Assembly (NCBI GenBank): GCA_963845565.1
Contig: CAWJSJ010000005.1
Coordinates: 192,001 to 256,000, forward strand
Source of the DNA: an uncultured Methylomirabilota bacterium
GTDB lineage: Bacteria; Methylomirabilota; Methylomirabilia; Methylomirabilales; 2-02-FULL-66-22
Length of the DNA stretch: 64,000 nt
Direction: 5' to 3'
Part shown: positions 1-64,000 of the stretch, piece after piece
Layout: each line of letters begins with the position of its first letter
Numbering within the stretch: position 1 is the first letter of the stretch
Program-made: the position numbers and the translations under genes
Notes under the pieces: generated by a model
Told to the model about the DNA's origin: nothing
The model's database searches: none
Seen by the model: the letters and a program-made list of their open reading frames with translations, nothing else

Positions 1-1387
1 CAGCGAAGACCTGCTCCACGTCGTCGAAGAGGCGGTCCTGTCTCGGCGCCGCCGGGCGACAGTGCGTCTCGAGATCAGCGCGGACGCGGACCCGCGCATT
101 GCCCGCTGGCTCCCGGAATGGTTGGGCGTTCCGCCCGAGGGGATCTACCAGATTGAGGGCATGCTGGACGCCACCGCGCTGATGGACCTGGCGAACCGTC
201 ACGGTTTCGACTCGCTGCGGTATCCCGACTGGCCGCCCCAGCCTGCGCAGGATCTGGCGGGCACCGACGATCTTTGGGCGGCAGTCCAGGATCGCGACGT
301 GTTGCTCTTCCATCCGTACGAGCGATTCGATCCGGTGGTTCAGCTTCTGGATCTGGCTGCGGAGGATGCAGGAGTTCTGGCGATCAAGCAGACGCTCTAC
401 CGGACGAGCGGTGACTCGCCCATTGTTCGAGCACTTGAGCGGGCGGCCCGGAACGGCAAGCAGGTGACGGTACTGGTGGAGTTGAAGGCGCGGTTCGATG
501 AGGCGCGGAACGTCGGATGGGCGCGGCGAATGGAGGACGCCGGGTGCCACGTGATTTACGGGGTGGCCGGGCTCAAGACGCACGCCAAGGCCTTACTGAT
601 CGTCCGGCGCGAGGCCGGACGTATTCGCCGCTACGTGCATCTGTCAACGGGCAACTACAACGACCGAACCGCGCGACTGTACTCGGATATTGGCCTGCTG
701 ACCGGCCAGCGCGATCTGGCAGCGGATGTCGCCGCCTTCTTCAACGTACTCACGGGGGCGTCTGAGATCACCGGCTGGACCAGCCTGACCATTGCCCCCA
801 CGGATCTCCGGCAGCGTTTCGCGGAGTTGATCGACCGCGAAATCCAGGTCTCGACGCCGGACCGGTCTGGGCTGATCATGGCCAAGGTGAACTCCCTGCA
901 GGATCCCAAGGTCTGCAAGGCGCTCTACCGGGCTAGCCGAGCAGGTGTCAAGGTGCTGCTGAATGTCCGGGGGATCTGCTGTCTTCGGCCCGGGGTGAAG
1001 GGTGTGTCGGAAACGATCGAGGTGCGCTCGATCGTCGACCGTTATCTGGAGCACGCGCGTGTCTTCTACTTCCGCAACGGCGGGAACGACGAGGTGTACC
1101 TGAGCAGCGCGGACTGGATGTCGCGCAATCTGGATCGGCGGCTGGAACTCCTGTTCCCGGTCCGGTCGCCGGCCCTGGTGCGGCGACTCGTCGGAATCCT
1201 GGAGACATGTTTCGCCGACACCGCCAAAGCGCGTCGACTGCTTCCGGACGGCACCTATGAACGGGTCAAGGGGAAGACTCCGGCGGTGCGAGCCCAGGAG
1301 AGATTTTTCCTGGACTCCGTCGAGGCCACACGCGCCGCCAAGGCATCCCCCACGCGGTTCCGACCCCTGACCCGGCCAGAGGAGTAG
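1..1387 (+). CDS. ppk1: Polyphosphate kinase 1 (5'-truncated by window edge)
   Basis: Motifs LLFHPYERF, IKQTLYRTSGDS, VELKARFDE, LKTHAK, YVHLSTGNYN, SSADWMSRNLDRRLE; frame is open from the window start. Confidence 0.95.
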   Translation, partial: SEDLLHVVEEAVLSRRRRATVRLEISADADPRIARWLPEWLGVPPEGIYQIEGMLDATALMDLANRHGFDSLRYPDWPPQPAQDLAGTDDLWAAVQDRDVLLFHPYERFDPVVQLLDLAAEDAGVLAIKQTLYRTSGDSPIVRALERAARNGKQVTVLVELKARFDEARNVGWARRMEDAGCHVIYGVAGLKTHAKALLIVRREAGRIRRYVHLSTGNYNDRTARLYSDIGLLTGQRDLAADVAAFFNVLTGASEITGWTSLTIAPTDLRQRFAELIDREIQVSTPDRSGLIMAKVNSLQDPKVCKALYRASRAGVKVLLNVRGICCLRPGVKGVSETIEVRSIVDRYLEHARVFYFRNGGNDEVYLSSADWMSRNLDRRLELLFPVRSPALVRRLVGILETCFADTAKARRLLPDGTYERVKGKTPAVRAQERFFLDSVEATRAAKASPTRFRPLTRPEE

Positions 1388-1534
1388 CCGGCCGCTGAAA
1401 ACGGCACAGCCGCGGCGTACCCGTCCTCGGGATGGGCCGCCCATCCTCTGGATGGCTCTTCGGCCCGGTTCGGCGCTCTTTGCGTCGGACTCACTGTAGG
1501 GCTTTGCCTCAGGTCCGTGCGTGGCCACCCCTGG

Positions 1535-3289
1535 TTATGCGTCTCCCGCCGTCTGCGCCTTCTTGAGTGTTCCACGGGATTTGGGTTTCGTCGCCAGCGC
1601 CATGATCTCCCGCATCCGTCGGGAGAGTGGGTCGACTCGGCTGTCATCGGCGGGCCGAATGCTCGACCTGGGTACGGGCGCCTGCCGCATGCGCAGGATC
1701 AGGCTCTTCTTGAAGGCATCCTGGAACAGGTCGGATTTCCGCTCCGTAGCCCACAACTCGGTCGACGCGTCGCCCCGCACCAGGCACTCCAGGGTCACCG
1801 ACCGGGGCTGGATGCGGCACCGGATGGTGTGCACGACCTGCGTCCGGCTGCGTTCCAGATACTCCGCCAGCCGAAGCAGAGCTCCCAGCTTCCGAATCCG
1901 CTCGTCGTCGTCGTGCGTGAGGAGTCCGGGGAAAGGCTGCGCCTTGGGCATCCCGCGACGGTGGTAGAGCACGAGTTGCGACATCAGGGCCACTTCGCGG
2001 TGCCGGAAGCCGGGGAGATCGGCGTCCAGGAGGATGCGAGATGAGTATTCGTGGTGGCTGTAGTAGTCGATCGCCAATCCGAGATCATGGAGGAGCGCGG
2101 CGGCGGACAGCGCCGCCCGCTCCTGGTCGCCGTAGCGGTGCAACGGACGCAGTTGGTCGAACAGGGACACCGCCAGCCTTTCCACGTGGCGGGCATGCGG
2201 CCAGTTCAGATCGTAGAGGAGGCTGAGGTTCGCGAGTCCGAAGGCGCGCGGATTCTCGACCGTATCGCGTCCCGTGTTTCTCAGAAAGTGCTCGTAGAAC
2301 ACACCCTCGCGAAGCCCCTGGCCCGAAACCACCAATTCGCCGTATCCGGCCTGCTCCAGGACCTGAAACAGCACCAAGGCGCCGGCCAGGATGACATCCG
2401 CCCGATCGCTGCTCAGTCCGGGAAACTTCCGACGTTTTCGCAGGGGCAGCTTGGCCAGTCGCTGCACGATCTGCTCGAGCCGGCGGCGACTGAGGACGTA
2501 GCCGTGGACCCGGTCCAGGGGGTAGTCCTGCAGATGCTGGTCGATCTTGGCCAGCGTCCGGATGGTTCCGCCCATTCCGACGAGGCTCTCGCCCGGTCCT
2601 CCTTCAATCCAGGACAGGTCGCGCAACAAGTACTCGATGTACCGAGACAGGGTGCGGATCTCGGCGGCCTTGGGTGGGTCTTCGCGCAGAAAGGCTTCGG
2701 TCAGGCGCACCGCCCCGGCCGGCAGCATGACGGTCTTGACCGGCCGGCGGTCTTCGACCCGGACCAACTCCATGCTCCCACCGCCGATGTCAACCACCAG
2801 ACTGTTCCCGATGGCGAGGCTGTTGACTGCCCCGAGAAATCCGTAATGGGCCTCCTCCTCTCCGGTCAGGACGCGCAGGGTGAGGCCGACCTCTTCCCGG
2901 ATTCGCTTCAGGAACTCGGTCTGGTTGCGGGCATCGCGTACGGCGCTGGTTCCCACGGCCACGATGGTGTCGATGCCGTTCGCCTCGCAGAGTCCCCGAA
3001 AGACCCGGAGCAGGCGAATCGTGCGTTCCATCGGTTGCGCCCGCAACAGACCCTCCGCTCCCATTCCCTCGCTGAGGCGGACCTGTTCCCGTACTTGATC
3101 GATCAGGCGGAACGAGACCCCTGGGGTGTGGGCCAGGATGATCAATCGGCTCGTATTTGAGCCGACATCGATCACCCCGATCTTGCGTGGGCCGAGGCGG
3201 GATTCCGGCTCCTTGGGCGTGCGGATTTTGGGTATGCGACCACGGCCGGGCGGCGTGCGCCTGAGAGGGAGACTCGGGAGGCGAGGCAC
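1535..3289 (-). CDS. ppx: Ppx/GppA exopolyphosphatase with C-terminal HD domain
   Basis: IGVIDVGSNTSRL, DIGGGSME, GLREG, LLHDLG; start placed at GTG 3289 after AGGAGG. Confidence 0.9.
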   Translation of the reverse strand: MPRLPSLPLRRTPPGRGRIPKIRTPKEPESRLGPRKIGVIDVGSNTSRLIILAHTPGVSFRLIDQVREQVRLSEGMGAEGLLRAQPMERTIRLLRVFRGLCEANGIDTIVAVGTSAVRDARNQTEFLKRIREEVGLTLRVLTGEEEAHYGFLGAVNSLAIGNSLVVDIGGGSMELVRVEDRRPVKTVMLPAGAVRLTEAFLREDPPKAAEIRTLSRYIEYLLRDLSWIEGGPGESLVGMGGTIRTLAKIDQHLQDYPLDRVHGYVLSRRRLEQIVQRLAKLPLRKRRKFPGLSSDRADVILAGALVLFQVLEQAGYGELVVSGQGLREGVFYEHFLRNTGRDTVENPRAFGLANLSLLYDLNWPHARHVERLAVSLFDQLRPLHRYGDQERAALSAAALLHDLGLAIDYYSHHEYSSRILLDADLPGFRHREVALMSQLVLYHRRGMPKAQPFPGLLTHDDDERIRKLGALLRLAEYLERSRTQVVHTIRCRIQPRSVTLECLVRGDASTELWATERKSDLFQDAFKKSLILRMRQAPVPRSSIRPADDSRVDPLSRRMREIMALATKPKSRGTLKKAQTAGDA

Positions 3290-3489
3290 GGAATGTCCTC
3301 CTGTTTTCGGATGATCGATGCTCACCCCGGGATCGAGCCGTCGTTGGACAAAGCCGCGGCGCGGTCCTGTTCTACCAAGGGAGCGGCGATTGGTCAAGCC
3401 GGCACCCGTGGCCCGATTGCCTCTGGGGACAGTGGACAGGCGGGAGACGGACCTGATACCATCCTCGCGCACGTTGGAGGAGGCGATCA

Positions 3490-3879
3490 GTGGGATTTTG
3501 GGCCACGTGGACGGGGCGAGCGCGGGCGCTGAAACGGGAGACGTACGCCGTCTATCTGGCGTGCCGGGACCCGCGGGTGCCATGGTACGGTCGGGTGCTG
3601 GCAGCCTGCATCGTCGGGTACGCGTTCAGCCCGATCGACCTCATCCCCGATTTTGTCCCCGTCCTCGGCTACCTGGACGACCTGATCCTGATTCCCCTTG
3701 GCATCGCGTTCGTCCTCAGGGCCATCCCGCCCGAGGTGATGGCCGAATGCCGGGAGAAGGCGGCGATCGCCATGGCGGGCGGCAAGCCCAGGAACTGGAT
3801 CGCCGGCGGGATCATCGTGTTCATCTGGATCGTGCTCGCCGTAGGCGCCGCCGTACTTGGTTTCCGAATTCTGCAATAG
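3490..3879 (+). CDS. YkvA/DUF1232 family membrane protein
   Basis: [21 protein letters not shown] signature. Confidence 0.9.
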
Positions 3880-3973
3880 CACTCACCGTCTCGGTCTCTG
3901 TTGGCACGGCCTAATTGTGGATCTCAAGAACATTCGAAGGCATTGGATTGCCACACGCGTCTCAACAGACTAT

Positions 3974-3995
3974 CATATGCAGACACGTGCATGTG
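3974..3995. promoter_or_regulatory. Putative ArsR operator CATATG-N10-CATGTG
   Basis: Palindrome just upstream of arsR; same motif at 4391, 10965 and 11329. Confidence 0.6.
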
Positions 3996-4007
3996 TTGAG
4001 GTCGAGG

Positions 4008-4376
4008 ATGAAGGACATTGCTCGCGTCCTGGATATGTTGGCGGACCCGACACGGCTCCGACTGCTGCGGTTGCTGCGTCAGCAGGAACTGTGCGTCTGC
4101 GAGCTTGTGGATACGCTCCGCATGCCGCAGTACAAGATCTCCCGGCACCTGCGCAGTCTCCGCGCCGTCGGCCTCGTCGAGGCCCGGCGGGACGGCCGGT
4201 GGATGCACTACCGTCTGGGGCGCCGTGGCGTGCAGGCTCGCCTGGTGCAGGATCTGCTCGCAGTGTTGTGCGGCCACCTGGACAAGACACCACTCGGCCA
4301 ACGGGACGACTCCAGTCTGCGGCGTCGGTTGGCCGCGGGAAAGGTCGGGCGGTGTCTGACGCGGAGCCGTCCGTGA
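4008..4376 (+). CDS. arsR: ArsR/SmtB family As(III)-responsive repressor
   Basis: [17 protein letters not shown] metal-binding motif, ISRHLRSLR; lies upstream of acr3. Confidence 0.9.
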
Positions 4377-4390
4377 CTCTTGTGGGCAAA

Positions 4391-4412
4391 CATATGCGCT
4401 CTGCGACATATG
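4391..4412. promoter_or_regulatory. Putative ArsR operator CATATG-N10-CATATG
   Basis: Perfect 6-10-6 palindrome between arsR and acr3. Confidence 0.6.
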
Positions 4413-4453
4413 ACGCTGGGTACGGGACCGCAACGAATCATAGGAGCGAGCGC

Positions 4454-5536
4454 ATGACTGACGGTGTGGTGAAAAAGCTGTCGTTTCTCGATCGGTATCT
4501 CACGGTCTGGATCTTCCTGGCGATGTTCATTGGAGTCGGACAGGGATACTTCTTCCCAACGAGCACGGCGTGGATCTCCGCCTTTCAGGTGGGGACGACC
4601 TCATTCCCCATCGCGATCGGCCTCATCCTGATGATGTATCCGCCGCTCGCCAAGGTGAAGTATGAGGAGATCGGCCGGGTCTTCAAGGACGTCAGGATCC
4701 TTCTCCTTTCCCTGGTGCAGAACTGGGTGATCGGCCCGATCCTGATGTTCATCCTGGCGATCACGTTTCTGCGGGATTACCCCGAGTACATGGTCGGGCT
4801 GATCATGATCGGCCTGGCCCGCTGCATCGCCATGGTCATCGTCTGGAACGAGCTGGCGCGGGGCGACACGGAGTACTGCGCGGCCTTGGTGGCGTTCAAT
4901 TCCATCTTCCAGGTCTTGTTCTTCTCGGTGTTTGCGTATGTGTTCATCACGGTGCTGCCCCGCTGGTTCGGCCTGCAGGGTACGGTGGTGAACATCTCCA
5001 TCGGGCAGATCGCCGAGAGCGTGTTTATTTACCTGGGGATACCGTTCATCGCCGGGGTCATCACGCGCTTCACCCTCATTCCGCTGAAGGGCAAGGAATG
5101 GTATCAGAAGGTATTCATCCCGCGGATTTCCCCCATCACGCTGATCTCGCTGCTGTTCACCATCGTGGTGATGTTCAGCCTGAAGGGGGAGTACATCGTC
5201 CGCTTGCCCCTGGACGTCCTGCGGATCGCGGTGCCGCTCCTGATCTACTTCGTGGTGATGTTCCTGGTGTCGTTCTACCTGAGCTACCGGCTGGGGGCCG
5301 ATTACCCGAAGAGCGCGTCGCTCTCCTTCACGGCGGCCAGCAACAATTTCGAGCTGGCGATCGCCGTGGCCGTGGCGGTCTTCGGCTTGAACTCCGGAGC
5401 GGCCTTCGCCGCGGTGATCGGCCCGCTGGTGGAGGTCCCGGCGCTGATCGGCCTGGTCAACGTGGCGTTCTGGTTCCAGCGGCGGTATTTCGCCGATGCA
5501 CCGGCGGCGAGGCTACAGCGGTGCCCGGGGGAGTGA
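4454..5536 (+). CDS. acr3: ACR3 family arsenite efflux transporter
   Basis: [47 protein letters not shown] before ATG 4454. Confidence 0.95.
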
Positions 5537-5537
5537 C

Positions 5538-5795
5538 ATGGCGGACACGATCATCATATACGGCACCGATACCTGTCCTTACTGCAGCCAGGCGCGAGCG
5601 GCCTATGGGGACAGGGCGGTGTACGTGAACGTTGGCCAACACCCCGAGAAGCTCTCGGAAATGCTGGCTTTGACCGGGGGCAAGAGACATGTGCCAGTGA
5701 TCGTAGAAGGGGGAAAGGTGACGGTTGGCTTCGCAGGAGAGGCCTCTCTGCGCGGTGGCATCCCCCTCTTCGGGGGAACCTGATCCGTCAAATAG
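5538..5795 (+). CDS. Glutaredoxin-like putative selenoprotein (CPYC; C-terminus GGT-U-SVK, UXX-star-like)
   Basis: Grx features (CPYC, VPVI); TGA 5781-5783 is followed by 3 codons and TAG, with a hairpin 11 nt downstream. If UGA is a stop the gene ends at 5783. Confidence 0.75.
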
Positions 5796-5813
5796 GTCTG
5801 CCGTGGGCGGACC
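5795..5813 (+). promoter_or_regulatory. Putative bacterial SECIS hairpin
   Basis: GGTCTGCC-GTG-GGCGGACC, starting 11 nt after TGA 5781. Confidence 0.6.
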
Positions 5814-5840
5814 GCGAACCGACGTCAGAAAGGGAATGAC

Positions 5841-6152
5841 ATGATTGAAATCACAGAAACCGCACGGACGGCAATCGAGGGGGTCCTCGGGCAGCACAAA
5901 GGGCGGCCCGCGGTGAGAATCCTTTTGCAACCCGGCTGAGGCGGGCCCAAACTGGGTATGGCTCTGGACGAGCCCCAAGAGAACGATGTGACCCACACTG
6001 ATCACGGTGTCACCTTTGCGATCGAGAAGGATCTGTTTGAGCAAATCAAGCCGGTCCGCGTCGATTTCGTGGAGTCGGCAGACGGATCAGGATTCCACCT
6101 CACCTCGAGCCTGGCGCCAGGCGACGGCTGCGGGAGCTCCTGCGCGTGCTAG
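5841..6152 (+). CDS. IscA/HesB-like putative selenoprotein
   Basis: MIEITETA...LQPG-U-GGPKLGMALDEP...GCGSSCAC; in-frame TGA 5937-5939 at the first Cys position of HesB/IscA; hairpin GGCTC-TGGAC-GAGCC at 5960-5974. Confidence 0.85.
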
Positions 6153-6235
6153 TGTCCGGAGAATAGCGGTCGGCCAGGTCGACGGCGGGCGCGTGGCCCC
6201 AGGAGAGGAGTCGAGCGGCAGGAGGGCAGGAGCGC

Positions 6236-6658
6236 ATGGAACCCACGATCAAGGTCTTATTTGTGTGCACCGGAAATTCCGCCCGGAGCCAGATGGCCGA
6301 GGGCTTCGCGAGGCACTTCGGTGGCGAGCAGATCGAGGCGCACAGCGCCGGGGTGGAGCCGAGTCGGCTGAATCCCGTTGCCGTGGCGGTCATGCAGGAG
6401 AAGGGGATCGACATCTCGGGCCACCACTCGAAGGCGTTCGACTGGGACCTGGCTCGACAGATGGACGTGGTGGTGACGGTGTGCGGTCATGCCAACGAGT
6501 CCTGCCCGGTCCTGCCGCCGGAGGTGAAACGCCTCCACTGGCCCCTAGAGGACCCGGCTGCCGCCAAGGGCACGGACACGGAGATCATGGCCACGTTCCG
6601 TCTCGTGCGGGATCAAGTCGAAACCCGGGTCGTGGACTTGCTCCGTACGGTGCGCTAG
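6236..6658 (+). CDS. arsC: Thioredoxin-coupled (LMW-PTP fold) arsenate reductase
   Basis: CTGNSARSQMAE P-loop, TVCGHANESCP resolving cysteines, HWPLEDP. Confidence 0.9.
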   Translation: MEPTIKVLFVCTGNSARSQMAEGFARHFGGEQIEAHSAGVEPSRLNPVAVAVMQEKGIDISGHHSKAFDWDLARQMDVVVTVCGHANESCPVLPPEVKRLHWPLEDPAAAKGTDTEIMATFRLVRDQVETRVVDLLRTVR

Positions 6659-6735
6659 CGCGATCAACTCCCGCGACATCCGTGGGCACGCAATCCGGCG
6701 GACACGCGCGTGACGACTCACAACCGGGGGTGACC

Positions 6736-7026
6736 ATGAAGATCAGTGTCAAGGTCGTCGGACTTTGGAAACTGGTCGAAAAGATGGGGAACAAGGGGTG
6801 CGGAGTGGTGGAGTTTCCCGGGGGAACGGCGAACGATCTCTTTCGACACCTCCTGGCTCACCACGGGTTCGTGTGGGCGGACTTTCCGCTCTTGGAGAAA
6901 TGGGAGGAGAATATCAACCTCTCCATCGTGCATAACGATGACATCTTGTTGAAGGCCGACTATGGCCGAACGCCTCTTGCGGACGGCGACAAGCTGTCGC
7001 TTTACGTTCAGACGGGGTGTTGTTAG
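6736..7026 (+). CDS. MoaD/ThiS-like beta-grasp protein with atypical C-terminus TGCC
   Basis: 96 aa: MKISVKVVG..., GGTANDLF, TPLADGDKLSLYVQTGCC; pattern of MoaD/ThiS but without terminal Gly-Gly. Confidence 0.7.
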   Translation: MKISVKVVGLWKLVEKMGNKGCGVVEFPGGTANDLFRHLLAHHGFVWADFPLLEKWEENINLSIVHNDDILLKADYGRTPLADGDKLSLYVQTGCC

Positions 7027-7118
7027 GCGGGAGCGGCGGCGATGATGGCTGCGGTTCCGCCGTGGTGCCCCGCGTTGGCGGCGGGACCGATGAGTGTACC
7101 CAATTCCGAGATGCCTCC

Positions 7119-8370
7119 ATGACCGTTCAACCTGAATCTGCAGCGCACGACGACGAGGAGGGACGCGGGCTGCTCCATCCGGCGGTAGTGTCTCGCTGCG
7201 ATCTGAGCCGTGGTGACCAACCTCACATGGTTGTTGGGGCGAACGGCGCGCAACAGCGTCAACCAGGGGACCGCCTGGCGAAGGTTTACGTCGAGCCGAC
7301 GAATCGCTGCAATCTGGAGTGTCGCACGTGCATCCGGCACGGGTGGGACGAGCCGCTCGGCCAGATGGATGAGGCGACCTTCGCCCGGATCACGGATGGG
7401 CTCCGCGCGTTTTCGCCGCCGCCCACGGTATTCTTTGGCGGCTTCGGCGAACCGTTGGCGCATCCGCGCATCGTGGAGATGGTGGCGAAGGCGAAAGCCC
7501 TCGGCGGGCCGGCGGAGCTCATCACCAACGGGACGCTTCTCACCCAGGATGTGTCGCGGCGTTTGATTTCGGCGGGGCTCGATCTGCTCTGGGTCTCCCT
7601 GGACGGCGCCACACCGGAAAGTTACACGGACGTGCGCCTCGGCGCGGCCTTGCCACAGGTCCTGGCCAATCTCGCGGCGTTCCGGGATGCGCGCACGGCC
7701 GCTCCGGATCGGACCGCACCCCAGATCGGCATCGCTTTTGTGATGATGAAGCGAAACGTCGCCGATCTGCCGGCGGTGCTGCGCCTTGGGGACCGTTTGG
7801 GGGCGACCCGATTCATGGTCAGCAACGTGCTGCCGTACACGAAGGCGATGTGCGAGGAGGCGCTCTACCCTCGAGTGCTCACGCGTCGCCTGTACTCTTC
7901 CTCCGACCCTCCCCTCAACTTGTCCGCTCTGGACGGGCGACCAGATTACCTTCGAGTCTCGGCGGGACGTGATGCGCGGAGGCCTGCGCATCAGCCTGAA
8001 CGGCGGCGACCTGGCGGAGGCCAGGAACCGCTGCCCGTTTGTCGAGCGCGGCGCCATGGCGATCGCCTGGGATGGGAACGTTAGCCCGTGCCTACCCCTC
8101 CTGCACAGCCATGTCAGTTATCTGGGGGGACAAGACCGCATATCGCGACGGTACGTGGTCGGCCAGGTGGCGGAGCGCGATCTCCGCGACCTGTGGACCG
8201 CGCCGGAGTATGTGGCGTTTCGCCGGCGCGTCCAAGGATTCGAGTTCTCACCCTGCACCGGGTGCGGGGGCTGCAATCTCTCGGAGGCGAATCAAGAGGA
8301 CTGCTACGACAACCCGTTTCCCACCTGTGGCGGGTGCCTTTGGGCGCAAGGCATGATCCACTGCCCTTAG
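7119..8370 (+). CDS. Radical SAM/SPASM protein resembling tungsten-oxidoreductase-associated maturases; apparent +1 frameshift near 7935
   Basis: CNLECRTC motif and GGFGEPL in one frame; Cys-rich SPASM tail (CPF..CLP..CTGCGGC..C..CGGCLWAQGMIHCP) in the +1 frame. Confidence 0.85.
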
Positions 8371-8494
8371 CCGGCTGCTCAAAAAGGCCCACCTGCGGCG
8401 TTGGCGCGCTCGGGCGCTCGTTGCGGCGTACCTCCAGTACGCCTCACTCGGCCCATCACTTGCCGCCTTGCATCTGGACTTTTTGAGCAGCCTG
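8368..8494. repeat. MITE/REP-like element with 14-bp terminal inverted repeats
   Basis: GGCTGCTCAAAAAG (8373-8386) ... CTTTTTGAGCAGCC (8479-8492); relatives at 1385 and 13357. Confidence 0.7.
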
Positions 8495-8567
8495 GGCGGG
8501 AGCCTTGCGAACTGAGCGGCCCCAGGCAAGTTCAATCCATTACACCCCAGATTTCAGGCGGTTGTTC

Positions 8568-8607
8568 TTGACAAGGCGGGATGTGTGCAGTAGATTGCAT
8601 GGTACAA
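8568..8607 (+). promoter_or_regulatory. Sigma70 promoter of marR with overlapping palindromic operator
   Basis: TTGACA-N17-TAGATT; TTGCA-N3-TACAA at 8595-8607. Confidence 0.65.
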
Positions 8608-8633
8608 GTAGTATGGAGGAGGCGGGTGAGGCA

Positions 8634-9092
8634 ATGATGACACTGGACGAAGGGGCTGAGCGGCTACACCGTTTGACGAAGGAGCTTCTCCGGCGGTACC
8701 AGTTCCGCGACTGGAACCAGGTCTGCTGCTATGGGATCTCTATCAGCCAGAGCCATATCCTGGACGTCCTGGTGGAGGACGGCGACCTCACCATGCAGGC
8801 GCTCGCGCGGCGGATGTTCAAGTCCGTCAGCACCATGACGCGAGTGGCGGGACAACTGGTCCGGAAGGGCTACATCAAACGCCGACAGGACCCCGAGGAC
8901 CGGCGGGTCGTCCACGTGTCCATCACACCGCAGGGCAAGGCCATCATCGCCGCGATTCAGCGGGACATGATCGAGACACAGAAGGCCGTCCTCCAGACCG
9001 TGCCGGCCGACGAATGGGCAGGGGCTTTCAAGGTGCTCGAGGCCCTGTCCCGAGGCGCGCGACGGTGGCAGGAGACGTGCTGCAAGGTGTGA
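8634..9092 (+). CDS. MarR family regulator with two vicinal Cys pairs
   Basis: wHTH MarR motifs (STMTRV, DPEDRRVVHVSITPQG); VCCYG near the N-terminus and TCCKV at the C-terminus. Confidence 0.9.
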   Translation: MMTLDEGAERLHRLTKELLRRYQFRDWNQVCCYGISISQSHILDVLVEDGDLTMQALARRMFKSVSTMTRVAGQLVRKGYIKRRQDPEDRRVVHVSITPQGKAIIAAIQRDMIETQKAVLQTVPADEWAGAFKVLEALSRGARRWQETCCKV

Positions 9093-9108
9093 TTTGGTTT
9101 GCACATAT

Positions 9109-9125
9109 GGTTGTATACTGCAACC
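9109..9125. promoter_or_regulatory. Putative MarR operator GGTTGTA-N3-TGCAACC
   Basis: Palindrome matching the 8595 site, upstream of the AhpD-like gene. Confidence 0.55.
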
Positions 9126-9150
9126 GTCGTGATACTCAAAGGGAGGCGCC

Positions 9151-9438
9151 ATGCTCAAGCCAAAGCAGGACCAGTTGGCAAACGAATTTTACCAGGCCGC
9201 CTTTGCCGATGGTGAGGTGGACGCGAAGACCAAGATCCTGATCGGGACCGCCGTCTCGATGACGCTGGGGTGCTACCCCTGAATGCGGTATTACCTTGGC
9301 GTGGCCAAGGAGCAAGGAATCTCGGAGGGGGCGATTCGGGAGGCGATGGCCGTCGCGATGGCGGTGAACAGCGGACGTGTCCGCATGCAGGCGCGTGAGG
9401 CGCTCAAGGGCTTGCTGGAGCCGCTGGCTTCAGCGTGA
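9151..9438 (+). CDS. AhpD/carboxymuconolactone decarboxylase family putative selenoprotein (CxxU)
   Basis: GGGAGG RBS; DAKTKILIGTAVSMTLGCYP-U-MRYYLGVAKEQGISEGAIREAMAVAMAV; TGA 9280-9282; hairpin CCTTGGC-GTG-GCCAAGG 11 nt downstream. Confidence 0.85.
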
Positions 9439-9453
9439 TGCGAGGAGAATGAC

Positions 9454-10923
9454 ATGAGTGCGAAAGAGTTCAGCCAGGCGGAGATCAAAGACGCGGTGAA
9501 GTCCCGGTATGCGAAAGCCATCCAGGGCCCTTCTTCCTGCTGTGGCCCATCAGCCACCCCGGCGGGGGCCCCGTCGAGCTCCTGCTGTGGACCGATCACG
9601 ATCGAGCAGAAGGGGGGCATGGTCAAGATTGCCGGCTACGATAAAGCCGACTTGAGCCGGCTGCCGGCCGACGCCGTCCAGAACTCCTTCGGGTGCGGAA
9701 CGCCCCTGGCGTTCGCGGGAGTCCAAGAAGGCCAGACGGTCCTCGACATCGGATCGGGCGCAGGCATTGATTGCTTCATCGCCGCGGAAAAAGTGGGGCC
9801 GACCGGCAAAGTGATCGGCCTGGACATGACGCCCGAGATGATCGAGCGCGCCCGCCAGAACGCCAAGGACGCCGGCCTCACCAACGTGGAGTTCCGCTTT
9901 GGCGAGGCGGAGAAGATGCCGGTCGACGATGCCTCCGTGGACTGGGTGATCTCGAACTGCGTGATCAACCTGAGTCCCGACAAGCCGGCGGTCTTCGGCG
10001 AGATCGGAAGGATCCTGCGCCCCGGCGGCCGGATCTCCATCTCCGACATCGTGGCGCAAGACCTCCCGAAGGCGGTCCGGGAGAGTCGCGACGCCTGGAC
10101 CGGATGCCTGGCCGGGGCGATCAGCGAAGAGGCTTATGTCCAGGGGCTTGAGAAGGCTGGATTACGCGACGTGCGCGTCACGTCGCGCATTGTGTATGAC
10201 GCGAGTCAACTCAAGGGCTTGTTTGGCAGCTCCTGCTGCGGGGCGGGAGAAGGGCAAGACGTGGCGGCCCTGGCGGACGCCGCGGCCGGGAAGATCTGGA
10301 GCGCGCGGTTCGAGGGGGTCAAGGCGCAACCGACGTCAGTGGTCGCCGGGACAACCATCGAGCCGGCCACGAAAGGCGACCTTCCCATGCTCGAAGCACT
10401 TCTGGTGGAGGCCGGTCTCCCCACAGATGTTGCCCCGCATCTGGCCGACTTCCTGGTGGCCCGACATCACCGAAAGGTTGTGGGGTGCGGGGGTATGGAG
10501 ATCCAGGGCACAGACGCGCTGTTTCGCTCGCTGGCGGTCAGTTCCGCCTATCGAGGGGTCGGCATCGGCCGACGGCTTTACGAAGCGCTCGTCGAAAAGG
10601 CTCGAGGAAAGGGCATCCACAGAGCGTACCTGCTGACAACCACGGTTGCTTCCTTGGCAGAGTCGTGGGGATTCCAGCGCATTGCGCGGGACCAGGTGCC
10701 TGAGGCGATCCGCGACACCACGCAGTTCCGTGGCGCATGCTGCGCCTCGGCGGTTTCCATGTGGAAGGAACTGGACAGTCAGCCTAGCGAAGTGCTGCTC
10801 TTGCTCCTGAACGTGACCGGGCGGTCCGGTCCGGACCGAAGAACGCAAGGTATCCCAGGTCCTGCGGGTTCGCCAACGGGACTTCGAACGTGCGGTGAGG
10901 AACTGCTGCAAGGGAATGGGTGA
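9454..10923 (+). CDS. arsM: Arsenite methyltransferase fused to a C-terminal GNAT (ArsN2-like) domain; true end probably near 10810
   Basis: SFGCGTP, LDIGSGAGID, ISNCVINL, WTGCLAGA; GNAT motifs RSLAV..YRGVGIG, YLLTTT, FRGACCASAVSM. Confidence 0.9.
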   Translation: MSAKEFSQAEIKDAVKSRYAKAIQGPSSCCGPSATPAGAPSSSCCGPITIEQKGGMVKIAGYDKADLSRLPADAVQNSFGCGTPLAFAGVQEGQTVLDIGSGAGIDCFIAAEKVGPTGKVIGLDMTPEMIERARQNAKDAGLTNVEFRFGEAEKMPVDDASVDWVISNCVINLSPDKPAVFGEIGRILRPGGRISISDIVAQDLPKAVRESRDAWTGCLAGAISEEAYVQGLEKAGLRDVRVTSRIVYDASQLKGLFGSSCCGAGEGQDVAALADAAAGKIWSARFEGVKAQPTSVVAGTTIEPATKGDLPMLEALLVEAGLPTDVAPHLADFLVARHHRKVVGCGGMEIQGTDALFRSLAVSSAYRGVGIGRRLYEALVEKARGKGIHRAYLLTTTVASLAESWGFQRIARDQVPEAIRDTTQFRGACCASAVSMWKELDSQPSEVLLLLLNVTGRSGPDRRTQGIPGPAGSPTGLRTCGEELLQGNG

Positions 10924-10938
10924 AGACGCAGTTCGCGC

Positions 10939-10986
10939 TTGACTGGGTTCGGAGTGGGGTATACTATATGAGCATATAGTCATAAG
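10939..10986 (+). promoter_or_regulatory. Sigma70 promoter and ArsR-type operator of the second arsR
   Basis: TTGACT-N17-TACTAT; TATATG-N10-CATAAG at 10965-10986. Confidence 0.55.
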
Positions 10987-10997
10987 GGGGAGGTGTT

Positions 10998-11312
10998 GTG
11001 GCAGACGATCGATTGCGGCAACTGAAAGCAGATCTGCTCAAGGCGCTCGGGCAGCCGACCCGACTGAAGATCCTGGAACTGCTCGTCGATGGGGAGCGGT
11101 GTGTCTGCGAGATCTTCCCGGCGATTCAGGGGGAGCAGTCGAATACCTCGAAGCACCTAAGTTTCCTGCGAAATCACGGCATCGTGATTTCGGAACGGCG
11201 GGGGATGCGAGTGTTCTATCGTCTGGCGGATAAACGAATCGCCCGACTACTGGAGGATGTGGAAGCGTGCGTGCGGGGAGGCCTCCAGGCGCAGGCGAGT
11301 CTGGTGGCCTGA
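10998..11312 (+). CDS. arsR: ArsR/SmtB family regulator (second copy)
   Basis: LKALGQPTRLKIL, ERCVCEI, SKHLSFLR. Confidence 0.85.
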   Translation: MADDRLRQLKADLLKALGQPTRLKILELLVDGERCVCEIFPAIQGEQSNTSKHLSFLRNHGIVISERRGMRVFYRLADKRIARLLEDVEACVRGGLQAQASLVA

Positions 11313-11396
11313 TTTTTTTTGAGTTAAGCATATGAGTGCATGCTCATTTATTCCTATCGCCTCGATTCTCCGATGGCGAGGGAAGGGGGAATACTC

Positions 11397-12530
11397 ATGG
11401 CCGGTGTGGAGGCGAAGTGCAATTGCCGGATGGACCTGCCGGAAGACGAACCCGAACGGGTCGCAGCCAAGGGGAATCGCAGCGTGGGGCGACAGGCCGC
11501 GATCCTTGGAGCCGCCGTGGTGGTCTGGTGGGTCATCTACGGGCAACTGGCCCCCTTGGCCGAGTGGGCCACCTATGGACCGCTCGGCCTCGAGCGGGGA
11601 AGCCACCTGGCAGACGCCGTGGAATTCTTCCTCTACGACACACCCAAGGTGCTCATGCTGTTGACTCTGGTGGTCTTCGGCGTGGGCGTGATCCGCTCCT
11701 TCTTCACCGCAGAGCGGACCCGCCGCATTCTGGCTGGGAAGCGCGAATCAGTCGGCAATGTCCTGGCTGCGCTCCTCGGGATCGTGACTCCGTTCTGCTC
11801 CTGTTCTGCCGTGCCGCTCTTCATCGGATTCGTCACGGCGGGCGTGCCGCTGGGCGTGACTTTCTCCTTTCTGATCTCGGCGCCCATGATCAACGAGATC
11901 GCCCTGGTGCTTCTCTACGGTCTCTTCGGGTGGAAGGTGGCAGCCATCTATCTCGGGACCGGCCTCGTCATCGCCATCCTGTCCGGGTGGGTGATCGGCC
12001 GGTTGAAGATGGAGCCGCACGTTGAGGCGTGGGTGTACAAGACAACGGCGGGTGTCAGCGGCGCGGAGGAAGAACTGGATTGGTCTGGCCGCATTCATGC
12101 GGGGCTGGACGCCGTGCGGGACATCGTGGGGAGGGTGTGGGTTTACGTCGTGCTGGGAATCGCCGTGGGGGCGGGGATTCACGGCTACGTCCCGGAGAAC
12201 TTCATGGCATCCATCATGGGGAAGGGGGCCTGGTGGTCGGTCCCGCTGGCGGTGCTGATCGGGATCCCCATGTACTCGAATGCCGCCGGAATCATCCCCG
12301 TGGTCCAGGCGCTATTGGGGAAAGGGGCGGCGCTGGGGACCGTTCTGGCATTCATGATGGCGGTGATCGGGCTGTCCTTACCCGAGACCATCATCTTGCG
12401 AAAGGTCCTGAAGCCCCGTCTTATCGCCACGTTCATCGCGGTGGTTGGAGCGGGGATCCTGCTCGTCGGGTACCTTTTTAACCTGTTGCCACTTCAAGAG
12501 ATCGTGACCACCGGTCGGGCGATCTCGTAA
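11397..12530 (+). CDS. arsP: DUF318/ArsP family permease
   Basis: TPFCSCSAVPLF, GIPMYSNAAG, GLSLPE; multiple TM helices; ars context. Confidence 0.8.
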   Translation: MAGVEAKCNCRMDLPEDEPERVAAKGNRSVGRQAAILGAAVVVWWVIYGQLAPLAEWATYGPLGLERGSHLADAVEFFLYDTPKVLMLLTLVVFGVGVIRSFFTAERTRRILAGKRESVGNVLAALLGIVTPFCSCSAVPLFIGFVTAGVPLGVTFSFLISAPMINEIALVLLYGLFGWKVAAIYLGTGLVIAILSGWVIGRLKMEPHVEAWVYKTTAGVSGAEEELDWSGRIHAGLDAVRDIVGRVWVYVVLGIAVGAGIHGYVPENFMASIMGKGAWWSVPLAVLIGIPMYSNAAGIIPVVQALLGKGAALGTVLAFMMAVIGLSLPETIILRKVLKPRLIATFIAVVGAGILLVGYLFNLLPLQEIVTTGRAIS

Positions 12531-12592
12531 TCCGTCGGGAGCGGGGGACGGAGCCGTCCCGCCTGCCGCACACGACTCAAAAGGAGCGACAC

Positions 12593-12829
12593 ATGAAGAA
12601 GATCGCGGTGTATGGACCTGGTTGCATGAAGTGCAAGAAGGCCGAGGAGAATGTTCGTCAGGTACTGGCGGAAACGGGGATCCAGGCGACGGTGGAGCAT
12701 GTGACGGAGATGCAGGCCATCGTGGCCGCCGGCGTGATGTCCACCCCGGCGGTGGCCATTGACGGCGTGATCAAGCTGTCGGGTCGTGTTCCTACGACCA
12801 CCGAAATCCGGCAATGGATTTCGGCGTAA
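12593..12829 (+). CDS. Small redox-active disulfide (thioredoxin-like, MTH895-type) protein
   Basis: GPGCMKC, GVMSTPAVAIDG, SGRVP. Confidence 0.9.
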   Translation: MKKIAVYGPGCMKCKKAEENVRQVLAETGIQATVEHVTEMQAIVAAGVMSTPAVAIDGVIKLSGRVPTTTEIRQWISA

Positions 12830-12883
12830 CGCAACCGGCGTGCCCGGATTCTCCCGGGCCGGAGTGTGCCAAGTCTCTCTGTA

Positions 12884-12921
12884 ACGCAGAACCGGAGCCC
12901 ATTCGGGCTCCGGTTCTGCGT
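12884..12921. terminator. Perfect 17-bp hairpin between convergent genes
   Basis: ACGCAGAACCGGAGCCC-ATTC-GGGCTCCGGTTCTGCGT. Confidence 0.65.
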
Positions 12922-12953
12922 CGGCTGTCTGTCGTAGCTTCCGTGACTCCAGG

Positions 12954-13181
12954 TTACCCGGCCAGCTTCGCCTGGAACTTTCCCGCCGCCTGGATCGCGG
13001 CCACGATCTGGTCCGGGGAGGGGGCCCCACCCTCGACGGTCACGCGCGCTTCCTTCTTGATCCGATCCGCCGCCGCACCCTTCACGCCTGCAAGCCTTTC
13101 CAAGGCTTGTTTCACTTCTCGCTCGCAGCCGCCTCAGGTCATGCCGGTGACGGAGAATACCAACTCCTTGGTCTCAGCCAT
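12954..13181 (-). CDS. Heavy-metal-associated (CopZ/MerP-like) putative selenoprotein, GMT-U-GGC
   Basis: AGGAGG RBS; MAETKELVFSVTGMT-U-GGCEREVKQALERLAGV...IVAAIQAAGKFQAKLAG; TGA 13134-13136 replaces the first Cys of GMxCxxC; hairpin CAAGCCTT-GGA-AAGGCTTG at 13091-13109. Confidence 0.85.
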
Positions 13182-13269
13182 TGCATCCTCCTTGTGTGAA
13201 GGCCGTGTGCCCGAACCCGACGAGATACTAACGCGGCTGCCCCCGGTGGGGGAAGCGGATTCTTCCCCG

Positions 13270-13307
13270 GAAAGAACAAGAGGGAAGGGGGTGTTCCCCT
13301 TCCCTCT
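13270..13307 (-). terminator. Putative intrinsic terminator after hsp20
   Basis: 12-bp stem AGAGGGAAGGGG/CCCCTTCCCTCT with T-rich tail on the minus strand. Confidence 0.5.
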
Positions 13308-13398
13308 CTGCCAACAAGATCCTGCATGCCAGACAGCCGAATACCCCCTTCTCGACCAGGCCGCTCAAAAAGGTCCATTGGGCCTTTTCACTGGCCTG

Positions 13399-13866
13399 CT
13401 AGGCGGCTTCGACCTTGATCGCCTTTGGCCGGGCCTCTTCCTTCTTCGGGAGCTGGATCTCCAGCACGCCATCCTTGTAGGTGGCCTTCACCCGCTCGGT
13501 GTCCACCGTCGGAGGCAGGGCCACGGACCGCTGGTAGGCGCCATAGCTCCGCTCGATTCTGGTGAATCCTTCCTCGCTGACCTCGGACTCGTTCTTCCGC
13601 TCGCCCTTCACCGTCAGCATGTTGTCTTCGATCGAGATGTTGATATCTTCCTGCTTGACGCCGGGGACGTCCATCTTCAACGAGATCCCGTCCTTGGTCT
13701 CCACGACATCCAGCAGCGGCTTCCACTCGTCGGCATTCGTGTTCATGCCCTCCCGCAGGAAATTCACGAGGGGCTCATCAAAGATCCGGCGGAAACCGGC
13801 CAACCCTTCGAACGGGTTACAGGTGTGGAGCGATGCGAACCGCGGCTGCAATCTGGTCATCAACAT
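13399..13866 (-). CDS. Hsp20/alpha-crystallin small heat shock protein
   Basis: DVPGVKQEDINI, ERSYGAYQRS, ATYKDGVLEIQLPK; GGAGGAG RBS. Confidence 0.95.
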   Translation of the reverse strand: MLMTRLQPRFASLHTCNPFEGLAGFRRIFDEPLVNFLREGMNTNADEWKPLLDVVETKDGISLKMDVPGVKQEDINISIEDNMLTVKGERKNESEVSEEGFTRIERSYGAYQRSVALPPTVDTERVKATYKDGVLEIQLPKKEEARPKAIKVEAA

Positions 13867-13976
13867 TGTCGTCTCCTCCTCTTGGATTAGTCGAGCGATG
13901 CTCGACTTGGTTTCCCTTCCGACCACCACCATTTATGCCCTGTCGCTTCTGTTTCCTCAGTCATTAGTCGCTAATA

Positions 13977-14006
13977 TATATATAACTTGAGCCGTATATT
14001 GTCAAT
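13977..14006 (-). promoter_or_regulatory. hsp20 promoter with HAIR-like inverted repeat
   Basis: TTGACA-N17-TATATA on the minus strand; CTTGAGC-N7-TGTCAAT at 13986-14006. Confidence 0.55.
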
Positions 14007-14311
14007 ATCAAAATATTAAGTGGAAAAGTAGTCATAAAGCTAATCATTTTCAATAATTTATGTAATCAATAGATCCTCCATACTATTCTGGAAAAAGTTT
14101 GAGCGAGGAGTCTTTCTTGTTCGATGAGGGCTGGATGGATCCCCGTCTGGGGGGGGAAGGCCCCGACCGATGGCCCGTGAATCCAAGCCGAGACAGGCAA
14201 GGAATGGGGCGGTATTTCTGGTGTGATTGTGCGGGGAAAGATGAGCGACTATACTAGGCTAGCAGCGAGGGCACGCATGATGCGCACCGTAGGGATTAAG
14301 GAGGGGAGCAG

Positions 14312-14485
14312 TTGGCGGACGTACACCTCGAGATCGGCCTGAAGAAGGCGATCGAGTGGATCACTCACAGACGGCGGGATGAGCCCACGGCGGGTCTGGC
14401 GGTGATGGTGGATGAGGCCTGTCGACGGTTCGACCTGACCCCGATCCAGGCGGAGTTCCTGCTCCGCCATTTCTCCCAGGGCTGA
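14312..14485 (+). CDS. Small hypothetical protein (57 aa)
   Basis: AAGGAGG RBS, TTG start; LKKAIEWI...VDEACRRFDLTPIQAEFL; below ORF-track cutoff. Confidence 0.65.
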   Translation: MADVHLEIGLKKAIEWITHRRRDEPTAGLAVMVDEACRRFDLTPIQAEFLLRHFSQG

Positions 14486-14492
14486 AGGCCGC

Positions 14493-14780
14493 TCACGGAG
14501 CGACGGCACTTCCCTTGCGCTTGATGTCCTCGATCGCCTGACGAACGGCTGGCAACAGGAACACACCTTCCAGATCGAACTGGGTCAAGCCTGTGGCGAG
14601 CAAACGTGCTTTGTCTCGAACGCCGAGCGTCCGCTCGATGATGATCTGCCGCTCCCCACGGAGGACGCATAGCCCGCCCCGTCCGGCCAGCTCTTCCGTG
14701 GCGAGGTTGGCGTAGCGGACAGGAATCTCGAGCTGTTCGGCCAGCGCTTCCAGTTTGGACAACAACTCCCGATCCAGCAT
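14493..14780 (-). CDS. Hypothetical protein
   Basis: 95-aa ORF with protein-like composition (GGLCVLRGE...IIE...FLLPAVRQAIE). Confidence 0.7.
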   Translation of the reverse strand: MLDRELLSKLEALAEQLEIPVRYANLATEELAGRGGLCVLRGERQIIIERTLGVRDKARLLATGLTQFDLEGVFLLPAVRQAIEDIKRKGSAVAP

Positions 14781-14834
14781 GGCGCCGGACCCCTGTTCGA
14801 TCCCGTACGCTCGAGCCCGCTGCGAAACCCGGCG

Positions 14835-14940
14835 GTTAGGAGCCGTTACGAAATAACCTATACATCTCTTTCTATTTCGTTACGGCTCCTTATGCCGTTT
14901 CGGAATGTCTCCGCTCAACGAATTCTTTGACAACGGCTTA
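14835..14940 (-). repeat. 106-bp double-hairpin repeat, copy 1
   Basis: Reverse complement of 29117-29222 with 2 mismatches; begins at the folP TAA. Confidence 0.9.
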
Positions 14941-15777
14941 CCTGGGCCGGAGGGCCTCGACCATGCGAATCACATCCCGCGTGGCCCCGACGTCGTGCGT
15001 GCGAACCATGTGCGCGCCGTTCAAGATCGCCACCGCCGTTGCGGCCAAGGATCCAGCCAGGCGATCGTCCGGTTCCGGTCGGTCCAGGAGCCTTCCGATG
15101 AAGGACTTCCGAGAGAGCGCGATGAGGATCGGCCGGCCGAGCGCTCGCAACTCTCCCAGTCCGCGCACCACCTCGCAATCCCACGCATCCCAGGGAAGCG
15201 CCGCTTTCCGAAAGAAGCCAATGCCCGGGTCCAGGACGATGCGATTGGCCGACAGGCCGGCGTCGTGCGCCAGGGTGAGGCTCTCTCGCAGAAGACTCCG
15301 CACCCGGTTGATCGGCTCCTGCGCCCCCGGCCCGGTTTCCGAGGCCATCAGGATCGCGCCCACCGCCCGTTGGGCTGCCACCGCGGCCATGCCGGGATCG
15401 TGGCGAAATCCGCTCACGTCGTTGATCACCACGGCCCCCGCGTCAAGGGCGGCCAGCGCGACCCGACTGCGCTTGGTGTCAACGGAGATCGGCAAGGCGG
15501 TCGCCGCGCGGAGCGCGCCGATGGCCCGGGTGAGCCGGCGGATCTCTTCCGCCTCAGAGATCTCGGTCTCCAGATAGGGGGCGGTGGACATGGCGCCGAC
15601 ATCGATCATGTCCACGCCCTCGGCGTCCATCTGCTCTGCGCGTTGGCGGACCGCGTCCTCGGTTTCAGCGACGGAGCCCTTGAAAAAGGACTCGGGGCTG
15701 ACGTTGATCGCCCCGAGGAGACGAACCGGGAATCCGTCCCCCACTTCGAGACCGGCCAGGTTTGCGTACACGGCCAT
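14938..15777 (-). CDS. folP: Dihydropteroate synthase
   Basis: INVSPESF, IDVGAMSTAP, SVDT, DPGIGF, SRKSFIG, VRTHDV. Confidence 0.92.
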   Translation of the reverse strand: MAVYANLAGLEVGDGFPVRLLGAINVSPESFFKGSVAETEDAVRQRAEQMDAEGVDMIDVGAMSTAPYLETEISEAEEIRRLTRAIGALRAATALPISVDTKRSRVALAALDAGAVVINDVSGFRHDPGMAAVAAQRAVGAILMASETGPGAQEPINRVRSLLRESLTLAHDAGLSANRIVLDPGIGFFRKAALPWDAWDCEVVRGLGELRALGRPILIALSRKSFIGRLLDRPEPDDRLAGSLAATAVAILNGAHMVRTHDVGATRDVIRMVEALRPR

Positions 15778-15822
15778 GCGGGTTCTCCGATGGGCTCACG
15801 GTGCGACGTCTTGCTCACAAAC

Positions 15823-15857
15823 AAACGGCGTCAGGAATCTTGCTCCTGACGCCGTTT
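15823..15857. terminator. 14-bp stem hairpin downstream of the SPFH gene
   Basis: AAACGGCGTCAGGA-N7-TCCTGACGCCGTTT. Confidence 0.5.
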
Positions 15858-15882
15858 CGGGTCCACACCCTGCGGCGGGCCG

Positions 15883-16680
15883 TCAGGCCGACTTCTTCAA
15901 CCCTGAAAAGGCCTGCAGGAAGTCAATGGGGAGCGGGAAGACGATGGTCGAGTTCTTCTCCGTGCCGATCTCCGTCAGTGTCTGCAGGTAGCGGAGCTGG
16001 ATCGTGACAGGCTCCGAGGCGATGATCTTTGCCGCCTGGGCCAGCTTCTCGGACGCCTGCAGTTCGCCCTCGGCGTGGATGATCTTGGCGCGCTTCTCCC
16101 GCTCGGCCTCGGCCTGGCGGGCCATGGCGCGCTGCATCTCCTGGGGAAGATCGATGAACTTGACCTCCACGGCGCTGACCTTGATGCCCCACGGTTCGGT
16201 GTGCTCGTCGATGATCCGCTGGAGCTTCTGATTGATCTTGTCGCGCTCCGAGAGCAGTTCGTCCAGCTCGGACTGGCCCAGCACGCTGCGCAGCGTGGTC
16301 TGGGCGATCTGGGAGGTGGCAAACAGGTAATCCTCCACGGCGACCACCGCCCGTTCCGGGTCCATCACCCGGAAGTAAATGACCGCATTCACCTTCAGGG
16401 AGACGTTGTCGCGGGTGATCGTATCCTGGGACGGCACGTCCATGGCCACGGTCCGCAGGCTGACCTTGACCATCTTGTCGATGAGTGGCAGCAGTAAGAG
16501 GAGCCCCGGGCCGTTTCCCTGTCCCCCCGGATTCAGCAACGCCTTGGATAGGCGGCCCAGGCGGAACACGACCGCGCGTTCGTACTCCCGCAGGACCTTC
16601 AACGAGCTGGACAGGACGTAGATGGCCAGAATGATGAGAAAGACCATCGGGACGAAGGTGAACGGCAGGATGTTGTTCAT
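15883..16680 (-). CDS. SPFH/stomatin-like (slipin) protein
   Basis: [43 protein letters not shown]. Confidence 0.92.
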
Positions 16681-18029
16681 TCTGACCTCCCCGGCGTGAC
16701 GGGGCCAGGGGCCGCCATCACGCGCTGGACCGGAACGACGCGCAGGGTGAGTCCCTCGATCTTGGCCACTCGCACCGAATCGCCGGGTTCGACCGGCGAT
16801 TCGGCCTCGGCGTTCCACAGTTCCCCGCGCACAAAGATCTGGCCCCGCGGGGCCAGTCGGCTGCGGACGACCCCTACCTCGCCGACCAGTCCCTCGCGGC
16901 CCGTGGTCGTCCGAGACCACAGGGCGCGCGCCGCCGTGCCGACGATGAGCGTGAAAAAGCCGGCCATCACCAGCGCGGTGACGATGATGGTGGTGAGCGG
17001 GATCCGCATGTCGGGTATCGGGCTGTCGATGAGCATGACGGAGCCGAGGATCATCGCCGCAACGCCTCCCAGCGTCAGGATGCCGTGAGAGACGATCTTG
17101 ATCTCGGCGATGAACATCACGACGGCCAGCAAGATGAGCAGGACACCGGCATAGTTGATCGGCAACTGCTGGAACGCGTACAGGGCCAGGATCAGGCTGA
17201 TCCCGCCGAGGACGCCCGGCAGGACCGCGCCGGGCGTGCTGAACTCGAAGTACAGGCCGGCCAAGCCGAGCAGCAGGAGGAAGTAGGCGATCGTCGGGTC
17301 GGCGATGATCTTCAGGATCTTCTCGCGGAGGTTCATTTCCCCGCGGGTGACGGTGGCGTCCTTCGTTTCGATCTTGACTTTGCCGGCCGCTGTGGTGACC
17401 ACGCGGCCGTCGATCGTCTGGAGGAGGTCCTCCAGCTTCGGACTGACCACATCGATGAGCTTCGCCTTCAGGGCCTCGGTCTCGGTCTTGGCGGTGGCCT
17501 TCCGGACCCACTCCTCGGCCAGATCGATCGGCCGACCGCGCTTCTCGGCGATGGTGCGCATGTACGCCGCCGCGTCGTTGGTGACCTTCTTTTCCATGGT
17601 CTTGTCCATCTGACCGCCCATCGCCACGGGGGCGGCGGCGCCGATGTTGGTTCCCGGCGCCATGGCGGCGACGTGCGCGGCCACGGTGATGAAGGCCCCG
17701 GCCGAGGCGGCGCGGGCGCCGCTGGGGGCGACGTAGACCACGATGGGACGCTCGGCGGCCAGCATCTCCTTGATGATGGCTCGCATGGAGGTGTCCAGGC
17801 CGCCGGGCGTGTCCAGCTCGATGACGAGCGCGGCGACCTTGTCCTTCTCGGCCTGCTTGATGGCGGCCACGATATATTCCGCCGCGCTGGACGAGATGAC
17901 GCCCTCCACCCGGATGACGTTGACCTGAGGGGAGGCGGCGAAGGCCGGCGAAATACCACAACACAGGGCGACGAGGGTCAGGACGACCCCGGCGCGGCGA
18001 ACGCGGGCTGCGAAGTCGAGAGATCGCAT
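16677..18029 (-). CDS. nfeD: NfeD family membrane-bound serine protease
   Basis: [23 protein letters not shown] region; C-terminal OB domain (GELWNA); paired with SPFH gene. Confidence 0.9.
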
Positions 18030-18069
18030 TGGACACCCCTGGCCGCGGCGGCTCCAGAATTGTGCCTTA

Positions 18070-18954
18070 TTATAGCACACCCAGAAAGCGCAAGATAGCG
18101 GGGGCAATGTCGGTCAGGTCGCGGATGCCGGCGGCCACGGCGGGGGCGTCGCGCCCCCAGAGGAGGGTCGGGACCGGGTTCAGCGTGTGTCGTTTGGTGG
18201 ACAGGTCTTCCAGGTTGCCGTGATCGCTGGTCAAGATCACCAGGTGCCGGGAGAGGTCGAGGTGCGCGAGGAGCCCGTCCAGCAGACCCTCCAAGTTCTC
18301 CAGCACCTCCACCGCGCGGTCCATGTCCTGCGAGTGGCCGGCGAGATCGGTCAGGAAGTGCTCGTACATTGTGAAGGCGTGACCGGCGGTAATGGCGGCC
18401 AGGCGCGCTCCGGCTTCGCGGGGCGTGATGGGGGGCAGGTAGCATCCGCGCTCCGGCAGGAGGCGGTTGGTGAAGTCATGGAAGAGCGCCTCACCACGAG
18501 CCAGGTCCTCCAGCGTGCGCAGGCGCACGCCGGCCTGCGTGACGGCGACGGTGCTGACCGAGAGGAAGCGCGGGGGCTTTTCGAAGAAGCCGGGTGTGAA
18601 GGCATTGGCGTAGGTGACGCCCCCGCCGGTCTCCTTCACGCGACTGAAAATCGTCTGACCGTCGAGGAGCGCCGCCAGGGACTTGGTGCAGTAGCCGTTG
18701 ATGTGCCGACCCACGGTCGCGGCCGCGTTCATTCCGGCCAGGATGGAGGTTTGGCCTGTGGCGCTTTGTGGCAAGCCGGGCACCCCCAGACAGGCGTCGG
18801 TCGGCACCAGAACAGCCGCGGGGTCCGGTGCGGGCAGGCCCTGCGCCAGGCGCAGTCGCGTCAGGCGTGCGCGCACGAACGGGTTCTTGGCCGGGTCGGC
18901 CTCGCCCAGCCCGATGCCATCCACGAAGAGAAGCAAGACACCCACGGCATGCAC
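18070..18954 (-). CDS. Metalloenzyme (alkaline phosphatase/iPGM superfamily) protein; start uncertain
   Basis: LFVDGIG, PQSATGQT, TDLAGH, TSDHGN, HTLNPVP. Confidence 0.8.
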   Translation of the reverse strand: MHAVGVLLLFVDGIGLGEADPAKNPFVRARLTRLRLAQGLPAPDPAAVLVPTDACLGVPGLPQSATGQTSILAGMNAAATVGRHINGYCTKSLAALLDGQTIFSRVKETGGGVTYANAFTPGFFEKPPRFLSVSTVAVTQAGVRLRTLEDLARGEALFHDFTNRLLPERGCYLPPITPREAGARLAAITAGHAFTMYEHFLTDLAGHSQDMDRAVEVLENLEGLLDGLLAHLDLSRHLVILTSDHGNLEDLSTKRHTLNPVPTLLWGRDAPAVAAGIRDLTDIAPAILRFLGVL

Positions 18955-19033
18955 CCGGAAAGCGTTCGACAGTTCGGCAGGTCGGCGGCGACCCCTCAGA
19001 ACCGTCGAACCGTCGAACGGCCGAACCGTTACC

Positions 19034-21019
19034 CTACACGGTGGTCGCCCCGCCAGAACGCTGCCCGTCAAAGAAGCGCCGCAGATCCTCTCGGTCGCTG
19101 GTCATCGGGCAGGGCGGAAGGCTCTCCAGGAAGGCACGGCCATACCCCTTCGTCAAGAGGCGGCCGTCCAGGATGCACAGCGCGCCACGGTCCTGCCCGC
19201 TGCGGATCAACCGTCCCAACCCCTGGCGCAACGCGATGATGGCGGAGGGCACCTGGTATTCCCAAAATGGCTCGCTGCCTTGCTGCTGGAGGTATTCCAG
19301 ACGGGCCTCCAGGACCGGGTCGCCGGGGAACCCGAAGGGGAGCTTGTGGATGATCAGGCAGCTCAGGGCCTCGCCCACGACATCCACCCCCTGCCAGAAA
19401 CTCCGGGTGGCCAGGAGCACCGACGACACCTCCTGCCGGAATCGGTCTAGAAGCTGCGTGCGGGGCGCCTCGCCCTGCACCATCAGGGGGAACGGAAGCG
19501 TGCCCTGGAGCAGCCGGTAGGTGGTCTCCATGGCTTCCAGGCTGGTGAACAGGATGAGGGCCCGCCCGGCGGTGAGCTCCAGGATGGCGCGAATCTCCTC
19601 GGCCGCCACCTCCAGGAAACTGCGATCGCGGGGGTCCGGCAAGTGGCGCGGGATATAGAGGACCGCTTGCTCGGGGTACTCGAAGGGCGAGGCGGCCTGA
19701 AACTCCCGCGCACGCTCGATACCCAGCCGACCGCGCAGGAAGTCGAAGTGGCCGGCGGCCGACAGCGTTGCCGACGTCAGGACGACCGTCTCGGCGGACT
19801 CCAGGATGGCCCGTCGGAAATCCGCCGACACGTCCAGGGGCGAGGTGCGCAGGACCAGCGCGCGCCCCCGGCGCTCCGACCAGCGCACCAGCGGGCGCTC
19901 TTCCGGGGTATGGGCGGCACCGGCCCCCGGCCGCAGGAAATCGTGGAGGATGTCGGCCTGCTCCCGGGCTCGCCGGGCGCATCCCAAGAGCGCCTCCGGT
20001 TTGCCCGGCAGGGCGTGGATGAGGTCGTGGAGGAGGATGAGGTGCTGCACCAGATCGCGCCCGACTGCGCTAGAGAGTTCCCCCAGGGCCTCCTCGCGCA
20101 GGCGTCGGGCGCCCTCGGCGAAATCCAGGGAGCGGAAAAACCGGGCGGAGGCCTCGGCCAGCCGCATCAGCTGGGTCGGGATACTGGCGTCGCCCGCCGC
20201 CGACCCGCGCCATTCCCGTTCCGCGTCCCGGACGAGGCGCTCGATCCGCAGGTTGCTGATTTCGGTGCCGAAGAAGTCAGTGGCCACGTCCTCCAAGAGA
20301 TGGGCCTCGTCCAGGATCAGGGTGGCATACGAGGGGATGACCTGAAACAGGCTTCCCTCTCGCAGAGCCGCGTCGGCCAGGAGCAGGTGATGGTTCACGA
20401 TTACCAGATCCGCCGCCGCGGCTTCTTGCCGCATCCGGGTGAGGAAGCACGACTCGTAATCCTCGCAAGCGGTGCCCAGGCAGGTCTCGGACCACGCGGC
20501 GACGTCATCCCAGAGCGGATCGGTATCGGACAGGAAGTCCAGTTCCGCCCGGTCGCCTCGGAGCGACGCGGCCGACCACTTCTGGATCTTCACCAGCCGC
20601 TGCCGCTCGGGCCGGGTATGGGTCTCGGTGAGGGCGCGCCGCAGGCTCCGACGGCAGAGGTAATTTCCCCGCCCCTTCATGAGGCTGGCGACGAACGTCC
20701 TGGGAAGCGTCCGAGCGAGGAGGGGAATGTCCTTGAAGAAGAGCTGCTCCTGGAGGGTCTTGGTGCCGGTGGCGACGACCGTCTTCTTGCCCGAGAGGAT
20801 GGCCGGGACGAGGTAAGCCAGGGTCTTCCCGGTCCCGGTGCCCGCCTCGGCCAAGAGCGTCTCGCCGGTATCGATGGCGCGCTCGACCGCTTCCGCCATC
20901 TGAAGCTGGGCGGGCCGATACTCGAAGTCCGGTATCGCCGAGGCCAGCATACCGTGAGGACCGAGAAACCAACCCAGACCCGCCTGTTCTTCCACCTTCG
21001 GAAATCGCGCGTTGTGCAT
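19034..21019 (-). CDS. DinG/YoaA family ATP-dependent DNA helicase
   Basis: EAGTGTGKT, KGRGNYLC, VNHHLL, DEAH, TSATL, FWQGVDV, LRQGLGRLIR. Confidence 0.92.
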   Translation of the reverse strand: MHNARFPKVEEQAGLGWFLGPHGMLASAIPDFEYRPAQLQMAEAVERAIDTGETLLAEAGTGTGKTLAYLVPAILSGKKTVVATGTKTLQEQLFFKDIPLLARTLPRTFVASLMKGRGNYLCRRSLRRALTETHTRPERQRLVKIQKWSAASLRGDRAELDFLSDTDPLWDDVAAWSETCLGTACEDYESCFLTRMRQEAAAADLVIVNHHLLLADAALREGSLFQVIPSYATLILDEAHLLEDVATDFFGTEISNLRIERLVRDAEREWRGSAAGDASIPTQLMRLAEASARFFRSLDFAEGARRLREEALGELSSAVGRDLVQHLILLHDLIHALPGKPEALLGCARRAREQADILHDFLRPGAGAAHTPEERPLVRWSERRGRALVLRTSPLDVSADFRRAILESAETVVLTSATLSAAGHFDFLRGRLGIERAREFQAASPFEYPEQAVLYIPRHLPDPRDRSFLEVAAEEIRAILELTAGRALILFTSLEAMETTYRLLQGTLPFPLMVQGEAPRTQLLDRFRQEVSSVLLATRSFWQGVDVVGEALSCLIIHKLPFGFPGDPVLEARLEYLQQQGSEPFWEYQVPSAIIALRQGLGRLIRSGQDRGALCILDGRLLTKGYGRAFLESLPPCPMTSDREDLRRFFDGQRSGGATTV

Positions 21020-21891
21020 GGGCGTTCGGGGCCGCCCACGGTTGCGGCCGGTCCGTTCTCCTGCCCGCTGCCCGCTGCCCGCTGCCCGCTGCTCCCTGAC
21101 GCCTCCCGTCGTTTCGCCTCGGCCCACAGCGCGTCCATCTCGGCCAGGGTCACCTGGCCGGGTGTGCTGCCACGGCGCGCCAGCTCTTCCTCGATGTACT
21201 GGAAGCGGGCGATGAAGCGGGCGATCGTCTTTCGCAGCGCCTCCTCGGGATTCACGGTGATGAAGCGGCTGAGGTTCACCAGCGAGAAGAGCAGGTCGCC
21301 GAGCTCCGCTTCCATCCGGTCGGGCTGTTCACTCTCCATGGCGGCGCGCAGCTCGCCGAGTTCCTCCTCGACCTTGGCGAGGACGTCACGAGCCTCCTTC
21401 CAGTCGAAGCCGACGCGGGAGGCCTTTTCCTGGAGCCGGTGGGCGCGCAGCAGGGCCGGCAATTCGCGCGGGACGCCGTCCAGAAGCGAGGCGTGGCCCT
21501 TGGCGTTCTGCCGCTCTGCCTTCTTGATCTGCTCCCAGTTGAAGAGGACCTCTTGCGCTGTGTCGGCCTGGACGGTGCCGAACACGTGGGGATGGCGGCG
21601 CACGAGCTTTTCGTTGATCGCCCGGAGGACGTCGCCGATCTGGAAGAGCGCCGCCTCTTCGGCCATGCGCGCGTGGAAGACGACCTGGAGCATGACGTCG
21701 CCAAGTTCCTCGCAGAGCTTGCCCGCGTCATCCTCGTCGATCGCTTCCAGGACCTCGTACGTCTCCTCGACGAAGTAGGGCTTGATGCTCTGATGCGTCT
21801 GCTCCCGATCCCACGGGCAGCCGTTCTCGCCCCTGAGGCGCGCCATGATCCGGACCAGCTCCCCGAACAGTTCGTTTGCGGACTCGGCCAC
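20677..21891 (-). CDS. mazG: Nucleoside triphosphate pyrophosphohydrolase MazG (homology ends near 21105; ORF runs on without a nearby stop)
   Basis: GCPWDREQT, EETYE, EELGD, RRHPHVF, GFDW, EMDALWAEAK. Confidence 0.88.
   Translation of the reverse strand: MAESANELFGELVRIMARLRGENGCPWDREQTHQSIKPYFVEETYEVLEAIDEDDAGKLCEELGDVMLQVVFHARMAEEAALFQIGDVLRAINEKLVRRHPHVFGTVQADTAQEVLFNWEQIKKAERQNAKGHASLLDGVPRELPALLRAHRLQEKASRVGFDWKEARDVLAKVEEELGELRAAMESEQPDRMEAELGDLLFSLVNLSRFITVNPEEALRKTIARFIARFQYIEEELARRGSTPGQVTLAEMDALWAEAKRREASGSSGQRAAGSGQENGPAATVGGPERPCTTRDFRRWKNRRVWVGFSVLTVCWPRRYRTSSIGPPSFRWRKRSSAPSIPARRSWPRRAPGPGRPWLTSSRPSSRARRRSSPPAPRPSRSSSSSRTFPSSLGRFPGRSSPAS
21061..21095. repeat. Heptamer tandem repeat (CTGCCCG)4
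   Basis: Four perfect units plus one degenerate unit at the mazG/dinG junction. Confidence 0.85.
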
Positions 21892-22200
21892 GGTCGGTCT
21901 CCTGGATGAAGAAAGCGGTCAGCGGTCAGCATTCAGCAATCAGCTTTCGGCTCCATCCGCCAGGCTCCGTTGTGTCCCGAGTCTTGCCTGATCGCTGAAT
22001 GCTGACGGCTGAAAGCCGCCTGCCTACCTTACGAGCAAAGCCGGGAATCGGCAAGGGGAAATGGGGCTGCGTGGGGGCAGGGAAGGGGCCGGCAACAAAC
22101 GACGGGGAATCGATGCGCCGACTTCGTGTGGGTGCCCGTGCCAATGGGACGCGGTGGCACCGAGGCGGGTCGGGCCAGGAGGCGCCGGCGAGGCGTCGCC

Positions 22201-23285
22201 CTAGCCGGGGCGCTGGGACGTGGCGCGAAGTCCGCGGTCGGTCCAGGCGGCGTCGCGCAGTGGGTCCTCCAGGCCGGGGAATGCGCGCAGAGTGCCGAGC
22301 AGCAGGCCCAGCAAGGCCTGGTGCTGCGCCTCGATTTCCATCAGGAGCGGCTCGAGCGCCGTCAGGGGTACACCGAGCCACTCCCAGGCTGCCTCCTCCG
22401 GCGGGGGCACGACGTCCTCACCGCTTGCGCCGAGGCCCAAGGCATGGGCCAGGATGTCTGCGACGTGAATGATGGCGCTCTCCCATTGCGCTTGACGCGC
22501 GAGGCTGGGGCGGTGATGGCAACCGACCGCTTCGCACAGCTCTGCGGGGAGTCGCCAAGCCGCGAGCAGCGCCCGACCCACCTGGGTGTGGTCGAACCCC
22601 CAGACGCGAGTCTCGGCCTCGTGAAGGGGGAGGTCACCCTCCCGGGCCAGTGCCAGCGCCTCCAGGAATTCAGGGCGAAGACACTGGTGCTGGATCAGCT
22701 TCCCGACGTCGTGGAGGAGACCGGCGACGAACACCGCCTCGTGGGCCTCGTACCCTGCCGTACGAGCGAGCAGACGGGCGGCAACGGCGGTACCCACGGC
22801 GTGCTGCCACAACCCGACCGGAGAAAACTCAGGGGTCTCCTCTGCCTGGAGGAGGTCCACCACCGTGGCGGTGAGCAGCAGGTGCTGGACCGGTCGGAAC
22901 CCCAGAATCGTGAGCGTCTCCGTCACCGTGGCGATCTGTCGAGGGAATCCGTAGAAGGGGGAGTTCACCAGGCGCAGGAGCCGGGCCGTGAGGGCCTGGT
23001 CCTCCAGGATCGCGCTGGCGAGTTGGAGCGCGGAGGTCGCGGGGTTCCGGATCAGGTTCGCCACCCGCAGCAAGCACCGGCGGGAGGGAGGGGAGCGCAT
23101 CGATCTGCTCCAGCAGATGGTCGGGAAGTGCGAGCCGTTGGCAGCTCCTCGCGCCGACTGCCGTCGGGTGCGGCGGCATTGTCCCCAGGGCTCCGTGCCT
23201 CTTCCGTGGCCGCACAGGTCGGTCCGGACGGGCGGACCTCTCTCAGTGAATTCCGGAGGCGTCGCTTCGGGTCCGTACGATCCAT
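22201..23285 (-). CDS. HDOD domain protein; apparent frameshift(s) in the 5' part, start uncertain
   Basis: IDALPSLPPV in one frame; DQALTARLLRLVNSPFYG, GLLHDVGKL, GFDHTQVG, HHRP in the next. Confidence 0.8.
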
Positions 23286-23541
23286 GGTGTCTCCCTCGGG
23301 AGGCGAGGTGTCATTCCCAGCGCGCGAACAAGGCACGCGCCGCGCCGCGCGGCTCTGTGCCCCTGCAGGGCGTATCGGCACTCTGCGCTGGTTCCTGAAG
23401 GAGAGAATGCGTGCTGGCGTACGATCCGGATCTAGTCCTGGTGCCGGGAGCCGGCGCGTTTCGTTGGCGGACCGAGGGACTGGCGGAAGGGGCGTTCTGG
23501 AGACATCCTCACGAAGGGGGTGGTCGCCTGGCGGCGGTGGG

Positions 23542-24045
23542 TCAGAGCTGGCGCAGCATGGTCTCCGCGTCGCTCACCTCGAACTTGCCGGGTTGCTCGA
23601 TATTCAGTCGCTTGACGACGCCGTCCTCGACGAGCATGGAGTAGCGCAGCGAGCGGACACCCATGCCACGCGCGGTCAAATCCTGGTCCAGTCCGAGGGC
23701 TTTGGTATAGGTCGCGCTGCCGTCGGCCATCATGCGGACCTTGCCCGTGGCCTGTTGCGCCTTGCCCCACGCACCCATCACAAAGGCGTCGTTGACCGCC
23801 AGACACCACACCTCGTCCACGCCCTTGGCCCTGAGTTGGTCATGGTTCGCGATGTAACCGGGCACGTGTTTGGCCGAGCACGTCGGCGTGAACGCGCCGG
23901 GCAGGCCGAAGATGACGACGCGTTTGCCCTTGGTGAGCTCGGAGAGGTTGAAGGTGTTGGGTCCGATCGTGCACCCTGGCGCCTCGTGCTCGATCAATTC
24001 CGTCAGGGTTCCCTCGGGCAACTTGTCGCCAACCTTGATTGTCAT
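23542..24045 (-). CDS. Peroxiredoxin, Prx5 family
   Basis: PGAFTPTCSAKHVPGY, VNDAFVMGAW, RSLRYSMLVEDG; AGGAGG RBS. Confidence 0.95.
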   Translation of the reverse strand: MTIKVGDKLPEGTLTELIEHEAPGCTIGPNTFNLSELTKGKRVVIFGLPGAFTPTCSAKHVPGYIANHDQLRAKGVDEVWCLAVNDAFVMGAWGKAQQATGKVRMMADGSATYTKALGLDQDLTARGMGVRSLRYSMLVEDGVVKRLNIEQPGKFEVSDAETMLRQL

Positions 24046-24102
24046 GTCGTTCCTCCTCCTGTCGTGATGGAGTGCATGTGCGCGTCGGATTCTGCGGATA
24101 AA

Positions 24103-24140
24103 GGAAACGGCGACCATCTTGTGAGGCGGTCGCCGTTTCC
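24103..24140 (-). terminator. Hairpin after the small secreted peptide gene
   Basis: GGAAACGGCGACC...GGTCGCCGTTTCC, followed by TTTA on the minus strand. Confidence 0.55.
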
Positions 24141-24163
24141 GTGAAAAGCTTTGGGACCAACGA

Positions 24164-24295
24164 TTACGTCTGGGGCTGAGGCTGCGAGGTGGGTTTCGCG
24201 GTGTCCGCGTGGTCCACGCCGCAATTGGCCAGAGCACTTCCCGCCACACCCAGGACCAAACCAAACGCCAAAAGCAAAGCTGCCAGTCGTCGCAT
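24164..24295 (-). CDS. Small secreted peptide (43 aa)
   Basis: AAGGAGG RBS; MRRLAALLLAFGLVLGVAGSALA signal peptide then NCGVDHADTAKPTSQPQPQT; own promoter and terminator. Confidence 0.65.
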   Translation of the reverse strand: MRRLAALLLAFGLVLGVAGSALANCGVDHADTAKPTSQPQPQT

Positions 24296-24342
24296 CACTA
24301 TTCCCTCCTTTTCACGTCATGTGTCTCATTTGACGTACCATT

Positions 24343-24372
24343 TTTATACCGGACTCATTTGCTCCTGTCAAT
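24343..24372 (-). promoter_or_regulatory. Sigma70 promoter of the small peptide gene
   Basis: TTGACA-N17-TATAAA. Confidence 0.65.
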
Positions 24373-24510
24373 AAAGTTCTTGGAACCTAACCTTCATGTT
24401 GGCTCTACGCGGGGCCGATGTCTCGTTGAAAAAATGACGTATGGTCCCGGATTTGTTGGCCGGAATAACCGTAGCCACGCGATCCCCACGCGCTGATTTC
24501 GAGTCCTGCA

Positions 24511-24539
24511 TGGCTCCCCAGGTAGGGACTCGAACCTAC
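24511..24539 (-). other. Isolated tRNA 3'-end fragment (T-arm, acceptor strand, CCA); possible att remnant
   Basis: GTAGGTTCGAGTCCCTACCTGGGGAGCCA on the minus strand; no D or anticodon arm upstream. Confidence 0.6.
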
Positions 24540-25630
24540 TGGGGTAACACGAATCGCCGGGGCGTGGGAGGGACTGTGGCAGGCGGGCCTAGCGTCGGCT
24601 CAGGGCCTGTCACCTTGGAGACGAAGGCCCGGATGTTGTCGGTTGGAGCCTTGGGTGGCATTCCTCCGCCGCAGGAGAAGAGGATCCGTCGAGTGTCCGA
24701 CAGCGAGCGGAACTGGGCCTCCACGGCCCGTTCCACGTCCTCTGGCGTGCCGGAGGCCAGCACGTCTCGCGGCGGGATGTTGCCCATCAGCGTCACCTTG
24801 CCGTCCGTCAATCCCTGGAGGTCTTTCACGGTGACTTCGATGCCCATGTTGTAGAGATTGATGCCGGTGTCGTGGAGGTGCGGGGCGGAGGCGGTGCACG
24901 GCGAATCGTTGTGGAAGAAGCGGACCGCGGCGCCCAGCGTGGTGAACAACTCCTTCAGATACGGCTGGGCGAACTCTTTATAGTCCTCCTCGCCGATGAA
25001 GCCGACGATGTCGTCCAACAGCAACACACCGTCGATGGTGGGGAAGCATTCGCGCTGGTACGCCAGCCAATCCCGGGTGAAATCCGTGATGAGCCGCAGC
25101 AGGTGGTGGATCTTGTCCGGGTTGAGCTTCATCTCCATCAGGAACTCGGTGGTCCCCATCAGGAAGGACGCGATATTGAGCGGCCCGCGCGAGACGGCGA
25201 ACCGGATGGCGTGTCCGGCGGCCCGGATGCGCGGCTCGGCGTGCTGCAGCCGCTTGATGACGAAGGGCAGCAGGCCGTCGCGGCGCGGGTCGGGCCGGGC
25301 GAGCTGGTCGACGTCGTCGATGGTGTGGATCAGCTTCTCGGCAAAGGGGAACTCGTTGTCGTGGAACAGGCACTTGGCGCCGAACGCCGACGGCTCGGTG
25401 CACATGCCGTACTCCGACCAGAAGCCGGGGAGAAAGAGGCACTCCGGAAATTCCTGGATCGCCTTGAGGTTGGCCGCCAACCAGCGCTCCTCGCTGGCGT
25501 AGTAGTCGAGGATGCTCATCTCGGCCCAGTTCGGCAGCCACGGGCTATCGATGATGAAGGCCACCGGCACGGGCGTCAGGTTCTCGCCGCGAATCACGGC
25601 CAGCAGGGTTTGCCACTGCGCGTCGTTCAT
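24536..25630 (-). CDS. Uroporphyrinogen decarboxylase/MtaA-like family protein
   Basis: RGPLNIA, LLDDIVGFI, FFHND, MGNIPPRDVL..GTPEDV, SCGGGMP. Confidence 0.8.
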   Translation of the reverse strand: MNDAQWQTLLAVIRGENLTPVPVAFIIDSPWLPNWAEMSILDYYASEERWLAANLKAIQEFPECLFLPGFWSEYGMCTEPSAFGAKCLFHDNEFPFAEKLIHTIDDVDQLARPDPRRDGLLPFVIKRLQHAEPRIRAAGHAIRFAVSRGPLNIASFLMGTTEFLMEMKLNPDKIHHLLRLITDFTRDWLAYQRECFPTIDGVLLLDDIVGFIGEEDYKEFAQPYLKELFTTLGAAVRFFHNDSPCTASAPHLHDTGINLYNMGIEVTVKDLQGLTDGKVTLMGNIPPRDVLASGTPEDVERAVEAQFRSLSDTRRILFSCGGGMPPKAPTDNIRAFVSKVTGPEPTLGPPATVPPTPRRFVLPQ

Positions 25631-25645
25631 CTCGTCGATCTCCGA

Positions 25646-26822
25646 TCAGTGCGTCAGGCCGGCGGCCGATTCCAGGATGCGCGTGAGGTCCTGGACGGTC
25701 GCGGCGCGCGGGTTGTTCTTGAGCAGTCGCTGATTGCCGAAGGATTCCTCGGCCAGCGCCGGGATCCGGTCCTCGGAGATCTTGACGTCGGCCAGGACGT
25801 GCGGCAGCCCGACATCGGTCACGAGCTGGTGGACGGCGAGGGTCGCCCGGTGGGCCGCCTCCCGCTCGGAGAGTCCCTCCAGTGATTCGCCCAGCGCCTC
25901 GGCGAGGTTGGCAAACTTCTCCGTCGCGGCCATCTCGTTGAATTCCATGACGTAGGGAAGCATCAGGGCGTTGGCCACCCCGTGGGCCACGTTGAACTGC
26001 CCGCCCATCGCCATGGCGATGGCATGCACACCGCCCAAGAACCCATTGGCGAAGGCGACCCCGGCCAGCATGCTGGCATTGGCCATGTTTCGCCGGGCCT
26101 CCAGGTCGCTCCCGTTGGCCACGGCGCGGCGCAGGTATTTGCCGATGAGCCGAACGGCTTGGAGAGCCAACGGCAGCGTGAGCGGCTGCGCACTCCGGGA
26201 CACGTAGGTCTCGATGGCATGCGTCAGGGCATCCATGCCGGAGGAGGCGGTGATGCCGGGCGGGGCGCTCACGGTCAGGAGGGGGTCCACGATCGCGACG
26301 CGGGCCAGGATGTGCGGGCTGACGATGCCCTTTCTTCATGTGGCCGCCGTTCGGCTTGACGTCGGTGAGGATGCAGTTCGGGGTCACCTCGCTCCCCGTG
26401 CCGGCGGTGGTCGGCAACAGGATCATCGGTAGCGCCGGTTTCGGGACATTCCCCACGCCCCACATCTGCTCCAGCGGCGCGTCGTTTGCCAGGATTGCCG
26501 CGGTGGCCTTTGCGATGTCCAGAGGGCTGCCGCCGCCCAGACCGACGATCCCGTTCGGCGCCGCGCGACGGGCAAACTCCGCGCTGCGCCGGGCGGTATC
26601 GATCAGCGGGTCGGGCTCGACGTCGTCGAACACCTCGGCGGTGATCCCCGACGCCTTGAGGTCGGCCACGGCGATCGTCACAAACTCGGTTTTTTCGTGA
26701 AGCACCTTGTCGGTGACCAGCACTACCTGCGTGATGCCCAGCGCTCTTGCCTGGGAGCCCAGGCCCTGCGCCGAGCCGTCACCAGTGAGAATCTTGGCCG
26801 GGCATTGGAATTCCTGCGCCAT
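25646..26822 (-). CDS. Iron-containing alcohol dehydrogenase; apparent +1 frameshift near 26329
   Basis: GGGSPLDIAK, PTTAGTGSEVT in one frame; GMDALTHAIE, HAIA, HGVANA in the next. Confidence 0.88.
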
Positions 26823-27024
26823 GGCGCACCTCCTCGGAAATTCGCACGGTTTTTCAGCGCACACACGCCATCTGCGGAGCGTCTCGGGTTGGGTCCCGTT
26901 CATGCCGTTCGACGGTCGCCTACCGGACACCGATGTTTGCCTTATAACAGAATCGCCGGCGGATGTCACGGGGCCCATGATTCCGGCTTGCCACCCGTGA
27001 AACGGTCTGCTATATGGTCCAGAT

Positions 27025-27750
27025 ATGTGCAACCGACTGATCGTGTTCGTAATCTGGAGTGTCGTAGCGTTCGCTCCCTGGCTGCCCGCTCAGGCGGCGG
27101 TCTACGGGTACGTGGATGCCGAGGGCACAGCGCACTTCACCGACGCCCCGACGAAGACGCAGTTCCGCTGGCTGCCGGCTTTCGGCGTGCCGCCGGGCGC
27201 GAACCTCGACCATGGGCAGTACGCCGAGTTGATCCACGCCATCGCCGCCGAGAACGGGGTCGATCCGGCGCTGGTCAAGGCGATCATCCGCACCGAGTCC
27301 AATTTCAACCGGCACGCCGTCTCCCGGAAGGGCGCCCAGGGCCTGATGCAATTGATGCCCGGGACCGCCGGGCGCTACGCCGTGGGCAACGCCTTCGACC
27401 CCGCCGAGAACATTCGCGGCGGCGTTCGGTATCTCCGGTTCCTCCAGGATCGCTTCCCGGGGCGGCTGCATCTTGCCGTCGCCGCGTACAACGCCGGGGA
27501 AAACGCCGTCCTGCGGTATCAAGGAATTCCGCCCTACGCCGAGACCCGCCAGTACGTCGCGCGCGTCCTCGGGTTTTATGGGCGGTCCGATGCGACCGGC
27601 GCCGCGTCCGGTCGCGCGAGTACCGGCACGGAGCACACCCCGCAAGCGGCAGCCACGGGGAAGGTGTACCGCCAGGTGGCGTCGGACGGGACGCCGCAAT
27701 ACAGCAATCTGCCCCCGCTGGTTCGGACGCCATCCCCCGCCTCCCACTGA
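27025..27750 (+). CDS. Lytic transglycosylase (SLT) with signal peptide and flanking DUF4124-like segments
   Basis: ESNFN..AVSRKGAQGLMQLMP, AAYNAGE, PPYAETRQYV. Confidence 0.9.
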   Translation: MCNRLIVFVIWSVVAFAPWLPAQAAVYGYVDAEGTAHFTDAPTKTQFRWLPAFGVPPGANLDHGQYAELIHAIAAENGVDPALVKAIIRTESNFNRHAVSRKGAQGLMQLMPGTAGRYAVGNAFDPAENIRGGVRYLRFLQDRFPGRLHLAVAAYNAGENAVLRYQGIPPYAETRQYVARVLGFYGRSDATGAASGRASTGTEHTPQAAATGKVYRQVASDGTPQYSNLPPLVRTPSPASH

Positions 27751-27783
27751 TCGCCCCACCCCGTTTTCGGCCGGGCCTTTTCC

Positions 27784-27812
27784 TTGACAGGCCGTGGGCC
27801 CAAGGCTAGACT
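27784..27812 (+). promoter_or_regulatory. Sigma70 promoter of glyA
   Basis: TTGACA-N17-TAGACT. Confidence 0.6.
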
Positions 27813-27868
27813 CGACCCCCTAGTCACCGGGCACGACACACGCGTACTGCGCGCGGAGGAGAGCAGCC

Positions 27869-29119
27869 GTGAAGCGCCTCATCGATGCGGATCCGGACAT
27901 TGCCAAGATCATCCGACTGGAAACGGAGCGGCAGGCTTCGAAGCTGGAACTGATCGCCTCGGAGAACTTCGTCAGCGAGGCGGTCCTGGAGGCCATGGGG
28001 TCCCCGCTCACGAACAAGTATGCGGAAGGATACCCCGGGAAACGTTACTACGGGGGCTGTGAATTCGTCGACATGGCCGAGTCGCTGGCCATCGAACGGG
28101 CCAAGCAACTCTTCGGCGCCGATCACGTCAACGTGCAGCCGCATTCGGGGGCCCAGGCGAACATGGCGGCCTACTTTGCCCTGCTGGAGTACGGGGACAC
28201 GATTCTTGGCCTGAATCTGGCCCACGGCGGTCACCTGACCCACGGGAGTCCGGTCAACTTCTCGGGCCGGTTCTTTAAAGTGATCCCGTACAGCGTGGAA
28301 CCGAAGACCGAACAGATCGACATGGCGGAGGTGCGGCGGCTGGCGAAGGAGCACCGGCCGAAGATGATCGTGACGGGGGGGAGTGCCTATCCCCGCACGC
28401 TCCACTTCGACAAGTTCCGGGAGGTGGCGGACGAAGTGGGCGCATTCCTGATGGCCGACATCGCGCATCCCGCCGGGATCATCGCGGCGGGGTTGCATCC
28501 GTCGCCGGTTCCCTATTGCGACCTGGTGACCACGACAACGCACAAGACGCTGCGCGGGCCGCGGGGCGGGATGATCATGTGCAAGGCCGCGCACGCGGCG
28601 GCCGTCAACAAGAATATCTTTCCGGGGATGCAGGGCGGCCCCTTGATGCACGTCATCGCCGCCAAGGCGGTGGCCTTCAAGGAGGCGCTGGCGCCCGAGT
28701 TCCGGGACTACCAGCGCCAGATCGTGGCCAACGCCAAGGCGCTGGCGGAGGCGATGATCGCCCAGGGCTTCCGCTTGGTCTCGGGCGGGACGGATACCCA
28801 CGTGATGCTGGTGGACGTGGCCGTGAAGGGGCTGACCGGGAAGGCCGCCGAGGTCGCGCTGGACAAGGCCGGCCTCACGGTCAACAAGAATGCCATCCCC
28901 TTCGACACCAAGTCGCCCATGATCACCTCGGGCATCCGGCTGGGGACGCCGGCGCTCACCACCCGCGGGATGCGCGAAGGCGAGATGCGGACGGTGGCGG
29001 CGCTGATCGCCGAGGTTCTGACCGATGTCGAGAATGCCGCGCTGCACGCCCGCGTCGCCGGGAAGGTGCGGGACCTCTGCTCCTCGTTCCCTCTGTACCC
29101 GGAGCGACTCGCCGGCTAA
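27869..29119 (+). CDS. glyA: Serine hydroxymethyltransferase
   Basis: [41 protein letters not shown]. Confidence 0.97.
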
Positions 29120-29222
29120 GCCGTTGTCAAGGAATTCGTTGAGCGGAGACATTCCGAAACGGCATAAGGAGCCGTAACGAAATAGGAAGAGATGTATAGG
29201 TTATTTCGTAACGGCTCCTAAC
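29117..29222 (+). repeat. 106-bp double-hairpin repeat, copy 2
   Basis: Matches the reverse complement of 14835-14940; begins at the glyA TAA. Confidence 0.9.
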
Positions 29223-29240
29223 GATCGCGGGACGCCTATG

Positions 29241-29327
29241 GCCACAAGAAGCACAAGAGGCACACACGGTCTCGGATTCCTGCGTAACTTGGCCTGGCGC
29301 CTGATTGTTTCTTGTGCTTCTTGTGGC
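29241..29327. repeat. 18-bp inverted repeat built from 9-mers
   Basis: GCCACAAGAAGCACAAGA ... TCTTGTGCTTCTTGTGGC. Confidence 0.75.
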
Positions 29328-29378
29328 TGATTCGAGCCCCCGATGGCGTCTTGTGGTTTCTTTCACGGAGGAGACGTT

Positions 29379-29849
29379 GTGCGCTGTCCCTACTGTAGCG
29401 CGATGTCGGAGAAGGTGGTGGATTCCCGCGAAGGGAAGGATGGCGACGTGATCCGGCGGCGCCGGGAGTGTCTGCAATGCCACCGGCGTTTTACCACCTA
29501 TGAGCGGATCGAAGAGATCCACTTCATGGTGGTGAAGAAAGACGGGCGGCGCGAGCCGTTTGACCGGCACAAGCTGCTGGGCGGCCTGACCAAGGCCATC
29601 CAGAAGCGTCCGGTCAGCGTCGCGCAACTCGAAGAGATTGTGGACGACATCGAGAGCCGGCTCGCCGAGAAGCCGGATCGGGAGATCTCCTCCACCGAGG
29701 TGGGGGAATTGGTGATGCGCCGCCTGCACGATCTCGACGAAGTGGCGTACGTCCGGTTCGCGTCGGTGTACCGCCAGTTCAAGGACGTCAATCAGTTCGT
29801 GGAAGAGGTGAAGAGCCTGCTCGGCCCGGTCAAGCGCACCAGGGACTAG
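29379..29849 (+). CDS. nrdR: Transcriptional repressor NrdR
   Basis: CPYC..KVVDSR, RRRREC..C..RFTTYE, ATP cone, [10 protein letters not shown]. Confidence 0.96.
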
Positions 29850-29928
29850 CGCCGCCCTGCCTCCTGCTTGCGATGGCCCGAGGCGCGCCTCCGGCAACGG
29901 GCTGCGGCTCGGGAGAACGTCGCTCGCC

Positions 29929-30567
29929 ATGCCGACGTACTATCCGATGATGGTGGACCTGGCCGGGCGTCGCTGTCTGGTCGTGGGCGGCGGGCGGGTC
30001 GCCGAGCGCAAGATCGCGCGTCTTGTGGACTGCGGCGCCGAGGTGGAGGTGGTCAGCCCGGCCACCACAAGCAAGATCACAGAACTCGCCGCCGCCGGCA
30101 CGATCCGTCTGCGCCGCCGAACCGTGAGAACCGCCGACCTCTCGGATGCCTTCCTGGTGTTCGCAGCCACCGACGACCCGGAGGTGAACCGGACGGTGGC
30201 GAATACGGTACGGCGCGCAGGCGGTCTGGTGAACGTGGCCGACCCTCCGGATGCATGTACGTTTCTGGTCCCGGCGGTGGTGCGGCGGGGGGACCTCTCC
30301 ATCGCGATCTCCACCGGGGGCGGCAGCCCGGCGCTCGCGAAGCGGTTGCGCCAGCGACTGGAGGCGACGATCGGGCCCGAGTATGAGGCGTTCCTCGCGG
30401 CGCTCAGCCGGTTGCGCACCCAGGCGCGACGCACCATTCACGATCCGGCGGAGCGGCAGGCGCTCTACCGGCGGGCGGTGGACTCCGACCTGTACGATCA
30501 CGCCGCCCGCGGGGATCACGCCGCGGTGACGGCGTGCATCGCGGACCTGTTGCGCCGGACCCCCTGA
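29929..30567 (+). CDS. Precorrin-2 dehydrogenase/sirohydrochlorin ferrochelatase (SirC/Met8, CysG N-terminal type)
   Basis: LVVGGGRVAERK, VNVADPP..CTF, AISTGGGSPALA. Confidence 0.92.
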   Translation: MPTYYPMMVDLAGRRCLVVGGGRVAERKIARLVDCGAEVEVVSPATTSKITELAAAGTIRLRRRTVRTADLSDAFLVFAATDDPEVNRTVANTVRRAGGLVNVADPPDACTFLVPAVVRRGDLSIAISTGGGSPALAKRLRQRLEATIGPEYEAFLAALSRLRTQARRTIHDPAERQALYRRAVDSDLYDHAARGDHAAVTACIADLLRRTP

Positions 30568-30604
30568 GATACGGGCCGAAGTTCCTTCAGCGAGCCGAGC
30601 GACG

Positions 30605-31420
30605 ATGCGGATCGACGAGTTTTTCTTCTATGCAGCGCTGGCGGGGTATCTGCTGGGGGCGTTCCACTACCTGCTCCACGTGGTCACCTCCAACCGGCGC
30701 ATCGGGACGGTGGCCACGGCGGCTACCCTTGCAGGGTTCGCCGCCCATACCGTGTCCCACCTGTGCCGCGTGTACGCGCTGAAGCGGCCGCCGCTCACCA
30801 GTCCCTACGAGAGCCTCTCGTTTCTTGCCTGGGCCATCGTCCTGATCTACCTGGCGATCGAGCTCCGGTACCATAACCGGATCATGGGGGCGTTCGCGCT
30901 GCCGCTCGCCGTCCTGGCCGGCTCGGCGGCGGCAGCCCTGCCGCGTCGTATCGCAGAGCTGGCTCCGACGCTGCAAGGCGTGGGGCTCTGGTCGCATGTG
31001 GGGTTGGCCCTGTTCGGGAACGCCGCCTTTGCCTTGACGTTCTGCGCGGGTCTCATGTATCTGATGCAGGAACGGCAGCTGAAGTCGCGGCATCCCGGCC
31101 GCCTGTACTTTCGGTTGCCGGCCTTGGAATTCCTGGACGACATCGGATTCAAGTCCATCCTGTTTGGGTTTCCGCTGCTCACGCTGGCCCTGATCAGCGG
31201 GTCGCTGTGGGCCGAGCAGGCCCGGGGGTCGTTCTTTACCTGGCGTCCGCGCGAGGTCTGGTCGGTCGTCAGCTGGCTGATCTACGCGGGGCTGCTCTAT
31301 GCCAGGGTGTCCGTGGGGTGGCGGGGCCGAAAAGCGGCCATCCTGGCCATCCTCGGCTTCTGTCTTGTACTGATCACGTTCATCGGCGTCAAGGTGGTCA
31401 AGAGCGGCCAGTTGATGTGA
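30605..31420 (+). CDS. ccsA: CcsA/HemX-like cytochrome c assembly membrane protein
   Basis: TM helices; GSLWA, W-rich WRPREVWSVVSWLIY, GWRGRKAA. Confidence 0.8.
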   Translation: MRIDEFFFYAALAGYLLGAFHYLLHVVTSNRRIGTVATAATLAGFAAHTVSHLCRVYALKRPPLTSPYESLSFLAWAIVLIYLAIELRYHNRIMGAFALPLAVLAGSAAAALPRRIAELAPTLQGVGLWSHVGLALFGNAAFALTFCAGLMYLMQERQLKSRHPGRLYFRLPALEFLDDIGFKSILFGFPLLTLALISGSLWAEQARGSFFTWRPREVWSVVSWLIYAGLLYARVSVGWRGRKAAILAILGFCLVLITFIGVKVVKSGQLM

Positions 31421-31510
31421 GGCGGCGACGGGCACCGCATGCCGGTTGCCCCTGACCCGTCGACGCCGACACGCCGGACCGTGGTACCCGCGGCGGCTCG
31501 TTAGGTGGGA

Positions 31511-32788
31511 ATGGAACTCTTCGTTCTTGGATTGAGTCACAAAACCGCCCCCATCGACGTGCGGGAACGCCTGGCCGTCCCGGAGCGTGAGCTCCCGAAG
31601 GTCCTGGAGACCCTCGGCGAGGTGCCCGAGCTCGCGGAGCGGATGTTCTTCACCACCTGTAACCGGGCCGAGGTCTACGGGGTGGCCGCGGGGCCGCTCC
31701 CGCAGGCCGTCGAGGCGGTCCGGAGCAGCTTGGAGCGGTATCGCAATCTGGAGCCCTCGGCGCTGGCGGGCGCCCTGTATACCCACACCGCGGGGGAGGC
31801 GGCGCGGCATGTGTTCCGGGTGGCGGCCAGCCTGGACTCCATGGTCGTCGGCGAGCCGCAGATTCTCGGCCAGGTCAAGGCGGCCTACACGGTTGCACGC
31901 GCCCAGCAGGCCACCGGTATCATCCTGAGCAACCTGCTGGAGCAGGCGTTTCACGTCGCCAAGCGGGTGCGGACGGAGACCGGCATCGCCACCGCCCCCG
32001 TGTCCATCGCGTCGGTCGCCGTGGAGCTGGCGCGCAAGATTTTTGGCGATCTCACAGGGCGAACCGTCTTAATCCTCGGGGCGGGCGAGATGGCAGAGCT
32101 GGCGCTGCGCCACCTGATGGACGACGGGGTGCGCTCGATCCTGGTGGCCAACCGCAGCCACGAGCGCGCGGTGGCCCTGGCAGAGCAGTTCCACGGCAAG
32201 GCGGTGACGTTTGACACCTTTCACCGCGAGATGGTGGAGGCGGACATCGTGATCAGCTCCACCAGCGCCCCGCATCTGATCCTGAAGAAGGAGGAGGTGC
32301 AGGCGATCATTTCGGAGCGGCGCCACCGGCCGATCTTCCTGATCGATATCGCCAATCCCCGGGACATCGACCCCGGCTGCAACGAGGTGGACAACGTCTA
32401 CCTGTACAACATCGACGACCTGCAATCGGTGGTCGCCAGCAACTTGCAGGAGCGGCAGCGAGAGGCCGAGCGCGCCGAGGTCATCGTCGACCGCGAAGTC
32501 GGCGTCTTCCAGGCGTGGCTCCGCGGGCTCGATGTGGTTCCGACGATCGTCTCGCTCCGGAACCGGGTAGAGGAGATCCGGACGGCCGAGCTCCAGAAAG
32601 CCATGGTGCGCCTGGGAGACCTCACGGCGGAACAGCGGGAGGCCATCACGTCGATGACCACGGCCATGATCAACAAAATCCTGCACCAGCCGATGAGCGA
32701 GCTCCGGCGGCACGCCGTTCACCAGGACGGCCACCTCTACTCCACGATCCTGCGGCGGCTGTTCGGCCTGGAAGAGAAGGAGCGGTGA
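31511..32788 (+). CDS. hemA: Glutamyl-tRNA reductase
   Basis: GLSHKTAP, TCNRAE, SLDSMVVGEPQILGQVK, GAGEMAE, DIANPRDI. Confidence 0.96.
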   Translation: MELFVLGLSHKTAPIDVRERLAVPERELPKVLETLGEVPELAERMFFTTCNRAEVYGVAAGPLPQAVEAVRSSLERYRNLEPSALAGALYTHTAGEAARHVFRVAASLDSMVVGEPQILGQVKAAYTVARAQQATGIILSNLLEQAFHVAKRVRTETGIATAPVSIASVAVELARKIFGDLTGRTVLILGAGEMAELALRHLMDDGVRSILVANRSHERAVALAEQFHGKAVTFDTFHREMVEADIVISSTSAPHLILKKEEVQAIISERRHRPIFLIDIANPRDIDPGCNEVDNVYLYNIDDLQSVVASNLQERQREAERAEVIVDREVGVFQAWLRGLDVVPTIVSLRNRVEEIRTAELQKAMVRLGDLTAEQREAITSMTTAMINKILHQPMSELRRHAVHQDGHLYSTILRRLFGLEEKER

Positions 32789-33888
32789 CACTGAGAGCCG
32801 AGAGCCGAGAGCCGAGAGCCGAGGATGAAGCGCGGGGAGCCGCGAGCCGCGAGCCGGGATTCGGAGAGACCGACCTGCGACCACTCGTCATCGGGACACG
32901 CGGGTCGCGGCTCGCGGTGTGGCAGGCGGAGCACGTTGCGTCGCGGCTGCGGGCGGCCTTTCCGACCATCGCGCTCCGACTGGAGCGCATCCGGACGATG
33001 GGGGACAAGATCTTGGACGTCCCGCTGGCGCAGGTCGGCGGCAAGGCGCTCTTCGTCAAGGAGATCGAAGAGGCGCTGCTGGCCGGCCAGGTGGATCTCG
33101 CGGTCCACAGCATGAAGGATGTCCCGACCGATCTCCCTCCGGGCCTCACCATTGCTGCCATCCCCCGGCGCGAGGATGCCGCCGACGTTCTGATATCCCG
33201 GCGGGGCGCGCGGTTGGCGGATCTGCCCCGCGGCGCGCGGGTCGGGACCAGTAGCCTGCGGCGCCAGGCGCAGCTCCTCCATATCCGGCCGGACCTTGCC
33301 ATCGTGAGTTTGCGCGGGAATCTCGACACGCGGATCCGGAAGTTGTCCGACGAAGGGCTCGATGCCATCGTCCTGGCGGCGGCGGGAGTCGCGCGGCTGG
33401 GGCTCGCGCACGTGGTGACGGAGGTGCTGTCGCCGGAGGTGTTCTTACCGGCCATCGGTCAGGGAGCCTTGGGGATCGAGGTGCGAGAGCCGGGGGGCGA
33501 GAGCCGAGAGCCGAGAGCGGAGAACAGAGAGCCACGAGCCACGAGCCACGAGCCACGAGTTGAGAGCCGAGCGGCGAGGGTCGCGGAGATGGTGAAAGCT
33601 CTCGACGATCGGGAGACGCACGTGGCGGTGCGAGCGGAACGGGCGATGCTCAAACGCCTCGGCGGCGGGTGCCAGGTACCCATCGCGGCGTGGGCGACTG
33701 TGGAGGCGGACGCCATCTTGCTGCGCGGACTCATCGCCGCCACCGATGGCGTGACCGTGATTCGAGGGGAAGCGCGGGGAACGGTCGGCGAGCCGGAGAC
33801 GGTCGGGCGCGACCTGGCGGAAGATCTGCTCCAGCGGGGTGGGCAGGCGGTTCTCGAAACCATTCTCGGAGGGCGTCTCGGTGCGTGA
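32785..33888 (+). CDS. hemC: Porphobilinogen deaminase with repeat-derived N-terminal and internal insertions
   Basis: IGTRGSRLA, AVHSMKDVP, GTSSLRR, RGNLDTR, GGGCQVPI. Confidence 0.93.
   Translation: MTLRAESREPRAEDEARGAASREPGFGETDLRPLVIGTRGSRLAVWQAEHVASRLRAAFPTIALRLERIRTMGDKILDVPLAQVGGKALFVKEIEEALLAGQVDLAVHSMKDVPTDLPPGLTIAAIPRREDAADVLISRRGARLADLPRGARVGTSSLRRQAQLLHIRPDLAIVSLRGNLDTRIRKLSDEGLDAIVLAAAGVARLGLAHVVTEVLSPEVFLPAIGQGALGIEVREPGGESREPRAENREPRATSHEPRVESRAARVAEMVKALDDRETHVAVRAERAMLKRLGGGCQVPIAAWATVEADAILLRGLIAATDGVTVIRGEARGTVGEPETVGRDLAEDLLQRGGQAVLETILGGRLGA
32793..32858. repeat. Heptamer array (GAGAGCC)4 plus GCGAGCC units
   Basis: Direct inspection; lies at the hemC 5' end. Confidence 0.85.
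33485..33568. repeat. In-frame array of 12 heptamers (GAGAGCC/ACGAGCC) inside hemC
   Basis: 84 nt = 28 codons, encoding ...ESREPRAENREPRATSHEPRVES. Confidence 0.85.
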
Positions 33889-35422
33889 GGGTGCGGGGAA
33901 GGTTTACTTGATCGGCGCCGGACCGGGAGATCCGGGTCTCTTCACGGTGAAGGGGGTCCGCTGCCTTGAGAAGGCAGACGTCGTCCTGTACGACGCCCTG
34001 GCCAATTCCCGCCTGCTCACGCATGTCAAGCCGGGCGCGGAGCTCATCTACGTGGGAAAGCGAGGCGGGCAGCACGCCCTGCGGCAGGACGAGATTGGGC
34101 GCCTTCTGGTGGAACGGGCGGGCGCGGGAAAGGTCGTCGCCCGGCTGAAGGGGGGCGATCCGTTCATCTTCGGGCGGGGAGGCGAGGAGGCAGAGGAGCT
34201 GGTAACCGCCGGCATTCCCTTCGAGGTCGTGCCGGGCGTCACCTCAGCCGTTGCGGCGCCCGCCTACGCCGGCATCCCGCTCACCCACCGGGATTTCACC
34301 TCGACGGTGGCGTTCGTCACCGGGCACGAGGACCCGACCAAGGAAGACACGAGCATTGCGTGGGACAAGATTGCCACCGGAGTCGGGACGCTGGTCTTCT
34401 TCATGGGCGTTGGCCGGTTGCCCGAGATCGTGCGGCAGTTGGTGGATCATGGGCGGGCGCCGGAGACTCCCGCCGCCGTCATCCGCTGGGGGACCAGGGC
34501 AGACCAGGTCGTGGTGACGGGAACGCTGGCGACCCTGGTGGAGCGCGCCGGCGGAATCAAGCCGCCCGCGCTGATCGTGGTGGGGGAGGTCGTTCGGCTC
34601 CGCGAAAAACTTCACTGGTTCGAGGATGCGCCGCTCTTTGGGAAACGAATCCTGGTCACGCGGGCGCGCGAGCAAGCCAGTGTCCTTACCCAGCGACTGG
34701 AGGCGGCCGGGGCCGAGGTTGTTGAGTTCCCCACCATCCAGATCGCGCCGCCGGAGACCTGGGAGCCGCTGGACGCCGCGATCGCCCGACTGCGCGAGTA
34801 CCAATGGGCGATCTTTACGAGCGCAAACGGCGTGCGGTTCTTCTGGGATCGGTTGCAGCACGTTGGACGAGACGCCCGCGACCTCTTCGGGATCATGGTC
34901 TGCGCCATCGGTCCGGCCACCGCGGCGGCGCTCTGCGAACGAGGGGTGCGGGCGGACGTCGTCCCGGACGAGTTCAAGGCGGAAGGGCTGGTGGATGCGG
35001 TCGCGGGGCGGCTGCAACCCGGTGCGCGGGTCCTCTTGGCGCGGGCCGCCGAGGCGCGCGAGGTGCTGCCCGAGGAATTGATTCGCCGGGGAGCCTTGGT
35101 GGACGTCGTGTCCGCCTACCGAACGATCAAGGCTGTGTCAAATGCCGATGAGGTGCGTGGGTTACTCCAGGAAGGCAAGATCCACGCCGTCACGTTCACC
35201 AGTTCGTCCACCGTCAAGCACTTCCTCGACCTGGTGGGGAGCGACGGCGGGGTACTTCTGCGGGATGTGGTGGTCGCCAGCATCGGCCCGATCACGGAAG
35301 AAACGGCGGCCCGGCAGGGGATTGTCAGCCACGTTGTGCCGGAAAGCTACACCATCCCCGCCCTCGCGGACGCCCTGGTCCGCCATCTTCAGGCGACTCG
35401 ACCGACCTCCGGTCCAGAATAG
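33881..35422 (+). CDS. cobA-hemD: Uroporphyrinogen-III C-methyltransferase/uroporphyrinogen-III synthase fusion
   Basis: GAGPGDPGL, RLKGGDPFIFGRGGEE; ILVTRAREQA, FTSANGV, FTSSSTV. Confidence 0.93.
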   Translation: MREGAGKVYLIGAGPGDPGLFTVKGVRCLEKADVVLYDALANSRLLTHVKPGAELIYVGKRGGQHALRQDEIGRLLVERAGAGKVVARLKGGDPFIFGRGGEEAEELVTAGIPFEVVPGVTSAVAAPAYAGIPLTHRDFTSTVAFVTGHEDPTKEDTSIAWDKIATGVGTLVFFMGVGRLPEIVRQLVDHGRAPETPAAVIRWGTRADQVVVTGTLATLVERAGGIKPPALIVVGEVVRLREKLHWFEDAPLFGKRILVTRAREQASVLTQRLEAAGAEVVEFPTIQIAPPETWEPLDAAIARLREYQWAIFTSANGVRFFWDRLQHVGRDARDLFGIMVCAIGPATAAALCERGVRADVVPDEFKAEGLVDAVAGRLQPGARVLLARAAEAREVLPEELIRRGALVDVVSAYRTIKAVSNADEVRGLLQEGKIHAVTFTSSSTVKHFLDLVGSDGGVLLRDVVVASIGPITEETAARQGIVSHVVPESYTIPALADALVRHLQATRPTSGPE

Positions 35423-35601
35423 GCAGCCCTGTTCCGGCCCTTTTCCCTTGACAACTGCTCGATTTTACAGTTACTTTCCGCCTTGGCGGGATGCCTGTTC
35501 CGGTGCTGCGGAAATTTCCCAGCACCGTTTTTCATTTCTGGAACACGGCCTGCATCAGCACGTTGGGTCAATCGACGGTCCGAGTTCACGGAGAAGGACG
35601 C

Positions 35602-36726
35602 ATGGCCGTTCCAGTGCTGGATCTCAAGGCGCAATATGCAGGAATCCGCGGCAAGATCGATGCGGCAGTGCATGCCGTCCTGGAGAGCGGTCATTTCGTC
35701 CTCGGCCCCAACGTCGCGGCGCTGGAAGAAGAGTTGAGGGGGTTTCTCGGGGTCGCCAGGGCGGTGACCATGGCCTCGGGGACCGATGCCTTGCACCTGG
35801 GCCTTCGTGCCGTCGGGGTGACCGCGCACGACCTCGTCATCGTCCCGTCGTTTACCTTCGTAGCCACGGCGACCGCCGTCTCCTACATCGGGGCGCGGCC
35901 CGTCTTTGCAGATATCCAGCCCGGGACGTTCAACCTGGACCCGGTTCAGGTGGAGGCCTGCCTGTCCCGGAGAGGGCCCGGCCCGCAGCCTGCGGGGCGG
36001 TTCAAGGCCCTCATCCCGGTTCACCTGTACGGCCAGCCCGCCGACATGCAGCCGCTCATCGCCACCGCACGCGCCCAAGGCGTCGCGGTGGTGGAGGATG
36101 CGGCGCAGGCCATCGGCGCAACGTACCGGGGGAAACGGGTCGGAGGGCTGGGCGATGTGGGCTGCTTCAGCTTCTACCCCACCAAGAACCTGGGGGCGAT
36201 GGGGGATGGCGGGCTGGCCACCACGCAGGACCCGGCGCTCGGGGATCACTTGCTCCGCCTCCGCGTGTACGGGGGGCGCCAGCGATACCTGCACGACGAG
36301 TTGGGATTCAATAGCCGGCTGGATGAGATCCAGGCGGCGGTCCTGCGGGTGAAGCTGGGCTGCCTGGCCGAGTGGACCGAACGGCGGCGGACGATCGCCG
36401 CCCGGTACCGGGCGGGCCTGACCGATTCCGGCGTCGTGGTGCCGTCGGAGCGGCCCGACGCGACCCACGTCTATCATCAATTCGCAATCCGCGTCCCCAA
36501 CCGGGACGCCGTCCAGCGACGCATGGCGGAGCGGGAGGTGCACACGGCGATCTACTACCCTCTCCCGCTTCACTTGCAGCCGATGTATCGCGACCTCGGC
36601 TACCGGCCCGGGGATTTCCCCGAAGCGGAGCGGGCGGCGAGAGAGGTCTTGTGCCTCCCCATGTATCCGGAACTCACCGATGCGCAGGTCGACGAGGTGA
36701 TCGAAGCCGTCCGGCGGTCCCTGTGA
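35602..36726 (+). CDS. DegT/DnrJ/EryC1/StrS sugar aminotransferase
   Basis: SGTDAL, PVHLYGQ, EDAAQA, SFYPTKNLGAMGDGG, NSRLDEIQAA. Confidence 0.93.
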   Translation: MAVPVLDLKAQYAGIRGKIDAAVHAVLESGHFVLGPNVAALEEELRGFLGVARAVTMASGTDALHLGLRAVGVTAHDLVIVPSFTFVATATAVSYIGARPVFADIQPGTFNLDPVQVEACLSRRGPGPQPAGRFKALIPVHLYGQPADMQPLIATARAQGVAVVEDAAQAIGATYRGKRVGGLGDVGCFSFYPTKNLGAMGDGGLATTQDPALGDHLLRLRVYGGRQRYLHDELGFNSRLDEIQAAVLRVKLGCLAEWTERRRTIAARYRAGLTDSGVVVPSERPDATHVYHQFAIRVPNRDAVQRRMAEREVHTAIYYPLPLHLQPMYRDLGYRPGDFPEAERAAREVLCLPMYPELTDAQVDEVIEAVRRSL

Positions 36727-36742
36727 GGGCGGAAGGGGCGCC

Positions 36743-37787
36743 ATGCACGACGTGTTGAGGCAGATCACGGGCACGCTCCTCGTGACGGGCGGCATGGGGT
36801 TCATCGGGTCCAACTTCGTCCGACACATTCTGCGCGAGCATCCCACCGCCCGTGTGGTGAACCTGGACAAGGTGACCTACGCCGGAAATCCCCGCAATCT
36901 GGCAGACATTGCCGGCGATGCCCGCTACACCTTCGTGCAGGCGGACATCTGCGACGCGGAGGCGGTGGCCGGGGCGCTGGCCACGCATCGGCCCGATCAG
37001 ATCGTCCACTGTGCCGCCGAGACCCACGTGGACCGTTCCATCCTTGGAGCGGGGGACTTTGTCCGGACCAACGTGGAAGGCACCCGAGTGCTCCTCGATG
37101 CCGCCCGAGCCGCCGGCGTGCGGCGGTTTCTGCACGTGTCCACCGACGAGGTCTACGGGTCGCTGGGATCCACCGGGGCGTTCACGGAGGCGTCGCCGCT
37201 CCAGCCGAACAGCCCGTACGCCGCCAGCAAGACCGGGGCGGACGTCCTGGCCAGGGCCTATTTCGTCACCTACGGCCTGCCGGTCATCATCACGCGGACG
37301 TGCAACAATTACGGCCCATATCAATTCCCCGAGAAGTTCATCCCGCTGATGGTCGTGAACGCCATGCGCGAGGAACCGCTGCCCATTTACGGAGACGGGC
37401 TCTACGTTCGGGAGTGGCTGCACGTCGAGGACCACTGCCGCGCGCTGGCGGCCGTCCTGGCGGCGGGCCAGCCCGGCGAGGTGTATAACATCGGAAGCGG
37501 TGAGGAGCGGGCGAATCTGGAGGTGGCCCGGGAGATCCTCCGCCTCACCGGGCGGCCCGAGACACTTCTCACCCATGTAACGGACCGCCCCGGACACGAC
37601 CGGCGGTACGCTCTGGACCATTCCAAGATCCGCCGGGAGATCGAATGGGCTCCGGCCATCGCCTTCAGCGCCGGTCTCCGGCACGTCGTGGAGTGGTATC
37701 GTCGGCATGAAGCCTGGTGGCAGCGAGATCCTCTCCGGGGAGTACCGGGCGTATTACCGTCTTCAGTACGGCGAGCGCATCGCATGA
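36743..37787 (+). CDS. rfbB: dTDP-glucose 4,6-dehydratase; apparent +1 frameshift near 37722
   Basis: TGGMGFIGSN, AAETHVDRSI, STDEVYG, NNYGPYQFPEK; typical tail EILSGEYRAYYRLQYG in the +1 frame ending at an ATGA overlap. Confidence 0.9.
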
Positions 37788-38999
37788 ACGAGCCGACACG
37801 GTTGGCGAGCGAGACGGACGCCCCGGCGCTGCTCGGAGGTCGGCCGGTGCGGGAGCGCATGTTGCCCTACGGCCGGCAGCAGGTGGACGAGTCGGACATC
37901 CGGGCGGTCGTCGAGACTCTGCGAGGCGACTGGCTGACGAATGGTCCCGGGGTGGTTCGGTTCGAGGAGGCCTTCGCGGCACAGGTGGGTGCGCGGTGTG
38001 CCGTTGCCCTCTCCTCCGGCACGGCGGCGCTGCACGCGGCGGCACACGTCGCGGGTCTGGGCCCCGGCGACGAGGTGATCCTCAGCCCGCTCACCTTCCT
38101 GGCGACAGCCAATTGCATCGTGTATTGCGGCGCGACGCCGGTCTTCGCGGACATCGATCCGGCGACGCTGAACCTCGACCCAGACCAGGTTGAGAACAAG
38201 CTGTCCCCACGCACCAAGGCCATCCTGCCGGTGCATTTTGCCGGACTGCCGTGCGAGGTGGACCGCCTGCACGCCGCCGCCCGGGCGGGGGGGTTGCGAA
38301 TCATCGAAGACGCCGCCCACGCATTGGGGGCGGAATGGCGCGGCCGACGCATCGGCAGCCTGGCCGACCTCACCGCGTTCAGTTTCCATCCGGTCAAGCA
38401 CATCACCGCGGGCGAAGGTGGGATGGTGACGACCGATGAGCCCGCCCTCGCCGAAAAGCTGCGCCGGTTCCGCAACCACGGGATCGAGCGTCAGGTGCGA
38501 GATCGGCAAGACACCTGGCGACAGGACATGGTGACTCTTGGTTTCAATTACCGGCTGAGCGATATCCACAGCGCCCTGGGGTTGAGCCAGCTCGGACGAC
38601 TGGAGGCAGGTCTGCGCCGCCGCGAGGCCATCGCAGCCCGGTACGAGGCCGCCTTTGTGGGGATGCCGGAGGTCCTGACCGGCCCCGCGGAAACCGGGGA
38701 CACGGCACGCCTGGCACCTCTATCCTCTGCGGCTTCACCTGGATCGCCTGCGGGAGGATCGCGAGGCGATGTTCCGCGCGCTGCGGGCGGAGAACATCGG
38801 CGCAAGCGTCCATTACTTGCCGGTGCACCTCCACCCATTCTACCGGGAGCGGTTCGGCACCGGGCGCGGCCTTTGCCCCGCGGCGGAGGACGCCGCGGAC
38901 CGTCTCCTCACGTTGCCGCTGTTTCCCCAGATGACCGACGCAGATGTCGCAGACGTGATCGAGGCGCTGGCGAAGGTGATCCGGTGGGCACGGAGATGA
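37784..38999 (+). CDS. PseC-like DegT family aminotransferase; apparent +1 frameshift near 38695
   Basis: LPYGRQ, SGTAALH, SFHPVKHITAGEGG; HAWHLY...VHYLPVH...LTLPLFP in the +1 frame. Confidence 0.87.
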
Positions 39000-39910
39000 C
39001 GCGTGCCAGGCGCGTCGCGCCATCGCCGGGCGGCGCGCCCGGCTCGGCAGAAGCTGAGAGGCGGCCCATGAGGGAACGGCAATCCTCCACAATCCGGGTC
39101 TTCACGCCCAGGCCGCCCATCCGGCTGGCTGCCTCGGTTCGGGAAATCTGGACCTTCCGAGAACTCCTCTGGCAGCTCGCCGGACGAGAAGTTCGGATCC
39201 GCTACAAGCAAGCGCTCCTCGGCGCCGCCTGGGCGCTGCTACAGCCCCTTTCGCTGATGATCGTCTTCACCGTCTTCTTTTCGAGATTCCTGAACGTCCC
39301 GAGCGACGGCGTGCCCTATCCTCTTTTCGCCTACTGCGCGCTCCTGCCGTGGGGCTTTTTTGCCAGCTCTCTGTCCTCTTCCATTACCAGCCTGACCGGC
39401 AACGTCCATCTCGTCACCAAGGTCTATTTTCCGAGGGAGATTCTGCCGCTGGCGTCGATCCTGGCGGCGGGGGTGGATTTCGGGGTCGCCACGCTCCTGT
39501 TCGTTGGATTGCTGGCCTTCTACCGCGTGCCGGCGACGAGCACCCTTCTTTTCGCGCCTCTGATACTCGTTGTTCAGCTTATTCTGACCATCGGCCTCGG
39601 TTTGCTCTTTTCCGCCGTGAATGTCTCGTACCGGGATGTTCGGCACGCCGTGCCGCTCCTGATCCAGGTGTGGATGTTCGCCACACCCATTATCTATCCC
39701 ATCGGAGTCATTCCGGAGCGGTTCCGGAGTCTGGTGTTCTTCCTGAACCCGATGGCGGGAATCATCGACAGCTATCGATCCGTCACGCTGCGCGGACTCC
39801 CGCCCGACATTCAGGCTCTGGGGTCTGCGGCTCTCGTTTCCGCGATCGTCGCCTGCGCCTCCTATGTCTACTTCAAGAGGACGGAGCCGGTCTTTGCCGA
39901 CATCATCTGA
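38996..39910 (+). CDS. wzm: Polysaccharide ABC transporter permease
   Basis: RYKQALLGAAWALLQP, KVYFPRE, FATPIIYP, LNPM. Confidence 0.9.
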   Translation: MTRARRVAPSPGGAPGSAEAERRPMRERQSSTIRVFTPRPPIRLAASVREIWTFRELLWQLAGREVRIRYKQALLGAAWALLQPLSLMIVFTVFFSRFLNVPSDGVPYPLFAYCALLPWGFFASSLSSSITSLTGNVHLVTKVYFPREILPLASILAAGVDFGVATLLFVGLLAFYRVPATSTLLFAPLILVVQLILTIGLGLLFSAVNVSYRDVRHAVPLLIQVWMFATPIIYPIGVIPERFRSLVFFLNPMAGIIDSYRSVTLRGLPPDIQALGSAALVSAIVACASYVYFKRTEPVFADII

Positions 39911-39911
39911 G

Positions 39912-41159
39912 ATGACCAGCATTGCCTTCGAGGGTGTGTGGAAAGAGTACCCTCGTGGCGGGGGTCGTCGCTCTCTCCGGGAAGAGCTGACCTCCCTGTT
40001 TCGGACGTCGCCTCAGGTCGGCCAGTCGAGGTTTTGGGCGCTCAACGACATCAGTTTCGAGGCGAAACGGGGCGAAGCCGTCGGCCTCATCGGTCCCAAC
40101 GGCGCAGGCAAGACGACCATCCTGAGACTCTTGGCGGGGGTGACCAGACCCACGCGGGGGCGGATCGAGGTCAAAGGCAAAGTCGCGTCGCTGATCGAGC
40201 TGGGGGCGGGCTTCCACCCCGAGTTGACTGGTCGGGAGAATGCGTACCTGAACGGGGCCGTCCTGGGGCTCACCCGACGGGAGGTGCGTCGGAAACTCGA
40301 TGACATCGTGGAATTCGCAGAACTGGCGGATGCGATCGATGTTCCTGTCAAGCGGTACTCCTCGGGTATGTACGTTCGCCTGGGTTTCGCCGTTGCCGCC
40401 CACGCAGATGCCGACATCCTTTTGATGGATGAGGTGCTTTCGGTCGGGGATGCCCGGTTCCAGCAACGGAGCCTGCGGAAGATGCGGGCACTGGTGGAGC
40501 AAGGGGTCACCGTCGTCCTGGTCTCTCACAATCTGTCAACCATCGGGCTCTTTTGCCAAGAAGCGCTCTGCCTGAGCAGCGGGAAGATCACCGCCCGCGG
40601 TGACGCGACAGCGGTCATCAGCGCCTACGTCAACCAATACAGCAGTCTTGAGGCCGACCAGACGGCGGCAATCCCGCACGCCGGAGCCGACCCGGTCGTG
40701 TTTCAGCGGGTGCGGCTCTTCAATCGGCGGCAAGAGGAGACGCACGTCTTTCGGTACCGAGACGATCTGTGCCTCCGGATTCACTACCGATGCGAGGGGA
40801 GCCTTCCCTCCCCGGCGTTCACGCTCACGATCCGAGGACCCGAGGGACGGATCTTCCAGGCCAGCATGCTGTTGGATGGGAAGCGGCCCGGTGTGATTGA
40901 GGGGGCCGGGGCGATCGAGTGCCTCTTTCGGGATCTGCCCCTGGTGCCGGGATCCTACCACGTGGTGGGATCGGTGAGAGGCGAGGACGGCCTCAGCTAT
41001 ACGATGCATCCACAGGTCGTGGCCAGGTTCTCGGTCGAAGGCGATCCAGATGCGTACGGTTGGGAGGACCCGCGCGCGACGGCGTTCCTTCCGGAGGCCG
41101 CACCCGTCGTCATCCCGTACGAGTGGCGGGTTGTCGCGTCTCCCGAGGCGTGCGGCTGA
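39912..41159 (+). CDS. wzt: Polysaccharide ABC transporter ATPase with C-terminal domain
   Basis: GPNGAGKTT, GFHPELTGREN, YSSGMYVRLGF, DEVLSVGD. Confidence 0.93.
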   Translation: MTSIAFEGVWKEYPRGGGRRSLREELTSLFRTSPQVGQSRFWALNDISFEAKRGEAVGLIGPNGAGKTTILRLLAGVTRPTRGRIEVKGKVASLIELGAGFHPELTGRENAYLNGAVLGLTRREVRRKLDDIVEFAELADAIDVPVKRYSSGMYVRLGFAVAAHADADILLMDEVLSVGDARFQQRSLRKMRALVEQGVTVVLVSHNLSTIGLFCQEALCLSSGKITARGDATAVISAYVNQYSSLEADQTAAIPHAGADPVVFQRVRLFNRRQEETHVFRYRDDLCLRIHYRCEGSLPSPAFTLTIRGPEGRIFQASMLLDGKRPGVIEGAGAIECLFRDLPLVPGSYHVVGSVRGEDGLSYTMHPQVVARFSVEGDPDAYGWEDPRATAFLPEAAPVVIPYEWRVVASPEACG

Positions 41160-42376
41160 TGCGGACGGGCCGACCCGCAGACAAGTGGGCTCCGGTGGAG
41201 CCGCCGGTTTCCCTTCCGTGCAAGGGTTTGGCCGTAGACGACGAGGAGATGGCTCGGCGGATCGCCGGCGACCTCCAAAGCGTCCTGGACGCCATTCACC
41301 GCACCGGGACGGACATCGACGCGGTCCTGCTGAGCGGCAGTCTGGGACGGAGCGAGGCGACCACCGTGCGGCGCCGGGAAGGAGTGCAACTCCTCAGCGA
41401 TTACGATCTTTTCATCGTGACCGATGCCGTCTCCGACTTCGGATTCTTCCGGCGGCTCGAGACGCCGCTGGCGGGACAACTGTGGGGCTCCCACGCCAGC
41501 CTTGGCCTCCTCTCTACCTCCGGCCTGCCGGCGATCCCGGCGAGCGTTTGGAGTTACGACGTCAGGTACGGCTCAAGGATTCTCGAGGGAGATCCCGCTA
41601 CACTGGACCGCATGCCCTCCTATTCCCCGACCGACATCCCCATCTGGGAGGGGCTCAAGCTCGCCTTCAACTATTCGGGCGTGCTCCTGGCCGCGCTGGA
41701 GGCCGCGGATCCCGAGCCCGGCCATCCTCCTGCGGACCCCACTGAACTGCGCTCCTCCCTCGTGCGACTCGCGTATCGCCTGGGGGACCTGTTGATCCTG
41801 CTGGAGGGACGATACCACCACCTGCTCTCCAGGCGGCGGGCGCTCTTGCCGACCGTGCGCGCCTTCGAAGAGTTGGATGAGGCGGACCGGCGTTTGATCG
41901 TTTGGGGATACGAGGAGAAGCTGCGACCGCAGGCCTTCTGGACGTTCGATCCGGACGAGACGATGACCCGGCTCTTCCCGCTGACGGAGGAACTTCTCCG
42001 GCATTCCCTCCGGCATTACCTGGGCTGCGCGGAACCGGAGTTGCCCGTATTGCTCGCCGAATATCGGCGCGGCTTTCCGGCCTCCCCTCCCGCGCGTTCC
42101 AGCCTGCGCCAGTTCGGCGCGCGGCTCTTCGGACGACGCGGGTCCGATCGCCGCGAACTCGCAGGCTCCGTCGATCGGTTTCATTACATCCTGTCCGTCG
42201 TCCCGCTGGCACTCCTGGCTTCCTCGGGTATTCCCAACAGTGCTCTCTACCGTGAGGAAGTCCGTCGCCTCATCGGGGGGGTGGCCTGCGCCGGGTCGGC
42301 GCGCGGCGCCTCGGACGCGAGCTGGCGAGCCGTCCGGGCGGAGGTCCTGCGACTCTGGAAAGCCGTCTGCCTGTAG
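41159..42376 (+). CDS. Nucleotidyltransferase-fold (Pol beta superfamily) hypothetical protein
   Basis: LLSGSLGRSE...SDYDLFIV motif; start overlaps the wzt stop. Confidence 0.65.
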   Translation: MRTGRPADKWAPVEPPVSLPCKGLAVDDEEMARRIAGDLQSVLDAIHRTGTDIDAVLLSGSLGRSEATTVRRREGVQLLSDYDLFIVTDAVSDFGFFRRLETPLAGQLWGSHASLGLLSTSGLPAIPASVWSYDVRYGSRILEGDPATLDRMPSYSPTDIPIWEGLKLAFNYSGVLLAALEAADPEPGHPPADPTELRSSLVRLAYRLGDLLILLEGRYHHLLSRRRALLPTVRAFEELDEADRRLIVWGYEEKLRPQAFWTFDPDETMTRLFPLTEELLRHSLRHYLGCAEPELPVLLAEYRRGFPASPPARSSLRQFGARLFGRRGSDRRELAGSVDRFHYILSVVPLALLASSGIPNSALYREEVRRLIGGVACAGSARGASDASWRAVRAEVLRLWKAVCL

Positions 42377-42389
42377 GGGGTCGCCAATC

Positions 42390-43526
42390 GTGGGTCACAT
42401 ACGCCTCTTTGTCCTCATGGATGGTGTCGGCTGGAAGCACCTTCAAGAGACGGATTTCGCGACCCGGCTGTGCCCCTATCGCACGTCCCTCAAGACCATT
42501 TTGGGCTACTCCAGCGGCGCGCTGCCCACGATCCTGTCCGGGAGGATGCCGTCGGAGACCCGCCAGTGGGCCATGTGGTTTTATTCGCCGGCGACATCGC
42601 CGTTCGGATGGGCCGCCCGGCGCGTCCGGTACCCACGGATCGTGAAGCGACTCATGAAGATGAATCGGGATGCGATCGTGGCCGGCTTCAAAGAACGGAA
42701 CCACATCACCGGGTACTGCGAGACCTATCGGATCCCCGAAGAGATCCTTCCGTTGGTGGACACGTGCGCGAAACGCAGTTGGTATCTGCCGAAGGGCCTG
42801 GGAGAGGTCGAGTCCATCTTCGACGTCTGGACGCGCGGCGGAACCGACTACGAGGTTTCCGGGTACCCGACCTCCGATTTCCAGTCGCTGCTTCAGGTCG
42901 CTGAAGGGATTCGTCGCAACCCCAAGCCGGTCTACTTCCTCCACCTGTACGAGACGGACGCCTTTCTGCATGCCCGTTGCGGGGATGTGGAGGCTTTCCG
43001 GGCCGCGCTCGACCCCTACCAGCGGAGCCTGGAAGATATCTGTGCCCGGGCGCAGGCGGGCGGAGCGACCCTCGATCTCGTGATCTTCTCCGATCACGGC
43101 ATGACGCCGACGGCGGGCGAGTCCGACGTGATGCGCGAGATCGAGAGGCTCGGCCTTGAGATCGGACGGGACTATGTTCCGCTCTACGATTCGACCATGG
43201 CGCGATTCTGGTTCTTTGATCCGCAGGCCGAGGCGAGAACCGTGGAGGCGCTGCGAGGGTTACGGTGCGGGCGCGTTCTGCCGGAGGAGGAGCTGAGGCG
43301 GCTGGGATTGTTCTTTCCGGACTACCAGTTCGGCAAAGTGGTCTTTCTGATGAATCCGGGATGGATCATCAACCCCAGCCACATGGGGACGACCGCCCCG
43401 GCCGGCATGCACGGGTTCCATCCGGACGAAGACCCATGGGCCGACGCCATGCTGCTCTCGACGCGTCCCATCCCGGACCGCGTCCGGCACATCGCCGACC
43501 TCTTCGACCTTATGCGGCTGAGCTGA
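42390..43526 (+). CDS. Alkaline phosphatase/nucleotide pyrophosphatase superfamily protein
   Basis: VLMDGVGW, YSSGALPTILSG, TDAFLH, FSDHGM, GMHGF. Confidence 0.8.
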   Translation: MGHIRLFVLMDGVGWKHLQETDFATRLCPYRTSLKTILGYSSGALPTILSGRMPSETRQWAMWFYSPATSPFGWAARRVRYPRIVKRLMKMNRDAIVAGFKERNHITGYCETYRIPEEILPLVDTCAKRSWYLPKGLGEVESIFDVWTRGGTDYEVSGYPTSDFQSLLQVAEGIRRNPKPVYFLHLYETDAFLHARCGDVEAFRAALDPYQRSLEDICARAQAGGATLDLVIFSDHGMTPTAGESDVMREIERLGLEIGRDYVPLYDSTMARFWFFDPQAEARTVEALRGLRCGRVLPEEELRRLGLFFPDYQFGKVVFLMNPGWIINPSHMGTTAPAGMHGFHPDEDPWADAMLLSTRPIPDRVRHIADLFDLMRLS

Positions 43527-43543
43527 GCACGGCGAGCGACGGG

Positions 43544-44377
43544 ATGATCACAGTCGGTTACCATCTCTCGGACCAGGAGATCGCGGCGGCGTATGATCGG
43601 TTCTCAGCGGACCTCTCCATGCCGCCGTACTTCTACCCGCACCTCGCACGATTCGTGGGCGCCGTCACCGGCCTGCGCGTCCTGGATGTCGGTTGCGGCA
43701 ACGGAACCCTCCTGCACCTGCTGGGCGAGGCCGGCGGGGTGGAGCTGTGCGGCCTCGAGATGTCGGCGGCGCTCTGCGAAACGGCGCGGCGAACGCTCGG
43801 CACCCGCGCCAGGGTCCATCGCGGAAACGTGCAGGCCGGTCTGCCGTTTGCACGCGCGTCCTTCGACCTCGTGATTCTCTCGGAGGTGATCGAGCACCTG
43901 CGGCGCCCGGACCTGGTCATTGGCGAGGTGAAGCGGGTGCTTGGAGCAGACGGGAGAGTCGTCGTGACGATGCCGAACGGATCGGCATACGATCCGTTTC
44001 TTTCCCGGGCACAGCGCCGGGGCGGGACGGGCAGGTGGCATGCCTTCCTTCCGTGGGAGCATCCCCGGAAGACGCGACAGCCGATCGATACGGTGTACTC
44101 GTTCGAGGAGATCCAGGCGCTTTTTCGGCACAGCGGCCTGCGGGTGACACGGATGCAGGGGCGAGAATCCTTCCCGTACGTCTGGGACTGGATGTACATT
44201 GAACAGCGACGTCCCCTGCGCGTCATACTGCGTTGGCTGGATCGGCTTCGGCCGCAGGCGGACCGAGTCCTGAATCGCCTGCGCACGTACCGGCGTTGCT
44301 ATCGATTGTTCATCGAACTGCGGACCACGGAAACGGGTCCAACGGCAAGAGCCGCGGACGATCCGTTGCTGCCATGA
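43544..44377 (+). CDS. Class I SAM-dependent methyltransferase
   Basis: VLDVGCGNG, FDLVILSEVIEHL. Confidence 0.87.
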   Translation: MITVGYHLSDQEIAAAYDRFSADLSMPPYFYPHLARFVGAVTGLRVLDVGCGNGTLLHLLGEAGGVELCGLEMSAALCETARRTLGTRARVHRGNVQAGLPFARASFDLVILSEVIEHLRRPDLVIGEVKRVLGADGRVVVTMPNGSAYDPFLSRAQRRGGTGRWHAFLPWEHPRKTRQPIDTVYSFEEIQALFRHSGLRVTRMQGRESFPYVWDWMYIEQRRPLRVILRWLDRLRPQADRVLNRLRTYRRCYRLFIELRTTETGPTARAADDPLLP

Positions 44378-44426
44378 TGCGGATTGGGCTCGGCACGCGC
44401 TGCCCTTCAGATATTCGGGGGGCGAT

Positions 44427-45713
44427 GTGACGACGACCGGCCGTACCGCACCGGCGCTTCGGATCCTGGTTCTGACGAACCTCTACCCGCCTTTCTACCT
44501 TGGGGGGTACGAGCTGGGGTGCCATGACATTGTCGAACACCTGAAGCGGCGGGGCCATACGGTGACCGTGCTGACCAGCACGCACGGTCTGACTGAGGAG
44601 CGTGCGGAGAAACATATACATCGGCGACTGTCGTTCCGCGCCGATCCGGATCGTCGCTCTTTCTGGGGACTGCTCCGAACCGAATGGAAAGAGCAGGTCA
44701 CGCTACGCCGGCTGTTTCGCGAATTCGCTCCCGATGTGGTATACGTCTTCAGCCTCTACGGAGTCTCCCACGGGCTGATGCTGGCCGCGCAGCGGACGAG
44801 CCGTCCCGTGGTCTACGCCTTCTCCGGGGAGTGGCTCGAACCGGCGTACCGGGGCGACCGCTGGCTTCACCTGTGGGCGAACGCTGCGACCGGCGGAATG
44901 AAACGGCACGCGAAGCGGACGCTCGGTCGCCTGCTGAATCGCGTCACGCCCGTCGGCCTCGAACCTCTGGACCTTCGTGGCGCCTACTTCACCAGCGCCG
45001 CTCTTCGGGGTCAGTATGTGTCCAAGGGGTTTCCCGTGGGCGACGCCCCGGTCATCTACTGGGGGGTCGACCTGGCGCGGTTCCGTTCCGGCACCCGCCA
45101 GGAGCACGGCCCGCCCCTGAAGCTGCTCTTTGCCGGTCGCATCTCGACGGTCAAAGGGCTGCACACGGCGGTGGAGGCATTGCATCTTCTGAAGCAGGAA
45201 GGAAACACCGGGGTCGTCCTGGATGTCGCCGGGCCGGCGCAGGAGCCGGCGTACCTCCGCGCTCTCCAAGAGAGAATCGGCCAGACGGGCCTCGCGAACA
45301 ACATCCGTTTCCTGGGAGAGATTCCCTGGAAGGACATGCCCAAGGTGTACGCGGACCACGATGTGTTCGTGTTTCCATCGATCTGGGAGGAGCCATTTTC
45401 GATCGGCCTCTTGGAGGCGATGGCCTGTGGTCAGGCGGTGGTCGGCACGACAACCGGCGGGAGCGCTGAGATTCTGGTGGACGGAGTCAACAGTCTGGTC
45501 TTTCCCCCGGGGGATCCCGGGCGGTTGGCCCAACAGGTGAAGCGGCTGTTCGATCTGCCGCTGCGTCGACGGATCGGAATGGAGGCGCGAAGGACAGTGG
45601 CGCGACGTTTCGAGATTACAGCCATGATGGACAAGATCGAGGCGTTTCTCCGAGAGGTCGTGACGCGGAGAGATGATGCGATCGACGGGGTCCGCGGGCG
45701 CGCGAAGCGGTGA
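44427..45713 (+). CDS. Glycosyltransferase family 4
   Basis: NLYPPFYLGGYE, FAGRI..KG, EPFSIGLLEAMACG. Confidence 0.9.
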   Translation: MTTTGRTAPALRILVLTNLYPPFYLGGYELGCHDIVEHLKRRGHTVTVLTSTHGLTEERAEKHIHRRLSFRADPDRRSFWGLLRTEWKEQVTLRRLFREFAPDVVYVFSLYGVSHGLMLAAQRTSRPVVYAFSGEWLEPAYRGDRWLHLWANAATGGMKRHAKRTLGRLLNRVTPVGLEPLDLRGAYFTSAALRGQYVSKGFPVGDAPVIYWGVDLARFRSGTRQEHGPPLKLLFAGRISTVKGLHTAVEALHLLKQEGNTGVVLDVAGPAQEPAYLRALQERIGQTGLANNIRFLGEIPWKDMPKVYADHDVFVFPSIWEEPFSIGLLEAMACGQAVVGTTTGGSAEILVDGVNSLVFPPGDPGRLAQQVKRLFDLPLRRRIGMEARRTVARRFEITAMMDKIEAFLREVVTRRDDAIDGVRGRAKR

Positions 45714-45764
45714 TCGCGCGCTTCTTTCGGCGTGAGAACTCCGGCCGACCGACGAACGGACAGG

Positions 45765-46613
45765 ATGAGCTATCGGCGATTCGAAGAAGGCGTACGGGAG
45801 TGGCTGAAGGAGGCATGCCGCCAAGGGCATCCTCTGGCCTCGTACTGGGTGCGGGATCACCTTCAGCGGGTAGATTTCGCCCGGCGGTTTCACCTGCCCC
45901 TGGCGCAGGAGTTCCTCGGGCTCCGTGGGGCCCGGGTCCTTGACCTTGGCTGTGGTACGGCCGGTACGGCCGTGGCGTTCGACCTGGCGGGCGGCCATAC
46001 CGTCGGGTTGGATCTCTCGTATCGCAAGCTCTCCTTGGGCGCGATCCGGGCGGCGGAGGACGGCGCCGCCCCACTCCTGATCCAGGCTGACGCGCGCGAG
46101 TTGCCGTTTCGCGCCGAGGCTTTCGACCTGTGCGTGTGCGACGTCGTCATCGAGCACGTGCACGATTACCCGGTGCTCCTGGCGGGGGTGCATCGAGTGC
46201 TCCGGCCGGCCGGGATTGCCATCGTCAGCGTTCCGCATCGCCTGGCACTTCGCGAGCCGCACACCGGGCTGCTGTTCGCCGCTTGGCTTCCTCACCGGTG
46301 GGCCGGGGCCTATGCGGCGCTGCGGCGTCGACGGATGCCTGGGGAGGCGTGGGACGTCTGGCTGGAACTGCCATGGACCATCCGTCGCCGATTCCGCGAG
46401 TGCGGCTTTTTGGAGGTCCGCAGTCCCTGGCGGCAGCCCCGGCGGCCGCCAGCCGAGCAGCGGGGTTTGCGGGGTTTGCTCGCGCGCATCCCGGCGCTCG
46501 CGAGCCTGGTTCGCGGGGTGTTTCGCTGGCGAAACTTCCTGTCGGGCAACCTGACCTTCGTGCTCGCGAAGCCGAGGCCCGACAGTGCACGATACGCCGG
46601 GGACGTCCCATGA
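45765..46613 (+). CDS. Class I SAM-dependent methyltransferase
   Basis: VLDLGCGTAG, LPFRAEAFD, VIEHV, REPH. Confidence 0.87.
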   Translation: MSYRRFEEGVREWLKEACRQGHPLASYWVRDHLQRVDFARRFHLPLAQEFLGLRGARVLDLGCGTAGTAVAFDLAGGHTVGLDLSYRKLSLGAIRAAEDGAAPLLIQADARELPFRAEAFDLCVCDVVIEHVHDYPVLLAGVHRVLRPAGIAIVSVPHRLALREPHTGLLFAAWLPHRWAGAYAALRRRRMPGEAWDVWLELPWTIRRRFRECGFLEVRSPWRQPRRPPAEQRGLRGLLARIPALASLVRGVFRWRNFLSGNLTFVLAKPRPDSARYAGDVP

Positions 46614-47644
46614 CGACAGTCGGGCGGATCAGATTGGTCGTGCGCCGGGCGCCGCACCATGCCGGCGCGTCGGGCTATGATCGCCTGGCAGAGTACCTGG
46701 GCGCCGAGGCCGGCGCGTCGGTCGTGAGGCATAAATTCCCCCCGCGTGGCACGTGGCGGCTGGCCCGCCCCTTTGCGCGGCGGGCAGGCCTGTCCTGGTA
46801 TGGGACGGATGCGTTTCTGACCGAGATCTGGGCCGCGGGCGCGGCGGCGCGGTCGGGCGGAATCGTGCACTTCCTGTACGGCGAGAACAGCTATCGGTAC
46901 GCTGCGGTCGTGCCGCGGGGCCGGGGCCGGCGCCTGGTGGCGACACTGCATCTGCCGCCCTCGGTTTTCGCCGAGTACGTTCATTCGGCGCGGCACCTGG
47001 AACGACTGGACGCCGTGGTCCTGGTGGCGCGGAGCCAGCTCGAAATCCTGGAGCGCCTGCAATCGAAACCGGCCGCCCACGTCATCCCCCACGGTGTGGA
47101 CGTGGAGTACTTCCGGCCCCCCGATACGGTCATGCGACACGAGAGATGCCTCTTCGTCGGACGATGGCTCCGCGACTTCGCATGCCTCGGGGCCGTGGTG
47201 GAAGGGGTGCATCGTGCCGCCCCCCGCGTTCGGTTCACCCTGGTGCTGCCGCCGGAACTGATGTCGGAGTGGTCGGGCCGGCCCGGGGTGGATGCGAGGT
47301 CGGGCGTGGATGACGCGGCGCTCCTCCGCGCGTACCAGGAATCCGCCCTGCTCGTCATGCCCCTGCGGGATACGACGGCCAACAACGCCGTGCTCGAGGC
47401 GATGGCCTGTGGCCTGCCCGTCATAGCCACCGACGTGGGAGGCATGCGCGACTACGTCGATCGGGACTGCGCCCGGCTGGTCCCCGCCGGAAACCCCGAG
47501 GCCATGACCGCGGGCGTTTTGGAGTTGATGCAGAATCCGGCGGCCCGGACGGCGATGGGGCAAGCCGCCCGGTCTCGCGCCGAGGTGTTTGCCTGGCCCC
47601 GCGTGGCAAAGCAGATCGTGGCGATGTACGAGGCGTTGACATGA
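46610..47644 (+). CDS. Glycosyltransferase family 4
   Basis: IPHGVD, NNAVLEAMACGLPVIATDVGG. Confidence 0.87.
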   Translation: MTTVGRIRLVVRRAPHHAGASGYDRLAEYLGAEAGASVVRHKFPPRGTWRLARPFARRAGLSWYGTDAFLTEIWAAGAAARSGGIVHFLYGENSYRYAAVVPRGRGRRLVATLHLPPSVFAEYVHSARHLERLDAVVLVARSQLEILERLQSKPAAHVIPHGVDVEYFRPPDTVMRHERCLFVGRWLRDFACLGAVVEGVHRAAPRVRFTLVLPPELMSEWSGRPGVDARSGVDDAALLRAYQESALLVMPLRDTTANNAVLEAMACGLPVIATDVGGMRDYVDRDCARLVPAGNPEAMTAGVLELMQNPAARTAMGQAARSRAEVFAWPRVAKQIVAMYEALT

Positions 47645-48879
47645 GCGTGGCGCCCGGGGGGTGCGAGGGGGGAGTGAACGCCGAGCGGACGTCGGGGCAT
47701 GCCGTGCGAGTCTGTCTGGCGTCCGCGCTGTATCGTCCGGCAGTGGGGGGTGAGGAGCGGCACACAGAGCTCCTTGCCGGCGCTCTGACGCGCGCGGGAC
47801 ACAGCGTCTGCGTCGCAACGCAGCGGATCGCCGGCGCGCGGCGCAGGGAAACGACGGACGGGGTGCGGATCGAGCGCGCCATCCGCCCGATCTCCTTCGG
47901 CCCGTGCTTCGGTCCGAGCTATGTCGCAACCCTGGGGTGGTTTCTCCTTCGCCACCGCGGGGCGTTCGATATTCTTCAAGCCACTTACCTCTACTGGGAT
48001 GCGGTGGTCGCGGCCCTCCTGAAACCGGTGCTGGGGTCGCGGCTCGTCGTGCGGATCGTCATGGGAGGGCCGGGAGGCGACGCCGAACGGTTCCGCGGGA
48101 TGCGGTTCTGGCCACTGACGTCCCGCTTTGACGGCGCGACCCTTCGCCGTCTTGTGGCGCTTGTGATCCGGCGGGGGGACGCCTTCATCGCCCTCAATGC
48201 CGAGACGCGGGCGGAACTGCTGGAGCTCGGGGCTTCCCCCGAGAAGTGCCACGTGGTCCCCAATGGGATCGAGGTGGAACGGTTTGCGGGAATTACGGCA
48301 CCCGTCATCCGCGAGGGCCCTCGGCGCCTGGTGTGTGTGGCGCGGTTGGCCCAGCAAAAAGGCCACGACATCTTGCTCAGGGCCCTGCCGGCGGTCCGGG
48401 CAGCCGCTGGGCCGATCGCCCTCACACTCCTCGGCGACGGTCCGGAGCGGGCTGCCCTCCAATCGCTGGCGGCGGCACTCGGAGTGGCCGAGACCGTTCG
48501 GTTTGGAGGGGTCGTGCCGGATGTGGCGCCGTATCTCGCAGGCGCTGCGGCGTTCGTTCTGCCCTCCAGGTATGAAGGCATGCCGCTGGCCCTGCTCGAG
48601 GCGATGGCCGCCGGGGTTCCGGTGGTGGCCAGTGCCGTTCCGGGGAATCGTCAGGTTGTGCGAGACGGGGTGGATGGCCTCTTGGTCCCGCCCGAGGACC
48701 CCCAGGCCTTGGCCGCAGGGATCGTGAGGGTACTGACGGATCGTGCCATGGCCGCGCGGCTTGCAGCCACGGCACGCATCAGCGTGGCGAATCGTTATTC
48801 GGTGGGGACCATGGCGAACCGGACACTCGGGGTCTACCGGAGCGTCCTCACGGCCGGCGCGTCAAGCGCGCATTCGTGA
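47641..48879 (+). CDS. Glycosyltransferase family 4
   Basis: VPNGIE, ARLAQQKG, EGMPLALLEAMAAG. Confidence 0.9.
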   Translation: MSVAPGGCEGGVNAERTSGHAVRVCLASALYRPAVGGEERHTELLAGALTRAGHSVCVATQRIAGARRRETTDGVRIERAIRPISFGPCFGPSYVATLGWFLLRHRGAFDILQATYLYWDAVVAALLKPVLGSRLVVRIVMGGPGGDAERFRGMRFWPLTSRFDGATLRRLVALVIRRGDAFIALNAETRAELLELGASPEKCHVVPNGIEVERFAGITAPVIREGPRRLVCVARLAQQKGHDILLRALPAVRAAAGPIALTLLGDGPERAALQSLAAALGVAETVRFGGVVPDVAPYLAGAAAFVLPSRYEGMPLALLEAMAAGVPVVASAVPGNRQVVRDGVDGLLVPPEDPQALAAGIVRVLTDRAMAARLAATARISVANRYSVGTMANRTLGVYRSVLTAGASSAHS

Positions 48880-48930
48880 TGCGTCCGACCGCACGCCGCC
48901 GGAGACATCCAGGCCCCTAGGGAGTCTGAC

Positions 48931-49896
48931 GTGCAACATGCCCGTGAGGGATCAGGCATCGCTCCGAACGACACACAGGCGCACCCTGTGCCATCCGATC
49001 GTCTCCTCCGTCTACTCGCCTGTCCGGTTTGCCGGGGCGGGGTACGATCGGACCCCAGAATCCCCGCGATCGTCTGCGACGCCTGTGGGGTGGGATATGC
49101 CATCGTCGATGGCGTTCCTATGATGGTGACGACCGCCTCCCAAGCGCTGCTGGATGGCGGGAAGGAGGCCGATCCCACCGCGGGGCTTCCCCGGCGGTGG
49201 TGGAGTGTCTGGTTCGGACGCCTCATGCAGGCGACCTCTTTCGGCGGCCCGACCTACGACCCGGGCCAAACGACGCGCATCCGCGCTCTGATCCGCACGC
49301 TGGGAGATGGGGCGAACATCCTGGATCTGGGTTCCGGAGGTCGGTGTTGGGGTCCGACGGTGATCGGGATGGACGTCGACCGGTTCCCGCACGTCGGTGT
49401 GGTAGGAGACGGGCACCGACTTCCCTTTGCCGACGGGGTCCTGGACGGGATCGTCTGCACGGGCGTCCTGGAACACGTGAACGATGCGGAAGCCGTCACC
49501 CGGGAGATCTGGCGGGTGCTGCGCGCGGGCGGGATGGCCTACGTCGCGGTTCCGTTCATGCAGGGGTATCATCCGGCGAGCGGAACGCATCAGGATTTCC
49601 GACGGCTGACTCATATCGGCCTGCAGGAGTTGTTGTCCGCCTTCGAGCGGGTGGACTTCGGAGTGTCCGGCGGACCCAGTTCGTCGCTGGCGTGGATTCT
49701 GCGCGAATATCTCGCGATGCTGTTCGTCGGGAGTGGCCGGCTCTACCAGGTGGCCTATGCCGTGAGCGGCTGGCTGACCTTCTGGATCAAATACCTTGAC
49801 CGGTTCCTCGCGCGTCGCACGACGGCGCACCGGATCGCGTGCGGATTTTATTTCCTGGGGCGCAAGCCGACACTGACGCCCCCCAAGGGCCCATGA
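48931..49896 (+). CDS. SAM-dependent methyltransferase with N-terminal Trm112-like Cys motif
   Basis: LLACPVC..CDAC..YAIVDGVP; LDLGSGG, VLEHV. Confidence 0.83.
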   Translation: MQHAREGSGIAPNDTQAHPVPSDRLLRLLACPVCRGGVRSDPRIPAIVCDACGVGYAIVDGVPMMVTTASQALLDGGKEADPTAGLPRRWWSVWFGRLMQATSFGGPTYDPGQTTRIRALIRTLGDGANILDLGSGGRCWGPTVIGMDVDRFPHVGVVGDGHRLPFADGVLDGIVCTGVLEHVNDAEAVTREIWRVLRAGGMAYVAVPFMQGYHPASGTHQDFRRLTHIGLQELLSAFERVDFGVSGGPSSSLAWILREYLAMLFVGSGRLYQVAYAVSGWLTFWIKYLDRFLARRTTAHRIACGFYFLGRKPTLTPPKGP

Positions 49897-51113
49897 ACGT
49901 TCTGATCGTTACGCCGCAGTTTCTGCCCGTGTTGGGCGGGGCAGAGCGTCAGGCCCATGCGCTGGGTCGGATGCTGGGCGCGCGGGGTCACCAGGTGGCC
50001 GTGCTGACCCGGCGGCTGAGCGGTCTGCCGCGGCGCGAGGTGTTGGGCGGCGTGTCGGTCGTGCGGGCCATCCGGCCGATCGAGTGTGGCCCTCTCTATG
50101 GGCTCACGTACATCCTCAGCGTGGGTCAATTCCTGTTACGGCATCGGCGCGAATGGGATGTGGTGCACATCACTCACATGTATCTGGACGCCGTTGCGGC
50201 GATCCTGACCCGGCGTGGGCACGGTCTGCCGATTGTGGTGCGACCCGCGTGCGCCGGGCATTTCGGGGACCTGGCGCGCCTGGCGCGTTTCCGGGCCTGG
50301 CCACTCTACCCTGGTCCCGGCGAGGTTGGCCTCCGAGTGCTCATCCGGACCATCGCGCGCGCGGATGCCTTCATCGCCAATAGTCAAGAGCTCTGCGAGG
50401 AGTTGCAGGCGACCGGTTTCCCCCCAGGAAGGGTCGTGCGCATCCCCAATGGGGTAGATCTGACCCGCTTCTGCCCGGATCCGGACGCGCGATCGGCGAC
50501 AGCGCGACGCCGTCTTGGGCTCCCCGCGGGCCCACTGCTGGTGTTTGCGGGACGGCTCGACCCGCAGAAAGGCCTGCACACTCTCCTCGGTGCGATGCAT
50601 TCTCCGGTGCTGGCGGCGGCAGGTGTCCGCTTGCTTCTGCTGGGTGATGGCCCGCAGCGCGCCGAACTGGCGCAGGCCGTTCAGCATGGCGGCCTGGCGG
50701 GTCGTGTGCAATTTCAGGGGGTGGTGGAGGACGTGGCCCCGTACCTGCGCGCCGGCGATATTTTCGCCTTCCCCACCCTGGGCGAGGGAATGCCGAACGC
50801 CCTCTTGGAGGCGATGGCCAGCGGTCTTCCCTGCGTCGCATCCGCCATCGGCGGATGCCGGGACGTGATCACGAATGACGAAACGGGACTCCTTGTGCCC
50901 GCGGGAGATGGGAGCGCATTTCAGGGGGCGCTGGAGAGGTTGGTTGAGTCCTCGGCGATGCGAGAGCGTTTGGGTGGGGCGGCAAGACAGGATGCCGTCT
51001 CTCGATTTGGCCTGGAGAGGATGGTGGACCGGTATGAGGCGTGTTACCGAGCTGTTATGGCCGGACACCCCGTCGGCTCAATCTCCGGCGAGGACCTAAG
51101 CGAGCAGCCGTGA
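49893..51113 (+). CDS. Glycosyltransferase family 4
   Basis: GGAERQ, IPNGVD, EGMPNALLEAMASG. Confidence 0.9.
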   Translation: MNVLIVTPQFLPVLGGAERQAHALGRMLGARGHQVAVLTRRLSGLPRREVLGGVSVVRAIRPIECGPLYGLTYILSVGQFLLRHRREWDVVHITHMYLDAVAAILTRRGHGLPIVVRPACAGHFGDLARLARFRAWPLYPGPGEVGLRVLIRTIARADAFIANSQELCEELQATGFPPGRVVRIPNGVDLTRFCPDPDARSATARRRLGLPAGPLLVFAGRLDPQKGLHTLLGAMHSPVLAAAGVRLLLLGDGPQRAELAQAVQHGGLAGRVQFQGVVEDVAPYLRAGDIFAFPTLGEGMPNALLEAMASGLPCVASAIGGCRDVITNDETGLLVPAGDGSAFQGALERLVESSAMRERLGGAARQDAVSRFGLERMVDRYEACYRAVMAGHPVGSISGEDLSEQP

Positions 51114-52246
51114 AGATCTGTCTGGTGATCGCCAATTTTTGGCCCGGCTGGGGGGGTGCGGAACGGCAGTGTCAATTGCTGGCCCGGACATTGACTCGGC
51201 AGGGGCACCACGTCGTGGTGCTCACGCGGGGACAACGGGGACTGCCGGCCGAGGAGTGTATTGACGGCGTGTCCGTGCGACGGACACCGGCCTTTGGCCC
51301 GGGGGCGTTCCGGTCGCTGGTGTGGACATTCACGGCCGCGACGTGGCTTCGCCGCCATGCCCGGCAGTTTCCGATCGTCCAGTGCTATCAGTTGCTGTCC
51401 CCGAGCCACGTCGGAATCCTCGCCCGTCGTTCGGGCGGCCACGCGACGATCATGCGGCCTGCCTGTAGCGGCCCGTTCGGGGATATCGCTGAGGTGCGGC
51501 GTCTCCCGCTCACCGGAATACGCACGCGATTGCTCCGACGAGCCGATGCGTTTGTGACCCTGACCCAGGACATCGAAACCGAGCTGTTCGAATTCGGGCT
51601 GGGAGGTGTTCCATTCCATCGGATCCCCAACGGCGTGGATGTCGCGGTGTTTTCCCCGGTGGCCCCCGACGAGCGGGCGGCCCTCCGCGCCGCGTTGGGA
51701 CTGCCGACCGACAAAGTTCTCTGTGCGTTCGTCGGGCGCCTCACGCGTCAGAAGAATCCCGAACTGTTGTTGGCGGCCTGGTCCCGCTGCGCGACATCGC
51801 GGGCGCACCTTGTCTTTGTCGGGGATGGCCCACTGCGAGCGGTGCTGGAACGGCAGCACTCAGGCTTACCGTCGACGAGCGCCGTTACGTTCACTGGTGC
51901 TGTTGCGGACGTGCCGGCCTTCGTGCGGGCGATGGACATCATGGTGCTCCCGTCAGAGGCCGAAGGCATTTCGAATGCTCTGCTCGAGGCGATGGCGTGC
52001 GGCGTGCCGGTCGTGGCGACGGACGTGGGAGGGGTCCGCGATGTTCTGGGGAGCGCTGGAAGGGCGGGTGTGGTCGTGCCAGCGGGATCTTCTGCGTCCC
52101 TGGCTGAGGCGATTTCCGCCTTGGTGGACTCTCCTGCGCACCGACGAGAAATCGGGGCTGCCGCGCGCACCGTGATCGAAGATCGGTACGACATCAGGCG
52201 AGTGGTGACTCAATACCTCTCGCTGTATAGGGAGTTGGCGGGTTGA
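51110..52246 (+). CDS. Glycosyltransferase family 4
   Basis: GGAERQ, IPNGVD, EGISNALLEAMACG. Confidence 0.9.
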   Translation: MKICLVIANFWPGWGGAERQCQLLARTLTRQGHHVVVLTRGQRGLPAEECIDGVSVRRTPAFGPGAFRSLVWTFTAATWLRRHARQFPIVQCYQLLSPSHVGILARRSGGHATIMRPACSGPFGDIAEVRRLPLTGIRTRLLRRADAFVTLTQDIETELFEFGLGGVPFHRIPNGVDVAVFSPVAPDERAALRAALGLPTDKVLCAFVGRLTRQKNPELLLAAWSRCATSRAHLVFVGDGPLRAVLERQHSGLPSTSAVTFTGAVADVPAFVRAMDIMVLPSEAEGISNALLEAMACGVPVVATDVGGVRDVLGSAGRAGVVVPAGSSASLAEAISALVDSPAHRREIGAAARTVIEDRYDIRRVVTQYLSLYRELAG

Positions 52247-52384
52247 CGGATCCGACCTGGCTGCGACGGGCTCGCCCCGAACCATTCCGCAAGACGATGG
52301 CGCCAATCGGGGCGGGACGCATTCTTCGGTGGGGTTCGGGAGAGACGCTCCAGATGGACAGCGAAGGCGCGGGGGCCGTTTGAG

Positions 52385-54328
52385 ATGTGCGGCATCAGCG
52401 GGAAGCTGTATTTCGATTCGGGACGGCCCGTGGAGCGCGAGATTCTGGAGCGGATGAACGCCGTCCTGGCCCACCGCGGCCCGGACGATGCCGGGATATA
52501 CTGCGACGGCCCGGTCGGCCTCGCCCACCGGCGGCTGAGCATCATCGACTTGAGCCCGGCCGGTCATCAACCGATGTCGAACGAGGACGGCACGATCTGG
52601 ATCGTCTTCAACGGAGAAATCTACAACTTCCAGTCCCTGCGACCCGATCTGGTACGCCGGGGGCATCGGTTTCGCTCGAACAGCGACACGGAAGTGATCA
52701 TCCACTTGTATGAAGAGCATGGGGTCGAGTGCCTGCGGTTCCTCCGCGGGATGTTTGCGTTGGCGATATGGGATGGTGCGCGCCGCCAACTGTTTCTCGC
52801 GCGAGACCGGCTAGGGAAGAAGCCGCTCAGCTACCAACAGGATGGGGCCGCCTTCCGGTTTGCCTCCGAGGTGAAGGCGATCCTGCAGGATCCCGACGTG
52901 CAGAACCGTCCGAACCCGGCTGGGATCTCGCAGTATCTGACCTATGGCTACGTACCGGGATCCGGGTCGGCATTTCAGGGGATCCACAAGCTTCCACCTG
53001 GCCACTATTTGACCTGTTGCGACGGCCAGGTGAAGGTAGCGCGCTACTGGCGGCTTCGCCGGGATCGAAAAGCGCAACGGTCCGAAGCGGACTGGTGCCA
53101 AGAGATCGTGGCGCGACTGGAGGAGGCCACGCGTCTTCGGATGATTAGCGACGTCCCGCTGGGCGCTTTCCTAAGCGGCGGCATCGACTCCAGCGCCATC
53201 GTCGCCTTGATGAGTCGCATCGCGACGGGTCCGGTAAAGACATTCTCAATCGGTTTCGAGGAGCCGGAATACGACGAACTGCGATACGCTCGCCAGGTTG
53301 CCGAGCGGTTCCAGACGGACCATCACGAGTTCGTGGTTCGGCCGGATGCGGCGGCGGTCCTTCCGCGACTCGCCTGGCACTACGACGAGCCCTTTGCGGA
53401 TTCCTCGGCGGTGCCCACGTATTATGTGGCTCAGATGACCCGCGCGCACGTCACCGTGGCGCTCAACGGGGACGCCGGGGACGAGAGCTTCGGCGGGTAT
53501 GACCGGTACGTGGCGAACCTCTTGGCCGCGTCCTTCGACCGCTGGCCGGGCGCGGGGTTTCTCCGCCACACCATCCGATGGGGGCTGCACCTCCTTCCGC
53601 ACGGAGGGACCCGGACGAGCCTGTTCTATCGCGGTCGCCGTTTTCTGGATGGACTCACGGAAACGCCGGAAAGGCGATACGCGCGCTGGTTTTGCCAATT
53701 CTACGGGGATCGGAAAGCAGACCTCTGCACCCCAGAGTTTCTGGCCGCTGCCGGCGAGGTGGACGCCCTGGAGGTCCTTCTTGCCTCTTATCGCGAGAGT
53801 GATGCCCCGGACTTCGGCGACGCCACCCTGGGGGTGGACGCCGGCCTCTACCTACCCGATGACCTCTTGGTCAAGGTGGACATCGCCAGCATGGCCCACT
53901 CGCTGGAAGCGCGCTCGCCCTTTCTGGACCACGAATTCATGGAATTCGCAGCCACCATCCCGTTCGAACTGAAGGTGCGAGGTCGGATAAAGAAGTACAT
54001 CCTCAAACAAGCCCTCGCGGGGTTGCTCCCTGACCAGATCCTCCACCGACCGAAGATGGGCTTCGGCGTTCCGATCGACCACTGGCTGCGCCACGAACTC
54101 CGGGAGATGGCGCACGACACGCTGCTCTCCACCCGGGCCGTGGGCCGAGGGTACTTCCGGCCGGGCGTCATCCGGCGGATGCTGGAGGACCACGCACGAA
54201 AGAAGGCGAGTTGGCACTATCTTCTCTGGACGTTGCTCATGCTGGAGTTGTGGCATCGAACCTACATTGACGGGGATGGGGATGTCTCTTGGCGGCAGAC
54301 TTTACCCGGTGCGACAGGCACCATGTGA
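52385..54328 (+). CDS. asnB: Asparagine synthase-like glutamine amidotransferase
   Basis: N-terminal MCGI, HRGPD, FNGEIYN, FLSGGIDSS, RSPFLD. Confidence 0.93.
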   Translation: MCGISGKLYFDSGRPVEREILERMNAVLAHRGPDDAGIYCDGPVGLAHRRLSIIDLSPAGHQPMSNEDGTIWIVFNGEIYNFQSLRPDLVRRGHRFRSNSDTEVIIHLYEEHGVECLRFLRGMFALAIWDGARRQLFLARDRLGKKPLSYQQDGAAFRFASEVKAILQDPDVQNRPNPAGISQYLTYGYVPGSGSAFQGIHKLPPGHYLTCCDGQVKVARYWRLRRDRKAQRSEADWCQEIVARLEEATRLRMISDVPLGAFLSGGIDSSAIVALMSRIATGPVKTFSIGFEEPEYDELRYARQVAERFQTDHHEFVVRPDAAAVLPRLAWHYDEPFADSSAVPTYYVAQMTRAHVTVALNGDAGDESFGGYDRYVANLLAASFDRWPGAGFLRHTIRWGLHLLPHGGTRTSLFYRGRRFLDGLTETPERRYARWFCQFYGDRKADLCTPEFLAAAGEVDALEVLLASYRESDAPDFGDATLGVDAGLYLPDDLLVKVDIASMAHSLEARSPFLDHEFMEFAATIPFELKVRGRIKKYILKQALAGLLPDQILHRPKMGFGVPIDHWLRHELREMAHDTLLSTRAVGRGYFRPGVIRRMLEDHARKKASWHYLLWTLLMLELWHRTYIDGDGDVSWRQTLPGATGTM

Positions 54329-54340
54329 TGAGGGGAGACC

Positions 54341-55282
54341 ATGGCGCGATACCTGATTACGGGAGGGGCCGGCTTCATTGGGTCGAATCTGGCCCATACT
54401 CTGGCGGAACGACAGGACACGGTCCGGATCCTGGATGATTTTTCCGGCGGCCGCGCGACAAACCTGGAGGGAATTCACGATCGGGTGGAGATCGTTCGAG
54501 GGGACCTGCGGGATCCAGCGGTTGTGGCGCGCGCCGTGACGGGGATTGAGATCATCTTTCATCAGGCGGCCCTCAACTCGAATCCGCGTTCCATCAAGGA
54601 GCCGGGGCCCACCAACGCCGTCAACGTCGGCGGGACCTTGTTGCTCTTGGAGGCCGCTCGGCAGGCCGGGGTGCGACGCCTGGTGTATGCTTCGTCGTCC
54701 TCGGTCTATGGAGAGTTGTCGCCGGTCCTCCCCAAGACGGAAGATCTGCCGTTGCTCCCGAAGGCGCCCTATGGGGTCTCGAAACTGGCCGCCGAGTTGT
54801 ACTGCCGCGTCTTTGCCGAGGTGTATGGGATCGAGACGGTCAGCCTCCGCTACTTCAACGTGTTCGGACCCCGGCAGCGCCCCGACTCGGAGTACGCTGC
54901 CGTCATTCCGCGCTTCCTGCGGCGGATGTTGGCGGGGCAACGTCCGGTGATCTACGGCGATGGGGAGCAGTCGCGGGACTTCACGCCGGTGGCCAACGTG
55001 GTCGAGGCGAACCTGTGTGCGGCGGCGGCGACCGCGGGGATCGGCGGCGCATTCAACGTTGCCTGCGGTCAGCCCAGCACGCTCAACCAGCTGGTGGCGT
55101 GGCTCAACGCGGAACTGGGAACCGACCTGCCGCCGGTGTATGAGCCGATCCGGCAAGGGGACATCCGCCATTCGTATGCCTCGATTCGCCAGGCCGAGTC
55201 CGTGCTGGGATACCACCCCCGGGTCAACGTCCGGGAGGGCTTGCGGGAGACCGTCGCCTGGTTCAGGGAACACGAGTGTTGA
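54341..55282 (+). CDS. NAD-dependent nucleotide-sugar epimerase/dehydratase
   Basis: TGGAGFIGS, YGVSK, RYFNVFGPRQ. Confidence 0.92.
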   Translation: MARYLITGGAGFIGSNLAHTLAERQDTVRILDDFSGGRATNLEGIHDRVEIVRGDLRDPAVVARAVTGIEIIFHQAALNSNPRSIKEPGPTNAVNVGGTLLLLEAARQAGVRRLVYASSSSVYGELSPVLPKTEDLPLLPKAPYGVSKLAAELYCRVFAEVYGIETVSLRYFNVFGPRQRPDSEYAAVIPRFLRRMLAGQRPVIYGDGEQSRDFTPVANVVEANLCAAAATAGIGGAFNVACGQPSTLNQLVAWLNAELGTDLPPVYEPIRQGDIRHSYASIRQAESVLGYHPRVNVREGLRETVAWFREHEC

Positions 55283-56466
55283 CGACAAGCGCAGCCCCTG
55301 CTGGATCTCCGAGATGTCGAGCGGCAGGCTTGACCGGCCCGATTCCACTCCTCTTCCTGATCACCAACCTTGACCGGGGCGGAGCCGAGAAGGCGCTCAC
55401 TCGACTGGCCATCGGCTTGCCCCGCGAAAAATATGGCGTTCAGGTGGCCGCCTTGCAGGCGCGGTCGGGGGTCATGGCCGCCGATCTCGGACGCGTCCGC
55501 ATACCGGTCCACGACCTTGGCATGCGTGCGAAGTGGGACCTCAGCGTGTTCGTGCGGCTGGCGCGACTTCTGCAACGCGAGCGAATCCAAATCCTGTTCA
55601 CGTTTATGTTCCACCCGACGATTCTCGGGCGACTCGTGGGATGGGCGTGCCGCGTCCCTGTGCGCATCTCTTCGGAGCGGATCATGGCGTGGGAGGGTCC
55701 CGTGCGGCGAACGCTGAACCGCTGGACCGTCCCCTTGGCGACCCACGTGGTGGCGGTGTCCGAGCGCGTTGCGGAGTACGCGCGGCACGAGTTCCGGGTG
55801 CCGGCGGACCGTCTCACCACGATCCCTAACGGCGTGGACCTCGCCCACTTCCGTCCGGCCGCGCGACCGGCCCGATCGAAAGCGGTCGTGATCGGCTGCA
55901 CGGCGCGCCTGCATCGGAAGAACGATCACGGCTCGCTACTGACGGCCTTTGCGCAGATTGCCCCGCAGTGGCCAGACGCCCGGCTTCTCTTGGTGGGTCG
56001 CGGGCCCGAAGAGGAGCGGCTAAGGGCGATGGCGAACCGACTCGAACTCTCGGCACGGGTGCGCTTTGCCGGCGAGCAGGCGGACGTCGCCCCCTCACTG
56101 GAGGAGATGGACCTCTACGTCCAGAGCTCAATCGCCGAAGGGATGCCGAACTCCGTCCTAGAGGCCATGGCGGTCGGCTTGCCCGTGGTGGCGACGGCCG
56201 TCGGGGGGACCCCTGAGGTTGTGGCCGACGACGAAACGGGATTGCTGGTTCCTCCCGGGGACCCTGCGGCGATGGCGGCGGCGCTCACGACGCTCCTGGC
56301 GGATCGGGCGAAAGCCGGGGCGTTCGGCCGCGCGGGCCGGGCACGGGTTGAGGCCGACTTCGGAGAGGCGACCATGCTCCGGCGCGTGGAGGCGCTGCTG
56401 GATCGCCTGGTCGGTCAGACTCTTTGTCTTTCGTTTGGGGGGCCGAGGGGCTGGGTTCGGTGTTGA
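55276..56466 (+). CDS. Glycosyltransferase family 4 (start uncertain)
   Basis: GGAEK, IPNGVD, EGMPNSVLEAMAVG. Confidence 0.88.
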   Translation: MLTTSAAPAGSPRCRAAGLTGPIPLLFLITNLDRGGAEKALTRLAIGLPREKYGVQVAALQARSGVMAADLGRVRIPVHDLGMRAKWDLSVFVRLARLLQRERIQILFTFMFHPTILGRLVGWACRVPVRISSERIMAWEGPVRRTLNRWTVPLATHVVAVSERVAEYARHEFRVPADRLTTIPNGVDLAHFRPAARPARSKAVVIGCTARLHRKNDHGSLLTAFAQIAPQWPDARLLLVGRGPEEERLRAMANRLELSARVRFAGEQADVAPSLEEMDLYVQSSIAEGMPNSVLEAMAVGLPVVATAVGGTPEVVADDETGLLVPPGDPAAMAAALTTLLADRAKAGAFGRAGRARVEADFGEATMLRRVEALLDRLVGQTLCLSFGGPRGWVRC

Positions 56467-57683
56467 ACCGGGGTGGAGCAAGAGCGGGCGATCCCGCGCC
56501 GCGAGAGAGAAGCGCTCGTCCTGTCCGGGTGGTGCGGGTTATCGCCCGGTTGAATATCGGGGGTCCGGCCCAGCAGGCCATTCTCCTGACGGCCGGTCTC
56601 GACCGCGCCCGGTTTGCCACCACGCTCGTCACGGGCGTGGTGGGTCACGCCGAAGGGGATTTCACGGACGCGGCGCGGGCGCGCGGGGTGACTCCCGTGG
56701 TGATTCCCGAACTCGGCCGGGCGATTCGCCCGGCGCGGGACCTGACGGCGCTGATCAAGCTCATCCGGCTTTTCCGAGCGCTGCGACCGGATATCGTGCA
56801 CACGCACACGGCGAAGGCCGGAACACTGGGTCGGCTGGCCGCCCGGCTCGCTCGGATTCCGGTGAAGATCCATACCTTTCACGGCCACGTGCTGGAGGGC
56901 TACTTCTCGCGGCCGGTCACCCGGGCCTTTCTGGAGGTCGAACGGCGACTCGCCTGCACGACGGACCGACTGGTGACGGTGAGTCCTCGACTGAAAGCGC
57001 AACTCCTGGCAATGGGGATCGGTCGGCCGGAGCAAGTGGATGTGGTGCCACTTGGCCTGGATCTGGAGCGATTCCGACGGGCCCGCCCGGCGTCGCCGGC
57101 GCTCCGGCCGTCACTGGGTCTGACCGGCGACATGCCGCTCCTCGGTATCGTGGGGCGCCTCGTGCCGATCAAGGATCATGCCACGCTGTTCCAGGCGCTG
57201 GCGCGTCTCCATGACGAGGGTCCGGCGGTGCACCTCGTCGTCATCGGTGACGGGGAAGAGCGTGCCCGGCTGGAAGAACTCGCGGGACGCCTCGGGCTTG
57301 GTTCGCGAATCCATTTCTTGGGATGGCGTGTCGATCTGGAGACTATCCTGAAGGAACTGGACGTGGTAATCTGTGCCTCCAGAAACGAGGGGACGCCGGT
57401 GGCGCTCATCGAAGCCATGGCCGCGGGGATCCCGGTACTGTCCACCGACGTGGGGGGCGTGGCGGACCTCGTGACGCACGAGGAAACCGGGTGGCTGGTG
57501 CCGTCGGGCGACCCGGACGCCATGGCGAGTGCGATCCGCCGCCTGCTGAGCGATCGGATTCTCGGCGCACGTCTTGCCGCGGCGGGACAGGTGGCGGCAT
57601 TGGACCGGCACGACGTGGCGCGCCTGATTTCCCGCGTGGAGGTGCTGTACGCTGACGTCCTGGCAAAGAAACAGAGCCAATGA
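56460..57683 (+). CDS. Glycosyltransferase family 4 (start uncertain)
   Basis: IARLNIGGPA, HTHTAKAG, EGTPVALIEAMAAG. Confidence 0.9.
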   Translation: MLNRGGARAGDPAPRERSARPVRVVRVIARLNIGGPAQQAILLTAGLDRARFATTLVTGVVGHAEGDFTDAARARGVTPVVIPELGRAIRPARDLTALIKLIRLFRALRPDIVHTHTAKAGTLGRLAARLARIPVKIHTFHGHVLEGYFSRPVTRAFLEVERRLACTTDRLVTVSPRLKAQLLAMGIGRPEQVDVVPLGLDLERFRRARPASPALRPSLGLTGDMPLLGIVGRLVPIKDHATLFQALARLHDEGPAVHLVVIGDGEERARLEELAGRLGLGSRIHFLGWRVDLETILKELDVVICASRNEGTPVALIEAMAAGIPVLSTDVGGVADLVTHEETGWLVPSGDPDAMASAIRRLLSDRILGARLAAAGQVAALDRHDVARLISRVEVLYADVLAKKQSQ

Positions 57684-57786
57684 GAGATTTCAAACCGACA
57701 GCTGACAACAGATCACTGCTCGTCAATCTGCGGGTGTCGGTTGTCTGTTGTCGGTTTTGCCGTGGCATCGTGAGAGGAGGTCATCC

Positions 57787-58758
57787 GTGCGTGTGCTCGT
57801 AACCGGCGGGGCGGGCTACATCGGATCCCATCTGGCGGATGCCCTGATCAAGCGAGGAGACGAGGTCCTCGTCATCGACAATCTGTCTACCGGCCGTTTC
57901 GAGAACATCCGTCATCTTCAGGGCCATCCGGCGTTTCGATTCATCAACGACACGATTCTGAACGAGTCGTTGCTGGAACGTATGATTCCTTCCAGGGATC
58001 TGATCTTCCACCTGGCGGCGGCCGTCGGGGTCCGCAACGTGCTCAAGGATCCGCTGGCCGCCATCAACACCAACGTGCGGGGAACCGAGGCGGTCTTGGA
58101 TCACGCCTTTCGGTACTGGAAGCGCATTGTGATCGCCTCGACCTCGGAGATCTACGGCAAAGCCTCTCACGTTCCCTTTCGGGAAGACGACGACCGCGTG
58201 CTCGGGTCCACGGCGGTGACGCGCTGGTCCTACTCGATGTCCAAGGCCATTGACGAACACTTCGCATTTGCGTATGCCGCCAAGGGGTTGCCGGTTTCCA
58301 TCGTCCGGTATTTCAATTCCTACGGACCCCGAATAGACGAGCGAGGGTACGGGAGTGTGGTCGCCAATTTTGCTCGACAGGCGCTACGCGGGGACCCCAT
58401 CACGGTCCACGGGGACGGGAAGCAGTCCCGCTGCTTCACCTATATCTCGGACACGGTGGTGGGGACCCTGTTGGCGGGCGAGGCGGAGGGGGCCATCGGA
58501 GAAGCCTTCAACATCGGGAATCCCACCGAGACGCCCGTCCTGGAGTTGGCGCAGACCATGAAGCGTTTGGCCCGCTCGAAATCCCCCATCCAGTTCGTCC
58601 CGTACGAGGCCTACTACGGGGCGGGCTTCGAGGATACGCGGCGGCGCGTCCCGGCGATCGATAAGGCCAAACGGCTTCTGGGGTTCCAGCCCAAGGTGGG
58701 TTTGGATTCCGGCCTCAAAAAGACGCTCGCCTGGTGCCGGGACCACTACCGACACTGA
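57787..58758 (+). CDS. NAD-dependent nucleotide-sugar epimerase/dehydratase
   Basis: TGGAGYIGS, STSEIYGK, YSMSK. Confidence 0.92.
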   Translation: MRVLVTGGAGYIGSHLADALIKRGDEVLVIDNLSTGRFENIRHLQGHPAFRFINDTILNESLLERMIPSRDLIFHLAAAVGVRNVLKDPLAAINTNVRGTEAVLDHAFRYWKRIVIASTSEIYGKASHVPFREDDDRVLGSTAVTRWSYSMSKAIDEHFAFAYAAKGLPVSIVRYFNSYGPRIDERGYGSVVANFARQALRGDPITVHGDGKQSRCFTYISDTVVGTLLAGEAEGAIGEAFNIGNPTETPVLELAQTMKRLARSKSPIQFVPYEAYYGAGFEDTRRRVPAIDKAKRLLGFQPKVGLDSGLKKTLAWCRDHYRH

Positions 58759-58775
58759 GGGCACGCGAACGAACC

Positions 58776-59834
58776 GTGACCTACCTTGCGCCTCTCCTCA
58801 TCCCATTCCTGACCGCGTTCGGGGTCGCCCTCGCGCTCACGCCGCTCTGCGGCCGTCTGGCCGCAGCGCTGGGGGTCGTGGACCGCCCAGGCGAAAAGAA
58901 GATCCACGGCCGGACAACGCCGCTCCTGGGCGGGATCGCCATCGCGCTCGCGCAAGCCGGCGCGTTCCTGTGGAGTGGAGCGGCCGACCAGGCATCGATT
59001 CGCATTCTGATCGCCTCCGGGTGCATCCTGCTCCTGGGCGTCTGGGATGACCTGGATCCGCACTCCGAGGTGTTACGCTGGTGGCTTCGCCTCCTGTTCG
59101 AAGCCTGCCTGGCGGGTATCGTCCTGGCCGGCGGCGTGCGCACCAGTTTCCTCGGCACCCCATGGCTCGACATCCCGCTCACACTCCTCTGGATCGTGGG
59201 GATCACCAACGCGTTCAATCTGCTGGATAACATGAACGGACTGTCGGCAGGGGTGGCCGCCGTGGCGGGGATGACCTTTGCCTTGCTGGCCGCGCGATAC
59301 GTCAGCGTGGGCCCCGAGCAACTCCCCACGGCCGTAGCCGCCGCCACGCTGAGCGGCGCCTGCCTTGGGTTCCTTCCCGGCAACTTTCGTTCGCGGATCT
59401 TCATGGGCGACGCCGGCAGCCTGTTTCTGGGGTTCACGCTGGCCTGCCTGGCCGTGCAGGGGAGTTGGCGAAGCCCGACCATTCCGACCTCGGTCATCAT
59501 TCCGCTCTTGGTCCTGGCGTATCCGCTGTTCGATACGGCGCTGGTGGTCATCCTACGGCTGCGGCGGGGGCAGTCTCCGTTCGTGGGAGGACGGGATCAC
59601 TCCTCGCATCGCTTGGTGCGGCTGGGGCTGGGGCGGGTCGAGACGGTGTTGCTGATCTATCTCTTCGCGGGATCCCACGCGCTCACGGCGCTTTTGGTGT
59701 CATCGGTAACGCTCCATCTTTCCATGCTGGCGCTCTCCGGCAGCCTCAGCATCCTCTTCATTTTCGGCATGATCTTGCGAAAGGTCCCCGTATGGGAGGG
59801 CACGGCCCCGAAGGAGGGGTCGGACCATGGCTAA
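58776..59834 (+). CDS. WecA/TagO-type polyprenyl-phosphate HexNAc-1-phosphate transferase
   Basis: PLLGG, WDD, NAFNLLDNMNG, FMGDAGS, RDHSSHRL. Confidence 0.9.
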   Translation: MTYLAPLLIPFLTAFGVALALTPLCGRLAAALGVVDRPGEKKIHGRTTPLLGGIAIALAQAGAFLWSGAADQASIRILIASGCILLLGVWDDLDPHSEVLRWWLRLLFEACLAGIVLAGGVRTSFLGTPWLDIPLTLLWIVGITNAFNLLDNMNGLSAGVAAVAGMTFALLAARYVSVGPEQLPTAVAAATLSGACLGFLPGNFRSRIFMGDAGSLFLGFTLACLAVQGSWRSPTIPTSVIIPLLVLAYPLFDTALVVILRLRRGQSPFVGGRDHSSHRLVRLGLGRVETVLLIYLFAGSHALTALLVSSVTLHLSMLALSGSLSILFIFGMILRKVPVWEGTAPKEGSDHG

Positions 59835-60096
59835 GAAGATGGACAGCGTGGTCGTCCTGCTGATGATCCTGATCCTGGGCGCGCTGATCGGCAGCGTGAT
59901 CGGCGAGGTCATCGGGGCGCTGGCGCCAGGGGGGTACGTCGAGGCGATCTTCGCCAAGGGGATCAATCCGGGGATCACCCCCCCGGCGGTGCTGGACTTG
60001 AAGGTGCTGACGCTCACGCTGGGCGCCACGATGCGGATCAACCTGGCGAGCCTGATCGGCGTCGTCCTGGCGCTCGTCATCTACCGGAAGCTGTAG
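59827..60096 (+). CDS. Small membrane protein (DUF4321-like)
   Basis: Two hydrophobic segments; LDLKVLTLTLG..INLASLIG; precedes maf. Confidence 0.75.
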   Translation: MAKKMDSVVVLLMILILGALIGSVIGEVIGALAPGGYVEAIFAKGINPGITPPAVLDLKVLTLTLGATMRINLASLIGVVLALVIYRKL

Positions 60097-60098
60097 TC

Positions 60099-60698
60099 GT
60101 GGGAGCCGAGAGCCACACTCCGGACATCATCCTGGCGTCCGCATCACCACGCCGTGCGACGCTGCTCACGCAGATCGGCCTGCCATTTCGCATCTGCCCC
60201 AGCGCGCTGGGGGAGGACGGGGAGGCGGCGCTGGACCACGAGACGCCCGAGGCCTGCGCCACCCGGCTGGCGCTGGCCAAGGCAAAGGATGTCGCAGCGC
60301 GCCTGGGCCAGGGGCTGATCATCGGGGCGGATACCGTTGTGACCTGCCGTGGCCGCATCTTGGGGAAGCCGCGGAACGAGGAGGAGGCCCGGGGGTTCCT
60401 GCTGACTTTGGCCGGTCAGACCCACCGTGTGGTCACCGGGGTGGCGGTCGTGGACGCAGGATCGGGGCGGACCGAGTCGGACGTCGCGGTGACGGCCGTC
60501 ACCATGCGGCCATTCGGCTTGCAGGAAGCCCTGCGCTACGTTGCCACCGGTGAACCGCTGGACAAAGCCGGTGCGTACGGAATCCAGGGGCGGGGGGCGC
60601 TTCTGGTGGACGGGATTCGCGGGGATTATTTCAACGTCGTCGGCCTGCCGCTGACGCTCTTGGCCACGCTCCTCCGCAGGTTCGGGGTCGATCCCTAG
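60099..60698 (+). CDS. maf: Maf family nucleoside triphosphate pyrophosphatase
   Basis: ILASASPRR, GADTVV, DKAGAYGIQG, NVVGLP. Confidence 0.95.
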   Translation: MGAESHTPDIILASASPRRATLLTQIGLPFRICPSALGEDGEAALDHETPEACATRLALAKAKDVAARLGQGLIIGADTVVTCRGRILGKPRNEEEARGFLLTLAGQTHRVVTGVAVVDAGSGRTESDVAVTAVTMRPFGLQEALRYVATGEPLDKAGAYGIQGRGALLVDGIRGDYFNVVGLPLTLLATLLRRFGVDP

Positions 60699-60883
60699 GG
60701 CCGCAATCCGGAAGGCGACGGGAAACGTCGCATGCCTCGGAGTCCGTTGTTTTTCGGAAGTTGTGGGGGTTTCCCCTTGACACTCTTGGGCGTTTGTGGG
60801 AACGTACCGCTGCTCCACGGGCGCGGCACGTATGGTGCGGGCCGGCGCCGCTGGTCGGCAACCCCGTAGACACAGAGGCGAAC

Positions 60884-61762
60884 ATGTCACAGTCCTCGTT
60901 CTTGTCGCGGTGGACCGGGCGACCAGAGGCCGGAGACGATCCCTCCGCAGAGCCTGACCGAACCCCCCAGGAGGCGCTTTCCCCTCTCAAGCGGAGGAGT
61001 CAGGTGTCTGTCTGGTCGGCGTCGCCGTCGCTGGAGCGGGTTCGCCACGAATTCGACGAGCAGGTCCGGATCATCGAGGAGGCCAAGCGACTGCTCGAAG
61101 AGCGTCTGGCGCCGTTCCAGCGCCACCTCTTGGAACAGCGTCGCAACGTCGATCAGTGCCTGAAGCAGTTGGATGCCCGGCTCAAGCCTCTGCGGCAGTA
61201 TCTCGAGGGGCAGGGAAGCAACCTCGAGCGGGTCGGAACGCATCTCAACACAGAACTGAAAAACCAGTTCGACGATTTCGACCGATTCCTGGGTGACCAG
61301 CGCCAGATCTTGGAGCGCGCCAGCCGGTACCTCGACGATCAACCGCGGCCTCTGGCGCAGTATTTGGAGGACGAGCAGCGGGCCATCGAGCAGGTCTTTC
61401 GGGACTTGGAGGAGAAGTTGGAGCCGCTCGGCCGATATCTCAAGGAGCAGCAGAAGCTCCTCGAGGCGATGACCGAGCCACGCGTCACCGAAGAGTTCGA
61501 CCTGCTGGCCAGCTATTGTGGGGAGCGCCACGCCGCGCTGGAACGGTACGCCAGCGCCGGCGAGTATCGCCCGCAGGCCCTGTTCGCCGCACTGGACGAG
61601 ATCTACCAGAAATACCGGACGCAGGAGGGCGGAAGAAACAAGTTAATGGCCCGACTGCTGGAGCAGACCCGACAGGCGGACATCCGCCTCCAGGAGTCGT
61701 TGAAGCTGCTGCCCCGCGAGCAAGAGGACCCCCGCCCCGTTCGACTCGAGGCAGCTTCCTAG
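60884..61762 (+). CDS. Alpha-helical repeat/coiled-coil hypothetical protein
   Basis: E/Q/L/R-rich, with ~25-aa proline-punctuated repeats. Confidence 0.7.
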   Translation: MSQSSFLSRWTGRPEAGDDPSAEPDRTPQEALSPLKRRSQVSVWSASPSLERVRHEFDEQVRIIEEAKRLLEERLAPFQRHLLEQRRNVDQCLKQLDARLKPLRQYLEGQGSNLERVGTHLNTELKNQFDDFDRFLGDQRQILERASRYLDDQPRPLAQYLEDEQRAIEQVFRDLEEKLEPLGRYLKEQQKLLEAMTEPRVTEEFDLLASYCGERHAALERYASAGEYRPQALFAALDEIYQKYRTQEGGRNKLMARLLEQTRQADIRLQESLKLLPREQEDPRPVRLEAAS

Positions 61763-61872
61763 ACGCCCCGCGATACCGTTCCGATCCTGAGGGCTTCGCG
61801 CGAGCGGTCCGGTCCGCACGACGAGTGCGGCCGTCGGCAGCGAGGGATCGACCCCGGTCGCGGGCATGTCGC

Positions 61873-62259
61873 TTAGCGCGCCCTGGCCTGTCTCCGGCTG
61901 CGGAGGTATTCCTTGATCAGGTCATCCACGGTCTTGACTGACGGGACGCCTTCTGTCCGGGGCGTATCGGACGCGAGCGTGGCGGAAGATTGGACCGGGC
62001 CCGACGCATCCGCCGCCGTCAAGCCGGCCTCGACGCGTCGCATGATTCGCCGATGTTGCGCCTCCATGAGCGTCTTGACCTGCGCGGCCTGCGGATGCGC
62101 GCCGAGGATGTCGCCGTACTCGAGTTTCTCGCGGAGCACGATGGCGCCGCCTCGATACACGAGGGTGAGCACGGTGGGGCGTGCCTGACCCAGGTCTTCG
62201 GTCTGCACGTGATATTCGACGTCGCCGTGGGCGACACGGGAGTTGAAACCGGGAACCAT
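61873..62259 (-). CDS. Hypothetical protein
   Basis: MVPGFNSRV..YHVQTEDLG..LMEAQH; ATG start, fills the gap between flanking genes. Confidence 0.7.
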   Translation of the reverse strand: MVPGFNSRVAHGDVEYHVQTEDLGQARPTVLTLVYRGGAIVLREKLEYGDILGAHPQAAQVKTLMEAQHRRIMRRVEAGLTAADASGPVQSSATLASDTPRTEGVPSVKTVDDLIKEYLRSRRQARAR

Positions 62260-62402
62260 GGAATGCCTTTCTTGGGGACGAACGTCGTCACCATAACAAG
62301 GGCTGTGCGCGATGGCAAGGGCTATCGCAATTCCGGTGACGGCCGGACGACGACAAGGGCATACTCAACCGTTATGCCGCTCAGGGGCGGCACTAGGACG
62401 CT

Positions 62403-63110
62403 ATGGACCAATTCATCGTTCCAGCCTTGTTGCACGCGGGTCAGTACTTGGTGTCCTTCACCTTGGCTGCCCTGGCGCTGTTCTCGGTATATTCCCTGTC
62501 GGTGATCGGGGAGCGCTGGTGGACGTTTCGGCGGAGCCGGACGGCGTCGGCGGAGCTTGCGCCCCGCGTCTTCGGCCGGGTCGATCAGGGCATGATCGAA
62601 CAGGCCTTGGCTGCCTGCGAGGCGGGCCAAACTGGCCATCTCGCGACGGTGCTGGCGTCCGGTCTGCGGGAGGTCTTGCCGCTCGAATCCGCCAATCCGG
62701 GGTTGCACGCCGGACCGGAGCTGGACCGCGCCACCGTTGCCGCACGCGAGGCGATGCAGCGGTCCACGGCGACGGAGATCGAGCGGTTGGAGCGCCACCT
62801 GACGTCGCTGGCAACGCTCGGCAACATTAGCCCGTTCGTGGGTCTGTTCGGAACCGTGATCGGCATCATGCGGGCCTTCGAGGCGATTTCTCGGACGGGG
62901 AGCGGCGGGCTGGCCAGCGTCTCGGCGGGTATCGCGGAGGCGCTGGTGGCCACGGCCGCCGGATTGTTCGTCGCGATCCCGGCCGTGACCGCGTACAACT
63001 ACTTCATCTCGCGCATCAAGACCTGCGTCACGGAGATGGACGGGGCGGCATCGGAACTGGTCGCCCGCCTGACGCGCGCGGCGCGGCCGCCTGCCGCCAC
63101 GCAGGGGTGA
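62403..63110 (+). CDS. MotA/TolQ/ExbB proton channel protein
   Basis: SPFVGLFGTVIGIM, GIAEALVATAAGL. Confidence 0.92.
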   Translation: MDQFIVPALLHAGQYLVSFTLAALALFSVYSLSVIGERWWTFRRSRTASAELAPRVFGRVDQGMIEQALAACEAGQTGHLATVLASGLREVLPLESANPGLHAGPELDRATVAAREAMQRSTATEIERLERHLTSLATLGNISPFVGLFGTVIGIMRAFEAISRTGSGGLASVSAGIAEALVATAAGLFVAIPAVTAYNYFISRIKTCVTEMDGAASELVARLTRAARPPAATQG

Positions 63111-63119
63111 GGGGCTGCC

Positions 63120-63545
63120 ATGGCGATGTCGCTGCCGTCGCGCAACGCGGATCGGCGGGTCCTGTCGGAGATTAACGTCACGCCCTTGGTGGACGTGATG
63201 CTGGTCCTCCTGGTGATCTTCATGGTGACCGCGCCGATGCTGCAGCGCGGTACCGACGTGCAGCTTCCCCAGGCGCAGCACTCCGACGTCAAGGAGCAGG
63301 ACCGGCTCACGCTCACCCTCAGCAAGGACGGGCGGATTTACTTGAACAACCAAGAGGTGCCGAGGGCCGCGCTGCGCGACCGATTGATGGCGGCGATGCA
63401 GGGGCGAGAGCGCACGCTGCAGTTCCGAGGAGACGCCCAGGTCTCCTACGGGTTGGTCATCGAAATCATGGACACGCTCAAGGCCGCCGGGATCGAAACG
63501 GTCGGCATGATCACGGAGCGCCCGGCCCAGGCACCACGCCCGTGA
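63120..63545 (+). CDS. ExbD/TolR protein
   Basis: EINVTPLVDVMLVLLVIFMVTAP. Confidence 0.93.
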   Translation: MAMSLPSRNADRRVLSEINVTPLVDVMLVLLVIFMVTAPMLQRGTDVQLPQAQHSDVKEQDRLTLTLSKDGRIYLNNQEVPRAALRDRLMAAMQGRERTLQFRGDAQVSYGLVIEIMDTLKAAGIETVGMITERPAQAPRP

Positions 63546-63592
63546 GGTCGCGGCCTCCGCGCCGATCACGCTGACCCCGTCGGGAGACCGGA

Positions 63593-64000
63593 ATGGAGCT
63601 GCTGCAATACGCGATCGACATCTTTTTCCACCTGGATTCCCACCTGAACTCATGGGCGGGGATGCTGGGTCCGTGGCTGTATCTCGTGCTGTTTCTGATT
63701 ATCTTCTGTGAAACGGGCTTGGTGGTGACGCCGTTTCTGCCGGGCGACTCGCTGCTCTTCGCGGTGGGCGCCCTGGCGTCGGTTGACGCCTCGCCGATCC
63801 GCCTGCCCCACCTCTGCGTGCTGTTGTTCGTGGCCGCCGTTGCCGGCGACGCCGTGAACTACGCCATCGGCGCCCGCGTCGGACCTCGGGTGTTCAGCCA
63901 TAACGGTTCTCGCCTGTTCAAGCGGGAGCACTTGATCCGCACGCAGCGGTTCTATGAAAAGTATGGGGGCAAGACGATCGTCCTGGCGCGGTTCATCCCG
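63593..64000 (+). CDS. dedA: DedA family protein (3'-truncated by window edge)
   Basis: FCETGLVVTPFLPGDSLLF, GDAVNY, YGGKTIVLARFIP. Confidence 0.9.
   Translation, partial: MELLQYAIDIFFHLDSHLNSWAGMLGPWLYLVLFLIIFCETGLVVTPFLPGDSLLFAVGALASVDASPIRLPHLCVLLFVAAVAGDAVNYAIGARVGPRVFSHNGSRLFKREHLIRTQRFYEKYGGKTIVLARFIP

Follow-up and report, generated by a model that had tools for sequence, protein, structure and literature searches.

All four of the small genes considered in this work, grx, hesB, ahpD and hma, belong to catalogued selenoprotein families. The first two fall into named NCBIfam families (UXX-star family 1 and IscA_HesB_Se), and the nearest described relatives of ahpD and hma are the ArsM/AhpD fusion selenoprotein and the UxxU metal-binding selenoproteins, respectively. 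A review (PMC13188914) already ties UXX-star proteins, along with others, to metal and metalloid resistance, and its Table 1 includes UXX-star family 1 as "distant Grx-like protein 1" as well as UxxC in cation-transporting ATPases. An earlier first-pass annotation of this DNA knew of no description of the gene combination, a claim that has to be narrowed: NCBIfam or the table of the 2026 review already lists each of the four families.

The grx product shares with UXX-star family 1 (NF041114) the glutaredoxin fold, a score above the family cut-off, a Sec a few residues before the C-terminus with x-Val next, and, about 11 nt further 3', a hairpin. The active site of the family is UxxT, whereas here it is CPYC (UPFC in 44 orthologues), with Cys at the family's N-terminal U position. 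The tail, U-SVK, has three residues instead of two, and the linker is 13 residues longer, which places U outside the profile (the NF041114 alignment covers Grx residues 5–68 of 85). The ars-operon setting is a mark of the grx subgroup: of 79 loci, 75 have an ars gene no more than 3 kb away and 57 have acr3 no more than 5 kb away. Two proteins 72–79% identical to Grx are named UXX-star family 1 by NCBI, and the same genome encodes a second, canonical UXX-star paralogue (U-PHT ... GAG-U-SV-stop).

HesB resembles the HesB-like and IscA_HesB_Se families (TIGR01911, NF038090) in having Sec for the first ligand Cys (U-G-G-P) and scores above the NF038090 cut-off, but the ars-linked members differ by their Cys-Cys or CxxxCxC tails and by traveling with a Grx-U gene beside acr3. 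The best NCBIfam match of AhpD is the AhpD domain of the fusion profile NF041537 (69.8 bits against a cut-off of 510, profile positions 269–343 of 345), with which it shares the AhpD core with CxxU and the partner enzyme ArsM. In the fusion, AhpD is the C-terminal domain, whereas here it is a separate gene upstream of an ArsM with Cys in place of Sec and with ArsN2 fused to it, in a unit led by MarR. Lastly, hma resembles the HMA-domain selenoproteins and the CopZ and MerP chaperones in its HMA fold, its GMTxxxC metal site and a Sec as first ligand, and its hairpin is common to UxxU and CxxU relatives. It differs from the UxxU metal-binding family NF041115 in being a stand-alone, single-Sec UxxC protein below the cut-off (54.1 bits against 95), and it has no fixed place in ars or mer operons. 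As a side note, NCBIfam contains the fused ArsM/AhpD protein as a selenoprotein.

Organization of the Island

Region 3974..13181 of the window (the whole 64,000-nt stretch of DNA analysed, to which all positions refer) is likely a mosaic arsenic-resistance island of a Sec-decoding bacterium, containing four small genes in which UGA is read as Sec. The observed part of this explanation consists of the gene identities, the TGAs, the conserved hairpins, the Cys/Sec pairs, the Sec machinery and the conserved neighbourhoods. The features are as follows.

4008..4376, plus: arsR1, ArsR/SmtB regulator (NF033788, 95 bits, cut-off 55; PF01022)
4454..5536, plus: Acr3 arsenite efflux permease (TIGR00832, 463.9 bits, cut-off 282.8)
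5538..5795, plus: grx, glutaredoxin-like selenoprotein, ars-type UXX-star family 1 (NF041114, 92 bits, cut-off 72)
5795..5813, plus: grx SECIS-type hairpin (8-bp stem, GUG loop, 11 nt after UGA)
5841..6152, plus: hesB, HesB/IscA-like selenoprotein (NF038090, 94.2 bits, cut-off 85)
6236..6658, plus: ArsC, thioredoxin-coupled LMW-PTP-type arsenate reductase (TIGR02691; PF01451)
6736..7026, plus: 96-aa protein ending in -GCC, variable slot
7119..8370, plus: radical SAM/SPASM protein, TIGR04317/TIGR04311-like (profile matches)
8368..8500, no strand: palindromic intergenic repeat of about 130 bp, between units 1 and 2
8613..9092, plus: MarR regulator with two vicinal Cys pairs (PF01047)
9151..9438, plus: ahpD, AhpD/CMD-like selenoprotein, C-YP-U motif (PF02627, 52.6 bits)
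9454..10923, plus: ArsM (Cys form, FGCGTP) fused to N-acetyltransferase ArsN2 (NF008823, 303 bits, cut-off 263; NF040501, 130.9 bits, cut-off 125)
10998..11312, plus: second ArsR/SmtB regulator (NF033788, 91.4 bits)
11340..12530, plus: ArsP_1-family permease, SaoE-like (PF03773, 256.7 bits; true start uncertain)
12593..12829, plus: MTH895/ArsE-family thioredoxin-like protein, CMKC (TIGR00412, 96.1 bits, cut-off 62)
12954..13181, minus: hma, HMA (CopZ-like) selenoprotein, GMT-U-GGC (PF00403, 49 bits)

The neighbouring genes named in the first-pass annotation were all recovered: two ArsR, Acr3, ArsC, ArsM, a permease of the ArsP_1 family and a MarR, in which two Cys-Cys pairs were seen. Judged from the sequence, the island is laid out as three putative regulator-led units, with promoter-like hexamers, which are consensus matches only, before arsR1 (3948–3976), marR (8568–8596) and the second arsR (10939–10967).

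Unit 1 would comprise arsR-acr3-[grxU-hesBU]-arsC-small protein-radical SAM/SPASM. Its acr3 is 91.6% identical at the nucleotide level to that of the relative G016. The closest relative and 20/20 genus mates lack the grx-hesB pair, which is an insert in this unit. ArsC scores slightly below the TIGR02691 cut-off (168.6 against 174.3 bits). The 96-aa protein, present in one of 20 genus mates and replaced in G016 by a DF-family selenoprotein, gave no match in Pfam and NCBIfam profile searches; an Atlas feature match of 0.91 to ThiS clusters makes a ThiS/MoaD-like identity a lead only. The radical SAM/SPASM gene, which follows acr3 in Desulfobacterota-type loci, is split in this assembly by one extra G near 7937. 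The repeat behind it has 200 BLAST matches genome-wide and coincides with a spike in depth.

Unit 2 would be marR-ahpDU-arsM::arsN2, an arrangement found in 12/12 orthologous loci (12 genus mates), and unit 3 arsR-ArsP_1 permease-ArsE-like thioredoxin, in which the permease reaches 137.4 bits against NF040736, under the cut-off of 325. The convergent hmaU would lie outside these units. Encoded on the minus strand beyond a terminator-like hairpin, it has neighbours that vary among relatives and is found beside ars-type genes only here, in G016 and in two more relatives (with a different ArsP_1 paralogue). It is probably a unit of its own, outside the ars operons.

Selenocysteine Codons and Hairpins

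The four in-frame TGAs (5781–5783 in grx, 5937–5939 in hesB, 9280–9282 in ahpD and 13136–13134 on the minus strand in hma) are very probably Sec codons. As had been claimed from the letters of the sequence, all four genes are truncated or split under table 11: ORF 5496–5783 ends four codons early for grx, hesB appears only as 5958–6152, ahpD as 9151–9282 plus 9283–9438, and hma as 12954–13115. The downstream hairpins with G in the loop were also seen at all four sites. Their single-sequence folding energies do not differ from those of shuffled sequences (z of −1.30, +0.59, −0.30 and −1.47), and it is because of the comparative data that we take them to be beyond chance. A hairpin on the 3' side of the UGA, 11 nt away in grx and ahpD, 20 nt in hesB and 24 nt in hma, would bring in SelB with its Sec-tRNA(Sec).

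Three of the TGAs occupy the Cys position of their family, in agreement with the first-pass annotation, and Cys/Sec pairs were seen among the homologues of each. In hesB, the Sec codon (QPG-U-GGP, with a C-terminal GCGSSCAC) lies at the first ligand Cys position, where 14 relatives have TGA and one (L039) has TGC, and the hairpin at 5960–5974 (GGCUC-UGGAC-GAGCC) has a 5-bp stem and a UGGAC loop; we regard this codon as genuine with near certainty. For ahpD, with a hairpin at 9294–9310 (CCUUGGC-GUG-GCCAAGG; 7-bp stem, GUG loop), the codon is TGA in 11/12 orthologues and TAA in one (G003), and distant homologues occur in CxxC, CxxU and UxxU forms; a genuine Sec codon seems highly likely. The hma codon is TGA in 12 orthologues and TGC in one (L147). 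Its hairpin (13109–13091, CAAGCCU-UGGAA-AGGCUUG; 7-bp stem, UGGAA loop) is an alternative fold rather than the minimum-energy fold; 6–7 of the 7 pairs are kept in 20/21 Sec forms as opposed to only 2–4 in 7/8 Cys forms, and here too there is little doubt that Sec is encoded.

Possible Roles of the Selenoproteins

The roles that we assign from sequence are tentative, each being an even bet at best. With its CPYC centre and flexible Gly-rich, Sec-ended tail, GrxU could work alongside Acr3 and ArsC as their thiol/selenol partner, binding As(III) with S2Se ligands or recycling ArsC. The AlphaFold model has pLDDT below 50 for tail residues 67–85 and is therefore uninformative on docking. In HesBU, Sec33 and the C-terminal Cys cluster may together supply three soft ligands, either to As(III) or to an Fe-S cluster. 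AhpDU (CxxU) would be a reductant dedicated to ArsM, returning its disulfide to the reduced state, and HmaU (UxxC) a general soft-metal chaperone. In the ArsD-ArsA metallochaperone relay and the C-terminal Cys-Cys arm of MerA, a soft-ligand tail or small protein passes the metal(loid) to a pump or enzyme. The idea of delivery by a flexible tail or small protein is shared, without sequence relation to the genes here, but in the present case a ligand would be selenium instead of sulfur, and Acr3, a permease with no chaperone that we know of, would be the partner.

GrxU and HesBU could instead be an Fe-S carrier pair under arsenite stress, protecting or maturing Fe-S proteins such as the radical SAM/SPASM enzyme encoded in their operon, with no direct arsenic handling. 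Other systems have Grx-type proteins that hand clusters to IscA-type carriers, and HesBU belongs by family to the A-type carriers (above the NF038090 cut-off, although its 43.6 bits fall under the 58.8 cut-off of TIGR00049). In 14/79 loci, a radical SAM/SPASM gene is found no more than 5 kb from grx. This alternative is possible but somewhat unlikely, as the Grx site is the dithiol CPYC and not the CGFS of cluster-transfer Grx, grx occurs without hesB in 63/79 loci and without radical SAM in 65/79 against the 57/79 that have acr3 nearby, and the C-termini (Cys-Cys-COOH and U-x-V) resemble soft-metal ligand tails.

The first-pass annotation had joined all four selenoproteins, HMA included, in one co-regulated selenium-dependent system of arsenic redox and trafficking. 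The four genes do lie within 9.2 kb, the two ArsR and the Cys-rich MarR could all respond to arsenic, and hma is beside an ArsP_1 permease here and in 3/13 relatives. A single system is nonetheless doubtful given three regulators with separate promoter-like sites, a grx-hesB insert missing from genus mates that keep the rest of the island, and an hma on the other strand, beyond a terminator-like hairpin and among variable neighbours. Conservation of neighbourhood, which had been proposed as a check, holds for marR-ahpD-arsM within the genus and for grx relatives in ars operons, but hma is only loosely linked.

Decoding Machinery and the C-Terminal Codon of grx

Components of the Sec machinery were found in the genome: selA (578 bits), selD (342.6 bits, itself with a UGA, CAG-U-ASK), tRNA-Sec (76 bits; ARAGORN anticodon tca) and, adjoining the tRNA-Sec gene, selB. 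Compared with selB of five genus mates, the copy in this assembly has three 1-nt insertions and meets stops once the frame has shifted; if these insertions are real, no Sec would be inserted. The four TGAs would then be stops and the genes truncated relics of an ancestral selenoproteome, and the radical SAM gene is frameshifted too. We consider such a loss very unlikely: TGA, hairpin and downstream frame are intact in selD, the second UXX-star paralogue and the four island genes, and selB is whole in 17/20 genus mates. Moreover, dozens of 1-nt indels in coding DNA separate this genome from G016, and the ArsM and MarR frames are broken in G016 and whole here, a pattern that fits long-read consensus errors.

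The fourth TGA, placed near the C-terminus by the first-pass annotation, is the C-terminal Sec of the catalogued UXX-star type (...FGGT-U-SVK, stop TAG at 5793–5795), and we judge it very likely to be a genuine Sec codon. Across 74 sequences, 83.6% of the hairpin positions are paired compared with 43–55% when the stem is slid, with compensatory changes in 7/8 pairs. That TGA 5781 is a plain stop followed by a terminator, attenuator or RNA-stability element, as the mere three codons behind it, the position of U outside the aligned part of NF041114 and the ending of nearly all homologues at 81 aa by gene callers might suggest, is extremely improbable, since TGA is used in 76/76 copies read while TAA, TAG and TGA all occur at the next stop, residue +2 is Val in 71/76 copies with all four Val codons, the hairpin keeps the 11-nt spacing of a SECIS, its first loop G never varies and no T-run accompanies it, and at the active-site Cys 44 of 69 readable orthologues have another in-frame TGA that is unambiguous. 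A 674-nt contig from an independent run is identical over 5540–6213 and includes the TGAs of both grx and hesB.

In-Frame UGA Codons and Their Context

All four in-frame TGA codons that the first-pass annotation had claimed for the arsenic-resistance island are present in the sequence, in the following putative selenoprotein genes (U denotes selenocysteine, Sec):

5538-5795, plus strand: grx, glutaredoxin-like ORF with TGA at 5781; its end reads FGGT-U-SVK-TAG
5841-6152, plus strand: hesB, HesB/IscA-like ORF with TGA at 5937, in QPG-U-GGP
9151-9438, plus strand: ahpD, AhpD/carboxymuconolactone-decarboxylase-like ORF with TGA at 9280, in C-YP-U
13181-12954, minus strand: hma, HMA ORF with TGA at 13136, in GMT-U-GGC

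It is also correct that the standard ORF track misses or shortens all four, as under translation table 11 every one of these genes is split or truncated. An open and conserved frame is present on both sides of the UGA in each gene, and the SECIS-type hairpins with a G in the apical loop, which had been proposed downstream of each UGA, are borne out by alignment, with strong covariation for grx, alignment backing for hma as well, and for hesB and ahpD conservation in which inspection by eye shows one or two changes of compensatory or wobble type. Single-sequence folding gave no significant z-scores at the four sites, and the case for the hairpins is taken from the alignments instead. Cys homologues at the aligned Sec position, as the annotation had expected, are found for hesB (TGC at locus L039), ahpD (CxxC homologues) and hma (TGC at locus L147); no Cys form occurs at the Sec codon of the grx tail among 76 copies. 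Judged from these sequence comparisons, Sec insertion at the four UGAs is the well-supported part of our explanation.

The Glutaredoxin-Like Gene

The grx product scores 92 bits against UXX-star family 1 of Grx-like selenoproteins (NF041114, cut-off 72), and its orthologue from the isolate Syntrophorhabdus aromaticivorans scores 81.4 bits. A protein search yielded 238 homologous proteins, of which 120 were listed; nearly all of these measure 81-82 aa, i.e., they end at the Sec codon, and two homologues carry the NCBI name UXX-star family 1. The 79 loci in GTDB species genomes lie mostly in Syntrophales, Smithellaceae and Syntrophorhabdaceae, and include Syntrophorhabdus aromaticivorans UI.

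We examined 82 gene copies, the window copy included, and in all 76 that carry the PxFGGx motif the codon following the motif is TGA (the remaining 6 have a stop at the equivalent place, with codon identity not read out), whereas TAA, TAG and TGA are all in use as the stop at the end of the tail. The frame past the UGA comprises x-Val-(Lys) only and is conserved in 71 of the 76 copies, the residue at +2 from U being Val in these 71 with all four Val codons in use. This combination of an invariant TGA, mixed tail stops and synonymous Val codons marks out a codon that is translated rather than a terminator, and makes grx an unusually clean case of C-terminal Sec. The hairpin begins 11 nt past the UGA, and across 74 distinct sequences 83.6% of cells are paired, compared with 43-55% on sliding the 3' arm. 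Compensatory changes occur in 7 of its 8 pairs, the loop opens with a G in every sequence, and the covariation score of 0.428 (0.237 in shuffles) is reached by none of 500 shuffles.

According to Table 1 of a 2026 review (PMC13188914), UXX-star family 1 has an N-terminal Sec in UxxT and two Sec altogether. The window protein, GrxU, departs from this textbook form in having C-P-Y-C in place of UxxT (44 orthologues have U-P-F-C), a linker 13 residues longer, and three residues instead of exactly two after the Sec (U-S-V-K-TAG). Among the 76 copies, U is followed by two residues in 25, three in 10 and 7-15 in the rest, and the first active-site Cys codon is TGA in 44, TGT or TGC in 25 (TGT in the window) and unreadable in 7. 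The source genome also holds a canonical family 1 paralogue on another contig (G000:C3:46105-46317, minus strand), which has two TGAs (GKDT-U-PHT ... GAG-U-SV-stop), a hairpin resembling that of the island grx, and a counterpart in all 20 genus mates.

The HesB, AhpD, and HMA Genes

The hesB product scores 94.2 bits against IscA_HesB_Se (NF038090, cut-off 85), with Sec at the first ligand position of QxG-U-GGP. Among 15 relatives adjoining grx genes the aligned codon is TGA in 14, the exception being the TGC of L039. The hairpin GGCUC-UGGAY-GAGCC is conserved, with one compensatory pair (A-U in L042 and L071) and G-U variants. The ars-linked HesB proteins have a C-terminus of Cys-Cys or CxxxCxC.

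For ahpD, a search of 251 genomes of the same phylum yielded 12 orthologues (58-95% identity), all from the same genus and all within marR-ahpD-arsM::arsN2. The Sec codon is TGA in 11 of them and TAA in genome G003 (L114:332-334), where the rest of the gene is conserved; this TAA either counts against a universal Sec reading of ahpD or is an error. More distant homologues have CxxC, CxxU or UxxU at the site. The hairpin CCUUGGC-GUG-GCCAAGG, 11 nt past the UGA, is kept, and the Leu codon CUU, presumed to be rare at 66% GC, lies within it in 13 of 13 sequences.

Within NCBIfam this protein best matches the ArsM/AhpD fusion selenoprotein NF041537, in its AhpD domain (69.8 bits, profile positions 269-343 of 345). 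Membership of that family calls for a single ArsM+AhpD polypeptide scoring at least 510 bits, with Sec in ArsM (UxxG), whereas in the window AhpD (69.8 bits) and ArsM (179.9 bits) are encoded by separate genes and ArsM has Cys (F-G-C-G-T-P, without an in-frame TGA). The CxxU of the AhpD domain is shared, as C-Y-P-U. Longer fused forms of AhpD were not found, a weak result as gene callers truncate selenoproteins, and in the five Desulfobacterota-type genomes searched nothing exceeded the NF041537 cut-off.

The hma product contains an HMA domain (PF00403, 49 bits against a gathering threshold of 24.8) with its GMTxxxC site. It falls below the UxxU metal-binding family NF041115, at 54.1 bits against 95 and with the motif U-G-G-C. 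There are 12 orthologues (66-89% identity) with GMT-U-GGC encoded by TGA, while genome G017 has TGC, and remoter relatives carry UxxU, CxxU or CxxC. In the hairpin, 24 nt past the UGA, 90.5% of cells pair as against 24-54% when slid, and two pairs covary. Six to seven of its 7 pairs are kept in 20 of 21 Sec forms (a set that includes L154 of genome G217, flagged as unpublished, on which the result does not depend), compared with only 2-4 pairs in 7 of 8 Cys-only forms, the nearest Cys orthologue keeping 6. No other result here draws on G217, nor does any draw on G043.

Independent DNA and the Selenocysteine Machinery

We aligned contigs from other public runs to the island. One contig of 674 nt, taken from another study, matches 5540-6213 exactly and so spans the TGAs at 5781 and 5937, and a second contig joins acr3 to grx (5414-5826, 2 differences). 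For the TGA at 9280 the only contig listed has five differences at unspecified positions and for 13134-13136 none is listed, and both of these codons rest on the relatives. Contigs of RNA run X15 were rejected as evidence of expression, being 90-97% like parts of the island and thus from relatives, possibly as DNA carry-over.

The machinery for Sec insertion, which the first-pass annotation had asked to be sought elsewhere in the genome (5.36 Mb, 66% GC, six contigs; the window is G000:C5:192001-256000), is present, but with selB broken in this assembly. By profile search selA (578 bits) and selD (342.6 bits, with its own in-frame UGA in CAG-U-ASK) are whole, as is tRNA-Sec (selC; 76 bits with Rfam, anticodon tca by ARAGORN). 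About 2 kb upstream of tRNA-Sec, selB matches its family profile in three frames in this assembly, and DNA alignment with five genus mates places three single-base insertions in its GTPase domain (G000:C4:5480-6000). Between the source genome and G016, its closest relative, there are dozens of 1-nt indels within coding DNA, with frames broken in G016 where the source genome is whole. Because of these indels, because 17 of 20 genus mates have an intact selB, and because the radical SAM gene of the island also has an extra G, the selB breaks are probably long-read consensus errors.

Island Architecture and Neighborhoods

The neighboring genes are as the annotation had named them: two ArsR, Acr3, ArsM, an ArsP_1 permease, a MarR with two Cys-Cys pairs, and a thioredoxin-type ArsC. 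With ArsR, an arsenite pump and ArsC (ArsM being optional) the island qualifies as an ars operon, ArsC scoring 5.7 bits below its equivalog cut-off. It further encodes an ArsE-like small thioredoxin, a radical SAM/SPASM protein, and a ThiS-like protein of 96 aa that ends in -GCC (6736-7026; the ThiS likeness is a lead only).

G016 is syntenic over 3476-17950 of the window, except that its arsC follows acr3 by about 100 bp and 5488-6245, i.e., grx and hesB, is missing. None of the 20 genus mates has an orthologue of the island grx (the best matches, at 43-56% identity, are the canonical paralogues) or of the island hesB (best 28-34%, without stops). Elsewhere an ars gene lies at most 3 kb from grx in 75 of the 79 loci, with acr3 in 55, the ArsE-like thioredoxin in 46 and hesB in 16 within that distance, and the radical SAM/SPASM gene lies at most 5 kb away in 14. 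Given this ars-operon context elsewhere and the absence from genus mates, we regard grx-hesB as a Desulfobacterota-type ars cassette present in this genome only. Its best protein matches are to metagenome contigs (85-88%). Recent transfer from low-GC Syntrophales was considered and dropped, with a cassette GC of 0.62-0.63 against 0.57-0.67 for the island, and GC content gives no hint of origin.

The idea of one co-regulated system around the ars genes is not borne out as it was put: marR-ahpD-arsM::arsN2 is kept in 12 of 12 orthologous loci, but grx-hesB is absent from the 20 genus mates and the neighbors of hma vary. In the window hma is convergent to the arsR-ArsP_1 permease-thioredoxin unit, behind a terminator-like hairpin that follows hsp20. 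In relatives it comes after hsp20 in 4 of 13 loci and has an ArsP_1 permease facing it in 3 of the 13 (G016 and, with a different paralogue, two more), its neighbors being otherwise unrelated.

Possible Roles and Relation to Described Systems

In the AlphaFold2 model of GrxU the core has a pLDDT of 75-84 and the tail below 50, and the model gives no inference on tail docking. In this protein a dithiol centre would be joined to a tail that is rich in Gly, probably disordered, and ends in Sec. As its gene adjoins those of Acr3 and ArsC, the arrangement could serve as a thiol/selenol arm for binding As(III) or for recycling ArsC. In HesBU, the Sec and the Cys-rich C-terminus could make a three-ligand soft site able to hold As(III); alternatively HesBU might carry an Fe-S cluster as in its family, perhaps for the radical SAM enzyme of the operon. 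AhpDU (CxxU) may be a dedicated reductant of the ArsM disulfide, which fits its position beside ArsM and the fusion of the two in the catalogued family, and the split AhpD-ArsM arrangement points the same way. HmaU looks like a general soft-metal chaperone.

No chaperone is known for Acr3. It is conceivable, though in our estimation unlikely, that GrxU, through its CPYC site and swinging -GGT-U-xV tail, and HesBU, through Sec33 and its C-terminal Cys cluster, form a selenol relay that binds As(III) as S2Se or S3Se complexes and passes it to Acr3. Such a relay, if real, would amount to a selenium-dependent metalloid chaperone system for Acr3, mobile as a small cassette able to enter ars operons already in place (here between acr3 and arsC), and would supply a molecular explanation for the interplay of arsenic and selenium in microbes.

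The suggestion that this gene combination is undescribed has to be qualified. Both NCBIfam and Table 1 of the 2026 review (PMC13188914) already list all four families, so that the island selenoproteins are a real, well-supported feature and at the same time instances or variants of things listed in databases. The ars-specific aspects are new as far as we have checked, namely that a Grx-U subgroup specific to ars operons can be marked off, with its invariant TGA and its context, that a cassette has been inserted between acr3 and arsC, and that AhpD and ArsM are split where a Cys-rich MarR leads the unit. Full-text searches, which cover the key literature incompletely, returned no paper joining HesB, acr3 and selenocysteine. 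The data tie one subgroup of UXX-star family 1, catalogued and functionally blank, to Acr3-type arsenic operons, and likewise one subgroup of HesB-like selenoproteins. All four genes escape standard gene calling, and inventories of arsenic resistance in anaerobe and wetland genomes therefore overlook a selenium-dependent layer.

Further Features of the Island

In 12 genus mates the ahpD-arsM unit is headed by the MarR gene (8613-9092 in the window), whose product has two vicinal Cys pairs (VCCYG and ETCCKV) and may be an arsenical sensor. ArsM is fused in one ORF (9454-10923) to the arsinothricin-type N-acetyltransferase ArsN2, a fusion likewise kept in 12 genus mates.

The slot after arsC is variable. 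The ThiS-like protein, located there between arsC and the radical SAM gene, is present in only 1 of 20 genus mates, and in G016 the slot holds a DF-family selenoprotein with an in-frame TGA (L198:11083-11397, minus strand; NF049942, 100.8 bits). The radical SAM/SPASM gene (TIGR04317/TIGR04311-like, 7119-8370) is split into two frames by an extra G near 7937 that neither G016 nor a relative's contig has; the G reflects an error of assembly or else a recent frameshift. The same gene directly follows acr3 in many Desulfobacterota-type loci (L025-L103; e.g., L029, L031, L037) and encodes a conserved ars-linked radical SAM enzyme.

Promoter-like hexamers, as consensus matches only, precede arsR1, marR and arsR2. 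Between the arsR1- and marR-headed units lies a palindromic intergenic repeat of about 130 bp (8368-8500) with the ends GGCTGCTCAAAAAG ... CTTTTTGAGCAGCC, which has about 200 BLAST matches across the genome, one copy following selD.

Follow-up and report, generated by a model that had tools for sequence, protein, structure and literature searches.

A beta-grasp protein with a Gly-Cys-Cys tail and its radical SAM/SPASM neighbor as a putative arsenic-handling pair in ars operons

The ars Operon of the Window

The stretch of DNA analyzed here, referred to as the window, is 64,000 nucleotides long and comes from an uncultured Methylomirabilota bacterium. It contains a string of genes headed by arsR (3915-4376, + strand; NF033788, 93.7 bits), with a promoter-like site at arsR (3948-3976), and including an ACR3 arsenite efflux gene (4454-5536, +; TIGR00832, 464 bits). 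An arsC gene of the thioredoxin-coupled type (6236-6658, +) matches PF01451 and scores 168.6 bits with TIGR02691, slightly below the cut-off of 174.3. Directly 3' of arsC are the two genes of interest: one for a 96-aa protein, predicted to be a MoaD-like beta-grasp protein, that ends in Gly-Cys-Cys (6736-7026, +), and one for an AbrB-domain radical SAM/SPASM enzyme (7119-8370, +). An ArsM-ArsN2 fusion is encoded in the next transcription unit (9454-10923, +; NF008823, 303 bits; NF040501, 130.9 bits). The genes annotated here include no arsA.

The gene order given in a preliminary description of this DNA, arsC followed by the 96-aa gene and then the radical SAM/SPASM gene, is borne out by the profile matches. 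So is its statement that the window lacks a tungsten oxidoreductase (AOR): no AOR_N match lies inside the window, though the genome has 10 such matches, corresponding to about 9 genes.

The Cys-Cys-Tailed Beta-Grasp Protein

The 96-aa gene starts with ATG at 6736 and stops with TAG at 7024-7026, and its product ends VQTGCC. A 339-aa stop-to-stop ORF (6007-7026) contains it as its last, in-frame part and overlaps arsC in another frame at its front. The protein has 26 homologs, each of about 96 aa, and dN/dS against the window gene is 0.15-0.35 in 20 pairs, with 3 further pairs saturated. Positions 6736-7026 (+) are a real gene on which purifying selection acts. The preliminary description had picked a MoaD/ThiS-like ORF of this length out of the longer, spurious one, and ORF, homologs, structural model and dN/dS all agree with that choice.

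The AlphaFold2 model has a mean pLDDT of 91.7, which falls to 63 in the last residues. The best 23 Foldseek matches in the PDB are all MoaD, SAMP1, CysO, ThiS or Urm1 (TM 0.42-0.70), so that structure prediction returned the expected fold of a sulfur carrier, and the closest clusters in the ESM Atlas belong to the ThiS family (0.91). By this confident model the protein is a beta-grasp of the MoaD/ThiS type whose C-terminal tail is flexible, and the family as a whole is small, cytosolic and of the MoaD type. Pfam and NCBIfam profiles gave no family at E<=0.01, with no match to PF02597 or TIGR01687, nor to the ArsD profile. A WADFPLLxxWEEN segment is the specific mark of the family.

The tail is written GGG TGT TGT TAG (Gly94-Cys95-Cys96-stop; 7015-7026, +). 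Alignment A1 has 27 rows, of which 25 end in Gly-Cys-Cys; of the remaining two, one is truncated and one has its tail out of frame. Among 26 family ORFs of the fetched loci, 24 have this end and two are broken off at contig ends. G94, C95 and C96 are invariant in alignment A4 (26 rows), and Cys conservation there is limited to this pair. Across 24 genes Gly-Cys-Cys-stop is written in nine synonymous codon combinations. Judged by alignment and codon turnover, conservation of the tail exceeds chance. In alignment it lines up with the GGG of AOR-linked MoaD and with the G-TGA-TGA of a sister family. The earlier reading of the C-terminus as Gly-Cys-Cys in place of Gly-Gly extends to the whole family, as all complete homologs end this way and none in Gly-Gly. 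Lacking a Gly-Gly end, the protein is unlikely to undergo classical adenylation and thiocarboxylation; no MoeB/ThiF-type E1-like gene is found among the annotated operon genes.

Spread of the Family and a Gly-Sec-Sec Sister

An ars gene is present in 19 of 27 fetched loci of the Cys-Cys family, and the remaining 8 lie on contigs no longer than 3.2 kb. By these gene neighborhoods the family appears nearly always to sit in ars operons, mostly just 5' of the AbrB-domain radical SAM/SPASM gene. The proposed search for GCC-ending homologs and their neighbors thus returned a family that keeps its tail and its ars linkage. The hosts are uncultured anaerobes of wetlands and sediments. When 185,579 species genomes were scanned by pattern, none proved to encode such a protein, and the plasmid collection has none either. 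In genome searches the window's genome was joined by a single one of 20 congeners, which makes 2 of 251 genomes of the phylum; 40 other genomes of the order gave none. Among 1.84 billion representatives, the profile search gave 9 matches, confined to the family itself, and no Gly-Gly-ending relative; two of the 9 were spurious repeat proteins and were dropped. Two candidate fusions were also set aside. P0041, the sole match of the fusion search, is an error-ridden read-through from arsC and not a longer fused form, and P0026, in which a carboxymuconolactone decarboxylase (CMD)-like front is joined to the Cys-Cys protein, seems to be a chimera or a wrongly called gene.

In five genomes of another phylum (L047, L055, L129-L131) a ThiS-like sister protein with ars linkage ends in Gly-TGA-TGA-stop, the stop being TAA in two and TGA in three. 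In alignment A3 the UU stands opposite CC, after a conserved Gly. A SECIS-like hairpin (GCAGCC-loop-GGCUGC) lies just 3' in all five, with one double compensatory change in L131, which is thin covariation from five sequences. All five genes are in ars loci, four of them within 2 kb of the enzyme gene. selB is above cut-off in three of the genomes, split in two frames in the fourth, and was not found in the fifth, a draft. The tail of the sister family is, on these signals, likely Gly-Sec-Sec. A term search of the main text of a 2026 catalog (PMC13188914) gave no entry for a MoaD-like selenoprotein.

The AbrB-Domain Radical SAM/SPASM Enzyme

The enzyme begins with a SpoVT/AbrB-like domain (7119-7280, +; PF04014) that is degenerate in the window lineage. 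Among five intact relatives tested, PF04014 is above cut-off in one, weak in three and absent in L018; a VDxxGRLVLP..GLxPGA motif is common to the 91 rows of the enzyme family. The CxxxCxxC radical SAM cluster motif (CNLECRTC; 7308-7331, +; PF04055, 54 bits) and a SPASM domain with a conserved C-terminal CGGCLWAQG..CP motif (8032-8367, +; PF13186, 50.4 bits) complete the protein. In 68 sequences C64, C68 and C71 are invariant, as are eight of nine conserved Cys in the C-terminal part, the ninth, C415, being nearly so. The top-scoring model is TIGR04317, a tungsten-cofactor maturase, which matches the window enzyme with 168.5 bits over model positions 3-200 and 115.4 bits over model positions 232-349, in different frames. 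The resemblance to tungsten-linked maturases noted earlier holds in so far as this model is the best one; the score itself falls short, as intact relatives reach 269-306 bits and 33 of 33 are below the 380-bit cut-off. None of the profile matches is to the ArsS or ArsL model. The sole relative in the plasmid collection is a 31%-identical protein of Thermovirga.

The structural model (pLDDT 78.3) has generic SPASM/twitch neighbors in the PDB at TM of about 0.5, and the best match by sequence among solved structures is BtrN (59 bits); model and PDB searches gave no hint of the substrate. The Cys-Cys tail might itself be the substrate, modified by a thioether, decarboxylation or cross-link to yield the functional group. 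There are well-known SPASM enzymes whose targets are Cys residues in peptides or in whole proteins, such as anSME, sactisynthases and CrpC (PMC13692751); SkfB, CteB, SuiB, anSME and PqqE are among the structural neighbors, and the two genes are 60-140 nt apart on the same strand. We consider modification of the tail quite unlikely, however: the small-molecule enzymes DesII, BlsE, BtrN and MoaA are equally among those neighbors, Pfam finds only Radical_SAM, SPASM and the PF04014 N-terminal domain, with the AbrB-like domain in the place of an RRE/PqqD domain, and the enzyme family also pairs with Gly-Gly MoaD, which has no Cys to modify, while showing no partner-specific residues.

As assembled, the enzyme gene is read in two frames, 7119-7932 and then the frame of 7786-8370, because of one extra G in a GGG run at 7933-7935 (+). 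The resulting ORF pieces are 7119-8084 and 7786-8370, a split that the preliminary description had missed. L018 and L019, two near-identical contigs, have GG at this site and a single 416-aa ORF. When runs X1, X2, X3 and X7 were compared, only X2 and X3 covered the site; their contigs are one base shorter there, and X2 otherwise differs by 3 letters in 494. Compared with L018, the gene has a pN/pS of 0.13 overall and, in the corrected frame past the break, of 0.15. Elsewhere in the assembly selB is frame-split into 4 pieces and one AOR gene into 2. From these comparisons the extra G is probably an assembly error. A recent, true frameshift in the window strain would mean that the pair is decaying here, whatever its role elsewhere. 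The extra G is present in the assembly, and the N-terminal domain is degenerate in a lineage with a long branch (0.36 for L018 vs. 0.09-0.17 in sisters), but a true break is very unlikely in view of the four near-identical sequences without the extra base, the low pN/pS past the break, and the splitting of selB and AOR in the same assembly.

Linkage of the two genes was counted in 21 Cys-Cys loci with sufficient downstream DNA, the window included. The enzyme gene is directly 3' of the Cys-Cys gene in 13 (again including the window), flanks it on both sides in 2 that are probably one place, and follows a CMD-like gene in 1. Four loci break off inside the CMD-like gene and one is without the enzyme. 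No such enzyme is encoded within 4.4 kb at the Cys-Cys locus L039, or within 16 kb at the Sec-Sec locus L158, and there is no strict mutual need between the Cys-Cys/Sec-Sec protein and the enzyme. From the side of the enzyme, 80 rows stem from genome loci, and 31 of these have ars linkage: 22 to core genes and 9 to accessory genes only. These loci, at least 31, are in Acidobacteriota, Chloroflexota and Desulfobacterota-type genomes, and most show no beta-grasp gene nearby.

Tungsten-Linked Relatives and Descent from a MoaD Partner

AOR is present in 18 of 79 loci of enzyme relatives. In Anaerolineae the enzyme family occurs together with a Gly-Gly MoaD, DUF1952 and AOR, and genes of this family are adjoined by 16 ThiS/MoaD ORFs ending FPPV[AG]GG, 15 of which belong to AOR loci. 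Since the same family has a Gly-Gly MoaD as its partner there, the Cys-Cys protein looks like a re-tailed version of that partner. The idea of a repurposed carrier, put forward in the preliminary description, gains from these Gly-Gly (FPPVGGG) partners and from the apparent Gly-Sec-Sec sister. An arsenic-specific enzyme, on the other hand, is disfavored. Radical SAM proteins from AOR and from Cys-Cys/Sec-Sec ars contexts are intermixed in the tree. Only two alignment positions differ consistently between them, both mixed in other ars-linked members, and beyond these two weak positions no partner-specific residues were found. The chemistry of the enzyme is therefore probably shared by both settings and not arsenic-specific.

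Such near-indistinguishable enzymes also favor cofactor maintenance, in which the enzyme would take the same part in maturing the tungsten pyranopterin cofactor as it would beside AOR, and the Cys-Cys protein, adapted to arsenic, would replace MoaD, e.g., as a persulfide donor or a decoy. Arsenite inhibits tungsten AOR. Since dithiolene cofactors and AOR enzymes are attacked by arsenite, arsenic control of the enzyme would be retained. The window's genome has just one TIGR04317-like gene, that in the ars operon, to go with its AOR genes, and for the AOR-MoaD-radical SAM trio, too, a role is only presumed (PMC11323500). Cofactor maintenance is nonetheless distinctly improbable: an ArsR-controlled promoter is unexpected for an enzyme serving about 9 AORs, and at most ars-linked enzyme loci no AOR lies within 6 kb.

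A Putative Role in Arsenic Handling

The Cys-Cys tail and the neighboring enzyme point to an overlooked, putative arsenic-handling step. The reading we prefer, tentatively and at somewhat less than even probability, is that the protein is a putative dithiol or diselenol carrier, one that would bind trivalent arsenic on behalf of the enzyme or of other ars proteins. The protein would descend from a MoaD partner and keep its docking on the same enzyme, while activation by a MoeB/ThiF-type enzyme to a thiocarboxylate sulfur carrier would be unlikely without Gly-Gly. Its two terminal thiolates, or selenolates in the Gly-Sec-Sec sister, would bind trivalent arsenic, and with only two ligands in the tail, methylarsenite or an As(OH) unit would fit best. 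The tail may then deliver arsenic to the active site or auxiliary clusters of the enzyme, or to other ars proteins (ArsM, ArsP, ACR3), much as the Cys-Cys tails of HgcB and MerA serve for mercury.

Inorganic As(III) is usually bound by three sulfur ligands, and the two supplied by the tail count against a carrier of inorganic As(III). Selenocysteine is commoner at redox than at binding sites, which counts against the carrier reading as well. Further points against it are the frame-broken enzyme in the assembly, the many ars-linked enzymes without a beta-grasp protein, and L039 and L158 without the enzyme. There are precedents for such tails and sites: a two-Cys site is enough for methylarsenite in SpArsR (PMC11868830, citing Chen 2017), HgcB has a Cys94/Cys95 C-terminal tail (PMC7305189), and SaoC and DUF466 have CC/CU C-termini (Haft preprint, 10.1101/2022.07.06.499078).

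An unlikely but appreciable alternative is that no arsenic is carried and that the vicinal Cys-Cys (Sec-Sec) is a redox arm, cycling between the dithiol and an eight-membered disulfide (diselenide) and passing reducing equivalents within the ars thiol network, e.g., to ArsC or the enzyme. Thioredoxin reductase has a C-terminal Gly-Cys-Sec-Gly arm to which such a tail may be likened. A thioredoxin-type arsC is directly 5' in the window and in many loci, the operon is rich in small Cys/Sec proteins of redox type (Grx-like, HesB-like, AhpD-like, ArsE-type thioredoxin), exchange of Cys for Sec is typical of redox sites, and loci without the enzyme exist. The Cys-Cys protein, however, has neither a redox fold nor a CxxC motif, and its beta-grasp body and pairing with a MoaD-associated enzyme family suggest docking on the enzyme. 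A single redox role for both tails is awkward, given the strain in vicinal disulfides and the high stability of diselenides.

The carrier could also be part of a larger system. ArsI is O2-dependent, and to our knowledge an anaerobic C-As lyase is still missing. A putative O2-independent arsenical-transforming system, in which As(III) or methylarsenite, bound by the tail within the enzyme active site, would have a C-As bond made or broken by radical chemistry, is a long shot; the missing lyase would be an example. The enzyme of the tungsten-linked relatives would, in that case, act on a chalcogen-bound metal center.

Comparison with Known Systems

The ars operons are among the best-catalogued microbial gene sets, yet they have two recurrent members without a name, a ubiquitin-fold protein with a Cys-Cys tail and a radical SAM/SPASM enzyme of at least 31 ars-linked loci. 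Re-tailing of one scaffold with Gly-Gly, Cys-Cys or Sec-Sec beside one enzyme family is a natural experiment, which could reveal the action of the long-unsolved "Cmo" enzyme of tungsten enzymes. A C-terminal Sec-Sec beta-grasp protein, if true, would be a new selenoprotein family, and anaerobic handling of methylarsenite by the pair, if true, would matter for the arsenic cycle of wetlands and paddy soils. The literature searched holds no published account of a beta-grasp and radical SAM pair in ars operons; the supplements of the Haft preprint, outside that search, could list such families.

The 96-aa protein shares a beta-grasp and a flexible C-terminal tail with the MoaD/ThiS/SAMP/Urm1 carriers, from which it differs in lacking Gly-Gly and a profile match and in having WADFPLLxxWEEN. 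ArsD, a small ars-operon protein with vicinal cysteines and As(III) chemistry, is similar in these respects, As(III) binding by the 96-aa protein being putative. ArsD, however, has a thioredoxin fold and serves ArsA, whereas the window protein is a beta-grasp without an ArsD match, in an operon where no arsA was seen.

The closest arrangement is the AOR-MoaD-radical SAM ("Cmo") trio (T. kodakarensis tk1066-tk1065-tk1064; TIGR04317), in which a beta-grasp gene likewise adjoins a radical SAM/SPASM gene. TIGR04317 is the best model for the window enzyme, and the same AbrB-domain subfamily has AOR-linked members with MoaD-GG and DUF1952. The window differs in the missing AOR, the ars operon setting, an enzyme below the TIGR04317 cut-off, and a partner that ends in Cys-Cys and has no ThiS/MoaD profile match, that of the trio ending in Gly-Gly. 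ArsS and ArsL are also encoded by radical SAM genes within ars clusters, near arsM (for ArsL, PMC8552651), but they belong to other enzyme families, and the enzyme described here is not known to yield an organoarsenical.

HgcB, MerA, SaoC and DUF466/KCU-star share with the Cys-Cys family a flexible tail that ends in vicinal Cys, clusters concerned with heavy metals or metalloids, and relatives with selenocysteine variants (PMC7305189; Haft preprint). They have other folds and no homology to it; in the pair described here the cargo would be arsenic, and the selenocysteine variant would be Sec-Sec instead of Cys-Sec.

The ars gene string of the window

The ars string lies on the forward strand and begins with arsR (3915-4376), followed by ACR3 (4454-5536), a glutaredoxin-like UXX-star gene (5538-5783), a HesB-like gene with an in-frame TGA (5841-6152) and a thioredoxin-type arsC (6236-6658). 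As the preliminary description had it, a 96-aa gene (6736-7026, forward) stands between arsC and a radical SAM/SPASM gene (7119-8370, forward); profile matches of the neighbours bear this out. Then come, on the same strand, marR, an AhpD-like gene (C-Y-P-TGA), an ArsM-ArsN2 fusion, a second arsR, an ArsP-type permease and an ArsE-type thioredoxin. Promoter-like sites within 3700-9500 were found only at arsR and directly ahead of marR, which weakly suggests that arsR to the radical SAM gene is a single unit.

Three genes of the cluster are likely selenoprotein genes. The glutaredoxin-like ORF (5538-5795; UXX-star family 1, 92 bits, cut-off 72) terminates at TGA, followed by SVK-TAG; the HesB-like gene, read through its TGA (5937-5939), scores 94.2 bits on NF038090 (cut-off 85); and the AhpD-like gene (9151-9438) has its TGA at 9280-9282. 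The beta-grasp tail is Cys-Cys, not Sec, despite these neighbours. The ArsM-ArsN2-type acetyltransferase fusion (9454-10923) has two SCCG motifs close to its N-terminus. A 130-nt palindromic element (8368-8500; RNA fold -63.8 kcal/mol) begins at the radical SAM stop codon and has at least 40 copies genome-wide (84-93% identity); contigs from other runs part from the window exactly at 8366-8368.

A sulfur-carrier fold with a Cys-Cys tail

The 96-aa gene runs from ATG at 6736 to TAG at 7024-7026 and encodes the C-terminus VQTGCC. It makes up the final, in-frame part of a 339-aa ORF (stop to stop), the front of which overlaps arsC in a different frame. The protein has no match in Pfam or NCBIfam at E<=0.01. 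Among 5.8 billion proteins, a word-indexed search gave 26 homologues, almost all 96 aa long and all lacking their own Pfam domain; a full HMMER search of 1.84 billion representatives gave only nine matches to the family profile, two of them discarded as spurious repeat proteins. Gly-Cys-Cys ends 25 of the 27 rows of the family alignment (the others are one out-of-frame tail and one truncation) and 24 of 26 family ORFs in DNA from metagenomes and one congener (the other two are incomplete at contig edges). Nine synonymous codon combinations encode Gly-Cys-Cys-stop among the 24 genes, and dN/dS against the window gene is 0.15-0.35 in 20 pairs, with three further pairs saturated. The earlier call of a MoaD/ThiS-like gene ending in VQTGCC is confirmed.

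AlphaFold2 gives a model of high confidence (pLDDT 91.7) except for a floppy last block (63). Its best 23 Foldseek matches in the PDB are all MoaD, SAMP1, CysO, ThiS or Urm1, the nearest language-model clusters are ThiS-family, and the only conserved Cys in the family are the last two. The protein is therefore a sulfur-carrier-type beta-grasp in which the Gly-Gly end has been lost.

A sister family with a probable Sec-Sec tail

Two ars-linked loci of another phylum, L047 and L055, encode ThiS-like proteins that match moaD_arch weakly; that of L055 also scores 26.9 bits on PF02597, above cut-off. Both ORFs end in Pro/Leu-Gly, then TGA TGA TGA. Searching 401 genomes of that phylum added three genes (n=5), two of which read Gly-TGA-TGA-TAA; the TAA directly after the TGA pair makes Gly-Sec-Sec-stop the likely sister tail. 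A hairpin (GCAGCC-loop-GGCUGC) lies a few bases downstream in all five, with one compensatory change, and selB is present in four of the five genomes, split in one. Four database homologues likewise stop at this Gly, and in a joint alignment the Gly-Gly-Gly, Gly-Cys-Cys and Gly-Sec-Sec tails coincide. All five genes are in ars loci; the radical SAM enzyme abuts three, is 2 kb off in one, and was not found within 16 kb in the fifth. A term search of the main text of a 2026 selenoproteome catalogue found no MoaD-like entry.

Another ThiS-like group (loci L135, L137, L139 and L145) ends in MGVG or RGAS and then reads TGA-GGY-TGA/TAG in 5/5 ORFs, which may encode a Sec-Gly terminus; no ars gene turned up within 1.5 kb.

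The radical SAM enzyme and its linkage

The radical SAM gene matches TIGR04317 across two frames (model positions 3-200 and 232-349). Two metagenome contigs, 94-96% identical and each with one 416-aa ORF, place a single extra G in the window's G-run at 7933-7935. Public-run contigs spanning the site (two of four runs; the others give no cover) are also one base shorter, one differing by just 3 letters in 494. Against the fetched locus L018, pN/pS is 0.13 overall and 0.15 past the break in the corrected frame. In the window's genome, selB is broken over four frame pieces and one tungsten aldehyde oxidoreductase (AOR) gene over two (G000:C4:5502-7391 and G000:C2:247029-247626); the assembly seems to hold indel errors, or the genome several pseudogenes. 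From the relatives, the low pN/pS and these split genes, the break is read either as an indel of the assembly or as a change private to this strain and very recent.

Three parts make up the intact relatives: at the N-terminus a SpoVT/AbrB-like domain (PF04014 above cut-off in one of five tested, weak in three), then the CxxxCxxC core, and a SPASM domain in which nine Cys are conserved. Since all 33 tested fall below the TIGR04317 cut-off (269-306 bits against 380), the family is, by sequence, related to that model and not a member of it. No close solved structure was found.

The Cys-Cys gene was examined at 28 places (the window, 26 metagenome contigs and one congener), which are contigs and not independent lineages, identical genes occurring on several. 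Seven have less than 250 bp downstream. Among the other 21, the enzyme is directly downstream in 13, on both sides in two (L040 and L041, probably one place) and beyond a carboxymuconolactone decarboxylase (CMD)-like gene in one; four contigs stop within the CMD-like gene, and in L039, with ACR3 upstream, no enzyme was found in 4.4 kb. The neighbourhood of the GCC-ending homologues agrees with the first description: 19 of 27 fetched loci contain an ars gene, the remainder being short contigs. The Cys-Cys family is sparse and patchily distributed: it occurs in 2 of the 251 genomes of the window's phylum, and none was found in plasmids.

The enzymes around the single Cys-Cys gene in L040 (1216-2823) and L041 (3-2136) are two paralogues, about 60% identical, and Grx-like, arsR and ACR3 genes come after. 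The Cys-free CMD-like gene is an insert between Cys-Cys gene and enzyme in one sublineage (L022, L024, L025, L027, L028); the homologue P0026 looks like a mis-joined CMD-like and Cys-Cys protein.

Arsenic and tungsten contexts

Species-representative genomes hold at least 571 enzyme relatives. The best 79 loci (52-76% identity, full length; MAGs labelled Acidobacteriota, Anaerolineae/Chloroflexota, Syntrophobacterales and others) gave 80 enzyme rows. Core ars genes lie within 6 kb in 22, accessory ars-type genes only in 9, AOR in 17, both AOR and ars in 1, and neither in 31. Common ars-side neighbours are ArsR, ArsE-type thioredoxin (21 loci, often abutting), DGC, OsmC and PF04060 proteins. 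On the AOR side, the genes after the enzyme encode a ThiS/MoaD protein with the terminus FPPV[AG]GG (16 ORFs), a DUF1952 protein and AOR; this is the known AOR-MoaD-radical SAM trio, described with its role unsolved (PMC11323500; PMC1779556). The window's genome has ten AOR_N matches (about nine AOR genes), and its sole TIGR04317-like gene is that of the ars operon.

A quick maximum-likelihood tree (90 rows) shows the contexts intermixed, with Cys-Cys-linked enzymes in at least three separate places, and only two alignment positions differ consistently between AOR-linked and Cys-Cys/Sec-Sec-linked enzymes. This near-identity argues for an enzyme chemistry shared with the tungsten setting, not one that arose for arsenic.

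Proposed function and known systems

These data establish a MoaD-type scaffold, a flexible tail with a conserved terminal dichalcogen pair, and ars residency; the Cys-Cys and Sec-Sec proteins are often paired with an enzyme family whose alternative partner is MoaD ending in Gly-Gly. The repurposed carrier of the preliminary description stands as far as the re-tailed, ars-resident scaffold and that alternative partner go; an arsenic-specific enzyme is less likely. We tentatively propose, at somewhat short of even chances, that the terminal Cys pair binds trivalent arsenic and that the tail ferries it to the enzyme or other ars proteins; methylarsenite would suit such a two-ligand tail. Rival readings, each less probable, are that the tail is a redox arm, that the enzyme modifies the tail itself, or that the Cys-Cys gene and enzyme form a cofactor-maintenance module controlled by arsenic.

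The MoaD-radical SAM pair is of a known kind. New here, and unreported, are its Gly-Gly/Cys-Cys/Sec-Sec tail series and the widespread ars linkage of the enzyme family. SpArsR, described with a two-Cys site for methylarsenite (PMC11868830), resembles the two ligands of the 96-aa tail. HgcB shares a terminal Cys-Cys tail (Cys94/Cys95) and a proposed ferrying role, with mercury (PMC7305189) where arsenic is proposed here, and the CC/CU C-terminal tails discussed by Haft (preprint 10.1101/2022.07.06.499078) offer a terminal Cys pair or Cys-Sec and the same ferrying analogy.
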